DNA of 64,000 nucleotides from Candidatus Bathyarchaeota archaeon. Lineage in GTDB: Archaea; Thermoproteota; Bathyarchaeia; Bathyarchaeales; DTEX01. A model generated the notes under the pieces. That model did no database searches, had not been told where the DNA came from, and saw only the letters and a list, made by a program, of their open reading frames with translations. The stretch covers positions 448,001 through 512,000 of the forward strand of contig CAVQNT010000006.1 in assembly GCA_963714275.1 (NCBI GenBank), read 5' to 3'. Both the position numbers and the translations under genes were made by a program. Below, piece by piece: positions 1 to 64,000 of the stretch. How positions within the stretch are numbered: position 1 is the stretch's first letter; every line of letters begins with the position of its first letter.

Positions 1-204
1 TAGAACGTTATCTATCCAAAAGCAGAAATGGGACATAGACGATTAATAATAACCTTGATTTATTCTCAACTCGTTGACAACGGGTAAGGCGAGTTAACAG
101 TTAAGACGGCACGCACAGTTGAAAAGGCCTACAGCATGGTTGAAGCTGGATTCGAATTTGTTACCGAGATGGAAGGCGTGAAAATATTCAGAAAAAGAAA
201 ATAA
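1..204 (+). pseudogene. C-terminal fragment of a tyrosine recombinase/integrase, with in-frame stops
   Basis: Frame 1 reads MGHRRLIITLIYSQLVDNG*GELTVKTARTVEKAYSMVEAGFEFVTEMEGVKIFRKRK*. It has the GH...Y catalytic end motif and the GFE(F/Y)VTE..G.KIFRKRK tail I recall from Bathyarchaeia integrases. Stops at 1-3 and 85-87. Confidence 0.7.
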
Positions 205-330
205 GCAGATAATTAGAGAGTCTTATGGGAGACTTGGAAATGATTAATGTAAGACTAACTTATCCTCCACAAGATTTGGCTTCTTTATTTTCTGAATCCG
301 AGAGAAAATTCTATTTAAATTATTCAGAAT

Positions 331-868
331 TTGTTTCATCTGAGCGTATCTGAAACTGATGTTCAAGATTTTTTGCATTTTGTTATCGAAAAGGAAGAGA
401 TTTCACTATCTGAAGTAGAGGACATTAGAGTTATGCGATTTCCCTTTGAAGATTCTGAGGCAAAAAGAGAGCATGCTAACCGCCCGCCACGCTTCGAGGG
501 GGTAGTTTATTTTAGTCAATATATACCATCGATAAAAAGAATCGACATATATCCGCCCAGATTTAACTCAGAACATATTAGGAACATGGCAGCGAAACAG
601 ATCTGGAATGACGAAGAAATGCGTTATTATCTCTTTTGTTACGAACCAGTTAAGACACTTTTGCATGAGACTTCTCCACATAAAACGTAGAGAGAATGAG
701 GGCGCTATCAAGAAATTGTCCCAAAAATATATGATCTACTTTGAAATAAAGACCAAGGGCAAAGTCAAATATTCTAATATGGCATCATTTCTACTTCCTC
801 ACAGAAAAGGATGGGATCAAGATTTTCAGAAAAATAAACGACGTGCACAGTCTAGTGGATGTTACTAA
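331..868 (+). CDS. Putative zincin-like (HExxH) metallopeptidase, one frameshift
   Basis: Joining ORFs 331..690 and 608..868 near 670 gives KTLLHE-LLHIK, an HExxH motif. Confidence 0.45.
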
Positions 869-923
869 TTCACAATGTATTGCTGATGAGTTTATCGTGC
901 TATGCATTAGGATTATCTCTAAT

Positions 924-962
924 ACTTAGACACTTAAACACTTAAATCAATACCCTTATAAG
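924..962 (+). promoter_or_regulatory. Three tandem 8-bp repeats next to a TATA-like box
   Basis: ACTTAGAC-ACTTAAAC-ACTTAAAT at 924-947, followed by CTTATAAG at about 955-962, upstream of a small ORF and an RHH gene. Confidence 0.5.
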
Positions 963-1015
963 CAGGCAAGCACACAATATACTATGTGAATAAGCAAATT
1001 GAAGGTGTATGGAAA

Positions 1016-1090
1016 ATGATGACAAAACAACAACAAACGAAAGCAGCGCTTGATGGCATGTGGCAGTTTGCTTATTGGAAAAGCATATAG
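1016..1090 (+). CDS. Possible 24-aa micropeptide
   Basis: MMTKQQQTKAALDGMWQFAYWKSI*, preceded by SD-like GAAGGTG at 1001-1007. Confidence 0.35.
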   Translation: MMTKQQQTKAALDGMWQFAYWKSI

Positions 1091-1136
1091 CATGCGCGAA
1101 TCGTGCATAAAAAACTAACATTGGTTGGTAATTAAA

Positions 1137-1280
1137 ATGGGTCGAATTAGCGTGGATCTGCCAGATGAACTGGAAAAGAAGCTCAGGTTCAAGACCATCG
1201 AGATATTTGGCGGGAAAAAAGGCGACTTATCTAGAGCCGTTGAAGAAGCCATAAAAACATGGGTCGCTAAAGAAAAATAA
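1137..1280 (+). CDS. Ribbon-helix-helix (CopG-like) protein, 47 aa
   Basis: MGRISVDLPDELEKKLRFKTIEIFGGKKGDLSRAVEEAIKTWVAKEK. Below the ORF-track size cutoff. Confidence 0.75.
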   Translation: MGRISVDLPDELEKKLRFKTIEIFGGKKGDLSRAVEEAIKTWVAKEK

Positions 1281-1568
1281 ATGCGTGAACTTAATCATCC
1301 TTCCCCCGCCCTTTTTAGTGCAGCTTATTAAACTTTTTATCAACAACAGATACAACCATTCAACCTTGAGTGTCGGGACTTTCTGTGCAAGAGTAAAAGC
1401 TAAGGATTCCACAGCTATTATCAGTCGTCCCAGCATGCCTAAAGACAGACAACCTGCAAATCATCAATCACTTTCTTCGTACACGCTAATGCAATCTTCT
1501 ATTAGGACTTATTACTTTTCCCTAGTGTGAATATCCAGACTGGTGAACGTAACACGGAGTATGAATAA

Positions 1569-2943
1569 TTGAAGAAAACCAAGATCATTTGTACGATTGG
1601 TCCAGCCAGTCTTTCTCGAGACACGCTTGAGAAGATGTATCGCGCGGGAATGAATGGGGCCAGAATAAACACGGCTTATGGGACACTTGACCAGTACAGG
1701 GTTATCATCAGCAGCCTTCGAGAAGTGGCAGATATTCCGATAATTATCGATGTAAAGGGGCCTGAAATAAGGCTCAAAGCAAAAGGCAGGAGAACTATCA
1801 ATAAAGGCGACGTTCTTGAAGTAGGCAAAAACGAGGAAATAAGCTTCAACAACAACATTTATGACGATGTTGATATCGGTCAGAACGTTCTTATTGACAA
1901 TGGTAGGCTTAGAACACAAGTCATAGAAAAACAGAAAGGCGTATTGAAACTGCTTGCAACAACAAGCGGCGAAATAGATGACGGAAAAGGAGTCAACATC
2001 CCGAATAAGAAGACTCGCAGTTCCAACCCTCTCAAGTAAAGATCTGGAAATAGTAGATTTTGCGAAGGAGAATGATATTGAGTTCATAGCTCTTTCATTT
2101 ACCAGAAATGCTCAGGACGTAAATAACCTGAAGAAAAAGGCTTACGGGTTCAAGGGCGCAATCATTGCAAAAATCGAGAATTCTGAAGGCGTCGACAAAT
2201 TCAATGAGATCCTTAAAGCTGCAGACGGAATCATGGTGGCAAGAGGCGATTTAAGCGTCGAAATAGAACCTGAAAAGGTCCCTCTTGTCCAGAAATCAAT
2301 AATCAGAAAATGCAATCAAAGAGGAAAGACCGCTGTAACGGCAACAGAAATGCTTGAATCAATGACATACCAACCAATACCCACTAGAGCTGAAGTCAGC
2401 GATGTTGCCAATGCAATACTGGATGGAACAGAAGTAACAATGCTCTCGGGAGAAACAGCAATAGGACAGTATCCTGTAGAATCTGTCTTGATGATGTCTA
2501 GAATAGCGAACGAAACTGAAAAGGCAGTAGAAAATCACATCGAAGACGAAGGATTCATCAACATCTCAGACACCATAAGTAAGGCAGTCCAAAGGATATG
2601 CCAAGAAATGCCTGTGGACAAAGTCGTGACATTGACTAGGTCAGGCTATACAGCTCGAATGATCTCAAGATTCAAGATTCTTCAACCAATAATCGCCGTT
2701 ACACCTAATAAACGCGTCAAGAAACAACTGGAACTGTCGTTTGGTGTTTACCCTGTGCACATTGACTACATTAAAGAGGATGACCATATTCTCGCAACTG
2801 CAAATAAGCTTCATTCAATAGGCCTCATCCGCGACCAAGACACAATTCTTTTCACCGCAGCTTTCAGAACCTCTAAGCCACATTCGAGCAATCTAATTGA
2901 GATACACAACATCAGAGAACTTATACAGCTGACAGGAACATGA
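1569..2943 (+). CDS. pyk: Pyruvate kinase (one frameshift near 2010)
   Basis: KTKIICTIGPAS, ARINTAYG, IAKIEN, MVARGDL, ATEMLESM, PTRAEVSDVANA motifs. Confidence 0.95.
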
Positions 2944-3140
2944 CAAACTACCTTTGGGAACGGACTCTCCATAGTATCTTAACAGGGGAATATATGCTAG
3001 CTGACAAAAAACCACCTCATAGTAGCTACAGGTACTACTGATTTTGGAGATAAATCTTTTACTCGTGATATTCTGCAGGTGCACAAGTGCGATAAGAGTA
3101 ATTAGGCAAGAGACGCTAATTATTGACAAGATCGTAATTA

Positions 3141-4940
3141 TTGTCGTCTTCAGGAGTGCTCGATTCTTTGAGTGTGAAAGATCCTGTGTGTGGAATGCCC
3201 TTAGATCCTGAAAAAACTGAGTTCAAAACGGAGTTTTTGACTAAACAGTATTATTTTGACAGTGAATATTGCATGCAAAGCTTTATTGAAGGCCCTAAGG
3301 TCGCCTATTTTTCCATGGAAGTCGGCATAAAGAGTGATATGCCAACCTATAGCGGTGGACTGGGGATTTTGGCAGGTGATGTGATTAGATCAAGCGCGGA
3401 CTTGAGAATTCCATTGGTTGCAGTCACTTTGGTCAGTAAGAAGGGCTATCTGAAACAGAAGATAATGTCCGACGGAAGGCAATTGGAATACCCAGAGGAG
3501 TGGGAGCCTTCAAAATTTATGAAATTGTTGCCAGCAACTGTGACAGTTAAAATCGGAGGAAGGGATGTCAAGGTCGGAGTTTGGGTTTATGAACAAGAGA
3601 GTCTGACCGGTGGAATTGTTCCAGTTTTGTTTCTTACGACCGATGTTGAAGGAAATGTCCAAGAAGATAGAGAAATAACAGATTTTCTTTATGGGGGCGA
3701 CGAGATATATCGGCTGAAACAAGAGATAGTCTTGGGTATGGGCGGTGTGAAAACCCTTGAAGCGTTAAACATCAACGTGAAAAAGTATCACATGAACGAG
3801 GGTCATTCCAGCCTTCTCACTCTCGAACTTTTGAAAAATAATGAGATGAACGCCGATAAAGTGAAAAATCTGTGCGTTTTCACCACTCACACGCCTGTTG
3901 AAGCTGCATTTGACAAATTCCCTTACGATCTGGTCTTGGAAGTGCTTGGACCTGAAGTGCCGCAGGAGGTCTTGAGGAAGTATGGTGGATCGGACCGATT
4001 GAATATGACGCTTTTAGCTTTGAACTTGAGCAAATATACAAATGGCGTGACAGAGGCGCATATGGAGTACTCGAGGAGGCTATTTCCCGGATACCACATA
4101 CAAGAAATAACAAATGGCGTTCACTCCTATACATGGACCTGCCCATACTTCAGACAACTTTTCGACACGTATATTCGAGGATGGGCAAACGAACCAGAAC
4201 TTCTCGTAAGAGTTGACGCAATTTCAAATGAGGAATTGTGGGAAGCTCACATGAAAGCCAAGAAAGAACTACTTGATTTTATAAGGCAGAGAACGGGCTT
4301 AAAAATGGATATTGACGCATTGACACTCGGTTTTGCAAGGCGGGCTACGGAATACAAGAGAGCAACTCTAATCTTTTCAGACATGAAGAGGCTCAGAGAA
4401 GCGAAAAGGCAAGGCAAAATTCAGTTAGTGTTTGCTGGGAAGTCGCACCCCAAGGATGAGGCGGGTAAGAAATTGATTAAAGACATCTACAGCTATATTG
4501 ACAGATTGAAGAATGAGATTGAAATAGTCTATCTTGAAAACTACGATATGGAAATGTCAGCGAAACAAACATCAGGCGTTGATGTTTGGTTAAATACGCC
4601 CCTGCCGCCTTACGAGGCTTCCGGGACAAGTGGTATGAAAGCCGCGCACAATGGCGTAATAAACTTCAGTGTCCTAGATGGCTGGTGGATTGAAGGTTGT
4701 ATTGAGGGCGTTACAGGCTGGGCAATAGGTCCATCACCCAATCAAGCAGTCAGCGAAGAGGAGAAAAGAAACAGAGAATTAACGGATCTCTACAGTAAGC
4801 TGGAATATCTCATAATTCCAAGATTCTACGAGGAGCGAGACAATTGGATAAGCATGATGAGAAACTCAATAGGAAAAGTTGCATATTATTATAATAGTCA
4901 TCGGATGATGCGAAGTTATGCGACATATGCCTACCTCTGA
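3141..4940 (+). CDS. glgP: Alpha-glucan phosphorylase with an N-terminal YHS/TRASH domain
   Basis: YFSMEVG, YSGGLGILAGD, HMNEGH and the PLP motif EASGTSGMK. N-terminus KDPVCGM...YYFDSEYC. Confidence 0.92.
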   Translation: MSSSGVLDSLSVKDPVCGMPLDPEKTEFKTEFLTKQYYFDSEYCMQSFIEGPKVAYFSMEVGIKSDMPTYSGGLGILAGDVIRSSADLRIPLVAVTLVSKKGYLKQKIMSDGRQLEYPEEWEPSKFMKLLPATVTVKIGGRDVKVGVWVYEQESLTGGIVPVLFLTTDVEGNVQEDREITDFLYGGDEIYRLKQEIVLGMGGVKTLEALNINVKKYHMNEGHSSLLTLELLKNNEMNADKVKNLCVFTTHTPVEAAFDKFPYDLVLEVLGPEVPQEVLRKYGGSDRLNMTLLALNLSKYTNGVTEAHMEYSRRLFPGYHIQEITNGVHSYTWTCPYFRQLFDTYIRGWANEPELLVRVDAISNEELWEAHMKAKKELLDFIRQRTGLKMDIDALTLGFARRATEYKRATLIFSDMKRLREAKRQGKIQLVFAGKSHPKDEAGKKLIKDIYSYIDRLKNEIEIVYLENYDMEMSAKQTSGVDVWLNTPLPPYEASGTSGMKAAHNGVINFSVLDGWWIEGCIEGVTGWAIGPSPNQAVSEEEKRNRELTDLYSKLEYLIIPRFYEERDNWISMMRNSIGKVAYYYNSHRMMRSYATYAYL

Positions 4941-5054
4941 ACATGAACGAGAGAAGACAAGGACCTATATGAAGGAGCAAATCTTATCTTCTTGAGATCC
5001 TCCTTGAGCAAGGAGTTCAATGGAAGCGACCGAATTTAGACAAAAAAGCTTTAA

Positions 5055-5315
5055 CTAGTCCTCTTCTGCGTCTCCGCTCTCTTCGTCCTCTTCTTCCTCT
5101 TCTTCTTCAGATTCGACTTTCTCTCTTTCCGTTAACTCTTTCTTTTCCTCTTTCTCAAGCTCTTCCTCTAAATACTTCCTAAAAACAGCTTCTTTATCTA
5201 AAGTCCATTCAACCATCTCGTTCATCATGTCACTGAAAGAGATTTCATACTCGCTAGCCAATTTCCTAACTTTCCGCTCATACTTTTCGAGGAGAGATAT
5301 CCTAACTTGAACCAT
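5055..5315 (-). CDS. Small RHH-like protein with an acidic tail
   Basis: MVQVRISL strand plus two helices, then a Glu/Asp-rich C-terminus. SD GAGGTGA upstream. Confidence 0.5.
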   Translation of the reverse strand: MVQVRISLLEKYERKVRKLASEYEISFSDMMNEMVEWTLDKEAVFRKYLEEELEKEEKKELTEREKVESEEEEEEEDEESGDAEED

Positions 5316-5796
5316 CCTTTAGGCATCACCTCAAACTTAGAAATGTCTCTAGTTAAGATATTTTTATTGAGGTTAGTTATTTATAATATTGTTGTATAAA
5401 ATTGAGTCAGCTAGTAAAACTCTAAATAGTTTTAATATTTATTTCAGGAATGACCCTGAGCTCATCAGATTAATTAAAGTAAAAGTTTCGAAATATCTTA
5501 ATCAAGATTATAATGGGGATAAACAAAATGAATTTAAAATCACTTACGGAAGAAAATATCGAAAAGGTTTTAAATGAGCTTAACAAAAAAATCGCTATAG
5601 GTTTATCTAAAGAAGACCGAAAACAGGAGTTACTTAATTAGCTCAGCTAGCCACTCATGTCATGACAAATAAGTTAACAGTGCCTTCAATTGGGATTCTG
5701 GTCAAGATAAATGTGGTCAAAATGTTTTGGTCAAAACAGTTTGGTGATTATAATTTTAAATATTCGGATGGGCATTTGTGCTAGTAGTGGTGTGAT

Positions 5797-6074
5797 ATGG
5801 AACATTTAGAAATAGAAACTCTAAACACGAGCATCGTTGACTGGGTTCAGAAGAACTTCGTAGAAGCCATGATTCCGTTTCACATTGATAAAAAAGATTT
5901 TAAGTTTTACAGAGTCCTTAACATACCGAAGGTTTGGAAAGAAAACGACTATTGGATTGTAGAAGCAAAAATAGAATTTAGTTAAGAACTCAAAAAACGA
6001 CTACCATCGTTTTTCAAGTTGATGGTAAAGGAAATGTCATTGGATACAACGTCCCACAATTGACTGATATATGA
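5797..6074 (+). CDS. Hypothetical protein (probable frameshift near 5985)
   Basis: ORF 5797..5985 continues in another frame as TTIVFQVDGKGNVIGYNVPQLTDI*. Confidence 0.45.
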
Positions 6075-6300
6075 TAGCCAAGATTTGTGAGCATTACCTC
6101 AAGCTTAGTGAGCTTACTAGTTTCTATAGTTCTTCTTTATCTCGATGATCTCTGACTAAGAGATAATAAAACTGTAATCTTTCTAAGCTCAGCTAGCAGA
6201 AAATTATATGGATTTTTTCTAATAAAATATGGCTTTAAAGAGTAATAGAAAGGAGAATAGAAAGAAGAAAAGAAAAAGATTAAAATTTAAGCCTCAAATC

Positions 6301-7182
6301 TTAATCTTTCTTATCAGCAGTTTCTTGTTTTTTTCTTTGGATAAGTGCGTTCACTGCGTTGGCAAGAGATTCGCATGCGGCTTCTCTGTCTTCAAGCGAG
6401 AAATCGAACTCTTGGTTCTCACCTTCTTTCTGGAGGTCTCGTGTCTGCCCTGTAACCAGCTGTTTCAGCTTCTCGTATTCGTATCTTAGCTGTTCTTGTT
6501 CAGCAGCGAAATTCGTCTCAGCTAGTCTGAGATTCCTTTGTGCATGATTCAGTTTCTCAGATGCTTCCGCCTCTTTCGGTCTCTCGGTCTTTTTCAAGAA
6601 AATTCCAAAAATGCCCTTTTTCGTTTGGGTTATGCGGCCCAGTTCTTCTCTGAGATTGTCAACATCGCGGGATAGTTTGCTGGTATCACGGTTTTTGCGC
6701 TCCTCAATCTCTTTTGACTTGGCAGCGTATTCTTTCTCGATTCGTCCAAGAAGGTTTCTGTTTTCCGAGAATCTTTTGGCAGCCCCCTCGCGAGAAGCCT
6801 CATTGTGCCGTACTTTTTCAAGATGGACCTTGATGTTCGAGACTATTTTCGAACGCTCCTTCATGTAATGTTCATCAACATTTATGGTGGGACTGGACTC
6901 AAACTCGGACAGAACGTCTCCTAGGCTGGCTAGCCAGCGGTCAAAGTGTTCGTAGAACGGTGGAAGGGCAAACCTCTGGCTCCCCAAGATGCGTAGGCTG
7001 TTGAAGGTTCTACCCGCAACCTCTTCCGGAGTCGGAACATGTTTCTCCTCCGAAAAGTAACTGCGGCTGGACCGTTGCCTCTTTTTTTTGGCTTTAGCTT
7101 TAGCCTTTTCATGCCCCGACCTTTCGTGCCGTCGACCATAGTCTTGGGGTGCACTTGCCCGCGGTTGGTATCCCATAAACAA
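6301..7182 (-). CDS. Coiled-coil hypothetical protein
   Basis: 293-aa ORF with a basic N-terminus and long charged helical regions. Confidence 0.7.
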   Translation of the reverse strand: MFMGYQPRASAPQDYGRRHERSGHEKAKAKAKKKRQRSSRSYFSEEKHVPTPEEVAGRTFNSLRILGSQRFALPPFYEHFDRWLASLGDVLSEFESSPTINVDEHYMKERSKIVSNIKVHLEKVRHNEASREGAAKRFSENRNLLGRIEKEYAAKSKEIEERKNRDTSKLSRDVDNLREELGRITQTKKGIFGIFLKKTERPKEAEASEKLNHAQRNLRLAETNFAAEQEQLRYEYEKLKQLVTGQTRDLQKEGENQEFDFSLEDREAACESLANAVNALIQRKKQETADKKD

Positions 7183-7278
7183 AATCGTCTACGATTAACG
7201 TATTTAATGCTTTGTTTCCATATTTTGCCATATTTTTTGGCATCACACATAAATTGCGAAAAATGTATTATTTCATGA

Positions 7279-7742
7279 ATGTTGGGTGAGGTGCCTGAAT
7301 TGACAGATTTGATAATCACAAGCCCCATTTTTGCACACAACAGCTTAATTCCAGCAAAGTATACGTGCGATGGCGAAAACGTGAATCCTCCACTAAACAT
7401 CAATGGAATTCCAGAAGGGACAAGGAGCCTCGTTCTGATAGTTGATGACCCAGATGCCCCAATTGGAACATGGGTTCATTGGGTTGTCTGGAGCCTTCCG
7501 CCAAAAGCAACAATCGAGGAAAACATGATTTCAGAAACTGAAGGATTAAACGATTTCAGGAGGCAACAGTATGGTGGACCGTGCCCTCCTTCTGGGACGC
7601 ACAGGTATTTCTTTAAGGTCTATGCTTTGGACACTGTGCTTGAAGCTGAAGTCCAAATTCGAGAAAGAAAGACGTCGAAAAGGCAATGTCTGGACACACA
7701 TTAGCAAAAGGAGAGATTGTAGGACTTTATCGAAGAAGATGA
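7279..7742 (+). CDS. YbhB/YbcL (PEBP-family) protein, C-terminal frameshift
   Basis: YTCDGENVNPPL, DDPDAP, WVHW, YGGPCPPSGTHRYFF. Confidence 0.92.
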
Positions 7743-7870
7743 CTTGTAGTGACTTACAAGTTTTTCAATGCCCCAAATGTTGACAATAACACAATGAATC
7801 GTGGATTAAAAAAATGGAAAAGGTTATTCAGAGGTGAAACAATAAGGGTAAAGATGTGCGGTGAAAGATT

Positions 7871-9112
7871 TTGAAGGCAACCATTATCGCTTCCGTAATG
7901 GGAGTTTTGGGCTTCAGCGAAGACGGGAAGGTCGCAGCAAGCAGGCTTTTCCCTAAGGAGGCGTCGAAAATGGCCTCGAAACTCGTGGACATCGAAACAG
8001 GAAAGGTCACTGACGACGTATCCGCTGTGGTTCAGGAACTGAAGCAAAAAGGCTACACGACATATATTTTTGAAAATAGCGTGTTAGGGCAGTCAGTTAA
8101 AATCCGACTTGGCGTAGACATTGAGGTAGCTGCCCCGTCGGAAATGGGCGAAAACCTCCGAAAAAAAATGGGCGAATACGCAGTAACGTTAGGGTTCGTT
8201 GGCGATGCTTCAGAGTTGGCACAGTGGGTACACAACGTTTCGATGGAAGTGTCCCAATTAAAGGTCAGGAAAGCAACCGAAAAAAGGGACCTCATGATCG
8301 TGCAGGCTGTTCAGGCTCTTGACGACATGGATAAAACCTTGAACCTTCTGTCAGAACGAATGCGCGAGTGGTACGGGCTGCATTTTCCAGAGCTCGACAG
8401 GATTGTTGATAACCACGATGTTTACGCTCAGCTCGTAAGCAATCTGGGCAAAAAAGAAGAATTCACCCAAGAAAACCTTGAGAAGCTTGATGTTTCAAAA
8501 AACAAATCTTCACAACTCGCGAAAGCAGCCAAATCGTCGATGGGCGGAACCCTCAGAGATCCGGACGTGAAACAGATTCAAGATTTGTGCCGTTACATAT
8601 TAGGGTTGTTTGAAGAAAGGGGAAATCTTGAGAAGTACATTGGGGAATTAATGGAGGAAGTTGCACCCAACACCTCAGTCCTAGCAGGAGCAACATTAGG
8701 CGCTCGGCTCATTGCCATAGTTGGCGGATTAATGAACTTGGCGAAGATGCCTTCAAGCACAATTCAGGTGTTAGGAGCTGAAAAGCTCTGTTCAGGTCAT
8801 TAACTACAGGTGCCCGTCCGCCGAAGCACGGCATAATCTTCCAGCACACCTCCATACACGGGTCGGAACGTTGGCTAAGAGGAAAAATTTCTAGAGTCTT
8901 CGCTGGAAGACTTGCCATCGCCGTAAGAACCGACGCGTTCAGTGGAAGACTTCATAGGCGAAAAGTTGAAGGCGGACCTTGAAAAAAGAATCGCGGAACT
9001 CCAAAAGAAGTACCCGGAACCTAAACCAAGATCGTCAGAAAGAAGACCCATGCAGTTTAGAGGTAAATCTGGACCACCGCAAAGAAGGAAAAAGTATGGA
9101 CGTAGGGGTTAA
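7871..9112 (+). CDS. nop5: C/D box sRNP protein Nop5 (Nop56/58), frameshifts near 8790 and 8950
   Basis: [32 protein letters not shown], then [10 protein letters not shown] in the shifted frame. Directly upstream of fibrillarin. Confidence 0.92.
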
Positions 9113-9797
9113 ACCTCACCCCTCTTTTCTAGGTGTTTACCAAGTTACGCTTGAAGATCGGTCACACAAAACTGCGACTTTAAACCTGTCCCCGGGCAGA
9201 AACGTTTACGGCGAACGACTAATAAAAATCGACAACACCGAGTATAGGCTTTGGGACCCCTTCCGCAGCAAACTGGCAGGCGCTATTCTGAAAGGCTTAA
9301 AAAATCAACCCATTAGACCAGACTGCAAGGTTTTGTATTTAGGCGCAGCTTCAGGGACCACCGCAAGCCACGTGTCAGACATCGTTGGAGACAAAGGCTA
9401 CGTGTACTGCGTGGAGTTTGCCCCAAGGTCAATACGGGACCTAATAGACAATGTTTGCAGGTTCCGAACCAACATGGCTCCAATTCTTGCTGACGCCCGA
9501 TTTCCAACTCAATACATGTCGATGGTTGAAACTGTTGATGTAGTTTACTGCGACATCGCTCAACCTGAACAGGCTAAAATTCTCGCGAACAACGCTAAAG
9601 TCTTCCTTCAAAGAAGCGGGTGGGTATTGTTTGCAGTGAAAGCCCGAAGCATCGACGTAACCAAGGAGCCTTCAGAAGTCTATAAACATGAAATCGGAGT
9701 GCTCAAAGAAAATGGGTTCGCAATTTACGAAGTGATCCACCTTGAACCCTACGACAAAGACCACGCCATGATAACAGCAAAATACACATCAAACTGA
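9096..9797 (+). CDS. flpA: Fibrillarin-like rRNA/tRNA 2'-O-methyltransferase
   Basis: VYGERL, WDPFRSKL, VLYLGAASGTTASHVSD, DIAQPEQA, LEPYDKDH. Confidence 0.95.
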   Translation: MDVGVKPHPSFLGVYQVTLEDRSHKTATLNLSPGRNVYGERLIKIDNTEYRLWDPFRSKLAGAILKGLKNQPIRPDCKVLYLGAASGTTASHVSDIVGDKGYVYCVEFAPRSIRDLIDNVCRFRTNMAPILADARFPTQYMSMVETVDVVYCDIAQPEQAKILANNAKVFLQRSGWVLFAVKARSIDVTKEPSEVYKHEIGVLKENGFAIYEVIHLEPYDKDHAMITAKYTSN

Positions 9798-9910
9798 TTT
9801 TTATGGTCTATTCCAAAAAAATGCACTAACAATATTTTTTCGTGCTTATTTTAATCAGCTTTATTTAATTTTGAATCGACAATTAATGTAGACTTGGAGA
9901 GGCATTACCG

Positions 9911-11083
9911 TTGACCACACAAATGACGTCAAAAGAAAGAATGCTGACAGCTTTTCGAAACAAACAACCAGATAGGGTTCCTGCTTCACCTGACATTTCG
10001 AACATGATTCCAGCCAAACTTACTGGCAAACCTTTCTGGGACATCTACTTGAATGGGAATCCGCCATTATGGAAGGCGTACATCGAGGCTGTAAAATATT
10101 ACAAAATTGACGGTTGGCAATATGCTGGTCAGCTTGGACCTTTAATCGATTCGAATAAGGCTTTAAGACCCGTTAATGAGAATGATAAAAGAAAGTTCAA
10201 AAACGAGTTAGTTAACAAGACCGACGATGTCATCGTGGTTCGGACGTATTGTAGAACTCCTAAAGGCGAACTGTGGTCAGAAACACACTATTACAGGAAC
10301 CAGCCGCCGTGGACAACGAGGAAATACTTTAAAGACTTCGAGAAAGAATTCGAGCATCTACAATACTTTTACCCCGACCCATCCAACCTGAGCGGAGAAG
10401 CCTACTGGACAATAACAAAAGCCATGGGAGACTTGGGAACAACGGGATTATCCATCGGGCTGCCTGGGTTCCAAAACCTCTTCGAACTGATTGACGGCGG
10501 CTTACCTGAAATCTGCAGACTCTACATGCAGAAACGTCACCTCATTGAAGAATATCGCCGAATGTTCCACGACTACACAGTCAGCTACGCTGAAAGGGGG
10601 CTTCAGATTCAGCCCGAGTTCCTGATGATAGGCGCCTCTGGTCTGCTAACGTTGCAGTCACCCAAAATTTTCAGGGAACTCAGCCTTCCAACATTAAAGG
10701 AAGCCACCAAAATGGCTAAAGAAGCTGACATTCCTTCGCATCTGCATTCCTGCGGCAAAGAAACGTACGTAATCGAAACAGTGGTCAACGAAACTGACCT
10801 ATCATCCATCGAACCGTTGGAGCCTCCACCCGGAGGAGACTGCGACTTGGCTGAAATAAAGAAGCTTTATGGCGATAAAATAGCCTTAAAAGGCAACATT
10901 CATACAACAAGGTTGCTTATGGCTTCACCGAAACAGGTCGACATGATGGCCAAAGAATGCATAGAAGCAGCCAAAGAAGGCGGCGGATACGTACTTTCAA
11001 CAGGAGACCAGGTTGGAAGAGACACGCCTGACGAAAACATTTTAGCCATAGTTAAGGCAGCAAAAAAATACGGAAAATACTAA
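9911..11083 (+). CDS. Uroporphyrinogen decarboxylase / MtaA-CmuA family protein
   Basis: MTSKER..A...QPDRVP N-terminus, HLHSCG, ALKGNI, GGGYVLSTGD. Confidence 0.8.
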   Translation: MTTQMTSKERMLTAFRNKQPDRVPASPDISNMIPAKLTGKPFWDIYLNGNPPLWKAYIEAVKYYKIDGWQYAGQLGPLIDSNKALRPVNENDKRKFKNELVNKTDDVIVVRTYCRTPKGELWSETHYYRNQPPWTTRKYFKDFEKEFEHLQYFYPDPSNLSGEAYWTITKAMGDLGTTGLSIGLPGFQNLFELIDGGLPEICRLYMQKRHLIEEYRRMFHDYTVSYAERGLQIQPEFLMIGASGLLTLQSPKIFRELSLPTLKEATKMAKEADIPSHLHSCGKETYVIETVVNETDLSSIEPLEPPPGGDCDLAEIKKLYGDKIALKGNIHTTRLLMASPKQVDMMAKECIEAAKEGGGYVLSTGDQVGRDTPDENILAIVKAAKKYGKY

Positions 11084-11109
11084 GACATCATTTCATATAT
11101 TGTTGTAGG

Positions 11110-12400
11110 CTATGTGAGCCAAGGCGGAATCTTCTGTCCGACCAAAAGCGTTTCCAACGATTCTCTTTCCCTTACCAAGGCACATTTTCCGTCTTTAACT
11201 AAGACTTCGGTGCATCTTGGCCTTGAATTATACTGGGAGCTCATTGAAAACCCGTAAGCCCCAGCGTTTAAGACAGCCAGCAAGTCGCCTTCTTCGATTC
11301 TGGGGAGTTTTCTGTCGCGAGCTAAAAAGTCTCCTGACTCGCACAAGGGTCCAGCTACATCGTATGTTTCTGTTTCAGGTTCATTCAGCTTGTTCGCCAC
11401 AATTATTGGGTGGTATGAACCATACATTGCTGGTCGGATGAGCGTGTTGAAGCCTGCGTCTACTCCTACAAACTTTTTGTAAGGCGTAACCTTAACGGTG
11501 TTTACAGACTGTTAACAGAACCACAGCGTCACAGATTATGTAACGTCCAGGCTCAATGTAGAACCAAGGTTCACCCAATCTATATTCTCTGGTTTTTTCC
11601 TTGAAAAGGTTTAGAACCTTCTCGGCAAACTCGTCTATGTCCAATGGCTTCTCTTCTGGTTTGTAGGGTACTCCGATACCTCCTCCGACGTCGATGAACT
11701 CGAACTCTATGCCTGTTTCCCCATGAACTTGGTCAGCTATCTTCAGAAGCTTCTCTAAGGCCAGCAGAATAGGCTCAACACGTAAAAATCCGGAGCCTAT
11801 GTGCATGTGGATGCCAAACTTTTTTGCACCTGCTTTCTTGGCAATTTTGTAGGCGTCAACAACATCGTTTTCACAGATTCCGAACTTCGAGTCTTTTCCA
11901 CCAGTAACAACATGTTCATGGTGTCCAGCGCCAACCTCAGGGTTCACTCTTATGGACAACAAAGAAGGCGCAGAAAATTTTAGTAATCTCCTTAATTGTG
12001 AAAGTGAGTCGACATTGATTGTTGCACCTGATTCTGCGATGAATTTTCACTCATCATTCCTTACGTTTGTACCTGTAAACAGTATTTTCTTAGGTGGAAA
12101 GCCAGCTTTTAATGCGAGGAAAACCTCACCGGGACTAACAGCGTCTAACCAAGCGTCTTCAGTCTGAAGAATCTTTAAGACCGAAAGGTTCGTGTTTGCC
12201 TTGGCAGAGAAGAAAATCCTAATTTTATCGTAGTGTTTGGTTAAGGCTTCCTTGACACGACAGAAGTTATTCCTGATTCTGCGTTCGCTCATGACATACA
12301 AAGGTGTATCGAACTCTTTGGCCAGCCTAGAAGCTGACACGCCATCAATGTAGAGGACTCCGTTCTTGTTTTCGAATTCTTCGTTTGCAATTGTCGCCAT
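11110..12400 (-). CDS. lysA: Diaminopimelate decarboxylase (several frameshifts)
   Basis: [64 protein letters not shown]. Confidence 0.92.
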
Positions 12401-12439
12401 AAGTTATGCCAGCTTTCCATTAATTGCTGTAGATTTTTA

Positions 12440-13494
12440 TCAAAGGATTTTTCTGGCTGCCATGAGACTCAGCGCTTAGTATGCCTGCTCCTGCTGCGCC
12501 TCTGATTGTGTTGTGCCCCAGACAAAGATACTTTGCAGTCATGATCGAGTCGCTTCTGACACGCCCAACCACGATGCTCATACCTTTACCTGCGTCACGG
12601 TCGAAACGTGGCTGAGGCCTGTCAACCTCTTCTCTGACAATTATTGGTCTTTCAGGCGCTGTTGGCAGCTTCAGTTTTTGTGGTTCTCCCGCGAAGTTTC
12701 GGAAGGCTTTCTTGATTTCGTCTATGCTCGGTTTCTGTTCCAGCTCCACGTACACTGCTTCCAGGTGACCATCCTTCACGTCCACACGGTTGCAGACTAG
12801 CGCTTATGGTCATGTTTGCAGGCTGAACCTGTTTGCCGTCAAACGTTCCCAAGAGTTTTCTGGTTTCGCTTTCCATCTTTTCTTCTTCGCCCGAAATGTA
12901 CGGAACCACGTTGTCCACAATGTCAAGCGAAGGCACACCTGGATACCCGGCGCCGCTTAAAGCCTGCATCGTCGAAACAATAAGTCTTTTCACGCCAAAA
13001 CCTGTCAGAGCCTTTAGCGTAATTGCGAGCTGAATTGTGCTGCAGTTCGGGTCAGTAGAGATGAAGCCGTTCCAGCCTCGGTTTTTCTTCTGAATTGGAA
13101 TCAAACCCAAATGCCCGGGATTTACCTCGGGAATTAATAGTGGAACGTCGGTTTCCATTCTGTGTGCGCTGGCTTTGCTGACCACTGGGTACTCGGTTGC
13201 GAACTCTGTTTCCACGGGTCCAGCTATGTTTCCTGGCAGCGCGGAAAAGACGAAGTCTATATCGCCTGCTTCCTTGACTTCTTTCAAGACTGTGTTGACT
13301 ACTGGCATTTCGCCTATTCCTTTAGGCATCTCCGATTCCAGCCGCCATTTGCAGGCTTCTCTGTATTTTTTGCCTGCTGACCTTTCTGATGCAGCAAGCA
13401 CGGCTATGTCAAACCATGGGTGTCCTTGGAGGAGCTCTATGAACCTTTGTCCAACTGCTCCTGTGGCTCCCAATATTGCGACTTTACGGTTCAA
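12440..13494 (-). CDS. asd: Aspartate-semialdehyde dehydrogenase (frameshifts)
   Basis: GATGAVGQ, PNCST, QALSGAG, HNTIRGAAG. Confidence 0.93.
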
Positions 13495-14664
13495 ATTACG
13501 TCCCTCACAACCTTTAAAGCGTCCTCAATAACTTTTTCGTCAACGAATATGCTTATTGTGGCTTTACTACTCGTGACTTCAATTATATTAATGTTCTTTG
13601 ACGCCAAAGCCCCCGAAACCTTGGCAACCGAACCCGGCGAATCAATAAAAGATGGGTGAGTAGAGCTCAATCAGTCCAACGTTGGCTCTTAAACTCAGGG
13701 CTTTACACACATCAAGACCGTGCAGCTCGTTAACAAGCGTTTTCGGGTCCTCAGACGAAGTGAACACTGTAAGTGAGGCTTTCCCTGTGCTGATTCCGTA
13801 GATAGGCTTGTTCCCAAACGCAGCGAGAATCTTGCTTACATTCACTGGCTTGATGTTGCATATGATGCTGATGGCTGAGAGCCCTCTTTTCTCGTCGATT
13901 TCGCAAGAGTTAGAAGTAAAGACGCCAGAAATTTCCGTTCCGCCAGACAAATTTCCGTTCAAATAGTTCACGACCCTCAGCGTCTGGTCTGGACGTTTAT
14001 ACTTGAGCGCCTCAGCCTTAATGATTTTTGCGCCTCCGTGAGAAAGGGCAAACATCTCATGGATGGTCAGGTTTCTTAGCAGTTTTGCTTCCTGAACAAC
14101 TTTGGGGTCCGCAGACATGACGCCTTCGGTTTCTTTAACCATCACAACCTCGTCGGCTTTAAGGCAGTTTCCAAGCACCATAGCTGTCGTGTCGCTTCCT
14201 CCTCTCCCGAGAGTTGTAACATTGCCATTCTTATCTCGACCGAGAAAGCCACAGAATACCACAATTTTTGTGCCAAGAAGAGGTTCCACAAACCGTCTGA
14301 CAAGTTCACATGTCTTGCCCATGTTCGGTAAGGCGTCTTTAAAATTCGAATCCGTGATTATAGGCCAACTTTCTTGGCTCGGATCAAAGTATTCGGCTTG
14401 GGCGCCCATTGATCGTAATGCTGAACAGAAGATTCGGGCACTCGTCCTTTCGCCCATAGACACAATTTCAGCGTAGTCCTTGGCGTCTGAGCTGCCTACT
14501 TCAAAAATGGTTTTTGTCAGGCTGTCTGTGGCTCCAGCCATCGCTGAAACTACGACGACGATTTCGCGGTATCCTGACTCGAGAATCATCCTCGCTGCCT
14601 TTCGGATTTTTTCTCCAGTCGCAAGGTCCGCTCCGCCGAACTTGATGACAGCTCTACCAGCCAT
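13491..14664 (-). CDS. lysC: Aspartate kinase (frameshift in the ACT region)
   Basis: VIKFGG, VVSAMAGATD, TLGRGGSDTTA, GVMSADPK, then a C-terminal ACT domain in the shifted frame. Confidence 0.9.
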
Positions 14665-14705
14665 AACTCATTGATGTCTCCTTTTTGTGCGAAGATAAAG
14701 GCATT

Positions 14706-15494
14706 TTAGCCTAACACGTCGTCCATGCTATAGATTCCCGGTTTCGTTTGTTTACAGATCCATTCTGCAGCGAAAAGTGCTCCCTGCGCGAAGACACTTC
14801 GTGAAAAAGCCGTGTGTTCGATGCGGATCATCTCGTATGGACCAGCCACTAACAGATCGTGGATTCCCGCTACTCCGCCAGCCCTAACTGAAAGAATCTC
14901 TAGTTCCCCAGGTTTCCTCGGGTTGATGCCTTCTCTTCCGTAAACCGTGGTTGAGTATTTTCGGGCTTCGGAGACAAGCGTGCCCAGTTTCTTGGCTGTT
15001 CCGCTCGGTGCATCCTTTTTCCCTGTGTGGTGAACCTCAGTTATGCTGAAGTCGTAGTCTGCTGGCAGACGTGTCAAGGCTTTTGTGAGATTGAACATGA
15101 TGTTGACTCCAATGGCGTAATTTGGCGAAATGACTGCAGGAACCTTTTGGGAAACTGCTTCCCTGATTTTTCCCATTTGCTCGTCCGTTAAACCCGTTGT
15201 TCCCATCACTATCCTCTTGCCTAAATTGGCGACGACTGGGAGGTTTGCTGCCTCAGCCTCCGGTGTGGTGAAAGATAGGTAGACATCGGCTTCTTTCACA
15301 GCCTTCTCCATGTTAGAAGGATCAACGATTTTAATGTCTGAATCGCATATTCCGATTTCTCGTAAAGTCTTGCCGATGTTTGGGTTACCTCTTGCCTCGA
15401 TTGCTCCGACGATGGCGAATCCTCGGGCTACTGCTTCCTTGATGAGGGTGCTTCCCATCCTGCCAGTTGCGCCTGCAACGCATATTTTAGTCAT
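14706..15494 (-). CDS. dapB: 4-hydroxy-tetrahydrodipicolinate reductase
   Basis: GATGRMG, GTTG, EVHHTGKKDAPSGTA. Confidence 0.95.
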   Translation of the reverse strand: MTKICVAGATGRMGSTLIKEAVARGFAIVGAIEARGNPNIGKTLREIGICDSDIKIVDPSNMEKAVKEADVYLSFTTPEAEAANLPVVANLGKRIVMGTTGLTDEQMGKIREAVSQKVPAVISPNYAIGVNIMFNLTKALTRLPADYDFSITEVHHTGKKDAPSGTAKKLGTLVSEARKYSTTVYGREGINPRKPGELEILSVRAGGVAGIHDLLVAGPYEMIRIEHTAFSRSVFAQGALFAAEWICKQTKPGIYSMDDVLG

Positions 15495-16536
15495 AAGACA
15501 ACCCTTTCAAGAATCTTTCCTTGTAAAGCCTTTTGCTCAAGTCGACATCGAAGAAGGATTCAACGGGATCCAGTATTTCAGGAGTCTTCTCATACACGGA
15601 CCTTGCGACATTAAGAACCGCCTGCAATCCCTTTTTAGTCATTTTTCCCAACGGCTGCCTTGAAGAACCAGAGGGCATACCGAGAACGTTCATTAGGGTC
15701 TTGTATGGAAGCGGGTTTCTTGCTTTGCACGCGATTGTACCATAAGGCGTGTCTTCATCCGTTTTTACTGTGACCATTCCGAAAAGTGGCTTAAGAGCCT
15801 CGTACAGCTTTTGGTAATTCGAGGAGTCTCTTTTCAGTATTGCTTGGACAAACTGTTGAATTGGTCCTGGCGCAACGTTTGACGCGACTGAAATGACGCC
15901 GCTTGCTGCAATCTGCGGGTCCATCATCATGTCAAATGTCTTATCGTCGTCCCCGGAGAGGATGTCAAAGTCTGGTCCACATAGACGGCGCGTCAACCTC
16001 ATGTTGTCAAGGTTGCCCGTTGCTTCTTTGACGGCTCTAAGGGTTTTGAACTGAGAATGGAGAATCGCCAGATCTTGTGGGAGAAGCTGGGTTCCAGTCC
16101 TGCCCGGAATCACGTATGGGATGATTTGGATTTCGGGGAACTTTCGAGCCACGGGTTCAACGTATTCTCTTCTTATTTCCATTGAGCTCGGACCGTTGTA
16201 GTAGGGGTCAACGAGCAGTATGCAGTTTATCCCGTGTTCGGAGACTTCGTGGGTGGCTTCCAAGGTTTCTTCAGTGTTGTTGCTTCCTGTTCCGCCGATG
16301 GTTAGGCATTTGCCATTGACATCGTCAAAAACTTTCTCGATGACTTTGAGGTGCTCGTTCCAGGTGAGGGTTGGGCTTTCACCCGTCGTTCCTACGGCTA
16401 GTATGCCGCTTATGTCTTGTTTCACTTGGAAATCGACTAAACTTTTTAGTCCTTCATAATCAACTTTTCCACTTTTCTTCAAGGGCGTTATTGACGCAGT
16501 GTAGCATCCACTGAACTTACGCATCCTAATTATCAC
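15487..16536 (-). CDS. dapA: 4-hydroxy-tetrahydrodipicolinate synthase
   Basis: GTTGESPTL, PYYN, IPGRTG, AVKEATG, LSGDD. Confidence 0.95.
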   Translation of the reverse strand: MIIRMRKFSGCYTASITPLKKSGKVDYEGLKSLVDFQVKQDISGILAVGTTGESPTLTWNEHLKVIEKVFDDVNGKCLTIGGTGSNNTEETLEATHEVSEHGINCILLVDPYYNGPSSMEIRREYVEPVARKFPEIQIIPYVIPGRTGTQLLPQDLAILHSQFKTLRAVKEATGNLDNMRLTRRLCGPDFDILSGDDDKTFDMMMDPQIAASGVISVASNVAPGPIQQFVQAILKRDSSNYQKLYEALKPLFGMVTVKTDEDTPYGTIACKARNPLPYKTLMNVLGMPSGSSRQPLGKMTKKGLQAVLNVARSVYEKTPEILDPVESFFDVDLSKRLYKERFLKGLSYD

Positions 16537-16587
16537 CTAATAACGCATTTTTTTCAATGTGCTATATTTATGTTTTTCGTTTTTTGA

Positions 16588-16602
16588 TTCCGATTTTCGT
16601 AA
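16588..16602. promoter_or_regulatory. Putative Lrp/LysM operator upstream of the dapA promoter
   Basis: TTCCG-ATTTT-CGTAA semi-palindrome just upstream of a minus-strand BRE/TATA (CGAAAAA..TAAATATA, 16563-16579). Confidence 0.6.
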
Positions 16603-16778
16603 AATATAATTTTTATACTTTATTTATGATTTATATTGTTGAGCATCTCCTGAGTCAAGCTGTTACCGCGTTTGTTTCAATATTTATGTTGTAAACTGAT
16701 TCGGGGTTCGAACCCCTTGTTCATCTAACCATTAAGAATCAAACGAAGTTAACTAGCTGACTAAATGGCTCATGTTGG

Positions 16779-16793
16779 TTACGATTTTCGCAA
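16779..16793. promoter_or_regulatory. Second putative Lrp/LysM operator at the regulator's own promoter
   Basis: TTACG-ATTTT-CGCAA, 13/15 identical to the first site, directly before a TATAT box at about 16800. Confidence 0.6.
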
Positions 16794-16827
16794 AAGGCAT
16801 ATATTTTTCGAATTCTAAATAAGTGTC

Positions 16828-17220
16828 ATGGATGATGTGGACCTTGAAATTCTGAAGATTCTGAAAAGAGACGCCAGAACAAAATACGTTAAAGTGGCGA
16901 AACTGGTCGGCTTGACAGAGGGCGCAGTTAGAAGGCGGATAAAGAAGCTCGTCAAGCAAGGCATTATTAAAGGATTTACTGTTGAAACAATGGCGGAGTT
17001 CGAAGGCATAGTCCTTGTGGAGACAAGCCCAAGTGGGACAAAAGAAGTCATAAAAAATATCGGCAAGATAGCCTCAAGGGTCTTTGAGGTTTCAGGAGAC
17101 TACGATATCGCAGCCTTGATCCAAGCGTACACTATGGATGACTTGAACAGAAAAATTGACGGGATAAGGAAACTTGTTGGAGTGAAAAACACAAATACTC
17201 TGGTTAAGCTCACTGGCTAA
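16828..17220 (+). CDS. Lrp/AsnC-family regulator (LysM-like)
   Basis: MDDVDLEILKIL..DAR..AKLVGLTEGAVRRRIKKL and EVSGDYD. Divergent from the lysine genes. Confidence 0.88.
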   Translation: MDDVDLEILKILKRDARTKYVKVAKLVGLTEGAVRRRIKKLVKQGIIKGFTVETMAEFEGIVLVETSPSGTKEVIKNIGKIASRVFEVSGDYDIAALIQAYTMDDLNRKIDGIRKLVGVKNTNTLVKLTG

Positions 17221-17263
17221 ACCTGATGCTCTAGGTTATAATTTCGGGTAAGTAGAAATAACC

Positions 17264-18148
17264 TCAAATGGCTTCAAGGGCTTTGTACATTTTTTCGTAG
17301 GCAATGCCAAAGTCGCTATCCTTCGTTAACGATGTCTGGGTGTCCGCATAGAACTGCAGGAAGCCTTTAAGGTCTCCTTCTTTGACGTGCCGTTTGAGTG
17401 TCTCAGCGTTCGAAATGAATTTTTCGAGGATTTGCGCCGAAAATTTATTGTCCATCTGGATTGATGCATACAACGACGGGTCTTCGGTCATCACTCCTTC
17501 GCTCAAAATCAACTGCAACGCGAATGTTGTGCCACCAAGTTTCTTCAGGATGTTAAGGTCCTCTTGCCCAATCACAGAAGCGAAAATTATGTTCAAGAAA
17601 TGTGGAAGCGAAAGCGCCGCAGCCATGGCTTTGTCGTGTTCCTCAACGTCGACAACGACCAGTTCCACGTTCGGAAACAATGTCTTCGCCACCCTAAACT
17701 CCGAGGATGGGTCTGACACTGGAACAAGCGCGATTTTTTCTCCAGCAGTTTTCGTGACGCCGGGTCCAAAAAGAGGATGAATCGAGACTGTTCTTGTTCC
17801 TTGAGCTGCCACTTTTTCTAGGACAGGGAAAACTTGGGATTTAAGCGACGAAATCTCCACGATTGTGGCGGAACTTTTAATTTTGGATGAAATTTCCTTT
17901 AAAACTTTTGGGGTAATATCAATGGGAGTCGAAAGTACGATTATCTCAGCGTCTTTCGCAGCTTCGACGTTGTTCTGTGCGAGTCTAGCGCCTGTGTACT
18001 GGGCTATGGTTTTCGCTTCCTCGCGTCTTGTGTCCGAAATCGTGACATCGTGTCCACTTTTAATGAAATAGTTTACGAGCCACTTTCCCATTCTGCCTGC
18101 TCCGCCAATAATGGCTACTTTCATTCGGTTGTCCTCCAAAACATGCAT
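17264..18148 (-). CDS. tyrA: Prephenate dehydrogenase
   Basis: IIGGAGRMG, SSLK, SIHPLFGP, EEHDKAMA...LPH. Confidence 0.88.
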   Translation of the reverse strand: MHVLEDNRMKVAIIGGAGRMGKWLVNYFIKSGHDVTISDTRREEAKTIAQYTGARLAQNNVEAAKDAEIIVLSTPIDITPKVLKEISSKIKSSATIVEISSLKSQVFPVLEKVAAQGTRTVSIHPLFGPGVTKTAGEKIALVPVSDPSSEFRVAKTLFPNVELVVVDVEEHDKAMAAALSLPHFLNIIFASVIGQEDLNILKKLGGTTFALQLILSEGVMTEDPSLYASIQMDNKFSAQILEKFISNAETLKRHVKEGDLKGFLQFYADTQTSLTKDSDFGIAYEKMYKALEAI

Positions 18149-18154
18149 TTTCTT

Positions 18155-18481
18155 CTAACGTTGCGTCTTTATTGTGTCTCTCTGGACCTGCTTGGACTCT
18201 TCGAGGAGAAGCTGCAAAATCTTCAAACAAAAACCTTCGTCCAAATTGTGCTTTTTGCATTGCCCCAAAACCTTTGCCCCTAGTTTCTGTTCAATTTTCG
18301 CATTCTTAACGGGAATTCCTTCGCTGGCTTTGATTTCTCCAATCTGCTTAGCTAGCTGAAGGCGTTCTCCGCATAAGTCGAAAATTTCCAGCGTGACCCT
18401 TTCAATGCGTTTCCGCAATTCATCCAAACTATCGGTTTTCTCACTCAAAGACAATCCCACGGAAAGTCCAGAAGCTTCCAA
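18155..18481 (-). CDS. Chorismate mutase (AroQ type)
   Basis: LDELRKRI...ER..LAKQIGEIK...ESKQVQ, adjacent to tyrA. Confidence 0.8.
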   Translation of the reverse strand: MEASGLSVGLSLSEKTDSLDELRKRIERVTLEIFDLCGERLQLAKQIGEIKASEGIPVKNAKIEQKLGAKVLGQCKKHNLDEGFCLKILQLLLEESKQVQRDTIKTQR

Positions 18482-18534
18482 AATAATATGCAGGCTTCAG
18501 TTTATAAGAATGAAACTATTGTTTAAGGCGAGGG

Positions 18535-19220
18535 TCATTCTTTTTTTGCTAGGAACCTGACGACGTCATTGATGTTGTCAATAATTGGGTAATCAGAGCT
18601 CTTGAACCTTTTCGATGTCTTGCCCATGACTGACGAAAACAAACTTTAATCCTGCTTGTTTTGCGCATTCAGCGTCTGACCAGTGGTCTCCGACAAAAAG
18701 TGTCTCCTGCGCCTTTACTCCCAAAAGCTTTAGCAGGTGAAACGCGTGTTCTGGATTCGGTTTTGGCTGGTCAACGTCGTCTCTGGCTGCGACGGTGTCA
18801 AAATATCGATTTAGACTAAACTTGGCAAGTATCTTATGCGTGTATTCGCGGCATCCTCTTGTCATGACTCCGAGCTTCAACCCTTGCTCTTTGAGAACAT
18901 ACAACGTTTGTGGCACGCCCTCAATTACTGTTGCGTTCTCTGTTGATTGCAGTTCAACCTCGTTCATTATGTTCGACACTTGAGCGAGAACATCCGAAAC
19001 CCGATTCTCAGAGAAACCTTTCTGCTGAAGGCAGTCTAACAGCCAAATTTATGATCTCGGTGCTCAGCATGTCTTCGTTCAACAGCCTTTCCTTCACTCC
19101 GTTGGCTTGAAGAAACGTTATGACCTTCCTTTTCATCTCCTTAAATGGAATAGCGGAATTTATCAAAGTCCCATCCAAATCGAAGATAACAGCCTTTAAA
19201 GGAAGACTCAACCCAAACAC
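18535..19220 (-). CDS. HAD-family phosphatase (frameshifts)
   Basis: IFDLDGTL, KPNP, FVGD...D..CAKQAG. Confidence 0.85.
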
Positions 19221-19242
19221 GCCAAATTTAACAAGAAACCTT

Positions 19243-19617
19243 CTACACTAATATCATATAGAGCTGAGCTAGCTGTTTAAGCTGGTTTACGCGTCTTTCA
19301 ATTATTGCCTGTAGTGTTTTCCTCAACTCTTCACTGTGAGTTGACTTGTCAATTTTGCTTATTCTGTCTGCGAGATGAGTGTCACCTAGAGTCCCTTTAA
19401 TCCATTTCGCAAAATCTTCGCGACCGAAATGAAATTCGATCGCCTTTATTGATGTTTTCTTCAGTTTTTCAAGGAAACTTTCCAGCGATGATGCCATTTC
19501 GCCTGTATACTGTCCGACATCTGTGAAGAATAGAAAAGATTCAGGCATAGGAACGGTTCTAAGAATTCTTAAGGCGAACTCTTGATATACTTCGCTTTGA
19601 GTTCTTTTCTTAACCAA
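19243..19617 (-). CDS. DUF5752-like protein
   Basis: FLFFTDVGQYTG..ASSL...IEFH..REDFAKWI...LGD..LA pattern. Confidence 0.65.
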   Translation of the reverse strand: MVKKRTQSEVYQEFALRILRTVPMPESFLFFTDVGQYTGEMASSLESFLEKLKKTSIKAIEFHFGREDFAKWIKGTLGDTHLADRISKIDKSTHSEELRKTLQAIIERRVNQLKQLAQLYMILV

Positions 19618-19935
19618 TATATTTACCTTCTAACCATGTTCAAGCACTATTCAGCTAGCTAGATATTAGCTTAACGATTCATTATATACTATACGCATAC
19701 TGTTTAATTAAATCGCTTTTATGTCAAATATACATGAGTTATTCTAAACTGAGCAAGATTCGCGTGTTTTTTTAGAGAGTAGAGAGTATACAACACATAA
19801 TAGAAGAGAAGAGAGAAAGATTAAATTTTAACCCCCCACACACACTTAGGACAGCTATCTATAAACCAAACAAAGGGGAATGTTACTTTTTTGAAGCACA
19901 ATAGTAAAGAAACAAAGGCTATGAGATTTCACCTA

Positions 19936-20368
19936 TTATCCTTTTAAGAGAGAACGCGCGTTTTCAATGAAAATAGAAGCTCTCTCTTCTGAAACACCAA
20001 TTGTTTTTGCTATTTCTCAGGACTAGAAGCTGCTAGTTCATTAACGTCCTTAATGCCTGCTTTCATTAGCTTCTCTGACAGCTTTGACCGATACCTTTCA
20101 CCTTAGCAAGGTCCAAAGTGGCCTCAGGGGTTGTGGCTTCAGCTTTTTGCTTTCTACCTTCTGGAAGGGTTTTTGTCGTGTCAATGCTTAGATATGTTTT
20201 GAGAGTTTTTACATTTTCGTCGTGTTTAGTTGATCTTCTAATGTCGATCGGTATTCCCATCTTTAATGCTTGTATAAAGCTTAAACCTTTTTCTTTCAAT
20301 TCCTCTCGGCTGAAACCTTTTCCTCTTTTTGATTTTCCTTTCCTCTTAACAATCGCCTGAATAGTCAT
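19936..20368 (-). CDS. rpl13e: Ribosomal protein L13e with a C-terminal helix-hairpin-helix extension (frameshifts)
   Basis: RGKGFSREEL...GIPIDIRRSTKHDENV, then DLAKVKGIG continuing in shifted frames as KLSEKLMKAGIKDVNELAA...IAKTIGVSEERA. Confidence 0.8.
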
Positions 20369-20471
20369 TATTCGTCATCAATAGATAATTATCAATACGC
20401 TCAAATTTAAGGTTTGATGGTCTAGAAAGATCCTTTTCAAGCGAGTGCCAAGACTAGCTAGCGCGCGCGAG

Positions 20472-21077
20472 CTAGCCTACTTTAAATGGCATTCTATATC
20501 CTTTCGCCACCAACCTTTTGTGGATGGAATTCTTCAAAGCGCCCAGTCCTTCTCCTGTCTTTGCGCTCACTGGGAATACATGCTCTCCAACAGCAAATGG
20601 ATAACCTTTGCCTATTTGATGTATGAACTCTTCAAGGTTAACCTCTAACTCCTTCTTATCCGCCTTATCTATCTTGTTAGCCGCAACTAAAGGAAACTCC
20701 CCTAAAATCTCTGTCAAAAACTGAACCATCTCCACGTCCACTGAGATAAACCCCTTCTTCTCCAAACGCCACGTTACCTCCGAGAACGTGGATATGTCTA
20801 AAACATGGACGGCTAAAACTATGTTCTGAGCATAGGACTCTAGGAACTTGATGATCTGATCATTTTTCTTATCCTCCAAACGTTTAGAAGCTCCCAGAAT
20901 CCTACCAAACCCTGGCATATCTACAAGCACCAAATCGCCACTCAATGGATATTTTGAAATCCGTCGCGTAGTTCCTGGTCGTTTACCGATTGCCACATCC
21001 AAGCCTACGACTTCTCTGATGATGCTACTCTTGCCCGCATTAGGCCTACCAGTGAAAATCAAATACCTCTCGTGCAT
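20472..21077 (-). CDS. engB: EngB/YihA-family GTP-binding protein
   Basis: GRPNAGKSS, RPGTT, DMPGFG, NKID, VSAK. Confidence 0.88.
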   Translation of the reverse strand: MHERYLIFTGRPNAGKSSIIREVVGLDVAIGKRPGTTRRISKYPLSGDLVLVDMPGFGRILGASKRLEDKKNDQIIKFLESYAQNIVLAVHVLDISTFSEVTWRLEKKGFISVDVEMVQFLTEILGEFPLVAANKIDKADKKELEVNLEEFIHQIGKGYPFAVGEHVFPVSAKTGEGLGALKNSIHKRLVAKGYRMPFKVG

Positions 21078-21314
21078 ACTTAATATTACATAAGATGCGG
21101 TATACTTGAATGTATTCTAACTGTTCCTCATATAAATTCCTAAATGACAAGAAATGCTATGATATCAGGCACTTCATCAGAGTCATACCCATAGTGTGCG
21201 GGTGAGAATCCAAGCAAATTGAACAGAAGCACAGCGATTCGAGCCGCTAGCTGAGCTATTTCAAAAATATGAGGACATCTGACAAATGCGCGTTACCTCC
21301 CATAAACATAGAAC

Positions 21315-21590
21315 CTATTTACCCTTAGATTTCTGAAGATTCTTATACTCGTCCTCAGTCAGAATGAACCACTTAGCATAGAAGTTAGGTTTAACCCATA
21401 CTCCAGCACCATAGAAGACCTTAAGATACCCCTTTAGGGTGTGCATGCCTAAACCAGATTCCAAAGCATACACAGACATCAACTTATACTCATTCATGCT
21501 TTTACGGTTCTTTTCAATAAAACTCTTGAAATCCTCAAGCCTCTGCCGTCGCCCTTTGATAGCAGGTACGTCATGCGTAACCTCAGCCAT
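21315..21590 (-). CDS. Hypothetical protein (possible HTH)
   Basis: 91-aa ORF with a strong SD (AAGGAGG) upstream. Confidence 0.55.
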   Translation of the reverse strand: MAEVTHDVPAIKGRRQRLEDFKSFIEKNRKSMNEYKLMSVYALESGLGMHTLKGYLKVFYGAGVWVKPNFYAKWFILTEDEYKNLQKSKGK

Positions 21591-21841
21591 TCCATTTAAA
21601 CCTCCTTAAACAAGATATACACATAAACATATGAAACCTTTTTATCTATAGGGGTACTCTCGCTCTATATTATATAATTAAGGGTTCACTCTGGACAAAT
21701 TATTTAATCTCAGATGATAAGACTTAGAATTAATAACCTAAACCCTAGACACCAAGAACATTAAGCAAAGAACCTAAAGGATAGCTGAGCTAGCGTGCGT
21801 GTGCGTGTGGGTTTTTAATACGAAGAGTAAGAGTAAGGATT

Positions 21842-22032
21842 TGGGTTTGGGGGTTAAAATTTAACACTTACTATGGTTTTACTTGTTCTTGTTCAGCTTT
21901 TCTCCTTACTAGATCTAGAGAAATTCTCTTATTCTTTAGACTCTTCGTTAACCAACTTCTTTTCTTCCATCTTTTAAGAGCCCTTTCCCTTCTTTTTCTT
22001 TCCTTTGCTGATTTCTTCATTTTTCTTTTCTC
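21842..22032 (+). repeat. 191-bp inverted repeat, left copy
   Basis: By-eye alignment: identical to the reverse complement of 27070-27260. Confidence 0.93.
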
Positions 22033-22188
22033 CTTTCTATTACTCTATATATTACCCCCTTCACGAACGCCCATATGTGTGACTCATACAAAAAACCTAA
22101 ACGATAATGTAAATGCTTAAGCTTCTTTCTGTGATAGTATTCAGCGAACCACCAAATCCATCCACATATTTGCCAAGAATTGCTTAAA

Positions 22189-22374
22189 CTATTGTCTCGT
22201 CATAACGACTTCTTCTTTAAGAGTCTTCCTTTCTTTTTGCCATAGTTCCCCTTTTAACAGGTCTAGGACGGCGAATCGGATAGCCGCACTCCTAGATGAG
22301 TATATGCCCTTCCCAATCAGCTCATTCAGCCCCTCCAAGCAGGCTTCGGGCAACAAGAACGTCACCAACTCCAA
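22189..22374 (-). CDS. CopG/RHH regulator
   Basis: LVTFLLPEACLEGLNELIGKGIYSSRSAAIRFAVLDLL. Confidence 0.8.
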   Translation of the reverse strand: MELVTFLLPEACLEGLNELIGKGIYSSRSAAIRFAVLDLLKGELWQKERKTLKEEVVMTRQ

Positions 22375-22518
22375 TTATAATCGCCTCCGTGTATAGGAAA
22401 TCGATCAATCGCCATATGAAAACCTTTCAGGCTCCTAAAAAGGATGTTAGGTGTCAGCGATATCTCAGCATAATATAGTATGCTTTCAGCGTAGGCTCAT
22501 ACTGCTGCTAGCTCAGCT

Positions 22519-22687
22519 ACCAGTATACTGCAGAGAGTGCTTTGCCAAGAGAAGGCCCGCAAGATCAGATTTTGGCAGAAGAAGATACTAGAAACCGTAT
22601 ACGCTAGTTATCAGCAAACTGAAGATTCATTTTATTTTTTTTCGTTTTCTCTTTTTAATATATTAATGCACAGCTCATCCAGAAGCT
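22519..22687 (+). repeat. About 168-bp direct repeat (3' end and downstream region of the CxxC-x17-CxxC gene)
   Basis: Near-identical to 27534-27703. Confidence 0.92.
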
Positions 22688-22910
22688 GACTAGATATCAA
22701 AGGCTAATCTCTAACTGGGCGGTTGCAAACGGTATTCAACGAATCTCTGTATAACTTAAGCCTGATCTTTTCATCATCTTAAATAAGCTACTTCGATGGT
22801 GATGGCTGGATTCTACCTTTTCGGAGAAGCTCACTGACTTCATATCAAAAACCATTTGGTTAGCTACATTAATATTCGTGGTCCTTCATTGTAACCTCGG
22901 CAGTTAGGAT

Positions 22911-23687
22911 TTGGCAAGTGAAAAGGCCGGACGCCACAAAACGTTTGGTCGTTTTCAGTTCTATAATCCGACTGAGCGAGAGTTGGCGAGGAAAGCAGTC
23001 TTGAGAAGACAAATGGGGAGCGCGCGAAAACCGTATTGGAGAGGTAGGGGAAGAATTCCCGGTAGGGGAAGCGCGTACAAACATGTCAAGGCTCTCGAAT
23101 ACCTTGCCATACTAGCTGTAAAAAACAGTGTTGATGCAGTCGAGTTTTTTGACAGCATTGTGGAAGCTTGGAAGAAAGATGAGTCACAATGCAAACAGCT
23201 AACGGTTAGGTGCCGAGAGAGGGCAAGAGACTCAGCGGTCTTTTTATTCATCGCGACTCACAACACTATGGCTCAATTTTCCGTGCCGACTGCTGTCTTA
23301 CAAGGAGATAAGAGTCAGCTTGAACCTTACGTGAAAACCCTTGCCTCGAGAGCTCCGTCGACCGAAGAGAATGCGAAACCCCAGATTAAGGATTTGATAG
23401 CGGGAATGAAAAAGGTCAACCTGAAGGTTAAGGTGCTTGAGATTCCAGAACCGAATGCGATCTATACAAGATATGGCATAGAATCTCATGTCACAAACGT
23501 ACTTGTAGGGGACCAAACTGGAACAATAAGAATGTGTTTGTGGAACGAATATATCAAAACTGTTTCTAAGCACGACATAATTGAGATCGAAAACGGCGAA
23601 GTAGCCAATTACAGAGGCGAACTACAGCTAAGAATCAGGAGAAACGGAAACCTAAACGTTATCAAAAGAACTAGCTCACTCAGCTAG
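22911..23687 (+). CDS. OB-fold ssDNA-binding (SSB/RPA-like) protein with an N-terminal extension
   Basis: C-terminus IKDLIAGMKKVNLKVKVLE...VGDQTGTIRMCLWNE...IEIENGEV..YRGELQL. Confidence 0.8.
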   Translation: MASEKAGRHKTFGRFQFYNPTERELARKAVLRRQMGSARKPYWRGRGRIPGRGSAYKHVKALEYLAILAVKNSVDAVEFFDSIVEAWKKDESQCKQLTVRCRERARDSAVFLFIATHNTMAQFSVPTAVLQGDKSQLEPYVKTLASRAPSTEENAKPQIKDLIAGMKKVNLKVKVLEIPEPNAIYTRYGIESHVTNVLVGDQTGTIRMCLWNEYIKTVSKHDIIEIENGEVANYRGELQLRIRRNGNLNVIKRTSSLS

Positions 23688-23760
23688 AATCAGATAAAGA
23701 TTTTTCATAAAATAATAGCTCAGCTTGCCTTTGTCAAACAAGTCTTAAAGAGGTGTCTTA

Positions 23761-24045
23761 TTATTGTGTCAAGGTTATTTCGATCGTTGATATGTTCCTG
23801 CTTTTACTTTCGCCTTCTCTCGGCGGCATCTCCTCCGTTCCTATGCTGATTTTGCTTACATTCAGTTCTTTCATGAATCTATGCCTCACTATTTCGGCTG
23901 CGTCAACAGCGGTGTTTATTGCTTGTCCTCTCGCCTTCAACGTAACTTCCTTAACGTTTGGTCCAGCGAAACTCGCCATGATCCCCAAAACATAACTCAT
24001 TGGCGGTTTCATGCCCACAAACATAACTTTTGGCTCACTAGACAT
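23761..24045 (-). CDS. albA: Alba DNA/RNA-binding protein
   Basis: FVGMKPPMSYV, LKARGQAINTAVDAAE, ISIGTEE, NISTIEITL. Confidence 0.9.
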   Translation of the reverse strand: MSSEPKVMFVGMKPPMSYVLGIMASFAGPNVKEVTLKARGQAINTAVDAAEIVRHRFMKELNVSKISIGTEEMPPREGESKSRNISTIEITLTQ

Positions 24046-24168
24046 GACTCTGACTTCCCAACCTGTCACTCTGATAATACAGCAGACGGCTCCGCTTTTT
24101 AAGCCTTCGCAAAGTTAGTTAGCTCACTTAACATTAGATTGCTCTGGTTCTTTTTTGGGTGTGGCAGA

Positions 24169-25179
24169 TTATTCATTTAGTTCGTTCCTAAGTTGCTTGG
24201 TCTTCTCGGATAGGAACTCAACGATCTTCTTGTTGTCAAAGTGCGCTAGAGGTTTACCGCATTTGGGGCATCGGAAAACGTGGTTTATTGCTTCCTCAAA
24301 GGGAAGGCGTCTACAACCAAGCGTGTAACAACTGTAGAAGTCGTGGTTCTTTTCGTATTCCAGTCTTGTCTCAAGCTTTTCAAGAATGTGTTTCTTTTGG
24401 TTTGTCAAGAAGCCTTCGATTTGGTCTGGTTGGAGCCTCCAACGAAAATTGAACCATCCTGTGTTCTTGTCTCGGGTTCTTTGTAGGACTACGAGGGAAT
24501 GATCATAAAGCTTGTAAAGGATCTTGCGAACCGTATTCAGTTTGACGCCGCTTTTAGCTGTAATTTCCATGTCTGTAGTTTCGTCTACATGGCTGAGTAC
24601 CTCAACTATTTTGACGGCTTCTTCACCACCCAGAACTCTTGCCACTTTCATTACAGTATCATGGTTCACAAGGTTTTGTCGCCAGCTCCTCCAACCTGTC
24701 TTTACAAGTTTCTCCCTGATTTTGGGTGCTTCAGCGACCCATTCTAGGAGTGTCCAGAAACGTCTTTCGTCTTTCAGCCTTTCCGGTGGTACGCCTGCTT
24801 CCACACACCATTTTATGTAGCCTTTCTCAACTCTCGTTCGGAGTTCGCCTGTGCTTTCCACTTCTGCCACACTGAATCCTCTATCCTTCAAGTATCTACG
24901 TAAGCCAAATAGAATGTGTCCAGAAAGAGCATGTGCCACTTTGAAATGCGTTTCCCCATCAGCCTGCATCGCATCAACGATCTCTTCAGCAATTTTGACA
25001 GCGTCATCCAGATACCGTTTATTCTCGAAATCTGGGGGCTGAAAGGATGAAGATGGAATCCTGCGTTCCATATATTCGTGGTCTGGGAGTTTTAGAGCTC
25101 CAATCACTACACCTAAGATTAGGTCTCCCCACCCAGCGCCATCTATTAAAATCTCGTTTTCTGACATAAGCAAATCCAA
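24169..25179 (-). CDS. Fusion of an RNase HII-like N-terminal domain and a transcription factor E (TFE alpha) paralogue
   Basis: N-half ILIDGAGWGDLILGVVIG...KTGWRSW. The C-half is highly similar to tfe at 29327-29846 (VRKILYKLYDHS, RTRDKNTGWF, FRCPKC). Confidence 0.78.
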   Translation of the reverse strand: MDLLMSENEILIDGAGWGDLILGVVIGALKLPDHEYMERRIPSSSFQPPDFENKRYLDDAVKIAEEIVDAMQADGETHFKVAHALSGHILFGLRRYLKDRGFSVAEVESTGELRTRVEKGYIKWCVEAGVPPERLKDERRFWTLLEWVAEAPKIREKLVKTGWRSWRQNLVNHDTVMKVARVLGGEEAVKIVEVLSHVDETTDMEITAKSGVKLNTVRKILYKLYDHSLVVLQRTRDKNTGWFNFRWRLQPDQIEGFLTNQKKHILEKLETRLEYEKNHDFYSCYTLGCRRLPFEEAINHVFRCPKCGKPLAHFDNKKIVEFLSEKTKQLRNELNE

Positions 25180-25330
25180 GTCCGAGACCTAAACTGCCAG
25201 AATTCTAGCTAGGTCCTTACCTTTCAATCGTGTTCGCTGCTTTACTAAATAATTGGGAACAAATCTGAAAAACCTTTCCTTTCTGACTTTGCAACTTCAT
25301 TCAACACTAGAAGAAAAAATGAGTAGTTAG

Positions 25331-25612
25331 CTAGGGAAGGCATTGTTTCAGCACTGAGCTAGCAGTAGCCAACCCACCATTTAAAAGAGATGACCGATGG
25401 GCTTCTTCCTTCTGACTACCAACGATAGCCGACCCGCCAGAAACCTCTTGATATGTTTCCCTGAGTAATTCCATTTGTTCCAAAATGTCTTTAACTAATT
25501 CAGAAACTTCTTCTTCAGTTAGTTCTATGGTGGAGAACGAGATTTCATTTGCATTAATGGAGACATCGAAAAGTCTTCCGTCTTCACTTGAAACATAGGG
25601 TTGGACTTTCAT
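25331..25612 (-). CDS. Hypothetical protein
   Basis: 93-aa ORF translationally coupled to 25609..25806. Confidence 0.4.
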   Translation of the reverse strand: MKVQPYVSSEDGRLFDVSINANEISFSTIELTEEEVSELVKDILEQMELLRETYQEVSGGSAIVGSQKEEAHRSSLLNGGLATASSVLKQCLP

Positions 25613-25806
25613 GTTGTTGTCTCCTCAACTTCCCATTCATTTACAATATAGTTAATGTCTTGGTCTGTAATATCGTTAGGGTCTCTATAATGTTGATGTT
25701 CCTCTGCAAATTTATCCGCAGCATCCTTAGAAGCAAATATTTTCACAAGGTTTCTCGCATATCCCCGTCCTAAAGGACAATTACACCAAACAAGATATAT
25801 TCTCAC
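25609..25806 (-). CDS. Small hypothetical protein (virus/plasmid-like)
   Basis: MRIYLVW...IFASKDAADKF...YIVNEWEV, a pattern common in small phage proteins. Confidence 0.45.
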   Translation of the reverse strand: MRIYLVWCNCPLGRGYARNLVKIFASKDAADKFAEEHQHYRDPNDITDQDINYIVNEWEVEETTT

Positions 25807-26196
25807 TTATCAAACACTTCCTCGACTTTTAGAATTGCTAAATTTCTGAATTATGTAGCTAGCTGCTTCTTTGTTCTTATGGTGTTCCATGAGACAGATG
25901 GGATCACCAATCTTAAACAGCTTGTTGCATCCGTCGCATTGCTTGATTTTATCCTCGAGTTCTGTGTAGATGGAGCAGTGAATATAGTTCGTTACGATAA
26001 ATTCTCTGATTTCAGAGCAGATATTGTACCCGTCACACTTCTTCTTTGCCTCATCAGCTTCAGGTTTTTTGGACTCAATGTACTCTATCCTCCCAAGTTT
26101 TTCTTAAATCTCTTTAATATCTTTCGCGTATTTAATAATCAGAAGCGCGCTAAATTAAATTTACTAGAAGTCTTAATCTTGCTTTTAGTGGTTATT

Positions 26197-26571
26197 ATGA
26201 CCGAGATATCAGAAAGGAACAGGGAATGCGCACTCAAAGTTTTGGAAGAGTTAGGCTATGAAAAGGTGTCCATACCCAATTCTCCAATAATAGGGGCATG
26301 CTGTGACATAAGTATCAAAAAGGAAAGGAGTCTGGAGTTTTGTGTAATGTGCGAATATCCATATAAAGAATTTAAGAAATGGATGGGAAAAGGATCGCCA
26401 GAAATAAGTCTACAGGAAGTGCAAGAGCGATTAGGTAAATTGAATGGTCTCCTCAAAAAATGCATTGAACATGGTGGCAGCCAAAAAAAGAAAAAGGTTG
26501 AACAAACAAGACGGTTTCAAAAGGGTAAACAACCAAGATGGTTTCAACCCAAACTTCCCAAAGGTTTATAG
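26197..26571 (+). CDS. Cys-rich hypothetical protein
   Basis: Likely true start MTEISERN, with ACCD and FCVMCE motifs. Confidence 0.5.
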   Translation: MTEISERNRECALKVLEELGYEKVSIPNSPIIGACCDISIKKERSLEFCVMCEYPYKEFKKWMGKGSPEISLQEVQERLGKLNGLLKKCIEHGGSQKKKKVEQTRRFQKGKQPRWFQPKLPKGL

Positions 26572-27069
26572 TTTTTTTCATAAAAAAATGAACTGGTAAA
26601 AACAAAAAACACGCGCAATCTTTCGGAATCAACGATATTTTCATGTTAACCCAGTAACTTTCGAGAACGTCGTAAAAACCACGATTAAGTTTGACCCTGA
26701 CATTCTCGCTCCCTTCGAACTTGAAGTAGAACCAAAGATGGATAGTCTACAAGACCCTGACACGCGAGTAGCGAGGTGTACATTCTTCTCTTTTTATCAC
26801 TACGTTCTATAGAGTCTAATATGCAGACTGTATTAACTGCAGCGACATCAGGTCTGTGATTTTAGGATCGTTCAGGTATTCCCTTTTCGCTTTCTATATT
26901 CTGGAAAGACTTTCAGTATTTAATTTTAATGCACACACACAAAATTGCATCCCGCATCTTTTCTTCTTATGATGATCTTGGATGCTAAAGCGTTAAGTAG
27001 GTTTGTTAGGATAGATAGGAGAGAACAAGTTCTAGTCAAGCGAGAACCACCAAGAAATATAGAAAAAAA

Positions 27070-27260
27070 GAGAAAAGAAAAATGAAGAAATCAGCAAAGG
27101 AAAGAAAAAGAAGGGAAAGGGCTCTTAAAAGATGGAAGAAAAGAAGTTGGTTAACGAAGAGTCTAAAGAATAAGAGAATTTCTCTAGATCTAGTAAGGAG
27201 AAAAGCTGAACAAGAACAAGTAAAACCATAGTAAGTGTTAAATTTTAACCCCCAAACCCA
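27070..27260 (-). repeat. 191-bp inverted repeat, right copy
   Basis: Reverse complement of 21842-22032. Confidence 0.93.
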
Positions 27261-27450
27261 CACAGTACACTTGAAATTCTTTGCCATTGTATCCAAAATT
27301 AGCAAGTTTTCAGCTAACCATATTAAGTTTTTTAACTTCGTCATGGATAAGTTTAAAAGAGAGGGCAACGTCTCTCTGAGATTACGCAGGAAGCAAAGCT
27401 TCTAGAATTAGACTTTATTCTTGCAAACAAAAAATAGGAGTGAAAACAAC

Positions 27451-27605
27451 ATGGAAAGTCGTGAAATGCACAAAGCAGTTTGCGCCGAGTGCGGTAAAGA
27501 ATGCGAAGTTCCCTTCAAACCCGACGGCACAAGACCAGTATACTGCAGAGAGTGCTTTGCAAGAGAAGGCCCGCAAGATCAGATTTTGGCAGAAGAAGAT
27601 ACTAG
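27451..27605 (+). CDS. CxxC-x17-CxxC zinc-ribbon protein (1-nt deletion near 27560)
   Basis: MHKAVCAECGKECEVPFKPDGTRPVYCRECF. The duplicate at 22519 restores the frame FAKRRPARSDFGRRRY*. Confidence 0.88.
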
Positions 27606-27796
27606 ACACCGTATACGCTAGTTATCAGCAAACTGAAGATTCATTTTATTTTTTTTCGTTTTCTCTTTTTTATATATTAAATGCACAGCTCATCCAGAAA
27701 GCTAAGCTTACTACAGGTATCACATAATTAATAACAGTGGGTAAATATTAAATATGTTTTGTACATTTGTTGGACAGATCTATGAGGGGATAAAGT

Positions 27797-28066
27797 ATGT
27801 CGAAGGTTTCTAGCGGTGTAGTTATTAGTCATAGTAGAGGCCCAAAAACTCAGAAGCCGAAAGAATATTTGATACAGTTGTCTGGTGTTAAATCAGTTGG
27901 TGAAGCAGGGCAGTTAATTGGGCGAAAGGTAGCTTGGCCACTTGGAGAAAGAAAATGCTTAGGAAAGATCGTTTCTTTGCATGGGAAGAACGGACTCGTT
28001 AGGGCTCGTTTCAGAAAAGGTGTGCCGGGTCAAGCATTGGGAAGTCTAGTGGAAATAATCGGTTAG
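27797..28066 (+). CDS. rpl35ae: Ribosomal protein L35Ae
   Basis: RGPKTQ...LIGRKVAW...GKIVSLHGKNGLVRARFRKGVPGQALG. Confidence 0.93.
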   Translation: MSKVSSGVVISHSRGPKTQKPKEYLIQLSGVKSVGEAGQLIGRKVAWPLGERKCLGKIVSLHGKNGLVRARFRKGVPGQALGSLVEIIG

Positions 28067-28320
28067 TGAGCTAAGTCAGCTAAAATTTAATCCCCAAACC
28101 CAAAAAAATACGCCATTAGGATAAGCTCCCTATTTTATATACTATTGCAAAGTACATTTAATACAGTTAATGTGAGGGGGCTTGAAGCAGGGCGTGCTGA
28201 AACGCTTAAGATTTTCGCGAAGAGCTATAGGCATTGCTAGCTAGTTTTCCGCTTTGAAGAATATAATTGGACATCATAAATTTTAAGAATCCCTTGTTCA
28301 GATAAACCAACCAGTGATGC

Positions 28321-28785
28321 ATGTTGAAAAACTTGGAAATTAAGGTATTGACTCCAAAAAACTTTAAGAAATATGGACGAATCCTCTTTCCGACTGAAGA
28401 AGAAAATAAAACAATACATGACCATTCAGTGGCCTACATAGTGCTCGAAAAAGCCGTCTCAAAAGGCTGGCTGATGTCCCATTATTCAGTGTCAAAAAGG
28501 TTCACGGACATCATGGAAAACCATCCCAACACCAAAGAAACTTTTGAGCCACTTTGCGGAGCATCCATCATAATCTTAGCCCACGGTCCAACGCCCGAAA
28601 ACCCCGAAGCTTTTCTGCTCGATAAGCCCGTTGTGCTGTACGAAGGCGTGTGGCACGATGTTCTGGCGCTTTCGGAAAACGCAACAATGCGGATAAACGA
28701 GAACACTGAAGTTCAAAGTGTTCGCCAAAAACTCTCGTTCACAATCAAAGCTAAACTATGCACGGAAACAAACAAAAAAAGATAA
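28321..28785 (+). CDS. Ureidoglycolate lyase-like cupin
   Basis: LTPKNFKKYG, MENHPNTKETFEP, GVWHD. Confidence 0.7.
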   Translation: MLKNLEIKVLTPKNFKKYGRILFPTEEENKTIHDHSVAYIVLEKAVSKGWLMSHYSVSKRFTDIMENHPNTKETFEPLCGASIIILAHGPTPENPEAFLLDKPVVLYEGVWHDVLALSENATMRINENTEVQSVRQKLSFTIKAKLCTETNKKR

Positions 28786-28806
28786 ACTTCAAACACCAAT
28801 ACGAGG

Positions 28807-29334
28807 CTACCTACAGAGTCTCATCATTTCTTTATGGAGACTCAGCACTCTTTCGGCTGAAGGATGGTCTTCGCCCAGCCTATTTTTTAGCTTCTGAACC
28901 GTCTGCCTAATCGGAACCCTTGTCTCACCTTCGACAAGTTTGTCCGCATAAGTCACAATTTTCTCCTCCAAAGTATGCGGAATATACGTTCCTTCAGGCC
29001 AACCGAACTCGCGGGCTTCGTCGTCGCTGATGCCACCGCCGAGATGTCTTTCGATGATGTTAGCCAAACTGTCAGGTAAATCCTGTGAACGTGCAATTTT
29101 GGCTCCAACAATCGGATGGTTGATGCCGTGAGTTTTAGCCCGACCTAAGTCATGCAGAAGCGCACCGATATGAACCAAATCAACATCGACACGAGCTCCG
29201 TTATTAGCACATTTCTTTACCATCTGGACAGCAACCTTCGCCACAGCTTCACAGTGACGAACAACATTCGGTGAACAACCACTTTCCTCAAGAATCCTAA
29301 TGGCTTCCTCCGGAGAAGGAAGGGACTTACTCAC
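28807..29334 (-). CDS. HD-domain phosphohydrolase
   Basis: RHCEAV, GALLHDLGR, ERHLGGG, EEKIVTYADK. Confidence 0.88.
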   Translation of the reverse strand: MSKSLPSPEEAIRILEESGCSPNVVRHCEAVAKVAVQMVKKCANNGARVDVDLVHIGALLHDLGRAKTHGINHPIVGAKIARSQDLPDSLANIIERHLGGGISDDEAREFGWPEGTYIPHTLEEKIVTYADKLVEGETRVPIRQTVQKLKNRLGEDHPSAERVLSLHKEMMRLCR

Positions 29335-29846
29335 CTAATTCGCTCCTTATCTGTTCGACCTTTTTGGATAGAAACTCTATTATTTTGCTGTTGTCGAAAT
29401 GCATCAAGTGATTGTCGCATTTTGGGCAACGGAAAACGTATTCGGTTGCTTCTTCGAACGGAAGCCGTTTGCACCCCACTGTTTGGCAGAAATAGAAATC
29501 ATGGTTCTTCTCGTAGTTCAGCCTAACCTCGAAGCTTCTCCAAAATGTGTTTTTTCTGGTTTGTTAGGAAACCGTCGATCTGGTCAGGCTGAAGTCGCCA
29601 GTGGAATATGAACCATCCCGTGTTTTTGTCTCTTGTCCTTCTCAGCCCCACAATAGAGTGGTCGTACAGTTTGTAAAGAATCTTACGAACCATGTTAAGT
29701 TTAATTTCAGTTTTGGCTACAATCTCCTCGTCCATGATCTCGTTAACTTGGCTGAGAACCTCAACAATTTTTACTGCTTCGTCGCCACCAAGGATTTTGG
29801 CAACCCTAATCAACGTTTCATGGTTCACAAGGGCCAACAGAATCAC
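29327..29846 (-). CDS. tfe: Transcription factor E alpha (frameshift near 29525)
   Basis: Winged helix (DEEIV..TEIKLNMVRKILYKL) plus a Zn ribbon (FRCPKC), in the usual trm56-tfe-HD gene context. Confidence 0.92.
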
Positions 29847-29928
29847 CGATGCTCTTGCCTAATGACATCGTACAATAATGGATCTTTACAAACTTAAACT
29901 AATCGCCAAAAAACACAAAATTACCAAA

Positions 29929-30472
29929 CTATAGGCTCGTTTTAACGACCTTTTTCCCTTTAGCTTGAGGAACAATCTTATTCTCAGCACTTTCATGTTG
30001 TTTCAAAAGTTCTTTTCCTTCGAATAATTCATGCAAAAAAACACCCAATGCGCTTACCTCAGAGTGGGGTTGAGAAGTCACCGAAACATTCCAGTCTGCC
30101 AGGCTCATAAGCAGATCCGGGAACTTTGGCACCTCCAACAACAATGAACTTGTTCTTCAGGGAAACCTTTATTTCGTCAATGACTTCCTGCACTGGCAAC
30201 CCATACATCGTCAAATGTATAATGTCTCCGCCACCGTGTTTCCATTCCTTAACTGTCTGCTTCCAATTATGACAAAATTTAACCTCGAAGCATCCGCCCC
30301 AAGACTTGTTCACTTTCTCGACGCTTCTTTCAACTTTTTCGTCGCGTTCTCCACTGTAAAATACGCCGTCCGCCCCAAAGGCTCTAGCTGCAAGAAACAA
30401 ATGCGTCGTTACCCGTTTGTCGCGTTCAGACCTGTGGTTTAACCTGAGAACCCAGATTTTCGGTTTGTCCAA
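29929..30472 (-). CDS. trm56: tRNA (cytidine56)-2'-O-methyltransferase (frameshift)
   Basis: LRLNHRSERDKRVTTH, HLTMYG, VGGAKVP, QPHSEVSAL. Confidence 0.92.
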
Positions 30473-31722
30473 GTCTAAAAACTCCGCCTAGCTTTTCCGT
30501 GTCGTATCTAATTTTTTCCGTTATTTGAGGAGACGCGCCAAACGCGACATTCACGAAGCCTTCCTCATACTCTACGTTCTGCACTTTAGCATGGTCGTAA
30601 ATCCAAGACAAAAGTGAAAGCGACTTCTCTGTTGTTGGCAATGTGACGAAAGAATACATGTAATGAATCAAGTTTTTGTTCATTTCATTTTCCAAAAAGT
30701 CCAAATTTGTTCTGTAAAGCGCGGAAATTGGCACAATGCTTGTCAAGCGGTCTTTCAGATTTTCCGTTCTTTCATTCAAAGTCTCAGCCGAGATCAAGTC
30801 AATCTTGTTCAACACAGTGATAATTGGGACGCTGCCTGCGCCTATCTCCCGAATCGTGTCGAGGCAGCAAGACAATTTTCTTTCAATCTCGTCCTGAGGC
30901 TCGCTAACATCGACGACTAACAGTATCAAGTCGGACAAGATCGTCTCCTCCAGAGTCGAATAGAAGGCTTCCACAAGCGTTAACGGAAGGTTGTCGATGA
31001 ACCCAACCGTGTCTGTTAACAATATTTTCTTATCATGGACGTTGATGGCTCGGGTCGTGGTGGAAAGAGTCGTAAACAAACCCACATTCACGGGCACATT
31101 CTCCACAGCAAGGGCGTTGAACAAGGTGCTTTTCCCAGAACTCGTGTAGCCCGCCAGAGAAGCAGATTGAAAACCTTGCTTTTGCCTTCTGGTTCTGTGC
31201 AGTCTTCTAGTTTTTCGTATGTCTCGAAGTTTTTCCTCGATGTTCAGAACTTGGCGTTTAACGCTATCGTGGTAAACGTCCACCTCGTATTTGCCTAAAC
31301 CATGGAAGCCCGGCTGTTCGCCTAACCTTGTCAGCCTCACCTTTTGCCTTGCGTGGGCAAGCTCATGTCGCCATCTTGCTAGTCTCAATTTGGAGGTTAG
31401 CCTCTTCTGTTGAAGCCCTTTTCTGGAAAATCTCGAGGATCAGTTGAAGCCTGTCTATTACCTCGACGCCGACAGCTTTGGCGAGGTTGTAAACCTGAAT
31501 AATCTTCAGTTCGTTGCCAAAGACTATTTTTTCAGCGTTAAGCTCTTTAGCCATTTCTGCAAGTTCTTCTACTTTTCCGCTGCCTATTTGAAAACGTGAA
31601 CTGGGACGGGTGACCTGTTCAAGTGACCCAACTACCTCGTATCCTGCTGCTTCTGCGAGGGTCTTTAGTTCGTCCATGTGGGATTTTTCAGATTGGTCTC
31701 TACGGTTAACTATGATTGCCCT
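30426..31722 (-). CDS. hflX: GTPase HflX (frameshift near 31370)
   Basis: IGSGKVEE, DRLQLILEIF, GYTSSGKST, FTTLSTT, DTVGFI, NKID. Confidence 0.92.
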
Positions 31723-31724
31723 CG

Positions 31725-32244
31725 TTACTTTTGGCTCCTCCTCTTAGCTTCCTTCAACTTCACTATTTCACCTAAAGTCACGCCTTTGCTTGTCAGAACA
31801 GAAGGAAGAGGAACCTTAGGCACAACAAGCGGAACCAGCAGCTTAATTCCCAAAGTGTGCTCCATGCTTCTCTGAGACCTTTTGGTCCGGCACCATTTTC
31901 TCGTTTTCAATCTTCTTTAACACAGAAACTTTTTCAGCGATCTTTCTGCCTAAATCTTCGTGACTTAAACCCATCTTTTCTCTAGTTCGTCTGATGAGCG
32001 ACCCATAGCCCTCAACTACAATGATGTCTTCAGAAACTGTTACGGTTCCTCTCTTTTTTATGAATGCGGTTTTTGCAGCAGAAACGTTCCCTGTTGCCAC
32101 TGACCAACCGCGACTGGCGGGTTCAAGTTTCCATTCTCCTGAGCCTAGCTCGGCACATTTGTGACATGTTATCATTTTTGCTCTTTCGATGATTACTCTG
32201 TGAGGTTCTCCGAGTATTTGGCGTCCACAAACCTCGCATTGCAT
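31725..32244 (-). CDS. mbf1: Archaeal multiprotein bridging factor MBF1 (frameshift)
   Basis: MQCEVCG...CHKCA Zn ribbon, HTH (RE.MGLSHEDL), VTLGEIV. Confidence 0.88.
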
Positions 32245-32378
32245 GCTGGCACCACCATTGTTTTATTATCTCTCGTGTCTAACTTAAGCGTGACGCATGA
32301 AAAAGAATACACTAAAATTTTAAGAGCGATTCCGTAAAAATGGTTAATATTAAAACATTTGTGAAAGGTTCATTTTGA

Positions 32379-32879
32379 ATGTCTGAAAAAAAGTGCGAAA
32401 TGTTGTGTAAGGTAAAAGCAATAGCTGACTACCAGTTCGGAAAAGGGGCAGGTGAAAGTCTCTTTCCTGAAGAAGTGTCCGTCATTATTTCCAAAAGAAC
32501 CAAGAGAATTAGGCACGTGTATCTTGATAATAAACTTCTGGTTACGTTAAGACCTACAGTCGGTCTTTTTTCGTTGACGATTGAAGGAGCCCGAAGGCTT
32601 GCCTGTGACATGAAGCCCCTTCGACAATGGGTTCAGGTGCAAGATGACGTAGCATCTTTCATCAAGAAGGGAGGAGACGTGTTCGCCAAACACGTAACAG
32701 ACAATGATAACGAGATTCGACCGATGGAGGAAATAATAATTTTAGACGGAAAGCAAAGGGTCATCGCTGTTGGTAAAGCAGTGCTTTCGGGAGACGAGAT
32801 GAATGCATTCAAAAAGGGGGTCGCAGTTAAAGTACGTAGAGGAGACTTGGAGAAAGTTAAAAAGCCTACGAAAAAATAG
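32379..32879 (+). CDS. PUA-domain protein (ArcTGT C-terminal-like)
   Basis: ADYQFGKGAG, DVFAKHV, IRPMEE, AVGKA, GVAVKVR. Confidence 0.85.
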   Translation: MSEKKCEMLCKVKAIADYQFGKGAGESLFPEEVSVIISKRTKRIRHVYLDNKLLVTLRPTVGLFSLTIEGARRLACDMKPLRQWVQVQDDVASFIKKGGDVFAKHVTDNDNEIRPMEEIIILDGKQRVIAVGKAVLSGDEMNAFKKGVAVKVRRGDLEKVKKPTKK

Positions 32880-32903
32880 TATGTGGCAAGAGGAGTGTGT
32901 GAA

Positions 32904-33244
32904 TTGAGGAAATTCAATCCTCGTGAAACAAGACGAATGATGCAACGTATGGGTTTAAACATGAACCAGTGGAAGTTGAGGAAGTCGTCTTTCGGACAAA
33001 AGACAAGGAAATACGGCTCGAAAACCCAGAAGTCGCTGTTCTCGAAATGCAGGGACAAAAAATCTTCCAAGTCACAGGCGGACACATGACTGAGACATCT
33101 TTAGAAAAGAAACCCGCAATTCCCGATGAGGATGTGCAGCTTGTCGCCCAGCAAGCAAAAGTAACTCTTGAACGCGCACAAACCGCTCTTGAACAGACAA
33201 ACGGCGATTTGGCGCAAGCAATTCTACTGTTAAGTCAAGGTTAA
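32904..33244 (+). CDS. nac: Nascent polypeptide-associated complex protein (frameshift)
   Basis: NPRETRRMMQRMG, VEEVVF, FQVTG, EDVQLVAQQ, NGDLAQAIL. Confidence 0.9.
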
Positions 33245-33609
33245 TGAAGAAAGCATTGAGGACTTTTATTTATTCAGGATGCTAGTCGCAATGATTTATG
33301 TTCTTTTGACCTTAACGGTTTTGTAATGTTCTCCAGTTATTCTGTATACGCTGAGTAGCCAGCCTTCCTTTTTCCTGCAACTTCCCGTAGCCCAAAAGTC
33401 TTTTTTCAATTTCGTCCAGACCTTAGCATTTTATGTATCTTTGGTCTGAACCGAAGGTTAATTGGCTTGTGAACCCTAGGTCCATACCTAAAATCCTAAA
33501 AAAATAATCCAAATCTGCGTGTGTTTTCAGTAAGATTTAATAAATGCAGTCTTGTGAATTGTTTTTGAAAAATTACTATGATTGAATGTGTATGAGGAGG
33601 AAGTGAAAA

Positions 33610-35248
33610 GTGGCATATTTGACATCAACTCCTGAAGGACAACCTGTCCTCATTCTGAAGGAAGGGACTTCTAGAAGCAGAGGAAAAGAAGCCCAAAAAA
33701 ACAACATCACAGCTGCGTTGGCGGTTGCTGACACAATCAAAACTACTCTTGGTCCACGCGGAATGGATAAGATGCTCATCGACAGCATGGGCGACATAAC
33801 TATAACCAATGATGGCGCCACGATACTGGACGAGATCGACGTGGGGCATCCAGCTGCAAAAATGATGGTTGAAATTGCTAAGACCCAGGACGACATGGTC
33901 GGAGACGGCACAACAACAGTAGTAGTACTGTCAGGTGAACTGTTAAGGAAAGCGGAGGAACTTTTAGAACAGAACATTCATCCCACAGTGATAGTCAGCG
34001 GCTATCGAAAAGCCGTTAAAAAGGCTATAGAGGTTCTTGAAAAAGTTGCCATTCCCGTAGATTTGGGTGACCGAGAGACTCTTAAGAAGGTTGCCATGAC
34101 CTCGATGCGGAGCAAAGCTGTTAGCCCAGCCAGAGACTTTCTGGCAGAAATAGCGATCGACGCAGTGAATCACGTATCAGAGAAACGGGGAGACAGTATG
34201 CTGGCGGACATAGACAACATTCAGGTAGTGAAGAAAGAGGGCAAAAGCATTCTCGACACTATGCTGGTTATGGGAGTGATCCTCGACAAAGAGGTCGTTC
34301 ACGCTGGTATGCCTAAACGCGTCGAAAAAGCAAAGATCGCATTGCTTAATGCCGCGTTAGAGATTAAAAAAACCGAGTTAAGTGCTGAAATAAGGATTCG
34401 TGACCCCACCCAGATGAAAGCTTTTCTCGACAAGGAGACGAGTATGCTCAGTGGAATGGTTGAGAAGATCGCTGCAGCAGGGACAAACGTGCTAGTGTGC
34501 CAGAAGGGAATCGATGACATGGCTCAGCACTTCTTAGCGAAACACGGAGTTCTGGCTGTTCGAAGGGCAAAAGAATCTGATATGGAGAAACTTTCGAGGG
34601 CTACTGGAGGAAAAGTGGTCACAAACATTGATGACCTTAAACCTGGAGACCTTGGACACGCTGTCCTTGTTGAGGAACGAAAAATTGGCGACGACAAGAT
34701 GGTCTTTGTGGAAGGATGCAAGGACCCGAAGTCTGTTTCTTTGCTTATTCGCGCAGGGCTCGAAAGGATGGTCGACGAAGCTGAAAGAGCCATGAAAGAC
34801 GCGTTGTCCGTAGTCGCTGATGTGGTCGAAAAGAACAAAATTGTGGCTGGCGGCGGAGCAGTCGAAGCAGAGATCGCGAAAGAACTGCACAGGTACGCCT
34901 CGAAGGTTGGAGGAAGAGAACAGATGGCTATCTCAGCCTTTGCAGACGCAATGGAAGTTATCCCGAAAGCCCTTTCAGACAATGCTGGCTTAGAATCCAT
35001 AGATGTTCTAGTCAACTTGAGGGCAGCACATGAAAAACCTAAGGGACAGTTCATGGGGGTCGACGTGTTCTCAGGCAAGATCGTAGACATGTACGAGGAA
35101 GGCGTGCTTGAACCTCTCAGCGTGAAAGAACATGCGGTGAAGTCCGCTGCTGAGGTAGACTTCGGTGATTCTCAGAATTGACGACATTGTGGCAGCTTCG
35201 AAGCCAAAGGAAAAGGGTCCAAGTAGTCTCCCAGAAGGAGAATACTAG
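33610..35248 (+). CDS. ths: Thermosome (group II chaperonin) subunit
   Basis: [32 protein letters not shown]. The C-terminal ILRIDD is in a shifted frame. Confidence 0.96.
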
Positions 35249-35609
35249 ACAGCCACAACCTCTACTATTTTTATATCATCCATCATATTTTTAGCGACGT
35301 AGGAATCCTGAATGGTTGAGATCAAGGAAGTACTAACCGCAAAGACATAATTTGAAAGAATCGGGGCGCATAAACATGTCAAATGACTAGGCTTAAATAG
35401 CAAATTAGCGAGTGAGCTAAAACTCATGTACCATTAGTGTCTGGATTTATATTATTTGAATATAATTTGGAAATAAATCAATAATTTATTGAATTATTAC
35501 GAGCATAGTTCATAGACTAAAAGCCAATCATGATAATTCTCCTTAGGGATTTTTTTCTTACTGGGTAAAAAATTTAAATCCGTGCTCAGAAACAGTGTAA
35601 TTACATATT

Positions 35610-36623
35610 ATGAGCATACGCTGTAAGGAGTGGTTTGTGAACATGAAGGCACGTATTGCCACAATTTGTCATGGAGGAAACTTCCACAATACCTTTGAGG
35701 AAAATCGCAAGCACGTTATGGGAGTCTTGGATCTCGCGCTTCGCCTGAAACCTGACTTGGTTTGTCTCCCTGAAGCCTTCACAACAGCCTCCGTGAGTGA
35801 CAAGTCACTTACCGAATTTTTCGAGCCCGTCCCTGGTCCGACAACCGATGCTGTCGCGGAGAGAGCAAAGGAACACGGTTGTTACGTCATTTGTCCCATC
35901 AAGGTACGGCGCGACTCGAAACTGTGGAACTCGGCGATTGTCATAGGCAGGTCAGGCGAGATTGTCGGCACATACGACAAGGTTCATCCAGTCACCAGTT
36001 CAAGCGACTACACGGTGTTTGAAGAAAGGATAACACCGGGAAGAGAGTTCCCCATTTTCGACTTGGACTTTGGACGAGTTGGAATCCAGATTTGCTTCGA
36101 CATCGGTTTCCCGGAGGGTTGGAACGAATTAGCCCAGAAGGGAGCCAAACTGGTTTTTTGGCCATCAGCGTATAATGGAGGGTTTCCGCTTCAGGTTTAT
36201 GCGTGGCTGCACCACTATTATGTCGTGTCTTCGGTTTCCTCCGATAAATCCAGAATCATTGACCCTTGCGGAGTGATTCTTGCCGAAACGGATCAGCACG
36301 TGAACGTCGTCTGCCGCGACATTAACCTGGACTACGCCGTTTCGCATTATGATTTCAACTATAGCATCCCAGACAGAATCATGAAGGCTTATCCAGACCG
36401 CGTGGAGGTGCGGTCTCATCTGGATGAAGGTCACTTTCTGTTGGAACCTGTCGATGACGCCATAACGACAAAGCAGCTTCAACAGGAATTTGGTTTCGAG
36501 TCCGTTTTCCAGTATTTTCAGCGGCACCGAGAAGCATACGAGTCAATTCACCGAGGAAAATTGCCTGTTCCTCAAAGGGCGCTGCACGGGGACAGACCTC
36601 AGTACTCAAAAGAAGACGAGTAG
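35610..36623 (+). CDS. Carbon-nitrogen hydrolase (nitrilase superfamily)
   Basis: Catalytic triad motifs LPE, YDKVHP, ICFD. Confidence 0.88.
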   Translation: MSIRCKEWFVNMKARIATICHGGNFHNTFEENRKHVMGVLDLALRLKPDLVCLPEAFTTASVSDKSLTEFFEPVPGPTTDAVAERAKEHGCYVICPIKVRRDSKLWNSAIVIGRSGEIVGTYDKVHPVTSSSDYTVFEERITPGREFPIFDLDFGRVGIQICFDIGFPEGWNELAQKGAKLVFWPSAYNGGFPLQVYAWLHHYYVVSSVSSDKSRIIDPCGVILAETDQHVNVVCRDINLDYAVSHYDFNYSIPDRIMKAYPDRVEVRSHLDEGHFLLEPVDDAITTKQLQQEFGFESVFQYFQRHREAYESIHRGKLPVPQRALHGDRPQYSKEDE

Positions 36624-36719
36624 CTACGAAACGTGTAAAACTGATAAATTGATTGAAGGAAGCAAAGAACCTTTAACGACAACAATAAAATATATTGCAT
36701 ATTACGTGACTAAATCCGT

Positions 36720-37974
36720 GTGAATGGTATGAAGACAATCGTTGAGGAAAGAAAGGAAACCGAGGTCGCTGCTGAAGTTGACGTGGTGGTAGCTGGCGGA
36801 GGACCAGCTGGCTTAGCAGCAGCAGTCGCAGCTGCCAGAAACGGGGCTGACACTATTCTGGTTGAACGTTACGGGTACCTCGGCGGACTGGCTACAGGAG
36901 GACTCGTCATATGTTTGGTCGAAACAGACAGGTATGGCTACGGGATATGCCAAGAAGTGATTGACGGTCTTTGCGATTTGAAAGCTGCAAAGTTGAACAG
37001 AGCCAGTGGCGAAACGCCTCGTTGGGTGGAAGGAGCTAGTTTCAGTGGCGAGGAATCTTGGAGCTTTGACCCTCAAGCTTTAAAATACGTGGCAGACAAG
37101 ATGGTGACCGAATCTGGTGCAGACCTTCTGTTTCATTCATATGTTGCTACTTCTGTCGTGAAGGAGAAGAAGGTTCAAGGATTAATTGTTGAAGGGAAAT
37201 CTGGAAGACAGGCTATTTTAGGCAAGGTTGTAGTAGACACAACTGGAGACGCTGATGTAGCAGCAGCCTCTGGTGCCCCCTTCAATCTGGACAGGCATCC
37301 ATGGGGGATAAACCTCGAATGTAGAATCGGTAATGTCGATATTGAAAAAGCCCTTGAATGGAAAAGAGAGAACCAAAAGACTTTCGAAAAGCTCATGAAG
37401 GAACTTGGAAAGGACGTCGGAATCATAGGCTGGGGAGGAGATGTCAACAGGGGCATTGTTTGGAGTCACGGTCCACACTCCTATGAAGCTGATGGATTGA
37501 ATACTAAGCACCTATCAAAGATCGAAATAGATTCAAGAAAGAAGATTATTGAAGCCCTAAAGTTTTACAGAAAAAATGTGTCTGGATTCGAAGCAGACTT
37601 TCGTGTTAGAGTTTGCTCCCCAAATCGGCGTACGCGAAACACGTCGCATAATGGGAGAGTATACTCTAACTAAAGAAGATGCGGTTGCTGGAAGAATATT
37701 CGACGATGCGGTCGCAAACGGACCATTCGGCATTCCTTACCGATGCTTGGTTCCCAGAGAAGTTGACGGACTCCTAGTGGCAGGAAGGTGCATATCCACA
37801 ACGCATGAAGCCCAAGGTATCATAAGGAACATCCCACCTTGCCTCATAACTGGCCAAGCAGCAGGCACAGCCGCAGCCCTCGCAGCTAAAAAAGGTGTCA
37901 AACCCCGAAAACTGGATGTCCGCCTTTTGAGAGAAGCCCTTAAAAAACAGGGCGTTAAGATAAAGGCTTCATGA
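36720..37974 (+). CDS. FAD-dependent oxidoreductase (frameshift near 37600)
   Basis: GGGPAG, GGLATGG, DTTGDAD, GVRETRRI, IPYRCL, AGRCIS, GQAAG. Confidence 0.88.
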
Positions 37975-38037
37975 AATACGTATGTTTGATTCCCCGATTG
38001 TTATTGTTTATATGATCTCTTATGCTCATTGAAAGTC

Positions 38038-38487
38038 ATGCCAGCATTCGATAAACGCAAAAAAGCTGCCATCAGTTGGGCTTTAAGCAGGCTCGAATCG
38101 ACCGAATACAGAATTTAGTGTTTGGGCTTTGTTGAAGACGCCTACGAGAAGGGTGCAGGCGTAGAATTCGCAGGATTCTACTTTGCTAAGGAGGCAGCAG
38201 ACAAACTCGACGCTGGACGAAACACGGGTATTCCCACTCTTGGAGCCTTTGTTTTCTACGATTGTTGGGGAACCATAAACGGAAAATACCGTAACTGGGG
38301 GCATGTTGGACTGTCGATTGGTGAAGGAAAGGTGGTTCACGCTTGGGACAAGGTTCGTGTCGACAATTACTTAGATGTTCAGAACCTGCAAGCAGCAGAA
38401 GGATGGACAAATCCCCAGTATGTTGGGTGGGCTCCAGTAGAGGAGTATCCACGCGCCAAAAAACATGACAAAAATTCAAACAAGTAA
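38038..38487 (+). CDS. NlpC/P60 or CHAP-like papain-fold protein with an in-frame TAG at 38116-38118
   Basis: AAISWALSRL...Y..*CLGFVEDAY...WGHVGLSIGEGKVVHAW, a Cys-His-His pattern. Confidence 0.65.
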
Positions 38488-38496
38488 TACGAGTTT

Positions 38497-39279
38497 CTAC
38501 AGGTTTTTCTTTAGTGGGCAGTTCATTGTCACTCTCAGCATTTCCGCGTAATAGTCTTTTCCGGACTTTGCTTTGAGCGGACGTTCGAGCCTGAAGTCTG
38601 CTTCGACGTTTGCTTCTCTGCAGACTTCTCGTAAGGGACAGACATGGCAACGAACGACCCGTGAAACCTGCGTGCTAGTTATGACGGGAATGGGCTTCGC
38701 AGGCGCAGCAAGCATTGTTTCTTCTTGGGTATTGAAGGACTTTAGAAGGAATATGAGTATGGTTAAGCCCATGAGGAAGTCGCCTACTTTAACATAAAAA
38801 GTCGATGCCGTCACAAGAAACCAATTGCTGAGCGTCGCCCCTTGAAGATAGGCTAACACAAAACTAGCAACGAAAAAAGTCAGTAATGCAAATGACGCGA
38901 ACTTAAAAATTTTTTCACGGAGTCTCCAAATGCTGAATAATGCTATGAGCCCAAGGACCATCAAGCCCAGATTAATGATTGCCCCAAGAATGCTGGGTAA
39001 TGAAGCCGAGGTGAGACTTAAAATCTGCTGGACAATTGTAGAGACTCTAAATCCCGTTGAGGTTGCCCTAACTGTGCCCCAGTATCCGCCAAAAGCGAAC
39101 GTTTGGGTTCCAGCTTGGTTTATCTGAAACCACCCAACTGCTAAGGCGACAACGAGGAGAATGGCCCCTATCTTAAGCCACATGTTTAACTTTTTTTCCT
39201 GCAAGGGCATTGTTGACCTGTGGGCGAATTGTTCGCTCAATTTTACTGCTCCTTTTATGGTTTGTATTTTAGGTAGCAT
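38497..39279 (-). CDS. Membrane protein with a C-terminal Cys cluster
   Basis: About 4 hydrophobic segments, then CHVCPLREVC...NCPL. Confidence 0.65.
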   Translation of the reverse strand: MLPKIQTIKGAVKLSEQFAHRSTMPLQEKKLNMWLKIGAILLVVALAVGWFQINQAGTQTFAFGGYWGTVRATSTGFRVSTIVQQILSLTSASLPSILGAIINLGLMVLGLIALFSIWRLREKIFKFASFALLTFFVASFVLAYLQGATLSNWFLVTASTFYVKVGDFLMGLTILIFLLKSFNTQEETMLAAPAKPIPVITSTQVSRVVRCHVCPLREVCREANVEADFRLERPLKAKSGKDYYAEMLRVTMNCPLKKNL

Positions 39280-39294
39280 TCGGATTTAAGCCTA

Positions 39295-40455
39295 ATGAGT
39301 TTCCCGAAAAACATTAAATATTGTGCGGTCCTATCTTCCTTTTGTTTCCCGTTAAAGGCACAGTCTGGTGTTCAGCGAGCATTGAAAACATGCATTACGT
39401 ATCATGAAAAGTTTCAGCAGTATGACCTAGGAGCCAACCATCCCTTCAGAGGTGACCGTTTTGTCAAGGCGAAGGTTTTTTTTGACGAAAAAGGATTGAT
39501 GCAGTCACCGGACACCATGCTCATTCATCCCAACCCGATAGAACGAACAGGATTACTTAAGGTGCACACGGAGGAATACGTGGACCTCATTTACCGTCTG
39601 GCTGAACTGGGCAAACCATACGACATTGACACTCCTGTCTCCAAAAACATCGTTGAGGGACTAACTTACATCATCGGCGGAGTAGTCGAGGCGGGAACAG
39701 TTCTTTTTGAAGGCAAAGCTGACCGAGCTGTTGCTTTAGGAGGAGGCTTTCACCATGCGGGCAAGGATTATGGTGGCGGATTCTGCCTTTTCAACGATAT
39801 CGCAGTTTTGGTTGAGCATCTCCGCGAAAAATTTAATCTACGCCGTTTTCTCGTCTTGGATTATGATGTGCATTTCGGGAACGGCACAAGCGACATTTAC
39901 TATAAAGATCCATGCGTGCTTTTCATCTCGTTGCATCAGGACCCTCACACGATCTTTCCGGGAAGAGGATTCGTCAATGAAATCGGCGAAGGAGAAGGAG
40001 AGGGCTTCAACGTCAATGTCCCACTTCCCATGAGGACAGGTGAACAGGCATACCTCTACGCGCTGAGAGACGTTTTTCCTCTGCTTGCTGAGGAGTTTAA
40101 GCCCGACATCATCATAGCGAATGGTGGAAGCGATGCTCACTTCGCTGACCACTTGGGCAGTCTCGGATTGACAGCTAAGGGATTCTTCGAGATATCCAGA
40201 ATCATATCTGAAGTCTCAAAAAAGGTATGCAGCGGGAAAACCATTCTACTAATTACGAGTGGCTACAACATCTCAGTTTTGCCATATTCTTGGTATGCTT
40301 TAGCATCTGGGATCGCTGAATACGAGCTTAATAAAGATGCGATTGAGGACTATTACCCTGCACCTCGTGACCCGTACCAGAACCAACGCGAGGTCGAAGC
40401 GATAGTGAAGGAGCTTAAAGGGATTTTGAAACAGTATTGGAACTGTTTTCGGTGA
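39295..40455 (+). CDS. Histone deacetylase / AcuC family protein (true start probably near 39382)
   Basis: GGGFHHA, GFCLFND, DYDVHFGNGT, SLHQ, GSDAH..DHL. Confidence 0.92.
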   Translation: MSFPKNIKYCAVLSSFCFPLKAQSGVQRALKTCITYHEKFQQYDLGANHPFRGDRFVKAKVFFDEKGLMQSPDTMLIHPNPIERTGLLKVHTEEYVDLIYRLAELGKPYDIDTPVSKNIVEGLTYIIGGVVEAGTVLFEGKADRAVALGGGFHHAGKDYGGGFCLFNDIAVLVEHLREKFNLRRFLVLDYDVHFGNGTSDIYYKDPCVLFISLHQDPHTIFPGRGFVNEIGEGEGEGFNVNVPLPMRTGEQAYLYALRDVFPLLAEEFKPDIIIANGGSDAHFADHLGSLGLTAKGFFEISRIISEVSKKVCSGKTILLITSGYNISVLPYSWYALASGIAEYELNKDAIEDYYPAPRDPYQNQREVEAIVKELKGILKQYWNCFR

Positions 40456-40473
40456 AGCACAATCAATCATTGC

Positions 40474-41046
40474 CTATAAATATTTCACCAGTTTCAATGT
40501 CTCTCTGAATTCTGGTGTTCCCGCCTTCTTGAGTAATTCGTAAATGAGCATCTCGGCTGAAACGACCGTTACTCCGCTTTGTCTCATCCGCTGGATTGCT
40601 GTGGCTTTGTCTTCTAGTTTCCTCGAAGACGTCGCATCCTCGACAATGCACATTCTGAAGCCATTTTCTAATCCCTCAATAGCAGTCTGGGTTACGCAAA
40701 TGTGTGTCTCTATTCCCGATAGTATGAGCGTCTTAACTTGGATTCTTGTAAAGGTTTCTCTGAATTTCTGTGAGCCGAAGCAGCTGAACTCTAGTTTCTC
40801 TATGGGCTGAAGATTTGGGACAAGTCCCTTAATTTGGGGTATCGTCTGCCCTAAGCCCTTTGGGTATTGTTCAGTCAAAATTACGGGAATTTTCATGATA
40901 TGTGCAAACTGTATGAGCTTAACCAGATTCTCTGTGAGTTTTTCTTTTTCAGCCATATGAGCGAAAAGTTTTTCTTGGACATCAATTACGACTAGGGCTG
41001 CTGCTTCCTTAGAAACCAATCCTGTCCTCATTTTCGCCTTCACCAA
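40474..41046 (-). CDS. Isochorismatase-family hydrolase
   Basis: VIDVQEKL, TEQYPKGLG, K..FSC, GIETHICV. Confidence 0.9.
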   Translation of the reverse strand: MVKAKMRTGLVSKEAAALVVIDVQEKLFAHMAEKEKLTENLVKLIQFAHIMKIPVILTEQYPKGLGQTIPQIKGLVPNLQPIEKLEFSCFGSQKFRETFTRIQVKTLILSGIETHICVTQTAIEGLENGFRMCIVEDATSSRKLEDKATAIQRMRQSGVTVVSAEMLIYELLKKAGTPEFRETLKLVKYL

Positions 41047-41242
41047 TAATCAGCATATACATAATTATCTACTACAATTGTCTCATTAAAGCCTATTCAA
41101 CACTTCATCATTCTTTTTCAAATACTCAAAAATTCCGTGTGCATAAAGAATGGCACCCATTCAAGACACAGTGGCACGATGTAAAATGACTTGTTTAGAA
41201 AACTTATATACTCATGTTCTCCACGAGTCTTTTGTGAGATAG

Positions 41243-41791
41243 ATGGATTTAGACCAAGCGCTCAGGGGAAGAAGAAGCGTTCGGGACTACCTTGACAAAA
41301 GCGTCCTAGAAAATCTTGTAAGACAAATAATCGAGGCTGCCACCTTGGCTCCTTCAGCGAAGAACGGTCAGCAATGGCGGTTCATGGTGCTCACGGACAA
41401 CGCGAAAAAGGAGTTAACTGACCTCTTCAGGCGTGAACTGGAAAAGGTTTCAGAAAGAATCGGACGCGAAAAGATGGGTTCTTCTTTCTCGTCATGCAGC
41501 ATAATGGAAAAGGCGCCAGTCGTGATAATGGTTTGGAACGCTGGAGAAAAAGGCTGGGAAACCGAAGTTCACAGCGTAGCAGCCGCAATTCAGAACATGC
41601 TGCTTAAAGCCCATGATTTAGGATTAGGCACAGTATGGATCGGCGGCATCTTCTACACGATCAAAGCCTTAGAACGTCAAATCCGAAAGCATTGGAAGCT
41701 GACAGCAGCTGTAGCACTCGGATGGCCAGCCAAAAGTCCGAAGATGCCCTTAAGAAAAACAGTTGACGAAGTCGCCGAGTTTCTAAGCTAA
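41243..41791 (+). CDS. Nitroreductase-family protein
   Basis: RRSVRDY, APSAKNGQQW, AIQNMLL, GLGTVW. Confidence 0.92.
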   Translation: MDLDQALRGRRSVRDYLDKSVLENLVRQIIEAATLAPSAKNGQQWRFMVLTDNAKKELTDLFRRELEKVSERIGREKMGSSFSSCSIMEKAPVVIMVWNAGEKGWETEVHSVAAAIQNMLLKAHDLGLGTVWIGGIFYTIKALERQIRKHWKLTAAVALGWPAKSPKMPLRKTVDEVAEFLS

Positions 41792-42252
41792 CATCCATCC
41801 TATTTCTATATGAATGTATGGTCAAGCGTTCCTGTTAAGTATGTTCTGTTCATCAACTGAATCTGCATTTTAAATAACACACAACATTGCCCAGACTCGT
41901 TCTATTTCATGGCGCACTTGCTCTGTTGTTTTAGGCACAAACATAGATAACATGTCTATTTCGTAACTTGCAAAGATTTTTATTTATACAGCAATATTTT
42001 ATTAGAAAAAATCTATATAATTTTCTGTCTCATTCGCTTCATTTCCGAATGTGATGATCTCTTTCAAAAGAAGTTTAGGGAGTGAGAGTTAAAGAATGAT
42101 AGTAGAGAAAAGACAGTCAATTGAAATCTTAATTAATGAAGAAGCTCTTATTATTCGCTAGGTATCTAAGAAACGAAAAAAATATATGGCTTCCTAGAAT
42201 TCCATAGGACATTAGCACACGCTAATTAGAACATGGGGCTGGATTTGATTTA

Positions 42253-43478
42253 ATGAAAAAAGAGAAACTACTCGAAAAAATAACCAATCAATATCTCGGA
42301 TCCAGAGATTTCAATGGATTACCTCTTTCTGTTTTCAAATCTGAGAAGGAGAACATTATAGCCCTAGTACGCGAGGGTAAGATCGAAATCATTTCGGGAC
42401 AAGCATCCTAATCCACATATAAAAGCCTTTGAACTGGACGACAAGGATGCACAAATCCTCAAAATCGAGAGCATCGGGTTCGAATATGCCTGCGCATATC
42501 CAACAAAAGAGCATCTTAAAAGAGTGGTTAACATCGACGAATTCAAAGACAGACCGTTCACTTTAAAAATTGCGTTGGGAGAACCCGTGCTAAACTACGC
42601 TGTCTTTGATCTGAGCATCCTAAGAATCTTACAGAAACGATCCCCGTTACATCTATTCTATTGATGACATACAAGGGTGGATTTCCGTTTCCGATGAGTA
42701 TTACCAATCTTTGAAGATGAAACCTTCAGACAAGATTGTGCTCCAGTCTTTCGGCTTCTGCTTCGAGAAAGGTACTATGAATCGTGCTGTCGCTGTTTTT
42801 TACAGATATTTGGCGAATTTGACCCCAGAACACCAACAAATATGGAGTAGCAAAATCCTAACAGGAGAATATTTCTTGCATCCTGATTACGCAAGGAGTT
42901 CGGGGGGAATTTCTATGAAAAAGAGTCTATATTTGTTGCCTTTGTTGAAGAACTGCATACAATCAACGAGTTTTCGAAATTGATGGGATCGTCCTATCCT
43001 TTTCCATGAGAGTTACAGAGAAAATAAACCAAAGGAATTTGGCTTCTTGATTCGCCCCACTCTCAAAGAGTTCAACTCGTTTATTCATTTGCTAGACAAG
43101 ATGATTTCTGAGAATGTTAACAAGGATTTCTTCCAACATGAAATACCTTACGAGACAGAAACAAAAAGATCTGATGGCAGAATAATTGTCAAAGAAAAAG
43201 GAACAATTGCCTTGCTTAAAGAATGGCTAGGGATTAAAGTCAAAACACCAGACCCAAAACCTATAGATGAAATGATTCAGACTTTTCTAAAGATTAGAAA
43301 AATGAGAATGAAGCCAGCTCACAAAGTGGATGAGGATAGATTTGAACAAGAATATTTGAAAGAACAAAGAAAACTCATAATTGAAGCATATTATGCAATT
43401 AGAACGCTGAGACTTATTTTTGCAAATCATCCTAAAACGAAATCTTATGTAATGCCAGAATGGCTATTCAAAGGATGA
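42253..43478 (+). CDS. Uncharacterised, possibly defence-related protein with a HEPN-like RxxxxH motif (several frameshifts)
   Basis: Begins MKKEKLLEKITNQYLGSRDFNGLP and joins ORFs 42711 and 43047. Ends with KIRKMRMKPAH. AT-rich. Confidence 0.55.
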
Positions 43479-43632
43479 TAGTTTTGGCTTATCTAGTTCT
43501 ATTTGTTATTGTGCGCGTGATTGTTTATTTGGATTGATAAGAGAGAGAGTATGTATGTGAGTGAATGAGAGAACGGAAAATAAAAGTAAATTAGTGTTTG
43601 GGTGATTAAATTTTAATGCACACATAAAAAAA

Positions 43633-43675
43633 ACTGCAGAACAACAAAAAACAACAAAAAGTCACTAAAAGTGAC
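43633..43675 (-). terminator. Putative rRNA transcript terminator
   Basis: Hairpin GTCAC-TAAAA-GTGAC (43661-43675) followed on the minus strand by long T-rich tracts. Confidence 0.5.
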
Positions 43676-43751
43676 CAATTTTAATTTCAATACTAATTTT
43701 TTTTGGTGGCTTGGCGCACCCCTTCTTTGTTCAGCCCCTTTTTGGTTTCTT

Positions 43752-45254
<1,503 letters not shown>

Positions 45255-45273
45255 TGTATGGTCGCTTTTGTAA

Positions 45274-45300
45274 GGCTGAATTTTTGGGGTGCGCCAAGCC
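45274..45300 (-). other. 5' arm of the 16S processing stem (pairs with 43708-43736)
   Basis: GGCTTGGCGCACCCC and TTCAGCC are complementary to the trailer arm. Confidence 0.85.
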
Positions 45301-45463
45301 TATCTTGGATCTAAGTCCAATGCTCAGATCTGCATTTTTTGTTTCCGCAACTGGAGGTCAACTCTTCATTCTGAGGCTTGTTGCCTCGATGGTCTGAGTT
45401 GACGCCGCATTCGCGTATTGCGGTTTTGAGTCTGTTCGCTCAAGTTAGCATCTATACGAACAA

Positions 45464-45480
45464 CTTAATAAACTTTCTTT
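45464..45480 (-). promoter_or_regulatory. BRE-TATA promoter of the 16S gene
   Basis: The minus strand reads AAAGAAAG-TTTATTAA about 210 nt upstream of the 16S 5' end. Confidence 0.55.
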
Positions 45481-45620
45481 TAGGGATTTTTGCTGTGTAA
45501 ATGTAGGTTTAAACGTTTTTGCTTGGTCTGTTTTGCGGCGCACCTATGTTGTTTTGGGGCGTAAACGTGAAGAAACATCTAAGTTCATGTATATACTATT
45601 TCTGAGTTTAGTGGTTTCGT

Positions 45621-46838
45621 TTGGCGAAGGTTCAGAAAAGAAGTCTTGTGTTCCGCTCATTCAGCGCTTTTTTATTACTGTTCTTTCTATCGGTTTTGGT
45701 CGTCGGGTCCTTTGTTCCCCCTATTGTCTACGAGCCAGCGGACGATGATTCAGCGAACAGATTCTTCACGATTGCCACCACCGTGACCTATGAGAACAGG
45801 AACAGCCGAGGAGATGTCTGGCATTTCGCCGACGAAGACAGGGAGTTAGGCTTGTTCATGAACAACAGTTGGCAGACTGTTTACTTGCTTAACGTTTCGT
45901 TTCCTATAGCAAGGTTCGAGGCTGATCATGACGGTAACCCTACGGCTTACATTGATTTTCCTGAATCAGAAATTGGTCCACGCGAGAACTTGACTTACGA
46001 GGTTTTTTACAGGATCGTCCTTAAGCCTCGGGTTTTGCCACAGATTATTGTGAATGGTTCAGGTAGTTTAGCGGACATACCTGAAGGTTTGAAGGCTTTA
46101 TATTGTTCTTCTTCGGGTTCTTGGCAGTCAGACATATCCCTGATTCGTGATTTGGCTTTCAGGATAGTGGGAAACGACACACAGGTTCTATCAATACTGT
46201 CCGATTATATTTTGTGGATCACGCAGAACATTGAATATGGAAGCCTCGATGTTCCCCGTTTCCCTAATGAGACGTTGTTGGGACGCACAGGCGATTGTGA
46301 CGACCAAGCTAACCTTTTGGTTGGGTTATGCTGCACGGTGGGAATCCCCGCTTATCTGCAGATTGGATGCATCTATTTACCGGGCAGAACCAGTACAAGC
46401 AATTATTGGGACGGTTTGTGGACAAACACGTTAACTGACATTGGTTGGCATGGCTGGGCGGTCGTGTACGTGCCTCCTTGGGGTTGGCTGCCGGTCGACC
46501 TGACTTATTCTAGGGGGAACAATTCAGATCCCCTGAGTCACATCACCTCATCGGCGATCATAACAGATCTGACTGTGCAGTACGCGAATGTGACAGTGAC
46601 TGATTATGTTTCGGACTCACGCCGTGTGAAGAACGTCGTAATTTCCGAGATGCGCAGGATCATTACAAGCGACGTCATGGTTGAGGAGGTTCAGGAAAAC
46701 GAAACGTTGGAGTTTTCTGTTGGGGCGCCTTCACGGTTTAACGTCTACTTCGTAGTTTTCGTGTACGCAACGTGCGTGGTTATGCCATTTTTTGTGTTTT
46801 CCAGGTATGTTCGGGTTCGCAAAAGGGCGAATGCTTAA
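45621..46838 (+). CDS. Membrane-anchored transglutaminase-like protein
   Basis: GDCDD, GIPA, HGWA and W...D triad motifs. N- and C-terminal TM segments. Confidence 0.85.
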   Translation: MAKVQKRSLVFRSFSAFLLLFFLSVLVVGSFVPPIVYEPADDDSANRFFTIATTVTYENRNSRGDVWHFADEDRELGLFMNNSWQTVYLLNVSFPIARFEADHDGNPTAYIDFPESEIGPRENLTYEVFYRIVLKPRVLPQIIVNGSGSLADIPEGLKALYCSSSGSWQSDISLIRDLAFRIVGNDTQVLSILSDYILWITQNIEYGSLDVPRFPNETLLGRTGDCDDQANLLVGLCCTVGIPAYLQIGCIYLPGRTSTSNYWDGLWTNTLTDIGWHGWAVVYVPPWGWLPVDLTYSRGNNSDPLSHITSSAIITDLTVQYANVTVTDYVSDSRRVKNVVISEMRRIITSDVMVEEVQENETLEFSVGAPSRFNVYFVVFVYATCVVMPFFVFSRYVRVRKRANA

Positions 46839-46900
46839 TAATGGAGTCTTCGTTCATTACGTTCCGAATCTAATGGCTGTTTCGGAGCGAGTGTCTCAAG

Positions 46901-47305
46901 ATGGCAAAGTTTAAAGTTATAGTCTCAGACCCTGAGGATGGAAAGTCCAGCGTGGTTGAACTTGAGGAAAGCCGAGCTGCGCCTTTTGTGGGCAGAAAAA
47001 TCGGTGAAACAGTTGATGGCACCGTGCTTGGGCTTTCGGGACACACGGTCATCATAACGGGCGGAAGCGACAAGTCTGGGTTTCCGATGAGACCTGACGT
47101 TCACGGCGGAATCAAGAAAAAAATACTGCTTGGCCGAGGAGTGGGATTTAAGCCTTCACAAAAAAGTATCAGACGCAGAAAGACGATACGTGGAAACATA
47201 ATTACGGACGACATAGCCCAGATTAACGTGAGGATTGCTGAGAAACCAGCAAAGAAGCCCAAGAAGACTGAGGAAAAGTCTGAGCCAGCAAAAGAACCAG
47301 CATAG
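46901..47305 (+). CDS. rps6e: Ribosomal protein S6e
   Basis: FKVIVSDP, ITGGSDKSGFPM, RRRKTIRGN. Confidence 0.96.
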   Translation: MAKFKVIVSDPEDGKSSVVELEESRAAPFVGRKIGETVDGTVLGLSGHTVIITGGSDKSGFPMRPDVHGGIKKKILLGRGVGFKPSQKSIRRRKTIRGNIITDDIAQINVRIAEKPAKKPKKTEEKSEPAKEPA

Positions 47306-47838
47306 ACCAAATCTAGCTGCGCGTGCTGTATGAGCATTATTCTCTATATTAAATGTGGAATGTTAGAGACTTTATATTAGCACTAATAAATTAAAATAGT
47401 CATCGTTTCCAGTCTGGTCTGATTTGTTTTGCTTTTAAGTTTTTGTTTTGTGTGACAAACCAGAGTTTATTAAAAAACAAACCGTTTAAAAATACATTTG
47501 TCCCGTGGTTTCAGAACATTTGCTCATTGATTTGAATTGGTTTCTGGGCTGCACGGATTTTCAAAAAATAATAGTTATAAAGTCTTTGGTTCTTGTTTTC
47601 AAGGTTTTTTTAGATGTATTATTAATATATTTTTTTGCTATTTAATTGACATTCAAACCTTTTTTATAGTCTGCATACTTTCCATGAAAAGAAGGAGTGA
47701 TGCCACAGATGAGTGTAAATCAAGTAAGTAGAATACCATCTATTCCTGAAAAAATCAAAGGCACATTTTCCTTCTTTAACAGTAATAATAAATGTATGTT
47801 TTCTAAAGACCGAATTTACATTTGAAAAACTCTGGAGC

Positions 47839-48804
47839 ATGGAGGAAAAAATGAAAAGAGTTATCGGCAAGATACCTTCGTTGATGCCACCTATCGAGAT
47901 AGTTCAGGTTAAGAAGGAAGATCCGCAAGCTAAGGCCTTCGCTGAGCTAGAAGCATTATTTTCTGCGGCAGCAAGCATCGATGCGATAAAAATTTTCTAT
48001 GCTGCAAAAGATGGCATAAAGAGCTCCACTCAAGCCATAATAAAGCTGGACTTAACTCAGAAGAAATATTACACCAATCTCAAAAGACTCATCGATACGG
48101 GCTTGGTAGAAAGGGATAATGGAGCATATAAGCACACAACACTAGGTAAAATAGGCTTCAAACTTACAGAAGAATTAATGATTGCCATTAATCAAAAAGA
48201 CCGCTTAGATTTGGTTGACAAGTTATCTAAGGCAAAGAACATAACATTCGAAGAAACTGAGGAAATCATGCGCGCAATCCTGAAAGATACAAATCTGATA
48301 TCAGGAGAAAGGATAACGAATCTTTTAGGACCAGTCAGAATGGCAGATACTTGGGATAAAGTCGTCAATGATGTTTTGGATTTAATAAATAATGCTGAAA
48401 AAGAGATCTATTTTGTCACGCAATATTTGGATATGAAAGTTGTTGAATCCCTACTTAAAGCTGCTCAAAGGAATGTTAAAATGAAATTCTTGGTTGGTGA
48501 AGAAAAAAATATCACTGACGCGGTTCATTTACTTCTAAGATCATTGTTAACTGATCCAAAGTCACTAATGTCTCTTTTCGGATCTGTAAAATCTCCTGAT
48601 CTCCGCTATACGGAATTACCTTATACTTTCATAGTGGTTGACGGAAAATATTCAATGGTTGAGGTTCCCAAGCCGCATACCAAATCTTTTTCACTTGCCT
48701 TCTTCTTCCACAACGAAAAGCTCTCAGAAAGGCTCAAGGAATCCTTTAAAGCCCTCTGGGAAAATGCTTCAGAAATATTGATTCTAGAAAAATTCCCAAA
48801 ATAG
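47839..48804 (+). CDS. wHTH plus PLD-like (TrmB-type) sensor-domain regulator
   Basis: LTQKKYYTNLKRLIDTGLVER helix-wing. The C-terminus NAEKEIY...AAQRNV...FIVVDG...F..LW lacks the HKD motif. Confidence 0.65.
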   Translation: MEEKMKRVIGKIPSLMPPIEIVQVKKEDPQAKAFAELEALFSAAASIDAIKIFYAAKDGIKSSTQAIIKLDLTQKKYYTNLKRLIDTGLVERDNGAYKHTTLGKIGFKLTEELMIAINQKDRLDLVDKLSKAKNITFEETEEIMRAILKDTNLISGERITNLLGPVRMADTWDKVVNDVLDLINNAEKEIYFVTQYLDMKVVESLLKAAQRNVKMKFLVGEEKNITDAVHLLLRSLLTDPKSLMSLFGSVKSPDLRYTELPYTFIVVDGKYSMVEVPKPHTKSFSLAFFFHNEKLSERLKESFKALWENASEILILEKFPK

Positions 48805-49183
48805 GTTTCTTATCTCTAATTATAATGTAAGGGGTAGAGATATTAGAATAAGAGCTATTTGTGAAGTCACAAATAGGCTAAACATTGACTTACATGCTTT
48901 CTCATATAGTTTTTCTTCAAAGCTGTTTAGTAGCGGAAAAAGAAACGCGGCGCAATGGTTAAGAGTATTTTTAAGTCTTCTCCAAGGCCTACATCCTACC
49001 ATGGTCGATCCTATTCTTCCTCTATTGACCTCCACTATTTCATGCATCAATACGGATTTTTCTCAGGACTAAAAAGTTGGTTGAGCATCTTCTGAGCCAA
49101 CATATTCTTACCAGACTAGTAGAAAGCATTCCCGAAATGAGCTATTATATTTTTTTCTCATACCTTAGAATCCGATAAATGAA

Positions 49184-51524
49184 TCATAAAACCCATATTC
49201 TAATTCCCAAATTACTGTTAAGCTTTCCCATTTGAGGCGGCAAAACCTCGTCCGCTTTTTTTGTTCTACAAGATATTTTTACCATGAAGGTGGTTCCCTC
49301 CCCAACAACACTTTCAACAGTTATGCTGCCATTTAAAGCCTCCACCAACCGCTTACACACAGCCAACCCAAGCCCTTGGCCCTTAGCCTTCGTGGTGAAC
49401 AAAGGCTGGAACATCTTATTTAAGTTCTCCTCAGGAATTCCCACACCCGTATCTTTAAACCTGAAAAACACCTCCTCAGATGTTCCAGAAACCTTTATCG
49501 ACAAACGACCACCATCAGGCATAGCCTGCACGGCGTTCAGAATCAAATTCGTGAAGACCCGCTTCAACAAATAAGAATCAGCCAAAAATACGGTAGCGTT
49601 TTCCTCAACATCAATAGAAACTTTGATTGTCTCAGGAACCTTTATCGCTAACAAGGTTTCATTAAGCAACCTCTTCGATTCAACCTCAACAAACTCAGGC
49701 TTCACCGGCCTAGCATAATCCTGCAAGTCTGAAACAATCTTATTCATGTATTCAACCTGCTCCTCAATAACATCAAGCGATTCCTCAAGTTCCCCCTTCG
49801 ATAAAGACCCCAGCTGCATCCTAGCAAGGTAAAGAACATTTACAATAGCCTGCAACGGATTACGAAGATCATGACCCACCATAGCAGCTGCCTCCCCAAT
49901 AGCAGCAAGCCTCTGAGACTTCAAGAGGTTTTCTTGTACCTCTTTCAGTTCTCTAGTTTTCTCATCAATCAACTCTTCCAAGTAATCTGAGTATAACTCA
50001 TAAATCTGGGTTTTAGGCACCTTTGTCGCTAATGTTCCTAGCAATCTCGGGTAAACCCCGAGAGAAATAGCAACATCTTTATTCAGTAATAGGACTAACC
50101 TCAGTTTATTCAGTATCTCATCAATTTCGTTCTTTGAATCTGTCTGTAGCCAGTCATAAACGGAACTTAAGAAATTGTTGATTGTCTCGATGACTAACTG
50201 CATTCGTTGGTCTGAATATATCCTTTGAATCTGCTCTTTGAATTCCTTGAGCGACACCTCACCATATCCAGTAATTTTTATCGCATTAATTAAACTAGTT
50301 CTGCCAGGAATTTCCATGTTTTGAATCATGCCTGCAATTGGCAACAATATTCTTTTATAGATTCTCAGGCAAGCATCAATTTCGTCCAAATCATCCAAAC
50401 TTTCGTCGCGATCAATACTTTCAAGAAATCTCCCTTGAGAGACACCGTATACAAGGTCAGTTTTTTTCAAGATATCCAGGTTATATTGTATTAAATCGTA
50501 CGACTTCCACCTAAGCCTATAATCCGCTGCATTGAGAACTCGTAAATAATAGTCAGTTACCTCGTCAGGGGTTTGATATTTCTCGAAATACGCCAAATTT
50601 TTATTAATCAAATTAATTATATCAAACTTCTCAGGCTCTGTAAACGTAACACCTCCTTTATTAAAGGAAACATAGCCATCAATCTTTGAGTTTATTAAGA
50701 AATCCTTGAACTCGTGGAATTCTTCACCAAGATAGCCTACTGGCAGTATATTGATAATAGACTTTTAAAAATGACGAATAGATTTCAGAGAAATCCACTA
50801 GTTTCTCAACTGATGTGGAAGGCATCTTTTCTTTTAAAGACAGTGCGTACCAAATTGTCAAAAATGCTAGGAACTGCATTATTCCTCCCATTTGGAAAAT
50901 CGGATCTAGGGAGCCTGTTGCTTGTAACGCGTTTACTACGGTCGTTCCAAGAATCTGGAAAGATATAAAACTTCCAAGAAGAATAGTGTACTTTCTTCTG
51001 AGTAATTGAGCCCGTGTATTTCTGATTAGAATAAGTAAAGCTAAAACGACCCCGAACAGATATGACACAAAGATGACGCCGACAAAAATCAAAATGGGTT
51101 GAAAGCTATTAACTTTATATACCCAACCAAGTTCGTTCTGAAAGAATTCATAACTCATTATATAACTGTCTTGAAATATTAAGATGCTTTGCACTATCGC
51201 AGGTAGTAAAATAATCAGAAGAAATCTGAAATCTCTTCTCTCACGAATATTAAAAACAGTGAAGAGGAAAATGGGATAGCACAGATGGCTACTTAATATC
51301 ATTATTCTAAAGAACGTCATGGCTGCCGATACATCAGGTGCTGTCCTATAAAGAAAGGTGGTGCATTCCCAAACTGTGACTATCAAACCGAATATCAACA
51401 AACACTTCGAAGCTAGAGTCCTAGGTCCCTTAACCAAAACGTATATCGAAACAAGAAGTGAGAGAGCTCCACCTATCAAATATTGGATTTCATTCATACT
51501 TAGTAACTCTTCCAATGTTTTCAT
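49184..51524 (-). CDS. Membrane sensor histidine kinase (7TM-type N-terminus, frameshift near 50725)
   Basis: About 7 TM helices in ORF 50724..51524. H-box VGHDLRNPL, N-box NAVQA, DTGVG, FTTK and GQGLGL in ORF 49184..50611. Confidence 0.85.
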
Positions 51525-51660
51525 GTAGTCAAGGCTTTATTGAAATTATGAACCCTTAGTAAATATCATAAAACTGTAAGCTAAAACTTAATAGCCTATG
51601 ATACTGTTAAATATCATCTAGCTAAGTGTAGATATTGCGTTAGCTAGTATCAGTGAATTC

Positions 51661-53295
51661 TTGATGAAGAACGTAAATCTCTGGGATAAATACTGCCGAT
51701 TTTATGAGAAGGACTTTACAGAACAATTAGAGTTTAACAGGAATCGACTGAAATCATACTTCTCAGCTTGGAAGAAGACCGACCTTGTAAAAGAACTTTG
51801 CCAAACTATCCCAGAACGGCACAAAGATGTTCCCATTACAACATATTCAAGCTACCCTATGTTAAGCGAATTCGGCAGAAAAATAACACAAACATCAGAA
51901 ACAAGCCCCAGAAAACAAGGCGAATTATTCAAAACATATTATGATCACGTCAGTCGCGAAATTGGTTCTTCACTTAACCATTTCATGGTTGAGCCTTACT
52001 ATATGTGCGCAAAAACCACAGGCACCACAGGTCAATATAAATGGATCGTTTATGGCGAAACTTTCTGGAAAAACTTTCAACAAGCGTCCATCGCAACTGC
52101 AGTAATTGCCTGTAGCGAAAGCTGGGGAGAAACCAGCCTCAATCATGGAGACAAATCTCTAAATCTAAATGCTGCCGTACCATTGATCTCAGGCTGGGGA
52201 GCTTGGGCGACCAAAGATATATTGAGTTTAGTCCCTCCCATCGAAATAGCGGATAATCTTCGAGACATGAAGGAAAAATTTAGTCTCATACTCAAGCTAA
52301 TACAGAAAGGCGAAAAAATATTAGTAGCAGGCGGGATTGGCTCAATCTTCTTTATGATATGCAAATATTTCCAGAAGCCCGAAGATTTCTACAGGGAGTA
52401 CTACAAATCAATGAACATGGACCTGAAAAAACTTCTCCTATATCTAAAAATCCTATCAATCAAACTAGGTCAAAAAAAGAAAATAAGAATAACCGAGGTC
52501 ATGCCACTCAAAGGAGTCCTTGTCGCAGGAGTAGAAGGACGACTTTATCTAGACTTTTTCAGAGAAGAGTTTAACCTAAGCCCACTTCACATTTATGGAT
52601 CAACAGAAGCCGGACCACTAATGAGAGGAGACCCAGATAGAAAAGAAGACCTAGTTCCCGAACTTAAAACCAGCTACTTGGAATTCCTAACAGAGGATGG
52701 AGAAATCAGAGAACTAGACGAAGTCAAAAAGGGAGAAGTATACGAACTGGTTGTAACCCCCTTTGGCTCGTTAATTTACCGCTACAACATGGAAGACCTT
52801 TTAAGAGTCATAGATTTCAGGGATGACGGTATGCCAATATTTACTTTTGAAAGCAGAAAGAAAACCATACTAGAGCTGTATAGCCGTTACAGAATAACTC
52901 CAAACATCATTGTACAAGCCCTTTCCAAGGCAGGCTTAAGAGCATCTGACAAATGGGCAGTTGCTAAGCCCTTAAAGCCTAAAGAACATCTTCATTTTCT
53001 AATGGAAAAGGAATGGCCGTACTCTGAAGTTGAAGCAGAGAAAATCATCTTTAATTACCTTCAAGAAACATATCGCACAATTCCGCATGGCGGAGATGTC
53101 CTCACTGACTATATAGCCCATTATAAAATTAAGAATCCTTCAGAAGTAGTTAAAGTGGAATATTTAAAACCCGGCGCTTTTACTAGATACTCAATGAAGA
53201 AAGCAAAAGAAGGGGCTCCAATGGGTCAATATAAACCGCCACAAATCATTACAGCTGACAAGATGGATGTTTTCGATACCTTAAGGAAAATATAG
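51661..53295 (+). CDS. GH3-family (ANL-like) acyl-adenylate/amido synthetase
   Basis: VPITTYSSY, P-loop KTTGTTGQYK, YGSTEAG, YELVVT, YRYNMED and the C-terminal GQYKPP. Confidence 0.82.
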   Translation: MMKNVNLWDKYCRFYEKDFTEQLEFNRNRLKSYFSAWKKTDLVKELCQTIPERHKDVPITTYSSYPMLSEFGRKITQTSETSPRKQGELFKTYYDHVSREIGSSLNHFMVEPYYMCAKTTGTTGQYKWIVYGETFWKNFQQASIATAVIACSESWGETSLNHGDKSLNLNAAVPLISGWGAWATKDILSLVPPIEIADNLRDMKEKFSLILKLIQKGEKILVAGGIGSIFFMICKYFQKPEDFYREYYKSMNMDLKKLLLYLKILSIKLGQKKKIRITEVMPLKGVLVAGVEGRLYLDFFREEFNLSPLHIYGSTEAGPLMRGDPDRKEDLVPELKTSYLEFLTEDGEIRELDEVKKGEVYELVVTPFGSLIYRYNMEDLLRVIDFRDDGMPIFTFESRKKTILELYSRYRITPNIIVQALSKAGLRASDKWAVAKPLKPKEHLHFLMEKEWPYSEVEAEKIIFNYLQETYRTIPHGGDVLTDYIAHYKIKNPSEVVKVEYLKPGAFTRYSMKKAKEGAPMGQYKPPQIITADKMDVFDTLRKI

Positions 53296-53304
53296 CCCGT
53301 GTCT

Positions 53305-53691
53305 CTAAAATTGGGACCACGAAAGACTGAGTATCTTGCCCGCTATTTCAAAAGACACCTTGTTGGCAGCAATACCTAGGCAGATTAAGACAGCAAAACC
53401 GTACAATGGAACGTAGATCAAATTTAGGCTCGAAGACCACATAATAAAGGCGAATGACTCAAGTAGAACCCTGAATAAATAGACCCCAGACAATATTAAA
53501 TACAGAACGTAGTTGTCCCTCGCCACTATAAGGATAGGCAATACTAAAAATATGGCAACCGAGACTAAATTCAATGCCCAGAAGCCGAGAGGGTCTGGAA
53601 AAACAGGCTCATTAACGCCTAATATACCCAAAACAGCAACAATGTTAGCGAAAGCAAGCAACACCAAATACGTTTTCATCTGTCGCCCCAA
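53305..53691 (-). CDS. Small 4-TM membrane protein
   Basis: Four hydrophobic helices. Last gene of an operon with the receiver gene. Confidence 0.7.
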   Translation of the reverse strand: MGRQMKTYLVLLAFANIVAVLGILGVNEPVFPDPLGFWALNLVSVAIFLVLPILIVARDNYVLYLILSGVYLFRVLLESFAFIMWSSSLNLIYVPLYGFAVLICLGIAANKVSFEIAGKILSLSWSQF

Positions 53692-53697
53692 TTGACA

Positions 53698-54006
53698 CTA
53701 GATTCCAACCTCCTTTCTTAAAAGCCGCAGGTAGTCTGCGAATGCGTAATCCTTTCTCCACTTCAGTTCCGCATTTAACCTGGAAAATAGATTTTCAAGA
53801 ATCAAGTCCTCAACAATTGTCGCTCCATTTCCTAGAATTTTGTGTAGAGAATCGGAAAAACACTGGACCCGAGTATCTAATTTCCCTTTATCATTTTCAC
53901 CTATAAACTGAAGAAGAGTCAAAGCTGTACGATTATCAAAAACATTTTCCAATACTTCCCTTATTGTCTTTACTAGAATATCATCGAAATTGATTGTTTT
54001 TTGCAT
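53698..54006 (-). CDS. Small helical protein (DUF3227-like, signalling-associated)
   Basis: FDDILVKTIREVL..VF...FSDSLHKILGNGATIVEDLILENL...F.DY. Confidence 0.55.
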   Translation of the reverse strand: MQKTINFDDILVKTIREVLENVFDNRTALTLLQFIGENDKGKLDTRVQCFSDSLHKILGNGATIVEDLILENLFSRLNAELKWRKDYAFADYLRLLRKEVGI

Positions 54007-54455
54007 TATGCTTCGCCGGTCTTCAGCTTCATCACACGGTTTTCTATCCAATTCCTTACTTTCTCTTCACTCATCTTCTCTACTTCTTCTTGTTCACCTA
54101 GTTTTTCTTTTACCTCCTTCAACAACATTTTCGGGTTAACGGGTTTCATTAGGTACGCGTCTGCGCCCAAGTTCAGAGATTGCACAGCATTATCGAGCTC
54201 TGGGTAACCCGTCACCATAATCTTCATCATTTTAGGCTCAGTCTGATGAATCTTTGAAAGCAGTTTCGTCCCATCCATGTCTGGAAGCTTAATATCCAGC
54301 AGAACAAGATTGTAGAAGTTAGCCTGAAATTTCTTTATGGCTTCTTGACCAGTCCCCGCTGTGTCAACACGATAACCCTCCATATTCAGTACACCCTCAA
54401 GACTCTTGAGGATAACTTGATCATCATCAACAATAAGAATGCTTTTTCCTTTCAT
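54006..54455 (-). CDS. Stand-alone response regulator receiver
   Basis: ILIVDDD, LLDIKLPDMDG, VTG, YLMKP. Confidence 0.92.
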   Translation of the reverse strand: MKGKSILIVDDDQVILKSLEGVLNMEGYRVDTAGTGQEAIKKFQANFYNLVLLDIKLPDMDGTKLLSKIHQTEPKMMKIMVTGYPELDNAVQSLNLGADAYLMKPVNPKMLLKEVKEKLGEQEEVEKMSEEKVRNWIENRVMKLKTGEA

Positions 54456-55047
54456 TTTACAGCTCACGTCTTGTAGGCTTTTAATCAAGACATGCAAATC
54501 TATTTTATATATGAATTATGAATCTAGGATACAGTTTTTAAAAGACAAAAAAAGCTGCTAGATCTGACCATAGAAGAACCTTTTGTAACTCCAACAATAA
54601 CGGATTTCGTAGGAATCAGTATACCAGCTTTCTCATTACCAAAAAAACTTAATATAATTTAGAATCTTATTTGCTCTAGAATTCTTTTTCTTAGATGGAG
54701 ATGCAAATGTTATTTTCATTTAGGTGTTGCTCTTCATTACATTCAAGACAGATGAATGTTGCGTCCAAGATTAAAAGAAAAACATACTGATTGAGAAGTG
54801 GTAATAGAGTCAACATGCCAATTCATGGATGATTCAATATTGGATGAAAAAAATAAAGGATATTCCCCTTCCCATAAAAGCAGAAACTGCTTATTTATCT
54901 TTATTAAACAAAATTAGGACAGTAACTTTTCATGGAACAATCGGAAAGGTTCTTGCTATACCTCTCTCAGACCATCCATCTATTTGGAGTGCTCCAATCC
55001 TTGATTTTTACTTCACTAGACATCATCGAATTGCTGTTTAGACATAA

Positions 55048-55386
55048 CTAGATAACCAGTCCTGAGTATAGTCCTAGGATTACGAGTATGTTGTTTATTG
55101 TACCTATGTATGATGCAATTGCAAGCCCATTGATACCAAGTGTCCAAGGCTTTTTTCTCGGTAATGTCAATGTGAGTATAGTTATAGCTGTCCAGAAGAT
55201 TAATAATGCAAAAACTGGGCTGTATTGCATTTGAGTTTCGTAAAGACCCGTATAAAAGTTCAGACCTATTGTCGTAGTTGTATAGTCAGATATGATGCCT
55301 CCTAGTGCCAGAAAGAAGGGCAGCATCCAAGATTTCAGTATCACGCTTGTTTTCACCAAAAGTCGTTTATAAATATGTATTTTCAA
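55048..55386 (-). CDS. Small membrane protein
   Basis: Three TM segments with a SDYTTT..GL...YE motif. Confidence 0.6.
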   Translation of the reverse strand: MKIHIYKRLLVKTSVILKSWMLPFFLALGGIISDYTTTTIGLNFYTGLYETQMQYSPVFALLIFWTAITILTLTLPRKKPWTLGINGLAIASYIGTINNILVILGLYSGLVI

Positions 55387-55769
55387 TATATATTTGTGAA
55401 ATATAAAATTAACTAACTTAAAAAAGGTGCGAAAGCATCTTAAGAAGGGAAAATCTATAACTCACATTAGCTACTTTTTTCTAAAATTTTACAATATTGC
55501 TCTCTTTATTATTCTTGAAGTCTTTTTGTAAAATTTTTTTATACCTCTTCTTCTACCTTTTATGCTCCCCCTTTACTCTCTCACACGTGTGTATAAAAAA
55601 TGTAAATATATTTTTTTAGGATACTATCTGAAGAGAAATATTTTGGAAGAAATAGAATTAATGAAGAACCAAATTCAGAGAACGAACTAAAAAATAAATT
55701 TAAGAGAAAATGAAATTGACGTCAAAAAGGCTTTAGACAATTACATGATTAAGCAAGACGAGATTTAGG

Positions 55770-55964
55770 ATGAAATTGAAGAATCAAATAGACAAGACTG
55801 AAAATATAGGCGAAAAGTTTTTTAAAGAAGACTTGAAAGGATTCGGTGAAATCGAGTCCGGTGTTGTTTATAAAGTAAGAACAGATTTACCAAAAATAAT
55901 AACACAAGAACTTTTCATTGTGTTCAAAGGATTTATGGAGTGTAAGGAAAGAATTAGGTGGTAA
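55770..55964 (+). CDS. Hypothetical protein or fragment
   Basis: Short AT-rich ORF, may extend upstream across a stop. Confidence 0.3.
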   Translation: MKLKNQIDKTENIGEKFFKEDLKGFGEIESGVVYKVRTDLPKIITQELFIVFKGFMECKERIRW

Positions 55965-56047
55965 TTGCACCTAAAACGAAAAGAGCAATAAAAAGATTGA
56001 TCGTTTCCATTTTAATCCATCTTAATCATATAAAGTAACTGGCTAAT

Positions 56048-56317
56048 TTAATCAATTCCGAATTCTTGTAGACTATAGAACTGCTGAAGGTATTCTATGC
56101 CTTTTTCAGTGGTTTTAATTAAACCGCCGTTGCCTTCAGAGTTTGCGATTAATCCTGCTTTTTTGAGTTTTTCAAGGTACTCGTCCAGCATTTTGAAGTT
56201 CATGTTCACTCCATATACTATTCTGGTTTTTTTGGCGCCTTTTCTCGCAATCTTCAGAATCTCAGCAACAATTTCTAGGTTACTTCTTCTTTGAGACATA
56301 GACATTTTCGTTAACAT
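56048..56317 (-). CDS. Small winged-helix transcription regulator
   Basis: RRSNLEIVAEIL...KTRIVYGVNMNF...YL..L...GLI...TTEKG..YL. Confidence 0.85.
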   Translation of the reverse strand: MLTKMSMSQRRSNLEIVAEILKIARKGAKKTRIVYGVNMNFKMLDEYLEKLKKAGLIANSEGNGGLIKTTEKGIEYLQQFYSLQEFGID

Positions 56318-56417
56318 CGTTTTTTACCTCGCTTTTGAATTATGGTTCAATGTTTCTGACTAACACAAGGTTGGACTTCCTAAACTGAACCTAATGTAAA
56401 TTCAGTCACTTGCGCAG

Positions 56418-56735
56418 TCATCGCATTAAATGGCTAGAAGACTCCTTTGCCTTTTCAAGGATGTCTTCAGACGGGTTTTTCAAGGGAGTAATAGGCTCTA
56501 GAGGAGTCTCTATCATAGTGTTTTGTATTGCTAAGGCTTGCCTCGACTCTTTAAGTCCTTCCTTTGCCCTTTCAAAAATATCTTCAGACGGTTTTATCAA
56601 GAGAGTAATAGGTTCTTGAGGAGTTTCTATCATAATGTTTTGTGTTGCCAAGGCTTGCTTAGATTCTTTAAGTCCTTTCAGATAGAGTCTTGCTCCAAGT
56701 TCTATTTCATCAATTTCTTCTCTTTTGTTGAACAT
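56418..56735 (-). CDS. Small protein made of two 39-aa tandem repeats
   Basis: Two 117-bp units at 56443-56559 and 56560-56676. SD GAGGT upstream. Confidence 0.7.
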   Translation of the reverse strand: MFNKREEIDEIELGARLYLKGLKESKQALATQNIMIETPQEPITLLIKPSEDIFERAKEGLKESRQALAIQNTMIETPLEPITPLKNPSEDILEKAKESSSHLMR

Positions 56736-56959
56736 TGTTTCTTACCTCGCTTTCTAATTATAGTTCTATGTTTACCAGTAACTGACTAAGCCTATTTTAA
56801 GGTTTTCTAACAAAAAAAGACAGTTTTTACCAATATTAAACAAAAGAAAACGTTTTTTACCACATAAAGAAAAACGATCATATTATTTCTGGTTTATGGA
56901 AAAAATAATTCAATTTGTCCAATTTTGGGAAAAAATTTTAAAATGATCAAAAATCTAAT

Positions 56960-57551
56960 TTAACCGATCACTCTGCCTTCCACAATTTTGTTTTCGGGGA
57001 TACCTATTTCAGCGGAAAGCCACCGTCTTGCCGTCTTCGAATTGATGACAGTCTTGTAAGCAGCGTCTCCATCAACCGACATATTTCCTTCAGACGCAAG
57101 CATCTGATCCTCGTCTGATTCAGGGCTTCTTTCTATCCAGCGCCTTACGCCTTTATTCACAGGCATCATCGTTTCGTTGAGCTCTACAGAAAAAGTGAAC
57201 ATGTACAGGTCCGAAACAGAGTAAAAGAATGCTTGTTCGCCAATCACCTCGTAGGCTACGAGCAAAGACTCCTTGACTGGCGCCCTTGAAAGACTGCCAG
57301 CTTTTGCAGTTAACCGTTACCAGAGGACCCTTTGTCCCTGTGGCTCCGATAATGTTTCGTATTTTTTGTCCTCCCAGATGTTCGAGTACCCGGTCGAGGA
57401 CTGCCGCCTTCTCTTCAAAAGTCGAAAGATCATTACACACGGCATCGAACCTATCGGCAATTTTTGAAAGCGACTCCTCATGGTCCCTAAGAATGCTTAT
57501 TAGTATGTCTAAAACGTCGACTTTTTCCTGAAATTCCTTAGGAGAAGGCAT
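56960..57551 (-). CDS. Conserved-looking hypothetical protein (frameshift near 57270)
   Basis: KVDVLDILISILRDHEESL...CKSWQSFK, joined to LVAYEV...RRWLSAEIGIPENKIVEG. Confidence 0.6.
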
Positions 57552-57718
57552 ACACGCAAACCTCAGTACAGCATTTCAACATCTAAGAACTTATTAAGAG
57601 ATGCGAAAGCCGATTAAGAACATAAAATCTATAAATCACTATGAGATTTTCATACGTATCTAAAAAATAAAACATAAAAATAAATAAATCCAGTTTATTA
57701 AGACAAGTCATCTAAGCC

Positions 57719-58500
57719 TTAAACCATAGTGGCTATGGATCTTAACCTTAAAACCTCAGTTTGGTCAAGACCTCCCTGTTGTAGAGCGTCTAAAGCAGCA
57801 TACAGGACCCTGAGAGCTTCCTCAACGCTTGGAAGATCATCTGGAATACTTAATCTCGTTGTAGTAGTCCCGTGAATTCCGTGGGCTACTACTTTTAGAT
57901 CAAGTCTGTCAATTTTCTTCTGTATTGCTTGAGGAGTCTTATTCATCGTTGTAGCTATGAGATTAACAGGCTTCTCTTGTTCACACAATTCCCGTAGTTG
58001 CTTTTCCTCCTCAGTCTGTCCAAGGCTTACCTTTCAGCAAATCAATCACCTTTTCAGTTTGTCCTTGAAATACCATTCAACCGCAAGTAAGACCAAAGGC
58101 ACAAGGACTTTGCCGCTTTCCGCATCTCCCCTGATGAGAATGATAACAAGCCCAAGGACGAGAATTAAAGCGATTAAGAAACGGTAGTCAGCCATCCCGA
58201 CTTTGATGCCAAGATTCTTAATTGTTATCCGTGGCTCTTTTCGGGGCTCAGGCATTAAAGGTTCTCCTCTTAATTATGCGCCTACGACCAGAAGTAAAGC
58301 TCAACAATAGAAGCTCGGCGACGTCAGGCGGAATCTCAGTTTTGTGGATAACCGTTACGCCGTCAAGGAAGCTACAGGGATGCAAGTGTAATCGACTTCG
58401 TAAAAGTCGTTGTTAAGTTTGAAACTATTTTGGGCGAGAACAATATGTCTCCGTTTCTGTCCAAGGACTCTCAGGTATATCCCCCAAGCGCGCGCTATGA
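57719..58500 (-). pseudogene. Relic of a virus-like gene cluster: fragment, small membrane protein (58046-58255) and truncated HTH protein
   Basis: Fragment GIYLRVLGQKRRHIVLAQNSF...DYTCIP. HTH protein LKGKPWT..EEEKQLREL...LPSVEEAL..L..AL...GLDQTEVLRLRSI ends early at 57719. Confidence 0.5.
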
Positions 58501-58863
58501 AAAAACGAATACTAGACTCTCAGAAAATCCGTTATTTTACCCTAAGCCTTAAACCATTTATTATGGACATACTGTTTGAGGTATTGTATTTCTCTTTATT
58601 TATCTTAAATATTTCCTACTCTTTATTTATATTGAGGTGAGAAACTGTTGGAAAAAAGATTAGAATCTCTAATAATTGATACTTACGATACAGTTATGAG
58701 AATAGAAAAAAACTTAAGGAAATTGAGGTTAAACTTAACTGAATAGAAAGTAAAACAAAAATGATTTAGATTAACTCTATGAAGATTTTATTATATGTAT
58801 GACTTTGAAACTTCCCTAAGATAATCAATGTATAAGGGACTTAATTCAAAGCAAACATATGGT

Positions 58864-59358
58864 TCAAAGATCATGTGATTCATATTCAACCAGAAGCATT
58901 TTAGAATAGACAGATTCAATCATATCTGAAGGGATATGTTCCAAAATTTTTAAATTATGAGTCTTTGGAACATTGATTATTTCTAAAAGTCGTCTGAGTT
59001 CTCTCTTATCATTTTCCTTTAATCCATTAATAAGGTTCGCATATGTTAGAACTTCACTTAATAATCCCAATTCCACGTGTGATGGAGCCCATGTAATAAG
59101 ATATCGCTCGTTTTTAATAATATCTGGAATTTCATTTTGTGCTTTTTCCTTAATTAAATATGAAATGAAGTCTCTTCGTTCACGAAAAGTTTTAAAGGTT
59201 GTGTCAAAAACCTTGATTGTGTGTGTTCGGAGAAGTTCGTCTTTAATTTTGCCGATTTCCAATCTAAGATTGGGCTTGGAAAAATCATCAAGCAAATAAA
59301 ATATGACTAAAAAAGTTTTGGTATTTTCGTGCCAATTCCAACGAACATATATAGGCAA
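58864..59358 (-). CDS. Hypothetical protein
   Basis: 164-aa AT-rich ORF directly downstream of the HEPN-like gene. Confidence 0.6.
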   Translation of the reverse strand: MPIYVRWNWHENTKTFLVIFYLLDDFSKPNLRLEIGKIKDELLRTHTIKVFDTTFKTFRERRDFISYLIKEKAQNEIPDIIKNERYLITWAPSHVELGLLSEVLTYANLINGLKENDKRELRRLLEIINVPKTHNLKILEHIPSDMIESVYSKMLLVEYESHDL

Positions 59359-59366
59359 TTCAACAC

Positions 59367-60237
59367 CTAACCGTTTGACTGTAATATCTTGGTTAGTTCT
59401 TCAAGACTGTTTGTGCACAGATTTAAAATTTTAAGCCAACCTTCATTCCAATTTGTTAATGGATATCTATCAATACCCAAATTTCTTAAAACCATTAGAA
59501 TCTCGGATGAAGTACAATGAACAGGATACATCTTGTTCCTAAGTGTTATCAAATTTCTTAAATTCGAGGTAGCATGGCGAGGAAGATTATTATAATTTTC
59601 CTTTAGAATATGCTCGAGTATGTTTATCGAACCCTGTAATGTTTTACGCTTTTCTGGATCTTTTATTATGTCTTTTCAGCTCATTCTCATTAATTCTATC
59701 AAAGACACCTGCTAAGGCTTGTATCTTATAAGAAAAATTCTCACAATCTGTACAAGGCTTTGTGAAATCAACAACAGCAAGCATGTCATCTAGAACAGGC
59801 TTGAAAAAGTTTCTACCAAACTTGTCTTTAAAATTGGTATCAAAATAGTTCCTATTCTCAACAAATAATTGAATTGGTGGCATGACAAGTGAGGTTCCAT
59901 AAAGTTCTTTCATTTCTTCCATAACTTTTTCATCAAGTAGAGGAATTAAGTCTGTTTTATTTTGTGATGTATTGAACTCACAGGAATCGCAGTTCTTTGA
60001 CAAATTTAAGTATTTTAAGACTTGACCATAAGTCTGATAAGGACCCACTTTTTCTATCTTCTCGGATCTCTTACAGAAGGCATACCATGCTATTTCTCCA
60101 GTTTTGTAATGCTTACCAGACATTACAAAGCATCTTTTACATCGTGGAATTGTCTCGTCTGTATAAACGTGCATACCATTAAAGTATTTACCCGTATCTC
60201 TAACTGATTTGGGAATGCTCATATTCACTTTTACCAA
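59367..60237 (-). CDS. Cys-rich N-terminus with a putative HEPN C-terminus (frameshifts)
   Basis: CKRC...C...CDSC at the N-terminus and LRNKMYPVH (Rx6H) near the C-terminus. Confidence 0.5.
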
Positions 60238-60464
60238 AAAATCTCCCTCGTTGTAGATTGTATATTCTCATTATTAAAAATTATTGTATAACTTTTGAAA
60301 AATTACTAACTTTTCGCTCCCGCATTAATACTTGTGTTTTCAGGGTTATTTTTGTTGTTTCTAATACAAAATGACCCACAAAACATATATGGGACATACC
60401 CCCTCTTAACGGGGTTTTTACCCCATGAAAACACCGAAAATATGGTCATGGAGGTTTGATAAAA

Positions 60465-61963
60465 ATGCTTACTGGACAACATGGAAATCCGTTTGGAACA
60501 GACATAAAGAATGTCAGAATCTTCTTTAGAGACAACAAACCGCATTCACTAAGAGAATTAAACCACTTGCCTAATGCTCATCCCTATATTCGCAAACTGT
60601 TTCACCAGAGAAATTGCTTAGAACAAGAGATTTACTAAATTACGATTACATTGAGAAACATGGTAAGAAATCAAAATGGTGTCGTATCAGAGGTTACATG
60701 TACATTAGGAAAAAAAGTCCAAAATTGTCTGAGAACAACACATTACAATGGGAGTTCAAATATACAGAAAGCCTTACAATGAAAGCAAACTCAGAAAAGG
60801 TAACGCTACAGTTCATAACATATGAAGAAAGTAAAAAAATGCAGACAGACAACTACAAACAAGTCATATCACAAAATGAAATACTGGAATATTTCAAACA
60901 ACGAGGCATAGGTGCAACATTGTCGATTATATCAACCGATTTGAATGTAGACCCAAAATTAGTGAAAACACATGTTTACAAAATGGTCAGAAATGGAAAA
61001 CTAACAAAGAAAGGAAAATGGAATCAATCATTTGGTCGAGAAACAATATTTAGAGGCAAATTACACGGATACGTCTATGGATTAACACCTGAACAATGCG
61101 ACCTTTTCATTAAATCTGGAGAGGTTTTAAGTCCTGAGACCAATGCCATACTAAAAGAGGTAATTAAAAACTCAAACGAACACAGAGTTACAGCAACACA
61201 TCTCTTCGAACATCCGCCATACAATTATGACCCAGCAGGTGTTAAATATGATGCTGAAGTTCTAACAAATACCTTCCCAAACATTGTAAAAATTGCAGTA
61301 GCAGGATATGTATTAATCTATGATAAAGACAAACTCACAGAAGAAGATGTTGAAAAAGAAAAAACCTATTGGACAAACCAAGCAAGTAAGGACAAATCGC
61401 TGGGACATACTATTGGAGAAACACATGAAAAAGTTGTGCAGATATGCTTAGACCAAATGGGTAAAGACGCAGATATTAAGTGGCTATTTCAATCTGTTAT
61501 TCGTAGTAAAAAAATTAGTTATCAAATACGCCTCAGTAACGGTCGTGAAATAGACAGAATACTGCAAGTAAATATCGAACCATTTGGAATTAAGCATTAC
61601 TATCCAATAGAAGCCAAGTATCAAAGGACAGATGTAATGATTGCAGATGTATTTCAATTTTACGATACACTTTGCAATTCATACGAATACGGTTGTTCTA
61701 TCAAATACAATGGACAAGATGTAAAAACATTGAAGTTCAATGTGACACCTATATTTATCGCTCCAAAAATAACTAAAGACGCAAGGAATTGGGCATTATC
61801 ACATGGTATGATGGTAATTCCAACATGGGTAATGACACAATATTATCGGAAAAAACACAACCTAAAAACTATCGTAATAAAGGATCTTTCAACTGAATTT
61901 CTTAACCGAACAAACAAGAAGCAAACAATTGATGAATTTCTAAAGGAAAAAATAGGCAGGTGA
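60465..61963 (+). CDS. wHTH-containing PD-(D/E)xK nuclease-like protein (frameshift near 60612)
   Basis: SD GGAGGT. HTH ATLSIISTDLNVDPKLVKTHVYKMVRNG, then GETHE...GREID...IEAKY. Confidence 0.6.
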
Positions 61964-61970
61964 ACCAATA

Positions 61971-62240
61971 ATGGTCATACGCAGGGCAACCATCACCAAT
62001 GTGCCTGCGTTGACCAAGATACATCGTGAAGTGTTTAGCGGAAGATGGAATTTATCAGAACAAGATATGACATGGCTTGTAAAACATTGTCTAACGTATT
62101 GGATTAAGGACATTGGTTACATATCTGTTTGTTCAACCAACGGTTATCAAAGAATCGAGTCTCTTGTAGTTATACCCAAATATCAAAGAAAGGGCTACGG
62201 AACACGTTTAGTACGACATGCTCTAATGAAAAGTAAGTGA
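61971..62240 (+). CDS. GNAT acetyltransferase (short or truncated)
   Basis: IRRAT..VPALTKIH and LVVIPKYQRKGYGTRL (acetyl-CoA-binding motif A). Confidence 0.75.
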   Translation: MVIRRATITNVPALTKIHREVFSGRWNLSEQDMTWLVKHCLTYWIKDIGYISVCSTNGYQRIESLVVIPKYQRKGYGTRLVRHALMKSK

Positions 62241-62584
62241 AGAACAACAGTTATGTGCAGCACAAGAAAAGTGAAGTTCTACGAGAAATTCGGTTTTAGA
62301 AAAACCAGAGTGTATAAACATCACGATTGTTGGAATGGACAAACTGCGATACTCATGGTAAAAGAATTCTGAGACTAATGGATTAAAATTTATAGCCCAA
62401 CACATCCGCAGCATTACACAAGTTCACCTATAAATCGCCAAGGTTATCCTTCAATGGCTTTAGTGTGTGTGCGGTGGGTTAAAATTTAATCCCAAACCCA
62501 AACCCAAACTGTGGACCGTATGTTCACATAATTTATATGTTGTAGTGATATAATTCAAATATAGTTTATGAAGGGTGAGAGATC

Positions 62585-62896
62585 ATGTCTTCTTGCGAAA
62601 ACATATTAGCGAGCGAGAAAAATCGAGGTGGATTTACTCTCTCAGTAGTCGCAGAGTTCAATGACTATGGTCCTGTTAAGTATACTATTCGTATTGAAAA
62701 ACCGAATGGGGAATGTGCGGACTTTGTTAGTAGCTTGGATGGATTCAGGAAATTTGGAGAGTTGTTATTAGATTTGCATTCGTTTACAGAAGAAAAACTC
62801 TATGCTACAGACAAAGAAAAACTGAAAGAAATCTTGACTGCTGAAAACATCAAGACTTATGTTACTTTCAAGAAAGTAGGGACATTTAAGAAGTAA
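62585..62896 (+). CDS. Hypothetical protein
   Basis: 103-aa ORF with SD GGGTGA, bracketed by two TTAAAWTTTAA-type sites. Confidence 0.6.
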   Translation: MSSCENILASEKNRGGFTLSVVAEFNDYGPVKYTIRIEKPNGECADFVSSLDGFRKFGELLLDLHSFTEEKLYATDKEKLKEILTAENIKTYVTFKKVGTFKK

Positions 62897-63872
62897 TTCA
62901 AGCTAGCGTTGCACTGAGCAATAAGCTTAGCATTAGACATCAGTCAACTCTCTTTCAACGTAAAAAAAATTTGGTTGGTTGGTTGGATCAAAATTTAACC
63001 GTAACACAGAGGTGTTGATTTTAACCCATTTCTGTGTTGAGGGTTCTGATGGATTTGTTATTTTATGACAAGAACCTTACAACATTAATTTTAGTTACAA
63101 AAAACATGAAACAAGATTATGCCAACACCAAAAGAAATCCTACATGAATTTTACCTATTACTTAACCAATATGTAATTCTGGGAAGTTCCTATATCAAAT
63201 GTAGCGTGATTGGTTTTTTCCACATTAATATTTTCCCGTAATTTGCTGTTTTCTACAAGAAACCTTATTAAAACCAAGTCATAGTGTGCACTCTTTGTTT
63301 GTTTAAACATTTTAGAAGAAAATCTAAACATGATGCAAGTTGCTTGTTACAAAATCCGTAACAATATTGTAGAATATTGTGGAATAACAACAAGTGGAAG
63401 AATCCACATAATTTCTGGTTCGTTTTGTAACATTTTTTACATTGAATCCAATGTGTTATTATGGAAAACATTAATTACGTATGTGAATTTGGTGTTTTAG
63501 TTTTTCAGACCATCTATATGTGTTTACTCTTGTAATAGTGGTTTACCCACACTCACAACCCATTTTTAAAAAACGTATTGTATTTTTATGTAAAATCCTT
63601 TGGATGTTAGGCACCACTTTTGAAACATACAATGAAAACAACAAGATTCTCCCAATCAAACCACAAAAAGGTGGATTTACTGTATTGTCGGACAGTTAGT
63701 AACACAAAACCCAAAGAAAATGGGTTTTCAATGTCCGTTTCCAATACCTTTTACTAAACCCTCTTGGTTTTTTAGTTACAAAGACCGAACTTGTTGTATT
63801 TTTTATCCACACAATTAGTTACAAAACAATGTCTTTTAGGTTTTTAGTGAGTGAGATTCAAACGTACAGACA

Positions 63873-64000
63873 ATGAAATATTTTGAGGATGTAAAGGAGA
63901 CAGAGAAGGCAACGAGGCTTATTGAAACTGAAAATTCAAAATCGAAGGGCAAGGTTGAAAGCATGGGTCTCGAACAAGCCGAGTTCCAAAAGAAGATGAA
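63873..64000 (+). CDS. Start of a CDS cut off by the window end
   Basis: MKYFEDVKETEKATRLIETENSKSKGKVESMGLEQAEFQKKM, open to the end. Confidence 0.35.
   Translation, partial: MKYFEDVKETEKATRLIETENSKSKGKVESMGLEQAEFQKKM

Follow-up and report, generated by a model that had tools for sequence, protein, structure and literature searches.

What does a pair of nearly perfect inverted repeats represent when it encloses genes for DNA-binding and transcription proteins and no recombinase? The pair studied here lies in a 64,000-nucleotide stretch of DNA, the window (C6:448001-512000; C-numbers denote sequences of this 2.64 Mb genome, G000). The sequence-only reading of the locus had proposed a non-autonomous mobile or invertible module.

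Self-comparison places the arms of the inverted repeat at 21842-22036 and 27066-27260; they are 195 nt long and 99% complementary, with 5029 nt between them. The repeat had been described as 21842-22032 matching the reverse complement of 27070-27260, and alignment of the copies bears this out, with perfect identity over 191 nt from TGGGTTTGGGGG inward to ~22032. The palindrome and the TGGGTTTGGGGG tract reported with it are likewise present at the outer end of both arms. Because the next-best inverted pairs in the same 9.5 kb reach at most 27 nt at 76-92%, the 195-nt repeat is not a chance match. The reported absence of a target-site duplication also stands, since the 10-nt stretches bordering the arms on the outside are unlike, the flanks ...GTAAGGATT and CACAGTACAC... 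having no direct repeat in common.

21842-22036, minus strand: left arm, a truncated copy with an ORF for a 49-aa Lys/Arg-rich protein (21871-22020) and a 3' dispersed motif
27066-27260, plus strand: right arm, with the same 49-aa ORF (27082-27231) in its native setting
26933-27713, plus strand: cassette pair of the basic gene and a CxxC gene, 86% identical to C3:105731-106507
21840-21865, no strand: dispersed intergenic motif, TTTGGGTTTGGGG[GA]TTAAAWTTTAAY
27237-27262 and 28079-28104: further copies of the motif, with a more degenerate one at ~19818-19845

The arms duplicate a gene that is present in four long copies in the genome: two on C6, one on C2 at 96% and one on C3 at 94%. The 130 nt upstream of the right arm are common to the C2 and C3 copies, and it is there that the left arm diverges, its homology to the other copies ending 15 nt upstream of the ATG. 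Downstream, the right arm shares its spacer and CxxC gene with the C3 copy, in which the basic gene is likewise followed by the CxxC gene; the CxxC part of the cassette (27343-27713) is also 97% identical to C4:142829-143195. The left arm instead borders a ribbon-helix-helix (RHH) cassette at an inner junction unique to it. A genome of the same genus, G004, has an intact 56-aa homologue of the basic protein, adjoining an Alba gene. The 49-aa protein is probably a nucleic-acid binder. That the arms are a conserved gene in four genomic copies, those on C2 and C3 solitary, speaks against a mobile module. The outer 24 nt of each arm constitute the intergenic motif, which occurs at 32 sites in the 2.64 Mb when up to 5 substitutions are allowed; this terminal motif is a generic dispersed intergenic element and not a transposon end.

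The interval between the arms contains the following features.

22189-22374, minus strand: RHH gene (PF01402, E 3.6e-5, 24.0 bits)
22519-22666, plus strand: 3' part of a zinc-finger gene (CxxC-x17-CxxC), copied in direct orientation from 27534-27680 (98-100%)
22911-23687, plus strand: 258-aa protein with a C-terminal Ssb-like OB fold (PF21473, E 1.2e-8, 35.5 bits)
23761-24069, minus strand: Alba gene (PF01918, E 6e-16, 58.4 bits)
24169-25179, minus strand: 336-aa fusion, residues 1-169 with a type-2 RNase H-like fold and 170-336 TFE alpha (winged helix and 4-Cys zinc ribbon)
25331-25806, minus strand: two small ORFs of 93 and 65 aa, single-copy and of no family, the second with a sub-threshold DUF7336 match
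25879-26571, plus strand: ORF of up to 230 aa, of no family, whose true start is probably further in

The gene content given by the sequence-only reading was sound: the RHH, OB-fold and Alba genes all exceed the Pfam gathering score and the TFE domain is likewise recognized by Pfam, the RNase HII-like half being recognizable at the level of the fold only. The fragment that it took for a copy of a neighbouring gene is indeed the 3' part of the CxxC gene, directly preceded by a CTAG island at 22507-22516. Its description of the small ORFs as virus-like fared less well, as PHROGs returned two weak matches among 10 proteins (E 0.004-0.006). A virus or plasmid origin was rejected on these weak matches and on an IMG/VR scan with the fusion alignment, which gave one locus, 26% identical and to a paralogue of the fusion's N-terminal domain. 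A search of Rfam over 15000-33000, at E up to 0.1, found no match.

The enclosed genes have relatives in the genome. At the DNA level the RHH cassette (22088-22510) shares 92% identity with C2:939235-939656; the OB-fold protein has paralogues of 38-51% identity at C6:413487, C5:162944 and C9:6929; and Alba has paralogues on C9 (89% aa) and C7 (76% aa). With Alba, OB-fold, CxxC and RHH paralogues all found elsewhere in the genome, the surrounding block is assembled from paralogues of genes that lie elsewhere. This block, and the gene beyond it that bears on the origin of the inner TFE, are located as follows.

About 19256-28258, no strand: block with no collinear counterpart in same-genus genomes, holding 14 of the window's 21 CTAG-type palindrome islands
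29327-29846, minus strand: native tfe, split into two ORFs by a frameshift

On the left, collinearity with all six genus relatives stops near 19256; on the right it resumes only from near 28200-28258 onward. The GC content of the block is 0.37-0.45, against 0.42-0.49 in its flanks. A dispersed repeat enclosing genes syntenic in relatives had been named as the finding that would count against a module. The outer end of the repeat is dispersed and the rest is a multicopy gene, but the enclosed genes are not collinear in the relatives compared. No clean empty site between engB and rpl35ae was present among the loci compared; at two of them (L088 and L075) the gap is 1.1-1.5 kb, with other relative orientations and other genes between. 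Across 80 metagenome EngB loci, neighbours include CxxC (18), OB (9), the fusion's N-terminal domain (9), Alba (8), TFE (7), L35Ae (5) and L13e (4), whereas the 93-aa and 65-aa ORFs are absent from all 80. The segment's gene families thus recur close to EngB on other Bathyarchaeia contigs. L13e, L35Ae and EngB are missing entirely from most of the relatives' MAGs. These core genes are sited in repeat-rich, strain-variable DNA, and the block therefore shows why they can drop out of short-read MAGs of the group.

The tfe and CxxC relatives reported just beyond the segment are there. The native tfe is part of the gene order HflX-aTrm56-TFE-HD, which recurs in 9 of 9 relatives' loci. Compared with the TFE of G004, the outer tfe is 87-94% identical and the inner TFE part 74%; in the tree, the native TFE of this genome pairs with that of G004, and the TFE parts of 21 fusions group together (support 98/94). 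The tfe outside the segment is the native orthologue, and the inner one belongs to the fusion family.

Read depth was compared in independent runs. In run X1, which gives the best cover, unique pieces have a depth of 17-25 inside the segment and 19-23 outside. Because inside and outside depth are equal in an independent run, the segment is chromosomal and not an extra-copy element. In run X1, depth falls to zero at 21457-21807, just left of the left arm; cover gaps of this kind in single runs prove nothing by themselves. Run X1 also contains an opposite-strand joint, 23686 to 26932, at the full depth of 25 and with breakpoints not at the arms, so inversions do occur in the block. In run X4, one contig (depth 4.4, with 60 nt on its shorter side) connects 21786 with 27061, the two lying on opposite strands.

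Other populations have different joints here, mostly at CTAG-rich palindromes. Of the 15 distinct junction sites, nine have a GCTAG/CTAGC word no more than 20 nt away, against 1.2 expected at random positions and 1.9 at intergenic positions only (P about 5e-5), in a list compiled from several heterogeneous sources in which CTAG-rich contig filler could bias where alignments stop. The (CG)n runs were considered as insertion-sequence ends and rejected: sequences flanking 220 (GC)n tracts (n>=3) do not group into a repeat family, yielding only pairs from segmental duplications, and PF01609 has no match. Separately, the concentration of CTAG palindromes at these joints may be a sign of a specialised recombination system working in trans, and not of plain homologous or illegitimate recombination.

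These data are best accommodated, in our judgement with somewhat better than even probability, if a small conserved gene in a rearrangement-prone mosaic was duplicated in inverted orientation to give the repeat, with no dedicated transposition. The right arm would be the gene in its native cassette, with its own upstream region, spacer and CxxC zinc-finger gene. The left arm would be a recent truncated copy, on the side of the segment where the copied 3' fragment of the CxxC gene is also found. The duplicated unit would take in the dispersed intergenic motif 3' of the basic gene. The 5 kb between the arms would be ordinary single-copy chromosomal DNA within a 9-kb strain-specific mosaic whose members are L13e, EngB, RHH, the OB-fold SSB-like protein, Alba, the RNase H-like::TFE paralogue, the zinc finger and L35Ae. 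These families appear to cluster near EngB in many Bathyarchaeia, their order and orientation being reshuffled between lineages through breakpoints that would fall mostly at CTAG-rich palindromic intergenic elements. The identity of the arms could reflect recency or gene conversion, and homologous recombination could invert the interior.

Inversion of the segment is possible. It is nevertheless unlikely that the segment is a flip-flop in which recombination between the arms inverts the 5-kb interior within the population, each flip swapping which copy of the basic gene has the native upstream region and re-orienting the block of Alba, TFE-fusion and SSB genes. The 191 nt of perfect identity, 5 kb apart, are ample for homologous recombination and suggest ongoing exchange; the X4 joint is the one predicted for a flip, if an arm lies between its two pieces, and the X1 joint is an inversion at depth 25. 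That X4 contig is a single shallow one with its intervening letters unreported, however, and its joint would be produced just as well by a strain that has one complete basic-gene cassette, located at the left site. The X1 breakpoints lie away from the arms, and the window contains no invertase gene (PF00589). A mis-join of small-gene paralogues by the long-read assembler, giving a false inverted arrangement, is very improbable. Many frameshifts typical of long-read error are present (in native tfe, aTrm56 and others), the repeat is multicopy, and the contigs listed from the independent runs are all short with none bridging an arm, run X1 moreover missing 21457-21807. But an arm of 195 bp is far below long-read length and should be spanned routinely, both interior and flanks are covered to similar depth, at 99% identity, in the independent runs, and a mis-join would not create the left arm's unique RHH junction.

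A transposable origin is comparably remote. Here a transposase whose gene lies elsewhere would recognise the arms as the terminal inverted repeats (TIRs) of a non-autonomous element, with the chromatin and transcription genes as its cargo. The inverted repeats do bound a gene set absent here in same-genus genomes, and the fusion gene was found in only one of 251 sampled genomes of the order (this one) yet on many short unbinned contigs. Against this, a target-site duplication is lacking, the protein encoded by the arms is conserved, the inner boundaries of the arms differ relative to the gene, the other two repeat copies are solitary gene copies, 32 unrelated intergenic sites carry the outer motif, DDE_Tnp_1 (PF01609) is found nowhere in the genome, and depth is equal inside and outside. 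The sequence-only reading was right that the window has no transposase or integrase, as judged by PF00589 and PF01609; the genome has 14 tyrosine recombinases (PF00589) over cut-off, the nearest 78 kb off. Of its overall interpretation, the anatomy, gene content and nearby relatives are retained. The mobile-element reading does not hold, given gene-copy arms, a dispersed motif, no target-site duplication, equal depth and the same families near EngB elsewhere.

Like non-autonomous TIR elements and composite transposons, the locus has inverted ends around cargo that lacks its own transposase; unlike them, it shows neither a target-site duplication nor another copy of the unit, its arms are a conserved coding gene and its outer motif is generic. 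Site-specific invertible segments include the Hin/Gin/Cin switches and shufflons. Here too inverted repeats flank a segment whose orientation could alter gene context, but no PF00589 invertase gene lies within 64 kb, and in place of short crossover sites the arms have homology spanning a whole gene, 195 bp. Inverted gene duplications, such as rRNA operons and IS copies, flank segments and can invert them by homologous recombination. As in these, near-identical inverted copies of pre-existing sequence bracket a few kb, with no target-site duplication, no dedicated recombinase and arms that stay identical. The differences are that the unit here is a 49-aa protein gene with a dispersed intergenic motif, and that many single-gene pieces in the block are duplicated and reshuffled.

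Integron cassette arrays and CALINs, which are described as occurring also in Archaea (10.1101/2022.02.06.479319), resemble the block in their small, mostly single-gene units split by palindromic elements and in content that varies among close relatives. An integron was rejected: there is no adjacent IntI integrase, and a short-range inverted-repeat scan gave eight unrelated pairs and no recurring 57-141 bp attC-like hairpin between genes. Junction elements here are instead CTAG/(CG)n palindromes of 10-28 nt together with an AT-rich palindrome, and the cargo consists of informational genes with their own promoters. The block is a well-documented case of small own-promoter genes duplicated and swapped at short palindromic junctions, here mostly CTAG-rich.

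More speculatively, the segment may be part of an undescribed Bathyarchaeia gene-shuffling system, in which recombination acting in trans copies and inverts informational single-gene cassettes and exchanges them among loci and lineages at palindromic junctions, and in which the fusion tethers a nuclease-fold domain to RNA polymerase. Its cassettes might, again as a tentative proposal, include EngB, Alba, the OB-fold SSB-like protein, the zinc-ribbon and small basic proteins, the TFE paralogue and ribosomal proteins. Equally conjectural candidates for its junction elements are the AT-rich palindrome with GGGTTT arms and the CTAG/(CG)n palindromes.

The fusion is distinct from both of its stand-alone counterparts. 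The counterparts of its two halves are separate genes in 30 of 30 relatives. The C-terminal half is like archaeal TFE alpha: it matches PF02002 over cut-off (E 7e-19), scores 166.9 bits against NF004910, under the 180-bit equivalog cut-off, and keeps four cysteines (C284, C289, C304 and C307) invariant in 21 sequences. The fusion family comprises 20 public clusters; a scan of genome contigs with the fusion gave one unrelated match, at 28%. A literature search found no paper on an RNase H-like::TFE fusion, and this conserved fusion is apparently undescribed. As a family standing beside a normal TFE, it offers a testable candidate for a link between a nuclease-fold domain and the archaeal RNA polymerase.

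The N-terminal half differs from RNase HII in having no sequence match to PF01351; it matches no Pfam or NCBIfam model, a PDB profile search gave nothing relevant, and the RNase HII piece of this genome aligned to it in hhalign with a probability of 0.06. The fold was therefore sought in an AlphaFold2 model. A shallow alignment gave an unusable model (pLDDT 55.7), and the prediction redone with 58 diverse sequences reached pLDDT 94. This model superposes on type-2 RNases H: Foldseek matched 1eke (E 3e-5), and the top 21 VIA rows are all RNase HII, H2 or HIII (Z 9.3-11.6, rmsd 3.0-4.5, 143-155 of 168 residues). As modelled, residues 1-169 have the type-2 RNase H fold, including its C-terminal helical part. 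The catalytic acidic residues of type-2 RNase H are DEDD. In the fusion, the candidate acids D13, D14 and E118 show at least 90% conservation across the 58 sequences.

The inverted repeat on which the sequence-only reading was built is borne out by a repeat search, at 195 nt and 99% complementarity (21842-22036 against 27066-27260, with 5029 nt between). The remaining inverted pairs of the same 9.5 kb are at most 27 nt long and 76-92% complementary. The palindrome TTAAAATTTAA and the tract TGGGTTTGGGGG described at the outer ends are likewise seen in the sequence of both arms. Each arm is coding, with one small Lys/Arg-rich ORF, here termed the basic gene:

21871..22020, minus strand, 49-aa basic gene of the left arm
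27082..27231, plus strand, 49-aa basic gene of the right arm

Both ORFs face outward, and a terminal motif begins no more than 6 nt downstream of each stop codon. The basic gene has no family in Pfam, NCBIfam or PHROGs. A search of the whole source genome (2.64 Mb, 10 contigs) finds four long copies of the arm repeat: the two in the window, one on contig C2 (96%) and one on contig C3 (94%, with a 1-nt insertion). Four further matches are short and cover the outer 21-27 nt only. In a four-way alignment, ~130 nt upstream of the ATG are common to the right arm and the C2 and C3 copies; the left arm diverges from the other three 15 nt before the start codon. A CxxC zinc-finger gene comes after the basic gene on C3 too, the same arrangement as at the right arm, and 26933-27679 shares 86% DNA identity with its C3 counterpart. 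The same-genus genome G004 carries an intact 56-aa homologue immediately adjoining an Alba gene. Together, the genome copies, the shared upstream and downstream sequence and the G004 homologue indicate that each arm is a genuine small gene, conserved and multicopy. The right-arm copy lies in the native cassette of this gene; that of the left arm is secondary and truncated.

A second repeat, this one direct, confirms that the segment between the arms holds a fragment copied from a neighbouring gene: 22519-22666 duplicates the 3' end of the CxxC gene at 27534-27680 (98-100% identity, lengths differing by 1 nt). Compared with this fragment and with its paralogues, the full-length CxxC gene is short of one C (27560), which alters its C-terminal tail. 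The simplest account is that the basic gene was recently duplicated in inverted orientation, with a fragment of its CxxC neighbour co-located, in a chromosomal block that undergoes repeated rearrangement at palindromic intergenic elements.

The terminal motif itself, TTTGGGTTTGGGGGTTAAAATTTAAC (26 nt), occurs at 32 genome sites when up to 5 substitutions are allowed, and frequently adjoins (GGGTTT)n, (CA)n or CTAG tracts. Two further copies lie in the window:

28079-28104, terminal-motif copy 3' of rpl35ae
near 19820, a more degenerate terminal-motif copy

The motif is a generic, dispersed intergenic element, and was rejected as a transposon terminus. The segment had been proposed to be a mobile module. 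It has no target-site duplication and no second unit, its arms are coding, its end motif is generic and its depth equals that of the surroundings, so the transposon reading fails; an integron was also rejected. Depth comes from metagenome run X1, where unique pieces stand at 17-25 inside the segment versus 19-23 outside. This similarity favours single-copy chromosomal DNA.

Parts of the window are present in 24 runs from 21 studies (sediment, wetland, peat), and contigs were examined from four of these runs. Alternative joints connect 25202/25212 to 27711/27715 and 25346/25348 to 27336, with CTAG-rich fillers; the equivalent joint in G002, the closest relative, runs from 25363 to 27333. Run X1 has an opposite-strand joint from 23686 to 26932 at depth 25. 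Another, from 21786 to 27061, is found as two pieces on a single low-depth contig of run X4 (depth 4.4). This is the joint expected from a flip of the interior between the arms, but a strain whose left site holds a single complete basic-gene cassette would explain it equally well. None of the contigs listed for the four runs spans an arm. Inversion of the interior by homologous recombination between the arms is plausible and weakly hinted at. A specialised recombination system of a novel kind may lie behind the cassette-like shuffling.

On the left, all six same-genus genomes are collinear with window 8300-19256 but no further, and beyond that point content differs from relative to relative. 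On the right, collinearity resumes only from about 28200-28258. Beyond the ureidoglycolate-lyase-like gene on that side, the genes that come next in G004 and G001 are ones found on source contig C7, and G002 goes on with window 45524. Because collinearity stops on both sides, the intervening 9 kb is strain-specific among the compared genomes. A DUF5752 gene (19243-19617) matches only positions 58-109 of its 208-position profile and ends at the left breakpoint and the CTAG island at 19262-19274; it therefore looks truncated by rearrangement.

Pfam supports most of the gene content that had been read from the sequence: RHH, Alba, an Ssb-like OB fold in a protein of 258 aa, and TFE alpha as the C-terminal half of a 336-aa protein. 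No Pfam family covers the two small ORFs or a third ORF of at most 230 aa. By PHROGs no cargo protein is virus-like, the small ORFs that had been so described included. By tblastn against the source genome, paralogues exist for Alba (C9, 89%; C7, 76%), the OB protein (C6:413487, C5:162944, C9:6929, C4), the CxxC gene (C4, 94%; C3; C1; C6:414565) and RHH (C2:939340, 88%). L13e, EngB, L35Ae and three family-less ORFs are single-copy.

Among the same-genus MAGs G001-G006, L13e is found in 0/6, L35Ae in 1/6 and EngB in 0/6; G001 and G004 are 95-98% complete. These core genes were probably lost from short-read bins through fragmentation of repeat-rich, variable DNA. At least 116 relatives of EngB occur on metagenome contigs. 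In the 80 loci kept, its companions are CxxC (18), OB (9), the N-terminal domain gene of the 336-aa protein (9), Alba (8), TFE (7), L35Ae (5), L13e (4) and RHH (2); none of the 80 holds the basic gene or any of the three family-less ORFs. These counts identify the gene set as a recurrent neighbourhood of variable order and orientation. In G010, another relative, the N-terminal domain gene abuts L13e. The EngB loci offer no clean empty site.

The 336-aa protein is a fusion of an RNase H-like domain and TFE, and a second tfe lies outside the segment:

29327-29846, outer tfe, split by a frameshift, in the order HflX-aTrm56-TFE-HD

This order is kept in 9/9 relatives' loci. The outer copy is 87-94% identical to G004 TFE, versus 74% for the TFE part of the fusion. 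A maximum-likelihood tree built from 42 TFE sequences unites the 21 fusion-derived parts (support 98/94) and pairs the native source-genome TFE with that of G004. Gene order, identity and tree thus mark the outer copy, not the fusion copy, as the native tfe. Frameshifts also split aTrm56 (29929-30472) and a HAD-like gene (19008-19220); like the missing C of the CxxC gene, these frameshifts are consistent with sequencing error.

In 30/30 relatives with a match, each fusion half is a gene of its own and the two lie on different contigs. Of 251 genomes sampled across the order, only the source genome was found to carry the fusion. Even so, the fusion did not arise as a local accident: the best 120 of 337 public homologues include 20 clusters (328-354 aa) that match it at 58-96% identity over 98-100% of its length. 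Four zinc-ribbon cysteines are invariant in 21 sequences. Contigs from three independent runs cross the domain junction gap-free. An IMG/VR scan with the fusion alignment found one locus, a paralogue of the N-terminal domain at 26% identity. A limited literature search found no papers on such a fusion.

The N-terminal half has no match in Pfam, NCBIfam or PDB sequences. Its fold is predicted at pLDDT 94 from a diverse 58-sequence alignment obtained by full-library profile search. Type-2 RNase H structures take all of the first 21 places among its structural matches (Z 9.3-11.6, rmsd 3.0-4.5), superposing on 143-155 of 168 residues; retroviral integrase cores follow (Z at most 8.8, first 129 residues only). 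The label RNase HII-like is therefore right at the level of fold. A profile comparison with the RNase HII of the source genome shows no similarity. Conservation in the domain alignment is at least 90% for D13, D14 and E118, which are putative active-site residues.

Genome-wide, CTAG is rarer than expected (5346 observed versus ~9970) and CTAGCTAG commoner (108 versus ~38). The CTAG-type palindromes GCTAGC, TAGCTNAGCTA and ACTAGCTAGCGCGCGCGAGCTAGC concentrate in few genome regions:

window 19262-28244, CTAG-palindrome cluster
C5:160-170 kb, CTAG-palindrome cluster
C2:350-360 kb, CTAG-palindrome cluster

The window cluster coincides with rearrangement junctions and holds 14 of the window's 21 CTAG-type islands (genome mean ~2.2 per 10 kb). 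Further hot bins occur; C5:160-170 kb has 17 CTAG and (GC)7 elements combined. A (CTAG)n tract carries a stop in all six frames. Nine of 15 distinct junction sites, our own compilation from several sources in which CTAG filler may bias alignment ends, have a GCTAG/CTAGC word no more than 20 nt away (expected 1.2 by random placement, 1.9 intergenic only; P about 5e-5). Around EngB, (GC)3-5 runs often mark the homology break, at a position differing per contig (metagenome loci L079, L082, L091-L093, L095, L097, L100, L123, L130, L132, L149). A reading of (CG)n runs as insertion-sequence ends finds no support in the source genome, where the flanks of 220 (GC)n tracts (n>=3) yield no repeat family and no PF01609 gene is present.

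The engB gene with 42 nt upstream (20474-21119, 646 bp) is 89-98% identical in DNA in 33/33 metagenome loci examined, of which 18 have match ends precisely at 21119 and 20474. In locus L075 the neighbouring genes are merely 66-77% identical to the window copies, and engB nucleotide identity (95%) exceeds protein identity (93%). Contig depth over the block is 5-20x that of its neighbours in four runs. This looks like the recent spread of a single allele across lineages. A dispersed repeat of ~130-170 nt (some 20 copies, 70-79% identity) lies at G002 contig joints:

L030 (602-735) and L035 (1381-1547), dispersed repeat in G002
C2:612109, C2:165153, C6:391390 and others, dispersed repeat in the source genome

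Follow-up and report, generated by a model that had tools for sequence, protein, structure and literature searches.

A GH3-family enzyme and a seven-helix membrane domain form an ancient input unit in archaea and bacteria

A 64,000-nucleotide stretch of Candidatus Bathyarchaeota DNA (the window) carries a GH3-family gene divergent from a seven-helix (7TM) membrane sensor and histidine kinase. This arrangement raises the question of whether an enzyme and a receptor for its product are encoded side by side. An earlier note on the sequence had proposed a synthase-plus-receptor layout like quorum sensing, which would make and sense an N-acyl amino acid. The genes are present as the note described, with two corrections that concern the sensor, which is one gene, and a DUF3227 label. 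Their pairing points to an unstudied signalling system around a small acid–amino-acid conjugate. The core of the locus is composed of the following features.

49184–50611, minus strand: C-terminal part of the sensor (475 aa), containing the helical cytoplasmic M1–M2 region, then HisKA and HATPase_c
50735–50740, minus strand: frame break splitting the sensor kinase in the assembly
50724–51524, minus strand: N-terminal part of the sensor (266 aa), containing a HisKA_7TM-like seven-helix domain and the start of cytoplasmic M1
51525–51660, no strand: divergent intergenic region between the GH3 and sensor genes (136 bp)
51661–53295, plus strand: predicted GH3-family adenylating amido synthetase, soluble, 543–544 aa
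53305–53691, minus strand: TM4, a predicted small membrane protein with a conserved C-terminus, EILSLxWSQF
53698–54051, minus strand: p117, a small protein predicted to be helical and cytoplasmic (about 101 aa given a start at 54003)
54006–54497, minus strand: stand-alone receiver (REC) response regulator, Response_reg 104.5 bits

The assignment of the enzyme to the GH3 family holds, as profile, fold and motifs agree. In Pfam searches, the protein matches GH3_M at 36.0 bits, above the cut-off of 23.6, and GH3_C at 21.4 bits, below its cut-off; the N-terminal GH3 model gives no match. Ten of the 11 PDB matches to a profile of 26 relatives are plant GH3 structures, with a best E value of 3.4e-10. 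The AF2 model (pLDDT 88.6) retrieves plant GH3 at Foldseek ranks 1–14 (best E value 2.3e-18) and PaaK-type ligases from rank 17 on. The three nucleotide motifs, recognisable as TTGTTGxxKW, YGSTE and YRYxMED, are all kept, as is a C-terminal GQYKPP that aligns with GQYKTPR of GH3.12. Across 31 sequences from several phyla, the catalytic motifs vary little or not at all, and identity to the reference is 42–70%. The adenylation activity foreseen by the earlier note is thus upheld at the motif level, and the enzyme is probably catalytically active. The gene is single-copy in its genome. Its likely start is the ATG at 51664, since the database copy is 543 aa long.

The window's enzyme shares its fold and family with plant GH3 proteins (JAR1/GH3.11, PBS3/GH3.12, GH3.5 and GH3.6), but its identity to the structures is only 13–17%, and the Pfam N-terminal model finds no counterpart in it. 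Unlike the plant enzymes, it is prokaryotic and encoded with a membrane receptor.

The sensor is divided in the assembly into a 7TM ORF and a kinase ORF that lie in different frames, and the junction can be read in both frames without a stop. Agreement with the relatives runs to YYQYTAS in the 7TM frame and resumes at YLGEEF in the kinase frame. In the 10 relatives checked, the sensor is a single ORF of 748–794 aa. The window contains an extra base at 50736, which is absent from both public contigs spanning the site (runs X1 and X4), one of them otherwise identical to the window. Because the base is missing from both contigs and the relatives have a single ORF, the sensor is one gene, and the split is an assembly error or a private mutation. 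The 7TM sensor kinase described beside GH3 is therefore present, with its two ORFs belonging to one gene rather than being separate and unrelated.

The 7TM domain scores 27.1 bits against HisKA_7TM (PF16927), just below the Pfam cut-off of 28.6, and one archaeal orthologue clears the cut-off at 29.5 bits. The window's sensor has the N-terminal seven-helix domain of HisKA_7TM kinases. The domain contains seven hydrophobic cores, and the bias of lysine and arginine places the N terminus outside and the C terminus inside. A 7TM profile search of the same genome matches this domain only. Five of the seven best conserved positions (Y15, G133, W134, N198 and G214) lie on the outer side; the other two are G193 within TM6 and K178 in an inner loop. 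Neither of the two papers found to name HisKA_7TM gives a ligand for it. The M1–M2 region is modelled as mostly helical (pLDDT 87), and its predicted structure matches no clear known fold. The kinase part matches HisKA at 44.4 bits and HATPase_c at 93.1 bits (Pfam), and its translation displays an H-box, HDLRNPL, along with N, G1 and G2 boxes.

GH3 and the 7TM domain prove to be linked much more tightly than the earlier note had supposed. Of 40 non-redundant archaeal loci, 37 have a homologous 7TM protein adjoining GH3, and in the other three GH3 lies at a contig end; the 40 loci fall into about six supported clades and are kin, not independent counts. Among 61 relatives, 19 carry both genes, 40 carry neither, and two show a single partner, both at contig ends. 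GH3 is patchily distributed in a phylum sample of 301 genomes, occurring in 18. Both genes are found in 17 of these and neither in 283, and in the remaining genome GH3 is cut by a contig end. For 16 of the 17 pairs, the listed 7TM match begins no more than about 30 nt from GH3; the pair in the window is divergently arranged. In 19 of the 23 loci with both genes on one strand, the GH3 stop codon either overlaps the start of the 7TM gene or is no more than 5 nt away. The pair is kept through three gene orders, one en-bloc inversion and varying flanks. In one genome (G162) the whole operon occurs as two paralogous copies, whose GH3 proteins are 74% identical and whose 7TM proteins are 79% identical. 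The archaeal records are labelled Bathyarchaeia, Nitrososphaeria/Thaumarchaeota, Brockarchaeota, Thermoplasmata and Hydrothermarchaeota. The GH3 and 7TM trees contain the same supported clades, and the kinase forms constitute one clade with 100% support in both. Linkage in every other genome with a readable flank and co-phylogeny with the sensor, two of the checks proposed by the earlier note, are thus both observed. The co-inheritance of GH3 and 7TM is strict and ancient.

The part of the receptor that accompanies GH3 is the 7TM-M1 core, which is constant in all architectures adjoining GH3, while the output domain varies. A kinase follows the core in 22 loci (layouts A and B), and an inactivated KaiC (iKaiC, DUF835-like) follows it in 16. 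Of these 16 loci, 14 have a single-domain KaiC ATPase gene visible upstream and 12 the wHTH gene too, both belonging to the receptor's operon. The histidine kinase output is a Bathyarchaeia-specific replacement of the iKaiC output. The GH3–kinase pairing of the earlier note therefore stands as a linkage, but the conserved partner is the 7TM domain and the kinase is lineage-specific.

The pairing also exists beyond archaea. In a bacterial sister clade of GH3, labelled Chloroflexota/Anaerolineae, Dehalococcoidia, Spirochaetota, Clostridia and a few others, a receptor adjoins GH3 in 69 of 80 loci. Fifty of these receptors were examined: 41 match HisKA_7TM, with scores of up to 70 bits, and 49 match GAF, which occupies the M1–M2 position. 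Their outputs are a kinase (31), HD-GYP (12), GGDEF-HD-GYP (2), GGDEF (1) and STAS (1), with three cut or lacking an output. A methyltransferase gene is present in 54 of the 80 loci, nearly always directly upstream, with 52 of 54 measured distances at or below about 160 nt. Fifteen of the 54 belong to a membrane PEMT/ICMT-like cluster, which suggests a lipophilic substrate. PEMT-like membrane enzymes occur beside the bacterial GH3 or fused to it. This cassette of methyltransferase, GH3 and HisKA_7TM receptor lends support to the synthase-plus-receptor layout. Since the GH3–7TM pair is constant while its transmitters are swapped in archaea and bacteria, GH3 and the 7TM domain are an ancient input unit. 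The earlier interpretation is borne out in part: the linkage, the shared clades of the two trees, the single sensor gene and the conserved motifs agree with it, and its framing around the kinase and archaea has to be broadened.

Several known systems resemble parts of this unit. LuxM/LuxN, CqsA/CqsS and PhcB/PhcS each encode a signal synthase beside a polytopic membrane kinase, and the Rpf/DSF cluster contains the ligase RpfB, the kinase RpfC and the HD-GYP protein RpfG. PhcB is a methyltransferase and RpfB an ANL-family ligase. These systems combine an enzyme that works on a lipophilic small molecule, as proposed for GH3, with a multi-helix membrane sensor encoded next to it and kinase or HD-GYP outputs, but their enzymes and sensors belong to other, unrelated families. 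To our knowledge, none of them uses GH3 or HisKA_7TM and none is archaeal. A literature search of incomplete coverage found no comparable GH3–receptor signalling system in archaea, in line with the earlier note.

Archaeal signalling modules of KaiC and inactivated KaiC were reportedly described by Makarova et al. in 2017. The 16 GH3-linked receptors ending in a DUF835-like iKaiC resemble them; the window's receptor differs, with HisKA-HATPase in place of iKaiC. DUF835 is listed as iKaiC in the accessible part of Galperin et al. 2018 (PMC5847659), which makes no mention of a GH3 partner. A bacterial parallel is OlsH of Singulisphaera acidiphila, described in PMC12493201, which also sets out the three nucleotide-binding motifs of GH3. 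This GH3-like protein, with divergent but recognisable motifs, joins free fatty acids to ornithine to give N-acyl ornithine, and a methyltransferase gene lies in the same operon, as in the bacterial sister cassette. In that description, however, OlsH acts together with the O-acyltransferase OlsI to build a membrane lipid, and no receptor gene adjoins it; the archaeal and bacterial GH3 cassettes, compared with OlsH by description, have a receptor and, among their Pfam-annotated neighbours, no OlsI-like gene.

How might the unit work? The reading that we consider most likely, with somewhat less than even confidence, is that GH3 makes a lipophilic conjugate sensed by the 7TM domain. The input unit would consist of the cytoplasmic adenylating enzyme and the HisKA_7TM-kind membrane receptor, wired in the window to the histidine kinase, the stand-alone receiver, p117 and TM4. 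GH3 would adenylate a carboxylic acid with ATP and couple it to an amino acid or amine. The product would be an amphipathic conjugate drawn to the membrane, where the 7TM domain, with its best conserved residues towards the outer half, would recognise it. The signal would then pass through the helical M1–M2 region to the kinase, the receiver and, by protein contacts, p117 and TM4. In this reading, the 7TM domain would respond to the product and not to the substrate or to GH3 as such. The signal may pass from cell to cell, as in quorum sensing, or act on its producer alone.

This product-sensing scheme is favoured by the adjacency in 37 of 40 loci, the co-occurrence, single copies, tight coupling and shared history of the two genes, the swapping of outputs, the bacterial sister clade and the duplication of a whole module in G162. 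The kept catalytic motifs, the outer-face 7TM residues and the OlsH precedent argue in the same direction. Against it count the kinship of the loci, the receiver without a DNA-binding output, and the archaeal loci, in which no conserved methyltransferase and no exporter were found. The GH3 identity across phyla is easier to reconcile with a single common metabolite than with signals particular to each species. Free fatty acids are not known as typical archaeal compounds, which weakens the assignment of an acyl substrate. The gene order would also suit GH3 as a turnover enzyme or as a regulated output.

Turnover and adaptation, an unlikely alternative on present evidence, would have the 7TM domain sense a lipophilic acid arriving from other cells or the environment, with GH3 conjugating the internalised acid and so switching the signal off. 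The bacterial methyltransferase would join GH3 in this inactivation, much as plant GH3 acts on auxin; conjugation and methylation are classic steps by which acid hormones are inactivated. The fatty-acid signal of the DSF system, sensed by a multi-TM kinase with an HD-GYP output, is removed by an ANL-family ligase. The linkage data serve this explanation equally well, the outer-face residues suit an external stimulus, and the high cross-phylum conservation of GH3 suits a common compound. However, it offers no separate synthase-free logic and no uptake system is conserved. A detoxifying enzyme is usually needed above the level of a sensor, yet translation of the two genes is coupled in those 19 of the 23 loci with both on one strand. 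Short-looped sensors embedded in the membrane often respond to its properties, and GH3 might instead make an N-acyl amino-acid membrane lipid while the 7TM domain monitors the membrane and feeds back on lipid composition. The PEMT-like neighbours and fusions of bacterial GH3 agree with this, and OlsH, a characterised prokaryotic GH3, starts ornithine-lipid synthesis from an operon with a methyltransferase (PMC12493201, accessible text). We regard such homeostasis as rather improbable: the Pfam-annotated neighbours include no OlsI-like O-acyltransferase, GH3 is a single copy co-translated with a low-abundance sensor, and a presence in 18 of 301 genomes is odd for membrane building. The same text also states that aminolipids of the OlsH type are absent from archaea.

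The gene order is compatible with co-sensing as well, in which GH3 would bind M1–M2 and its catalytic cycle or substrate load would gate the transmitter, so that the cell senses its intracellular acid, amino acid or ATP level. Bacterial enzymes and transporters do serve as co-sensors of kinases, the stop–start overlaps suggest matched amounts of GH3 and receptor, and M1 is kept wherever the receptor adjoins GH3. The best conserved sensor residues are outer rather than cytoplasmic, however, bacterial receptors carry GAF at the M1–M2 position with no common docking surface evident, and no GH3–sensor fusion was found (weak evidence); this makes a trigger enzyme quite improbable. Synteny without shared function is close to refuted. 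Many loci come from related genomes, so that counts overstate independence, but the pair survives three gene orders, an en-bloc inversion, changed flanks and exchange of the output domain, occurs in several archaeal lineages and the bacterial sister clade, and shows a near-perfect match of presence and absence.

The 136-bp divergent gap between GH3 and the 7TM gene is as the earlier note gave it. A conserved block, TTTATTCGGGTTATGAA..GAAATCCAT (consensus), adjoins the start of the sensor gene in eight layout-A loci, and in the window's region the 10-nt sequence TAAATATCAT is directly repeated, at 51560 and at 51608. The block and the repeat may act as promoters.

The genes converging on the 3' end of GH3 are the receiver, p117 and TM4. 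The receiver translation displays an acidic pocket, the phospho-acceptor Asp and conserved Thr and Lys. Eleven of the 12 layout-A loci have p117 immediately behind the receiver gene, and the remaining locus is truncated at the contig edge. The protein is likely a partner or output of the receiver. Its alignment begins at ORF residue 17, and each genome contains several paralogues. The placement of these genes in the earlier note stands, but the DUF3227-like label of p117 is unconfirmed: none of six orthologues has a credible Pfam match at E ≤ 10, and the PF11537 model finds no match in the genome at the same threshold. As a weak lead from a language model, the nearest named cluster lies at 0.87, with PF11537 on 12% of its members. 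TM4, the '4-TM gene' of the earlier note, matches no family in Pfam searches. It is found in all 12 layout-A loci and, in locus L035, beside a 7TM-iKaiC gene.

Three further genes flank this core.

47839–48804, plus strand: wHTH/TrmB/PLD-like regulator (Regulator_TrmB 27.4, PLDc_2 27.8 and DUF7436 34.7 bits, all above their cut-offs)
55048–55386, minus strand: small membrane protein
56048–56317, minus strand: small HTH_45/Sso10a-type wHTH (HTH_45 75.9 bits, Sso10a family 78.3 bits)

The two regulators named by the earlier note are thus present. The TrmB/PLD-like gene is detected by tblastn in eight of the 11 other layout-A loci, at varying positions relative to the module, and is absent from L023 by the same search. 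The small membrane protein and the small wHTH lie on the far side of the module in some layout-A loci. All three are flanking synteny and not part of the core. The island is AT-rich, as had been noted: the GC content of 47839–56735 is 37.4%, compared with 43.4% for the genome, which places it in the lowest 3.7% of 9-kb windows.

The genes surrounding the GH3-7TM module, as given by the ORF listing and family scans, are the following.

Genes around the GH3-7TM module (window positions, strand, product)
45621-46838, +, transglutaminase-like gene (TGase)
46901-47305, +, ribosomal protein S6e
47839-48804, +, wHTH/TrmB/PLD-like protein
49184-50611, -, kinase ORF with HisKA and HATPase_c domains
50724-51524, -, seven-helix membrane ORF (7TM)
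51661-53295, +, GH3-like gene
53305-53691, -, TM4, a small membrane protein
53698-54051, -, p117, a 117-aa ORF
54006-54497, -, stand-alone receiver
55048-55386, -, small membrane protein
56048-56317, -, HTH_45/Sso10a-type wHTH
56418-56735, -, 105-aa internally repeated ORF

The divergent gap between GH3 and 7TM measures 136 bp and the island is AT-rich, both as described in the earlier note. The GC content at 47839-56735 is 37.4%, compared with 43.4% for the genome, and lies within the lowest 3.7% of 9-kb windows.

The assignment of the enzyme to the GH3 family stands. The window protein matches the Pfam model GH3_M with 36.0 bits (cut-off 23.6) and GH3_C with 21.4 bits, just below its cut-off; the N-terminal model PF03321 gives no match. 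A profile of 26 relatives retrieves 11 PDB matches, 10 of which are plant GH3 chains (best E 3.4e-10). The confidently predicted structure (pLDDT 88.6) displays the two-domain ANL/GH3 fold. When it is used as a Foldseek query, plant GH3 structures occupy ranks 1-14, with E down to 2.3e-18, and PaaK-type ligases appear from rank 17. The three nucleotide-binding motifs of GH3 enzymes, as listed in the available text of PMC12493201, are all present: 26 sequences show no variation at G121, T123, G124 and K127, at Y312, T315 and E316, or at D379, and across 31 sequences the nucleotide-motif residues are unchanged or conserved to at least 90%. The C-terminal GQYKPP, likewise invariant or nearly so, aligns with GQYKTPR of GH3.12. 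Since the enzyme lacks membrane segments and requires ATP, it should work in the cytoplasm.

The 7TM and kinase ORFs lie in different frames, both of which are open through the junction. The corresponding parts of the relatives form a single ORF of 748-794 aa. Aligned to these proteins, the 7TM frame matches until YYQYTAS and the kinase frame from YLGEEF, which locates an extra base within 50735-50740. Contigs from four public runs were aligned to the window; just two span position 50736, and both lack this base, one being otherwise identical to the window. The missing base and the fused ORF of the relatives indicate that the split reflects either a mistake in the assembly or a mutation private to the window. 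The two ORFs are hence not the truly separate genes that the earlier note had considered as an objection. With the extra base discounted, the kinase is, by its sequence, intact. Family scans detect HisKA (44.4 bits), HATPase_c (93.1 bits) and, in the receiver, Response_reg (104.5 bits). The H-box histidine of the kinase and the aspartate of the receiver are present in the translations, and the catalytic residues are kept in both proteins, which together have the parts expected of a two-component system. The sensor gene of a same-genus relative (locus L038, G005:C63:1068-1868) carries one in-frame TAA in its assembly, leaving ORFs of 148 and 618 aa.

The receptor begins with seven hydrophobic cores, and this domain is fused to HisKA-HATPase in the relatives. 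The window domain scores 27.1 bits against HisKA_7TM (PF16927), under the cut-off of 28.6, and 26.5 bits in the genome search. An orthologue (L023) reaches 29.5 bits, the library representatives P0128 and P0133 were pre-assigned to HisKA_7TM, and our own 7TM profile matches 12 bacterial HisKA_7TM receptors at E<=1e-3. The counts of lysine plus arginine are 3.2, 2.8, 5.2 and 5.2 for the inner loops versus 0.2, 1.8, 1.1 and 0.2 for the outer loops, a bias that places the predicted N-terminus of the domain outside. The loops are short. Outer-side positions make up five of the seven best conserved ones; of the remaining two, TM6 contains one and an inner loop the other.

In the full-length alignment, the 7TM domain is followed by the cytoplasmic region M1 in every form, by a second region, M2, in the longer forms, and finally by HisKA-HATPase or an inactivated KaiC domain (iKaiC). 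Foldseek returns no match for M1-M2 at E<=0.001. The best Z of a wide VIA search, 6.5, is within the noise for helical proteins, and the best hit of a language-model search (score 0.85) is unnamed. A weak search for GH3-receptor fusions yields no match among proteins of 953-2720 aa. The papers naming HisKA_7TM report no ligand for the domain.

The flanks of GH3 orthologues were fetched in relatives and across the species collection, and a neighbour matrix was derived from our own profiles. A homologous 7TM protein adjoins GH3 in 37 of 40 non-redundant archaeal loci, and in the three exceptions GH3 sits at a contig edge. The linkage on which the earlier note had made its proposal depend is therefore found. 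Three gene orders predominate. Layout A, present in 12 loci including the window, has GH3 divergent from the 7TM kinase, with receiver, p117 and TM4 converging on GH3. Layout B (10 loci) contains GH3 followed by the 7TM kinase on the same strand. Layout C (16 loci) is composed of a wHTH gene, a single-domain KaiC, GH3 and then 7TM fused to a DUF835-like domain; of these loci, 14 have KaiC upstream and 12 show the wHTH gene, and two are cut upstream. DUF835 is listed as an inactivated KaiC in the available text of PMC5847659. The window's own module contains neither a KaiC ATPase nor an iKaiC domain and is not KaiC-based. In two further loci, from a Thermoplasmata and a Hydrothermarchaeota record, GH3 precedes a 7TM protein among other signalling neighbours. 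The GH3 stop and 7TM start overlap or are at most 5 nt apart in 19 of 23 same-strand loci.

The five-gene block at 49184-54497 (receiver, p117, TM4, GH3 and 7TM kinase) runs, as one unit, in the opposite direction to its counterparts in two other loci, L022 and L025. Its flanks are unchanged, with TGase, S6e and TrmB/PLD on one side and the small wHTH on the other, where L022 also has the small membrane protein. A search for inverted repeats that would account for the inversion found short imperfect pairs only, none of them at the module borders.

Among 61 relatives, a GH3 orthologue occurs in 20 genomes and the 7TM domain in 20, with both in 19 and neither in 40; the genomes used for linkage and co-occurrence are kin, and these counts are not independent events. 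The two single-partner genomes are explained by assembly ends: GH3 begins at base 159 of its contig in G058, and the 7TM gene hits the end of a 6152-bp contig in G004. A sample of 301 genomes spread evenly over the phylum contains GH3 in 18, 7TM in 17 and neither in 283. In 16 of these 17, no more than about 30 nt separate GH3 from the start of the 7TM match, the seventeenth being the divergent pair of the window, and the lone GH3 is truncated by a contig end. Among 201 Thermoplasmatota genomes sampled, the module is rare, with 2 carriers. The window's genome has one copy each of GH3 and the 7TM domain. In being linked and co-inherited, the two genes show what would be expected of a quorum-sensing synthase-receptor pair.

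The receiver of the window has no output domain. The most likely start of p117 is at 54003, giving a 4-nt overlap with the receiver stop. The p117 protein is predicted to be small and helical and matches no family, and several paralogues are present per genome. G001, G010, G022 and G052 each encode 2-4 p117-like proteins distant from the GH3 module. The label 'DUF3227-like' that the earlier note had attached to p117 was not borne out. NitrOD5, with the model PF11537, is presumably the same family as DUF3227. The PF11537 model matches none of six p117 orthologues and nothing in the window's own genome at E<=10; it is silent in five Nitrososphaeria genomes as well, where the controls are silent too. 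The nearest named Atlas cluster (score 0.87) carries PF11537 on 12% of its members. As described in the available text of PMC5847659, NitrOD5 proteins of Thaumarchaeota are about 100 aa long, occur as several stand-alone copies per genome and directly follow a REC gene. The likeness of p117 to them in size, copy number and post-REC position is one of behaviour only. TM4 accompanies the GH3-7TM pair in one KaiC-type locus as well.

A GH3 profile search of the full library separates into three tiers and gives 75 cluster representatives at E<=1e-30. About 22 belong to the archaeal clade, and a second tier consists of proteins of 530-545 aa that match all three Pfam GH3 models. The second-tier loci (80 kept of 303) are all bacterial, mostly from Anaerolineae and other Chloroflexota, with Spirochaetota, Clostridia and others. 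One protein cluster adjoins GH3 in 69 of the 80 loci, in 68 cases as the next gene downstream in the same orientation; in 8 of the 11 loci without it, GH3 is at or near the locus end. When 50 of these bacterial receptors were scanned, HisKA_7TM was detected in 41 and GAF in 49. Their outputs are kinase (31), HD-GYP (12), GGDEF-HD-GYP (2), GGDEF (1) and STAS (1), and three are cut or have none.

A methyltransferase gene is found in 54 of the 80 bacterial loci, nearly always directly upstream of GH3 on the same strand, at a distance of about 160 nt or less in 52 of 54 measured. A UbiE-type cluster accounts for 40 loci and a PEMT/ICMT-like membrane cluster for 15. The archaeal loci have no conserved methyltransferase, with weak generic matches in two distinct loci. 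In the representative library, P0289 is a 744-aa protein in which a PEMT-like membrane methyltransferase is fused to a sister-clade GH3, a hint that methylation and conjugation may act on one substrate. At the N-terminus (window 51661-51720; alignments A1, A4 and A10), the two receptor-linked GH3 clades have the motif W-x-K-Y-C-(S/G)-F in common. All sequences of the archaeal set carry its cysteine, as do at least 90% of the bacterial ones. We know of no such motif in plant GH3 enzymes. The bacterial sister cassette is carried by at least one organism that has been cultured, Alkalithermobacter paradoxus DSM 7309 (L168), which makes the idea testable without growing a Bathyarchaeon.

Quick maximum-likelihood trees, both unrooted, were built for GH3 and for receptor residues 1-400. 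They agree in their supported clades, the co-phylogeny that the earlier note had proposed to check, and the kinase-type forms constitute a single clade with 100% SH-aLRT in each. The trees fit what would be a single swap of KaiC-type output for a kinase inside Bathyarchaeia. As the trees are unrooted, we infer the direction from KaiC type to kinase because the KaiC type is spread more widely. Such a swap would be a clean case of archaea re-wiring a native sensor to bacterial-type two-component parts.

Near relatives within genus g1 and family f1 (G000, G001, G021, G027 and G031) differ in layout: the window has layout A, the same-genus G001 layout B, and three same-family genomes the KaiC type. 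Nearly all carriers are single-copy. The mixed layouts among near kin, the single copy and the low GC suggest module replacement or transfer. G162 (82% complete, 1% contamination) has two complete wHTH-KaiC-GH3-7TM-iKaiC operons, L089 and L090 on contigs C66 and C90, that are 74% identical in GH3, 79% in the receptor and 92% in KaiC. A V4R domain was considered for the wHTH partner in KaiC-type operons; one clear and two weak matches among 10 proteins were too thin, and this identity was dropped.

The 7TM domain keeps one enzyme partner while its output varies among five kinds, which argues that GH3 belongs to the input side. That GH3 makes the ligand read by the 7TM domain has, in our estimate, slightly less than an even chance of being right. 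A lipophilic GH3 product would partition into the membrane and be read there by the 7TM domain, which would reconcile a cytoplasmic GH3 with conserved 7TM residues on the outer side. A product of this kind would also fit a bacterial cassette with methyltransferases of membrane type, as well as the chemistry known for OlsH, a bacterial GH3-like N-acyl-ornithine synthase that joins free fatty acids to ornithine according to the available text of PMC12493201. Alternatively, GH3 may act on the input by removing an incoming acid signal, which we regard as unlikely, or the module may balance a membrane aminolipid, an explanation that seems rather improbable. It is very unlikely that GH3 gates the receptor by contact; a complex prediction for GH3 and receptor residues 1-400 scores 0.00, without controls, and bears neither way.

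The high conservation of GH3 across phyla speaks for what would be one common compound, not strain-specific signals. The two diverged complete operons of G162 run counter to this. A broader prediction is that, in this clade, the HisKA_7TM domains serve specifically to receive lipo-amino-acid signals from the adjacent GH3, the two forming an ancient hormone-like make-and-sense pair of Archaea and Bacteria; we hold it tentatively and think it more probably wrong than right. If true, the GH3-7TM pair would plug into the transmitter of each lineage, whether KaiC, a histidine kinase or c-di-GMP enzymes. No endogenous small-molecule signal with its receptor would have been defined before it in non-halophilic archaea, and GH3 hormone conjugation would trace its prokaryotic origins to signalling, not to metabolism. 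Strict co-inheritance of enzyme and receptor provides a concrete, testable ligand hypothesis for orphan HisKA_7TM domains and orphan archaeal GH3 enzymes jointly.

The closest known kinds of system pair a signal enzyme with a membrane kinase, as in LuxM/LuxN, CqsA/CqsS, PhcB/PhcS and the Rpf/DSF cluster, but their parts differ from GH3 and HisKA_7TM. To our knowledge, very few archaeal signalling pathways are understood. The kinase of an archaeal quorum-sensing two-component system is a cytosolic PAS/GAF protein in the available text of PMC13464002. In agreement with the statement that no such archaeal system has been characterised, the literature searched contains no GH3-receptor pairing; earlier KaiC-hub work may cover the KaiC-type operon.

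Several smaller features were observed in the region. PADLOC finds no defence-system match for GH3, 7TM, TM4 or p117, and solely generic domain matches for the remaining genes (PLD, REC, GHKL ATPase and a weak winged-helix model). The divergent promoter region contains an exact 10-nt direct repeat, TAAATATCAT, at 51560-51569 and 51608-51617, 48 nt apart; it is not kept in the other loci compared, and its two copies can be of chance origin. The 105-aa ORF at 56418-56735 (-) matches no family in the scans and consists of a unit of about 39 residues, LKES.QALA.QN.MIETP.EPIT...PSEDI.E.AKE, present twice in tandem. The only RNA gene found in 44000-58500, where tRNAs are absent, is an archaeal 16S rRNA gene at 44000-45254 (-). 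It covers model positions 1-1229 of 1478, since the searched stretch begins inside the gene, accounts for the GC peak at 44-45 kb and is separated from the module by about 2.5 kb.
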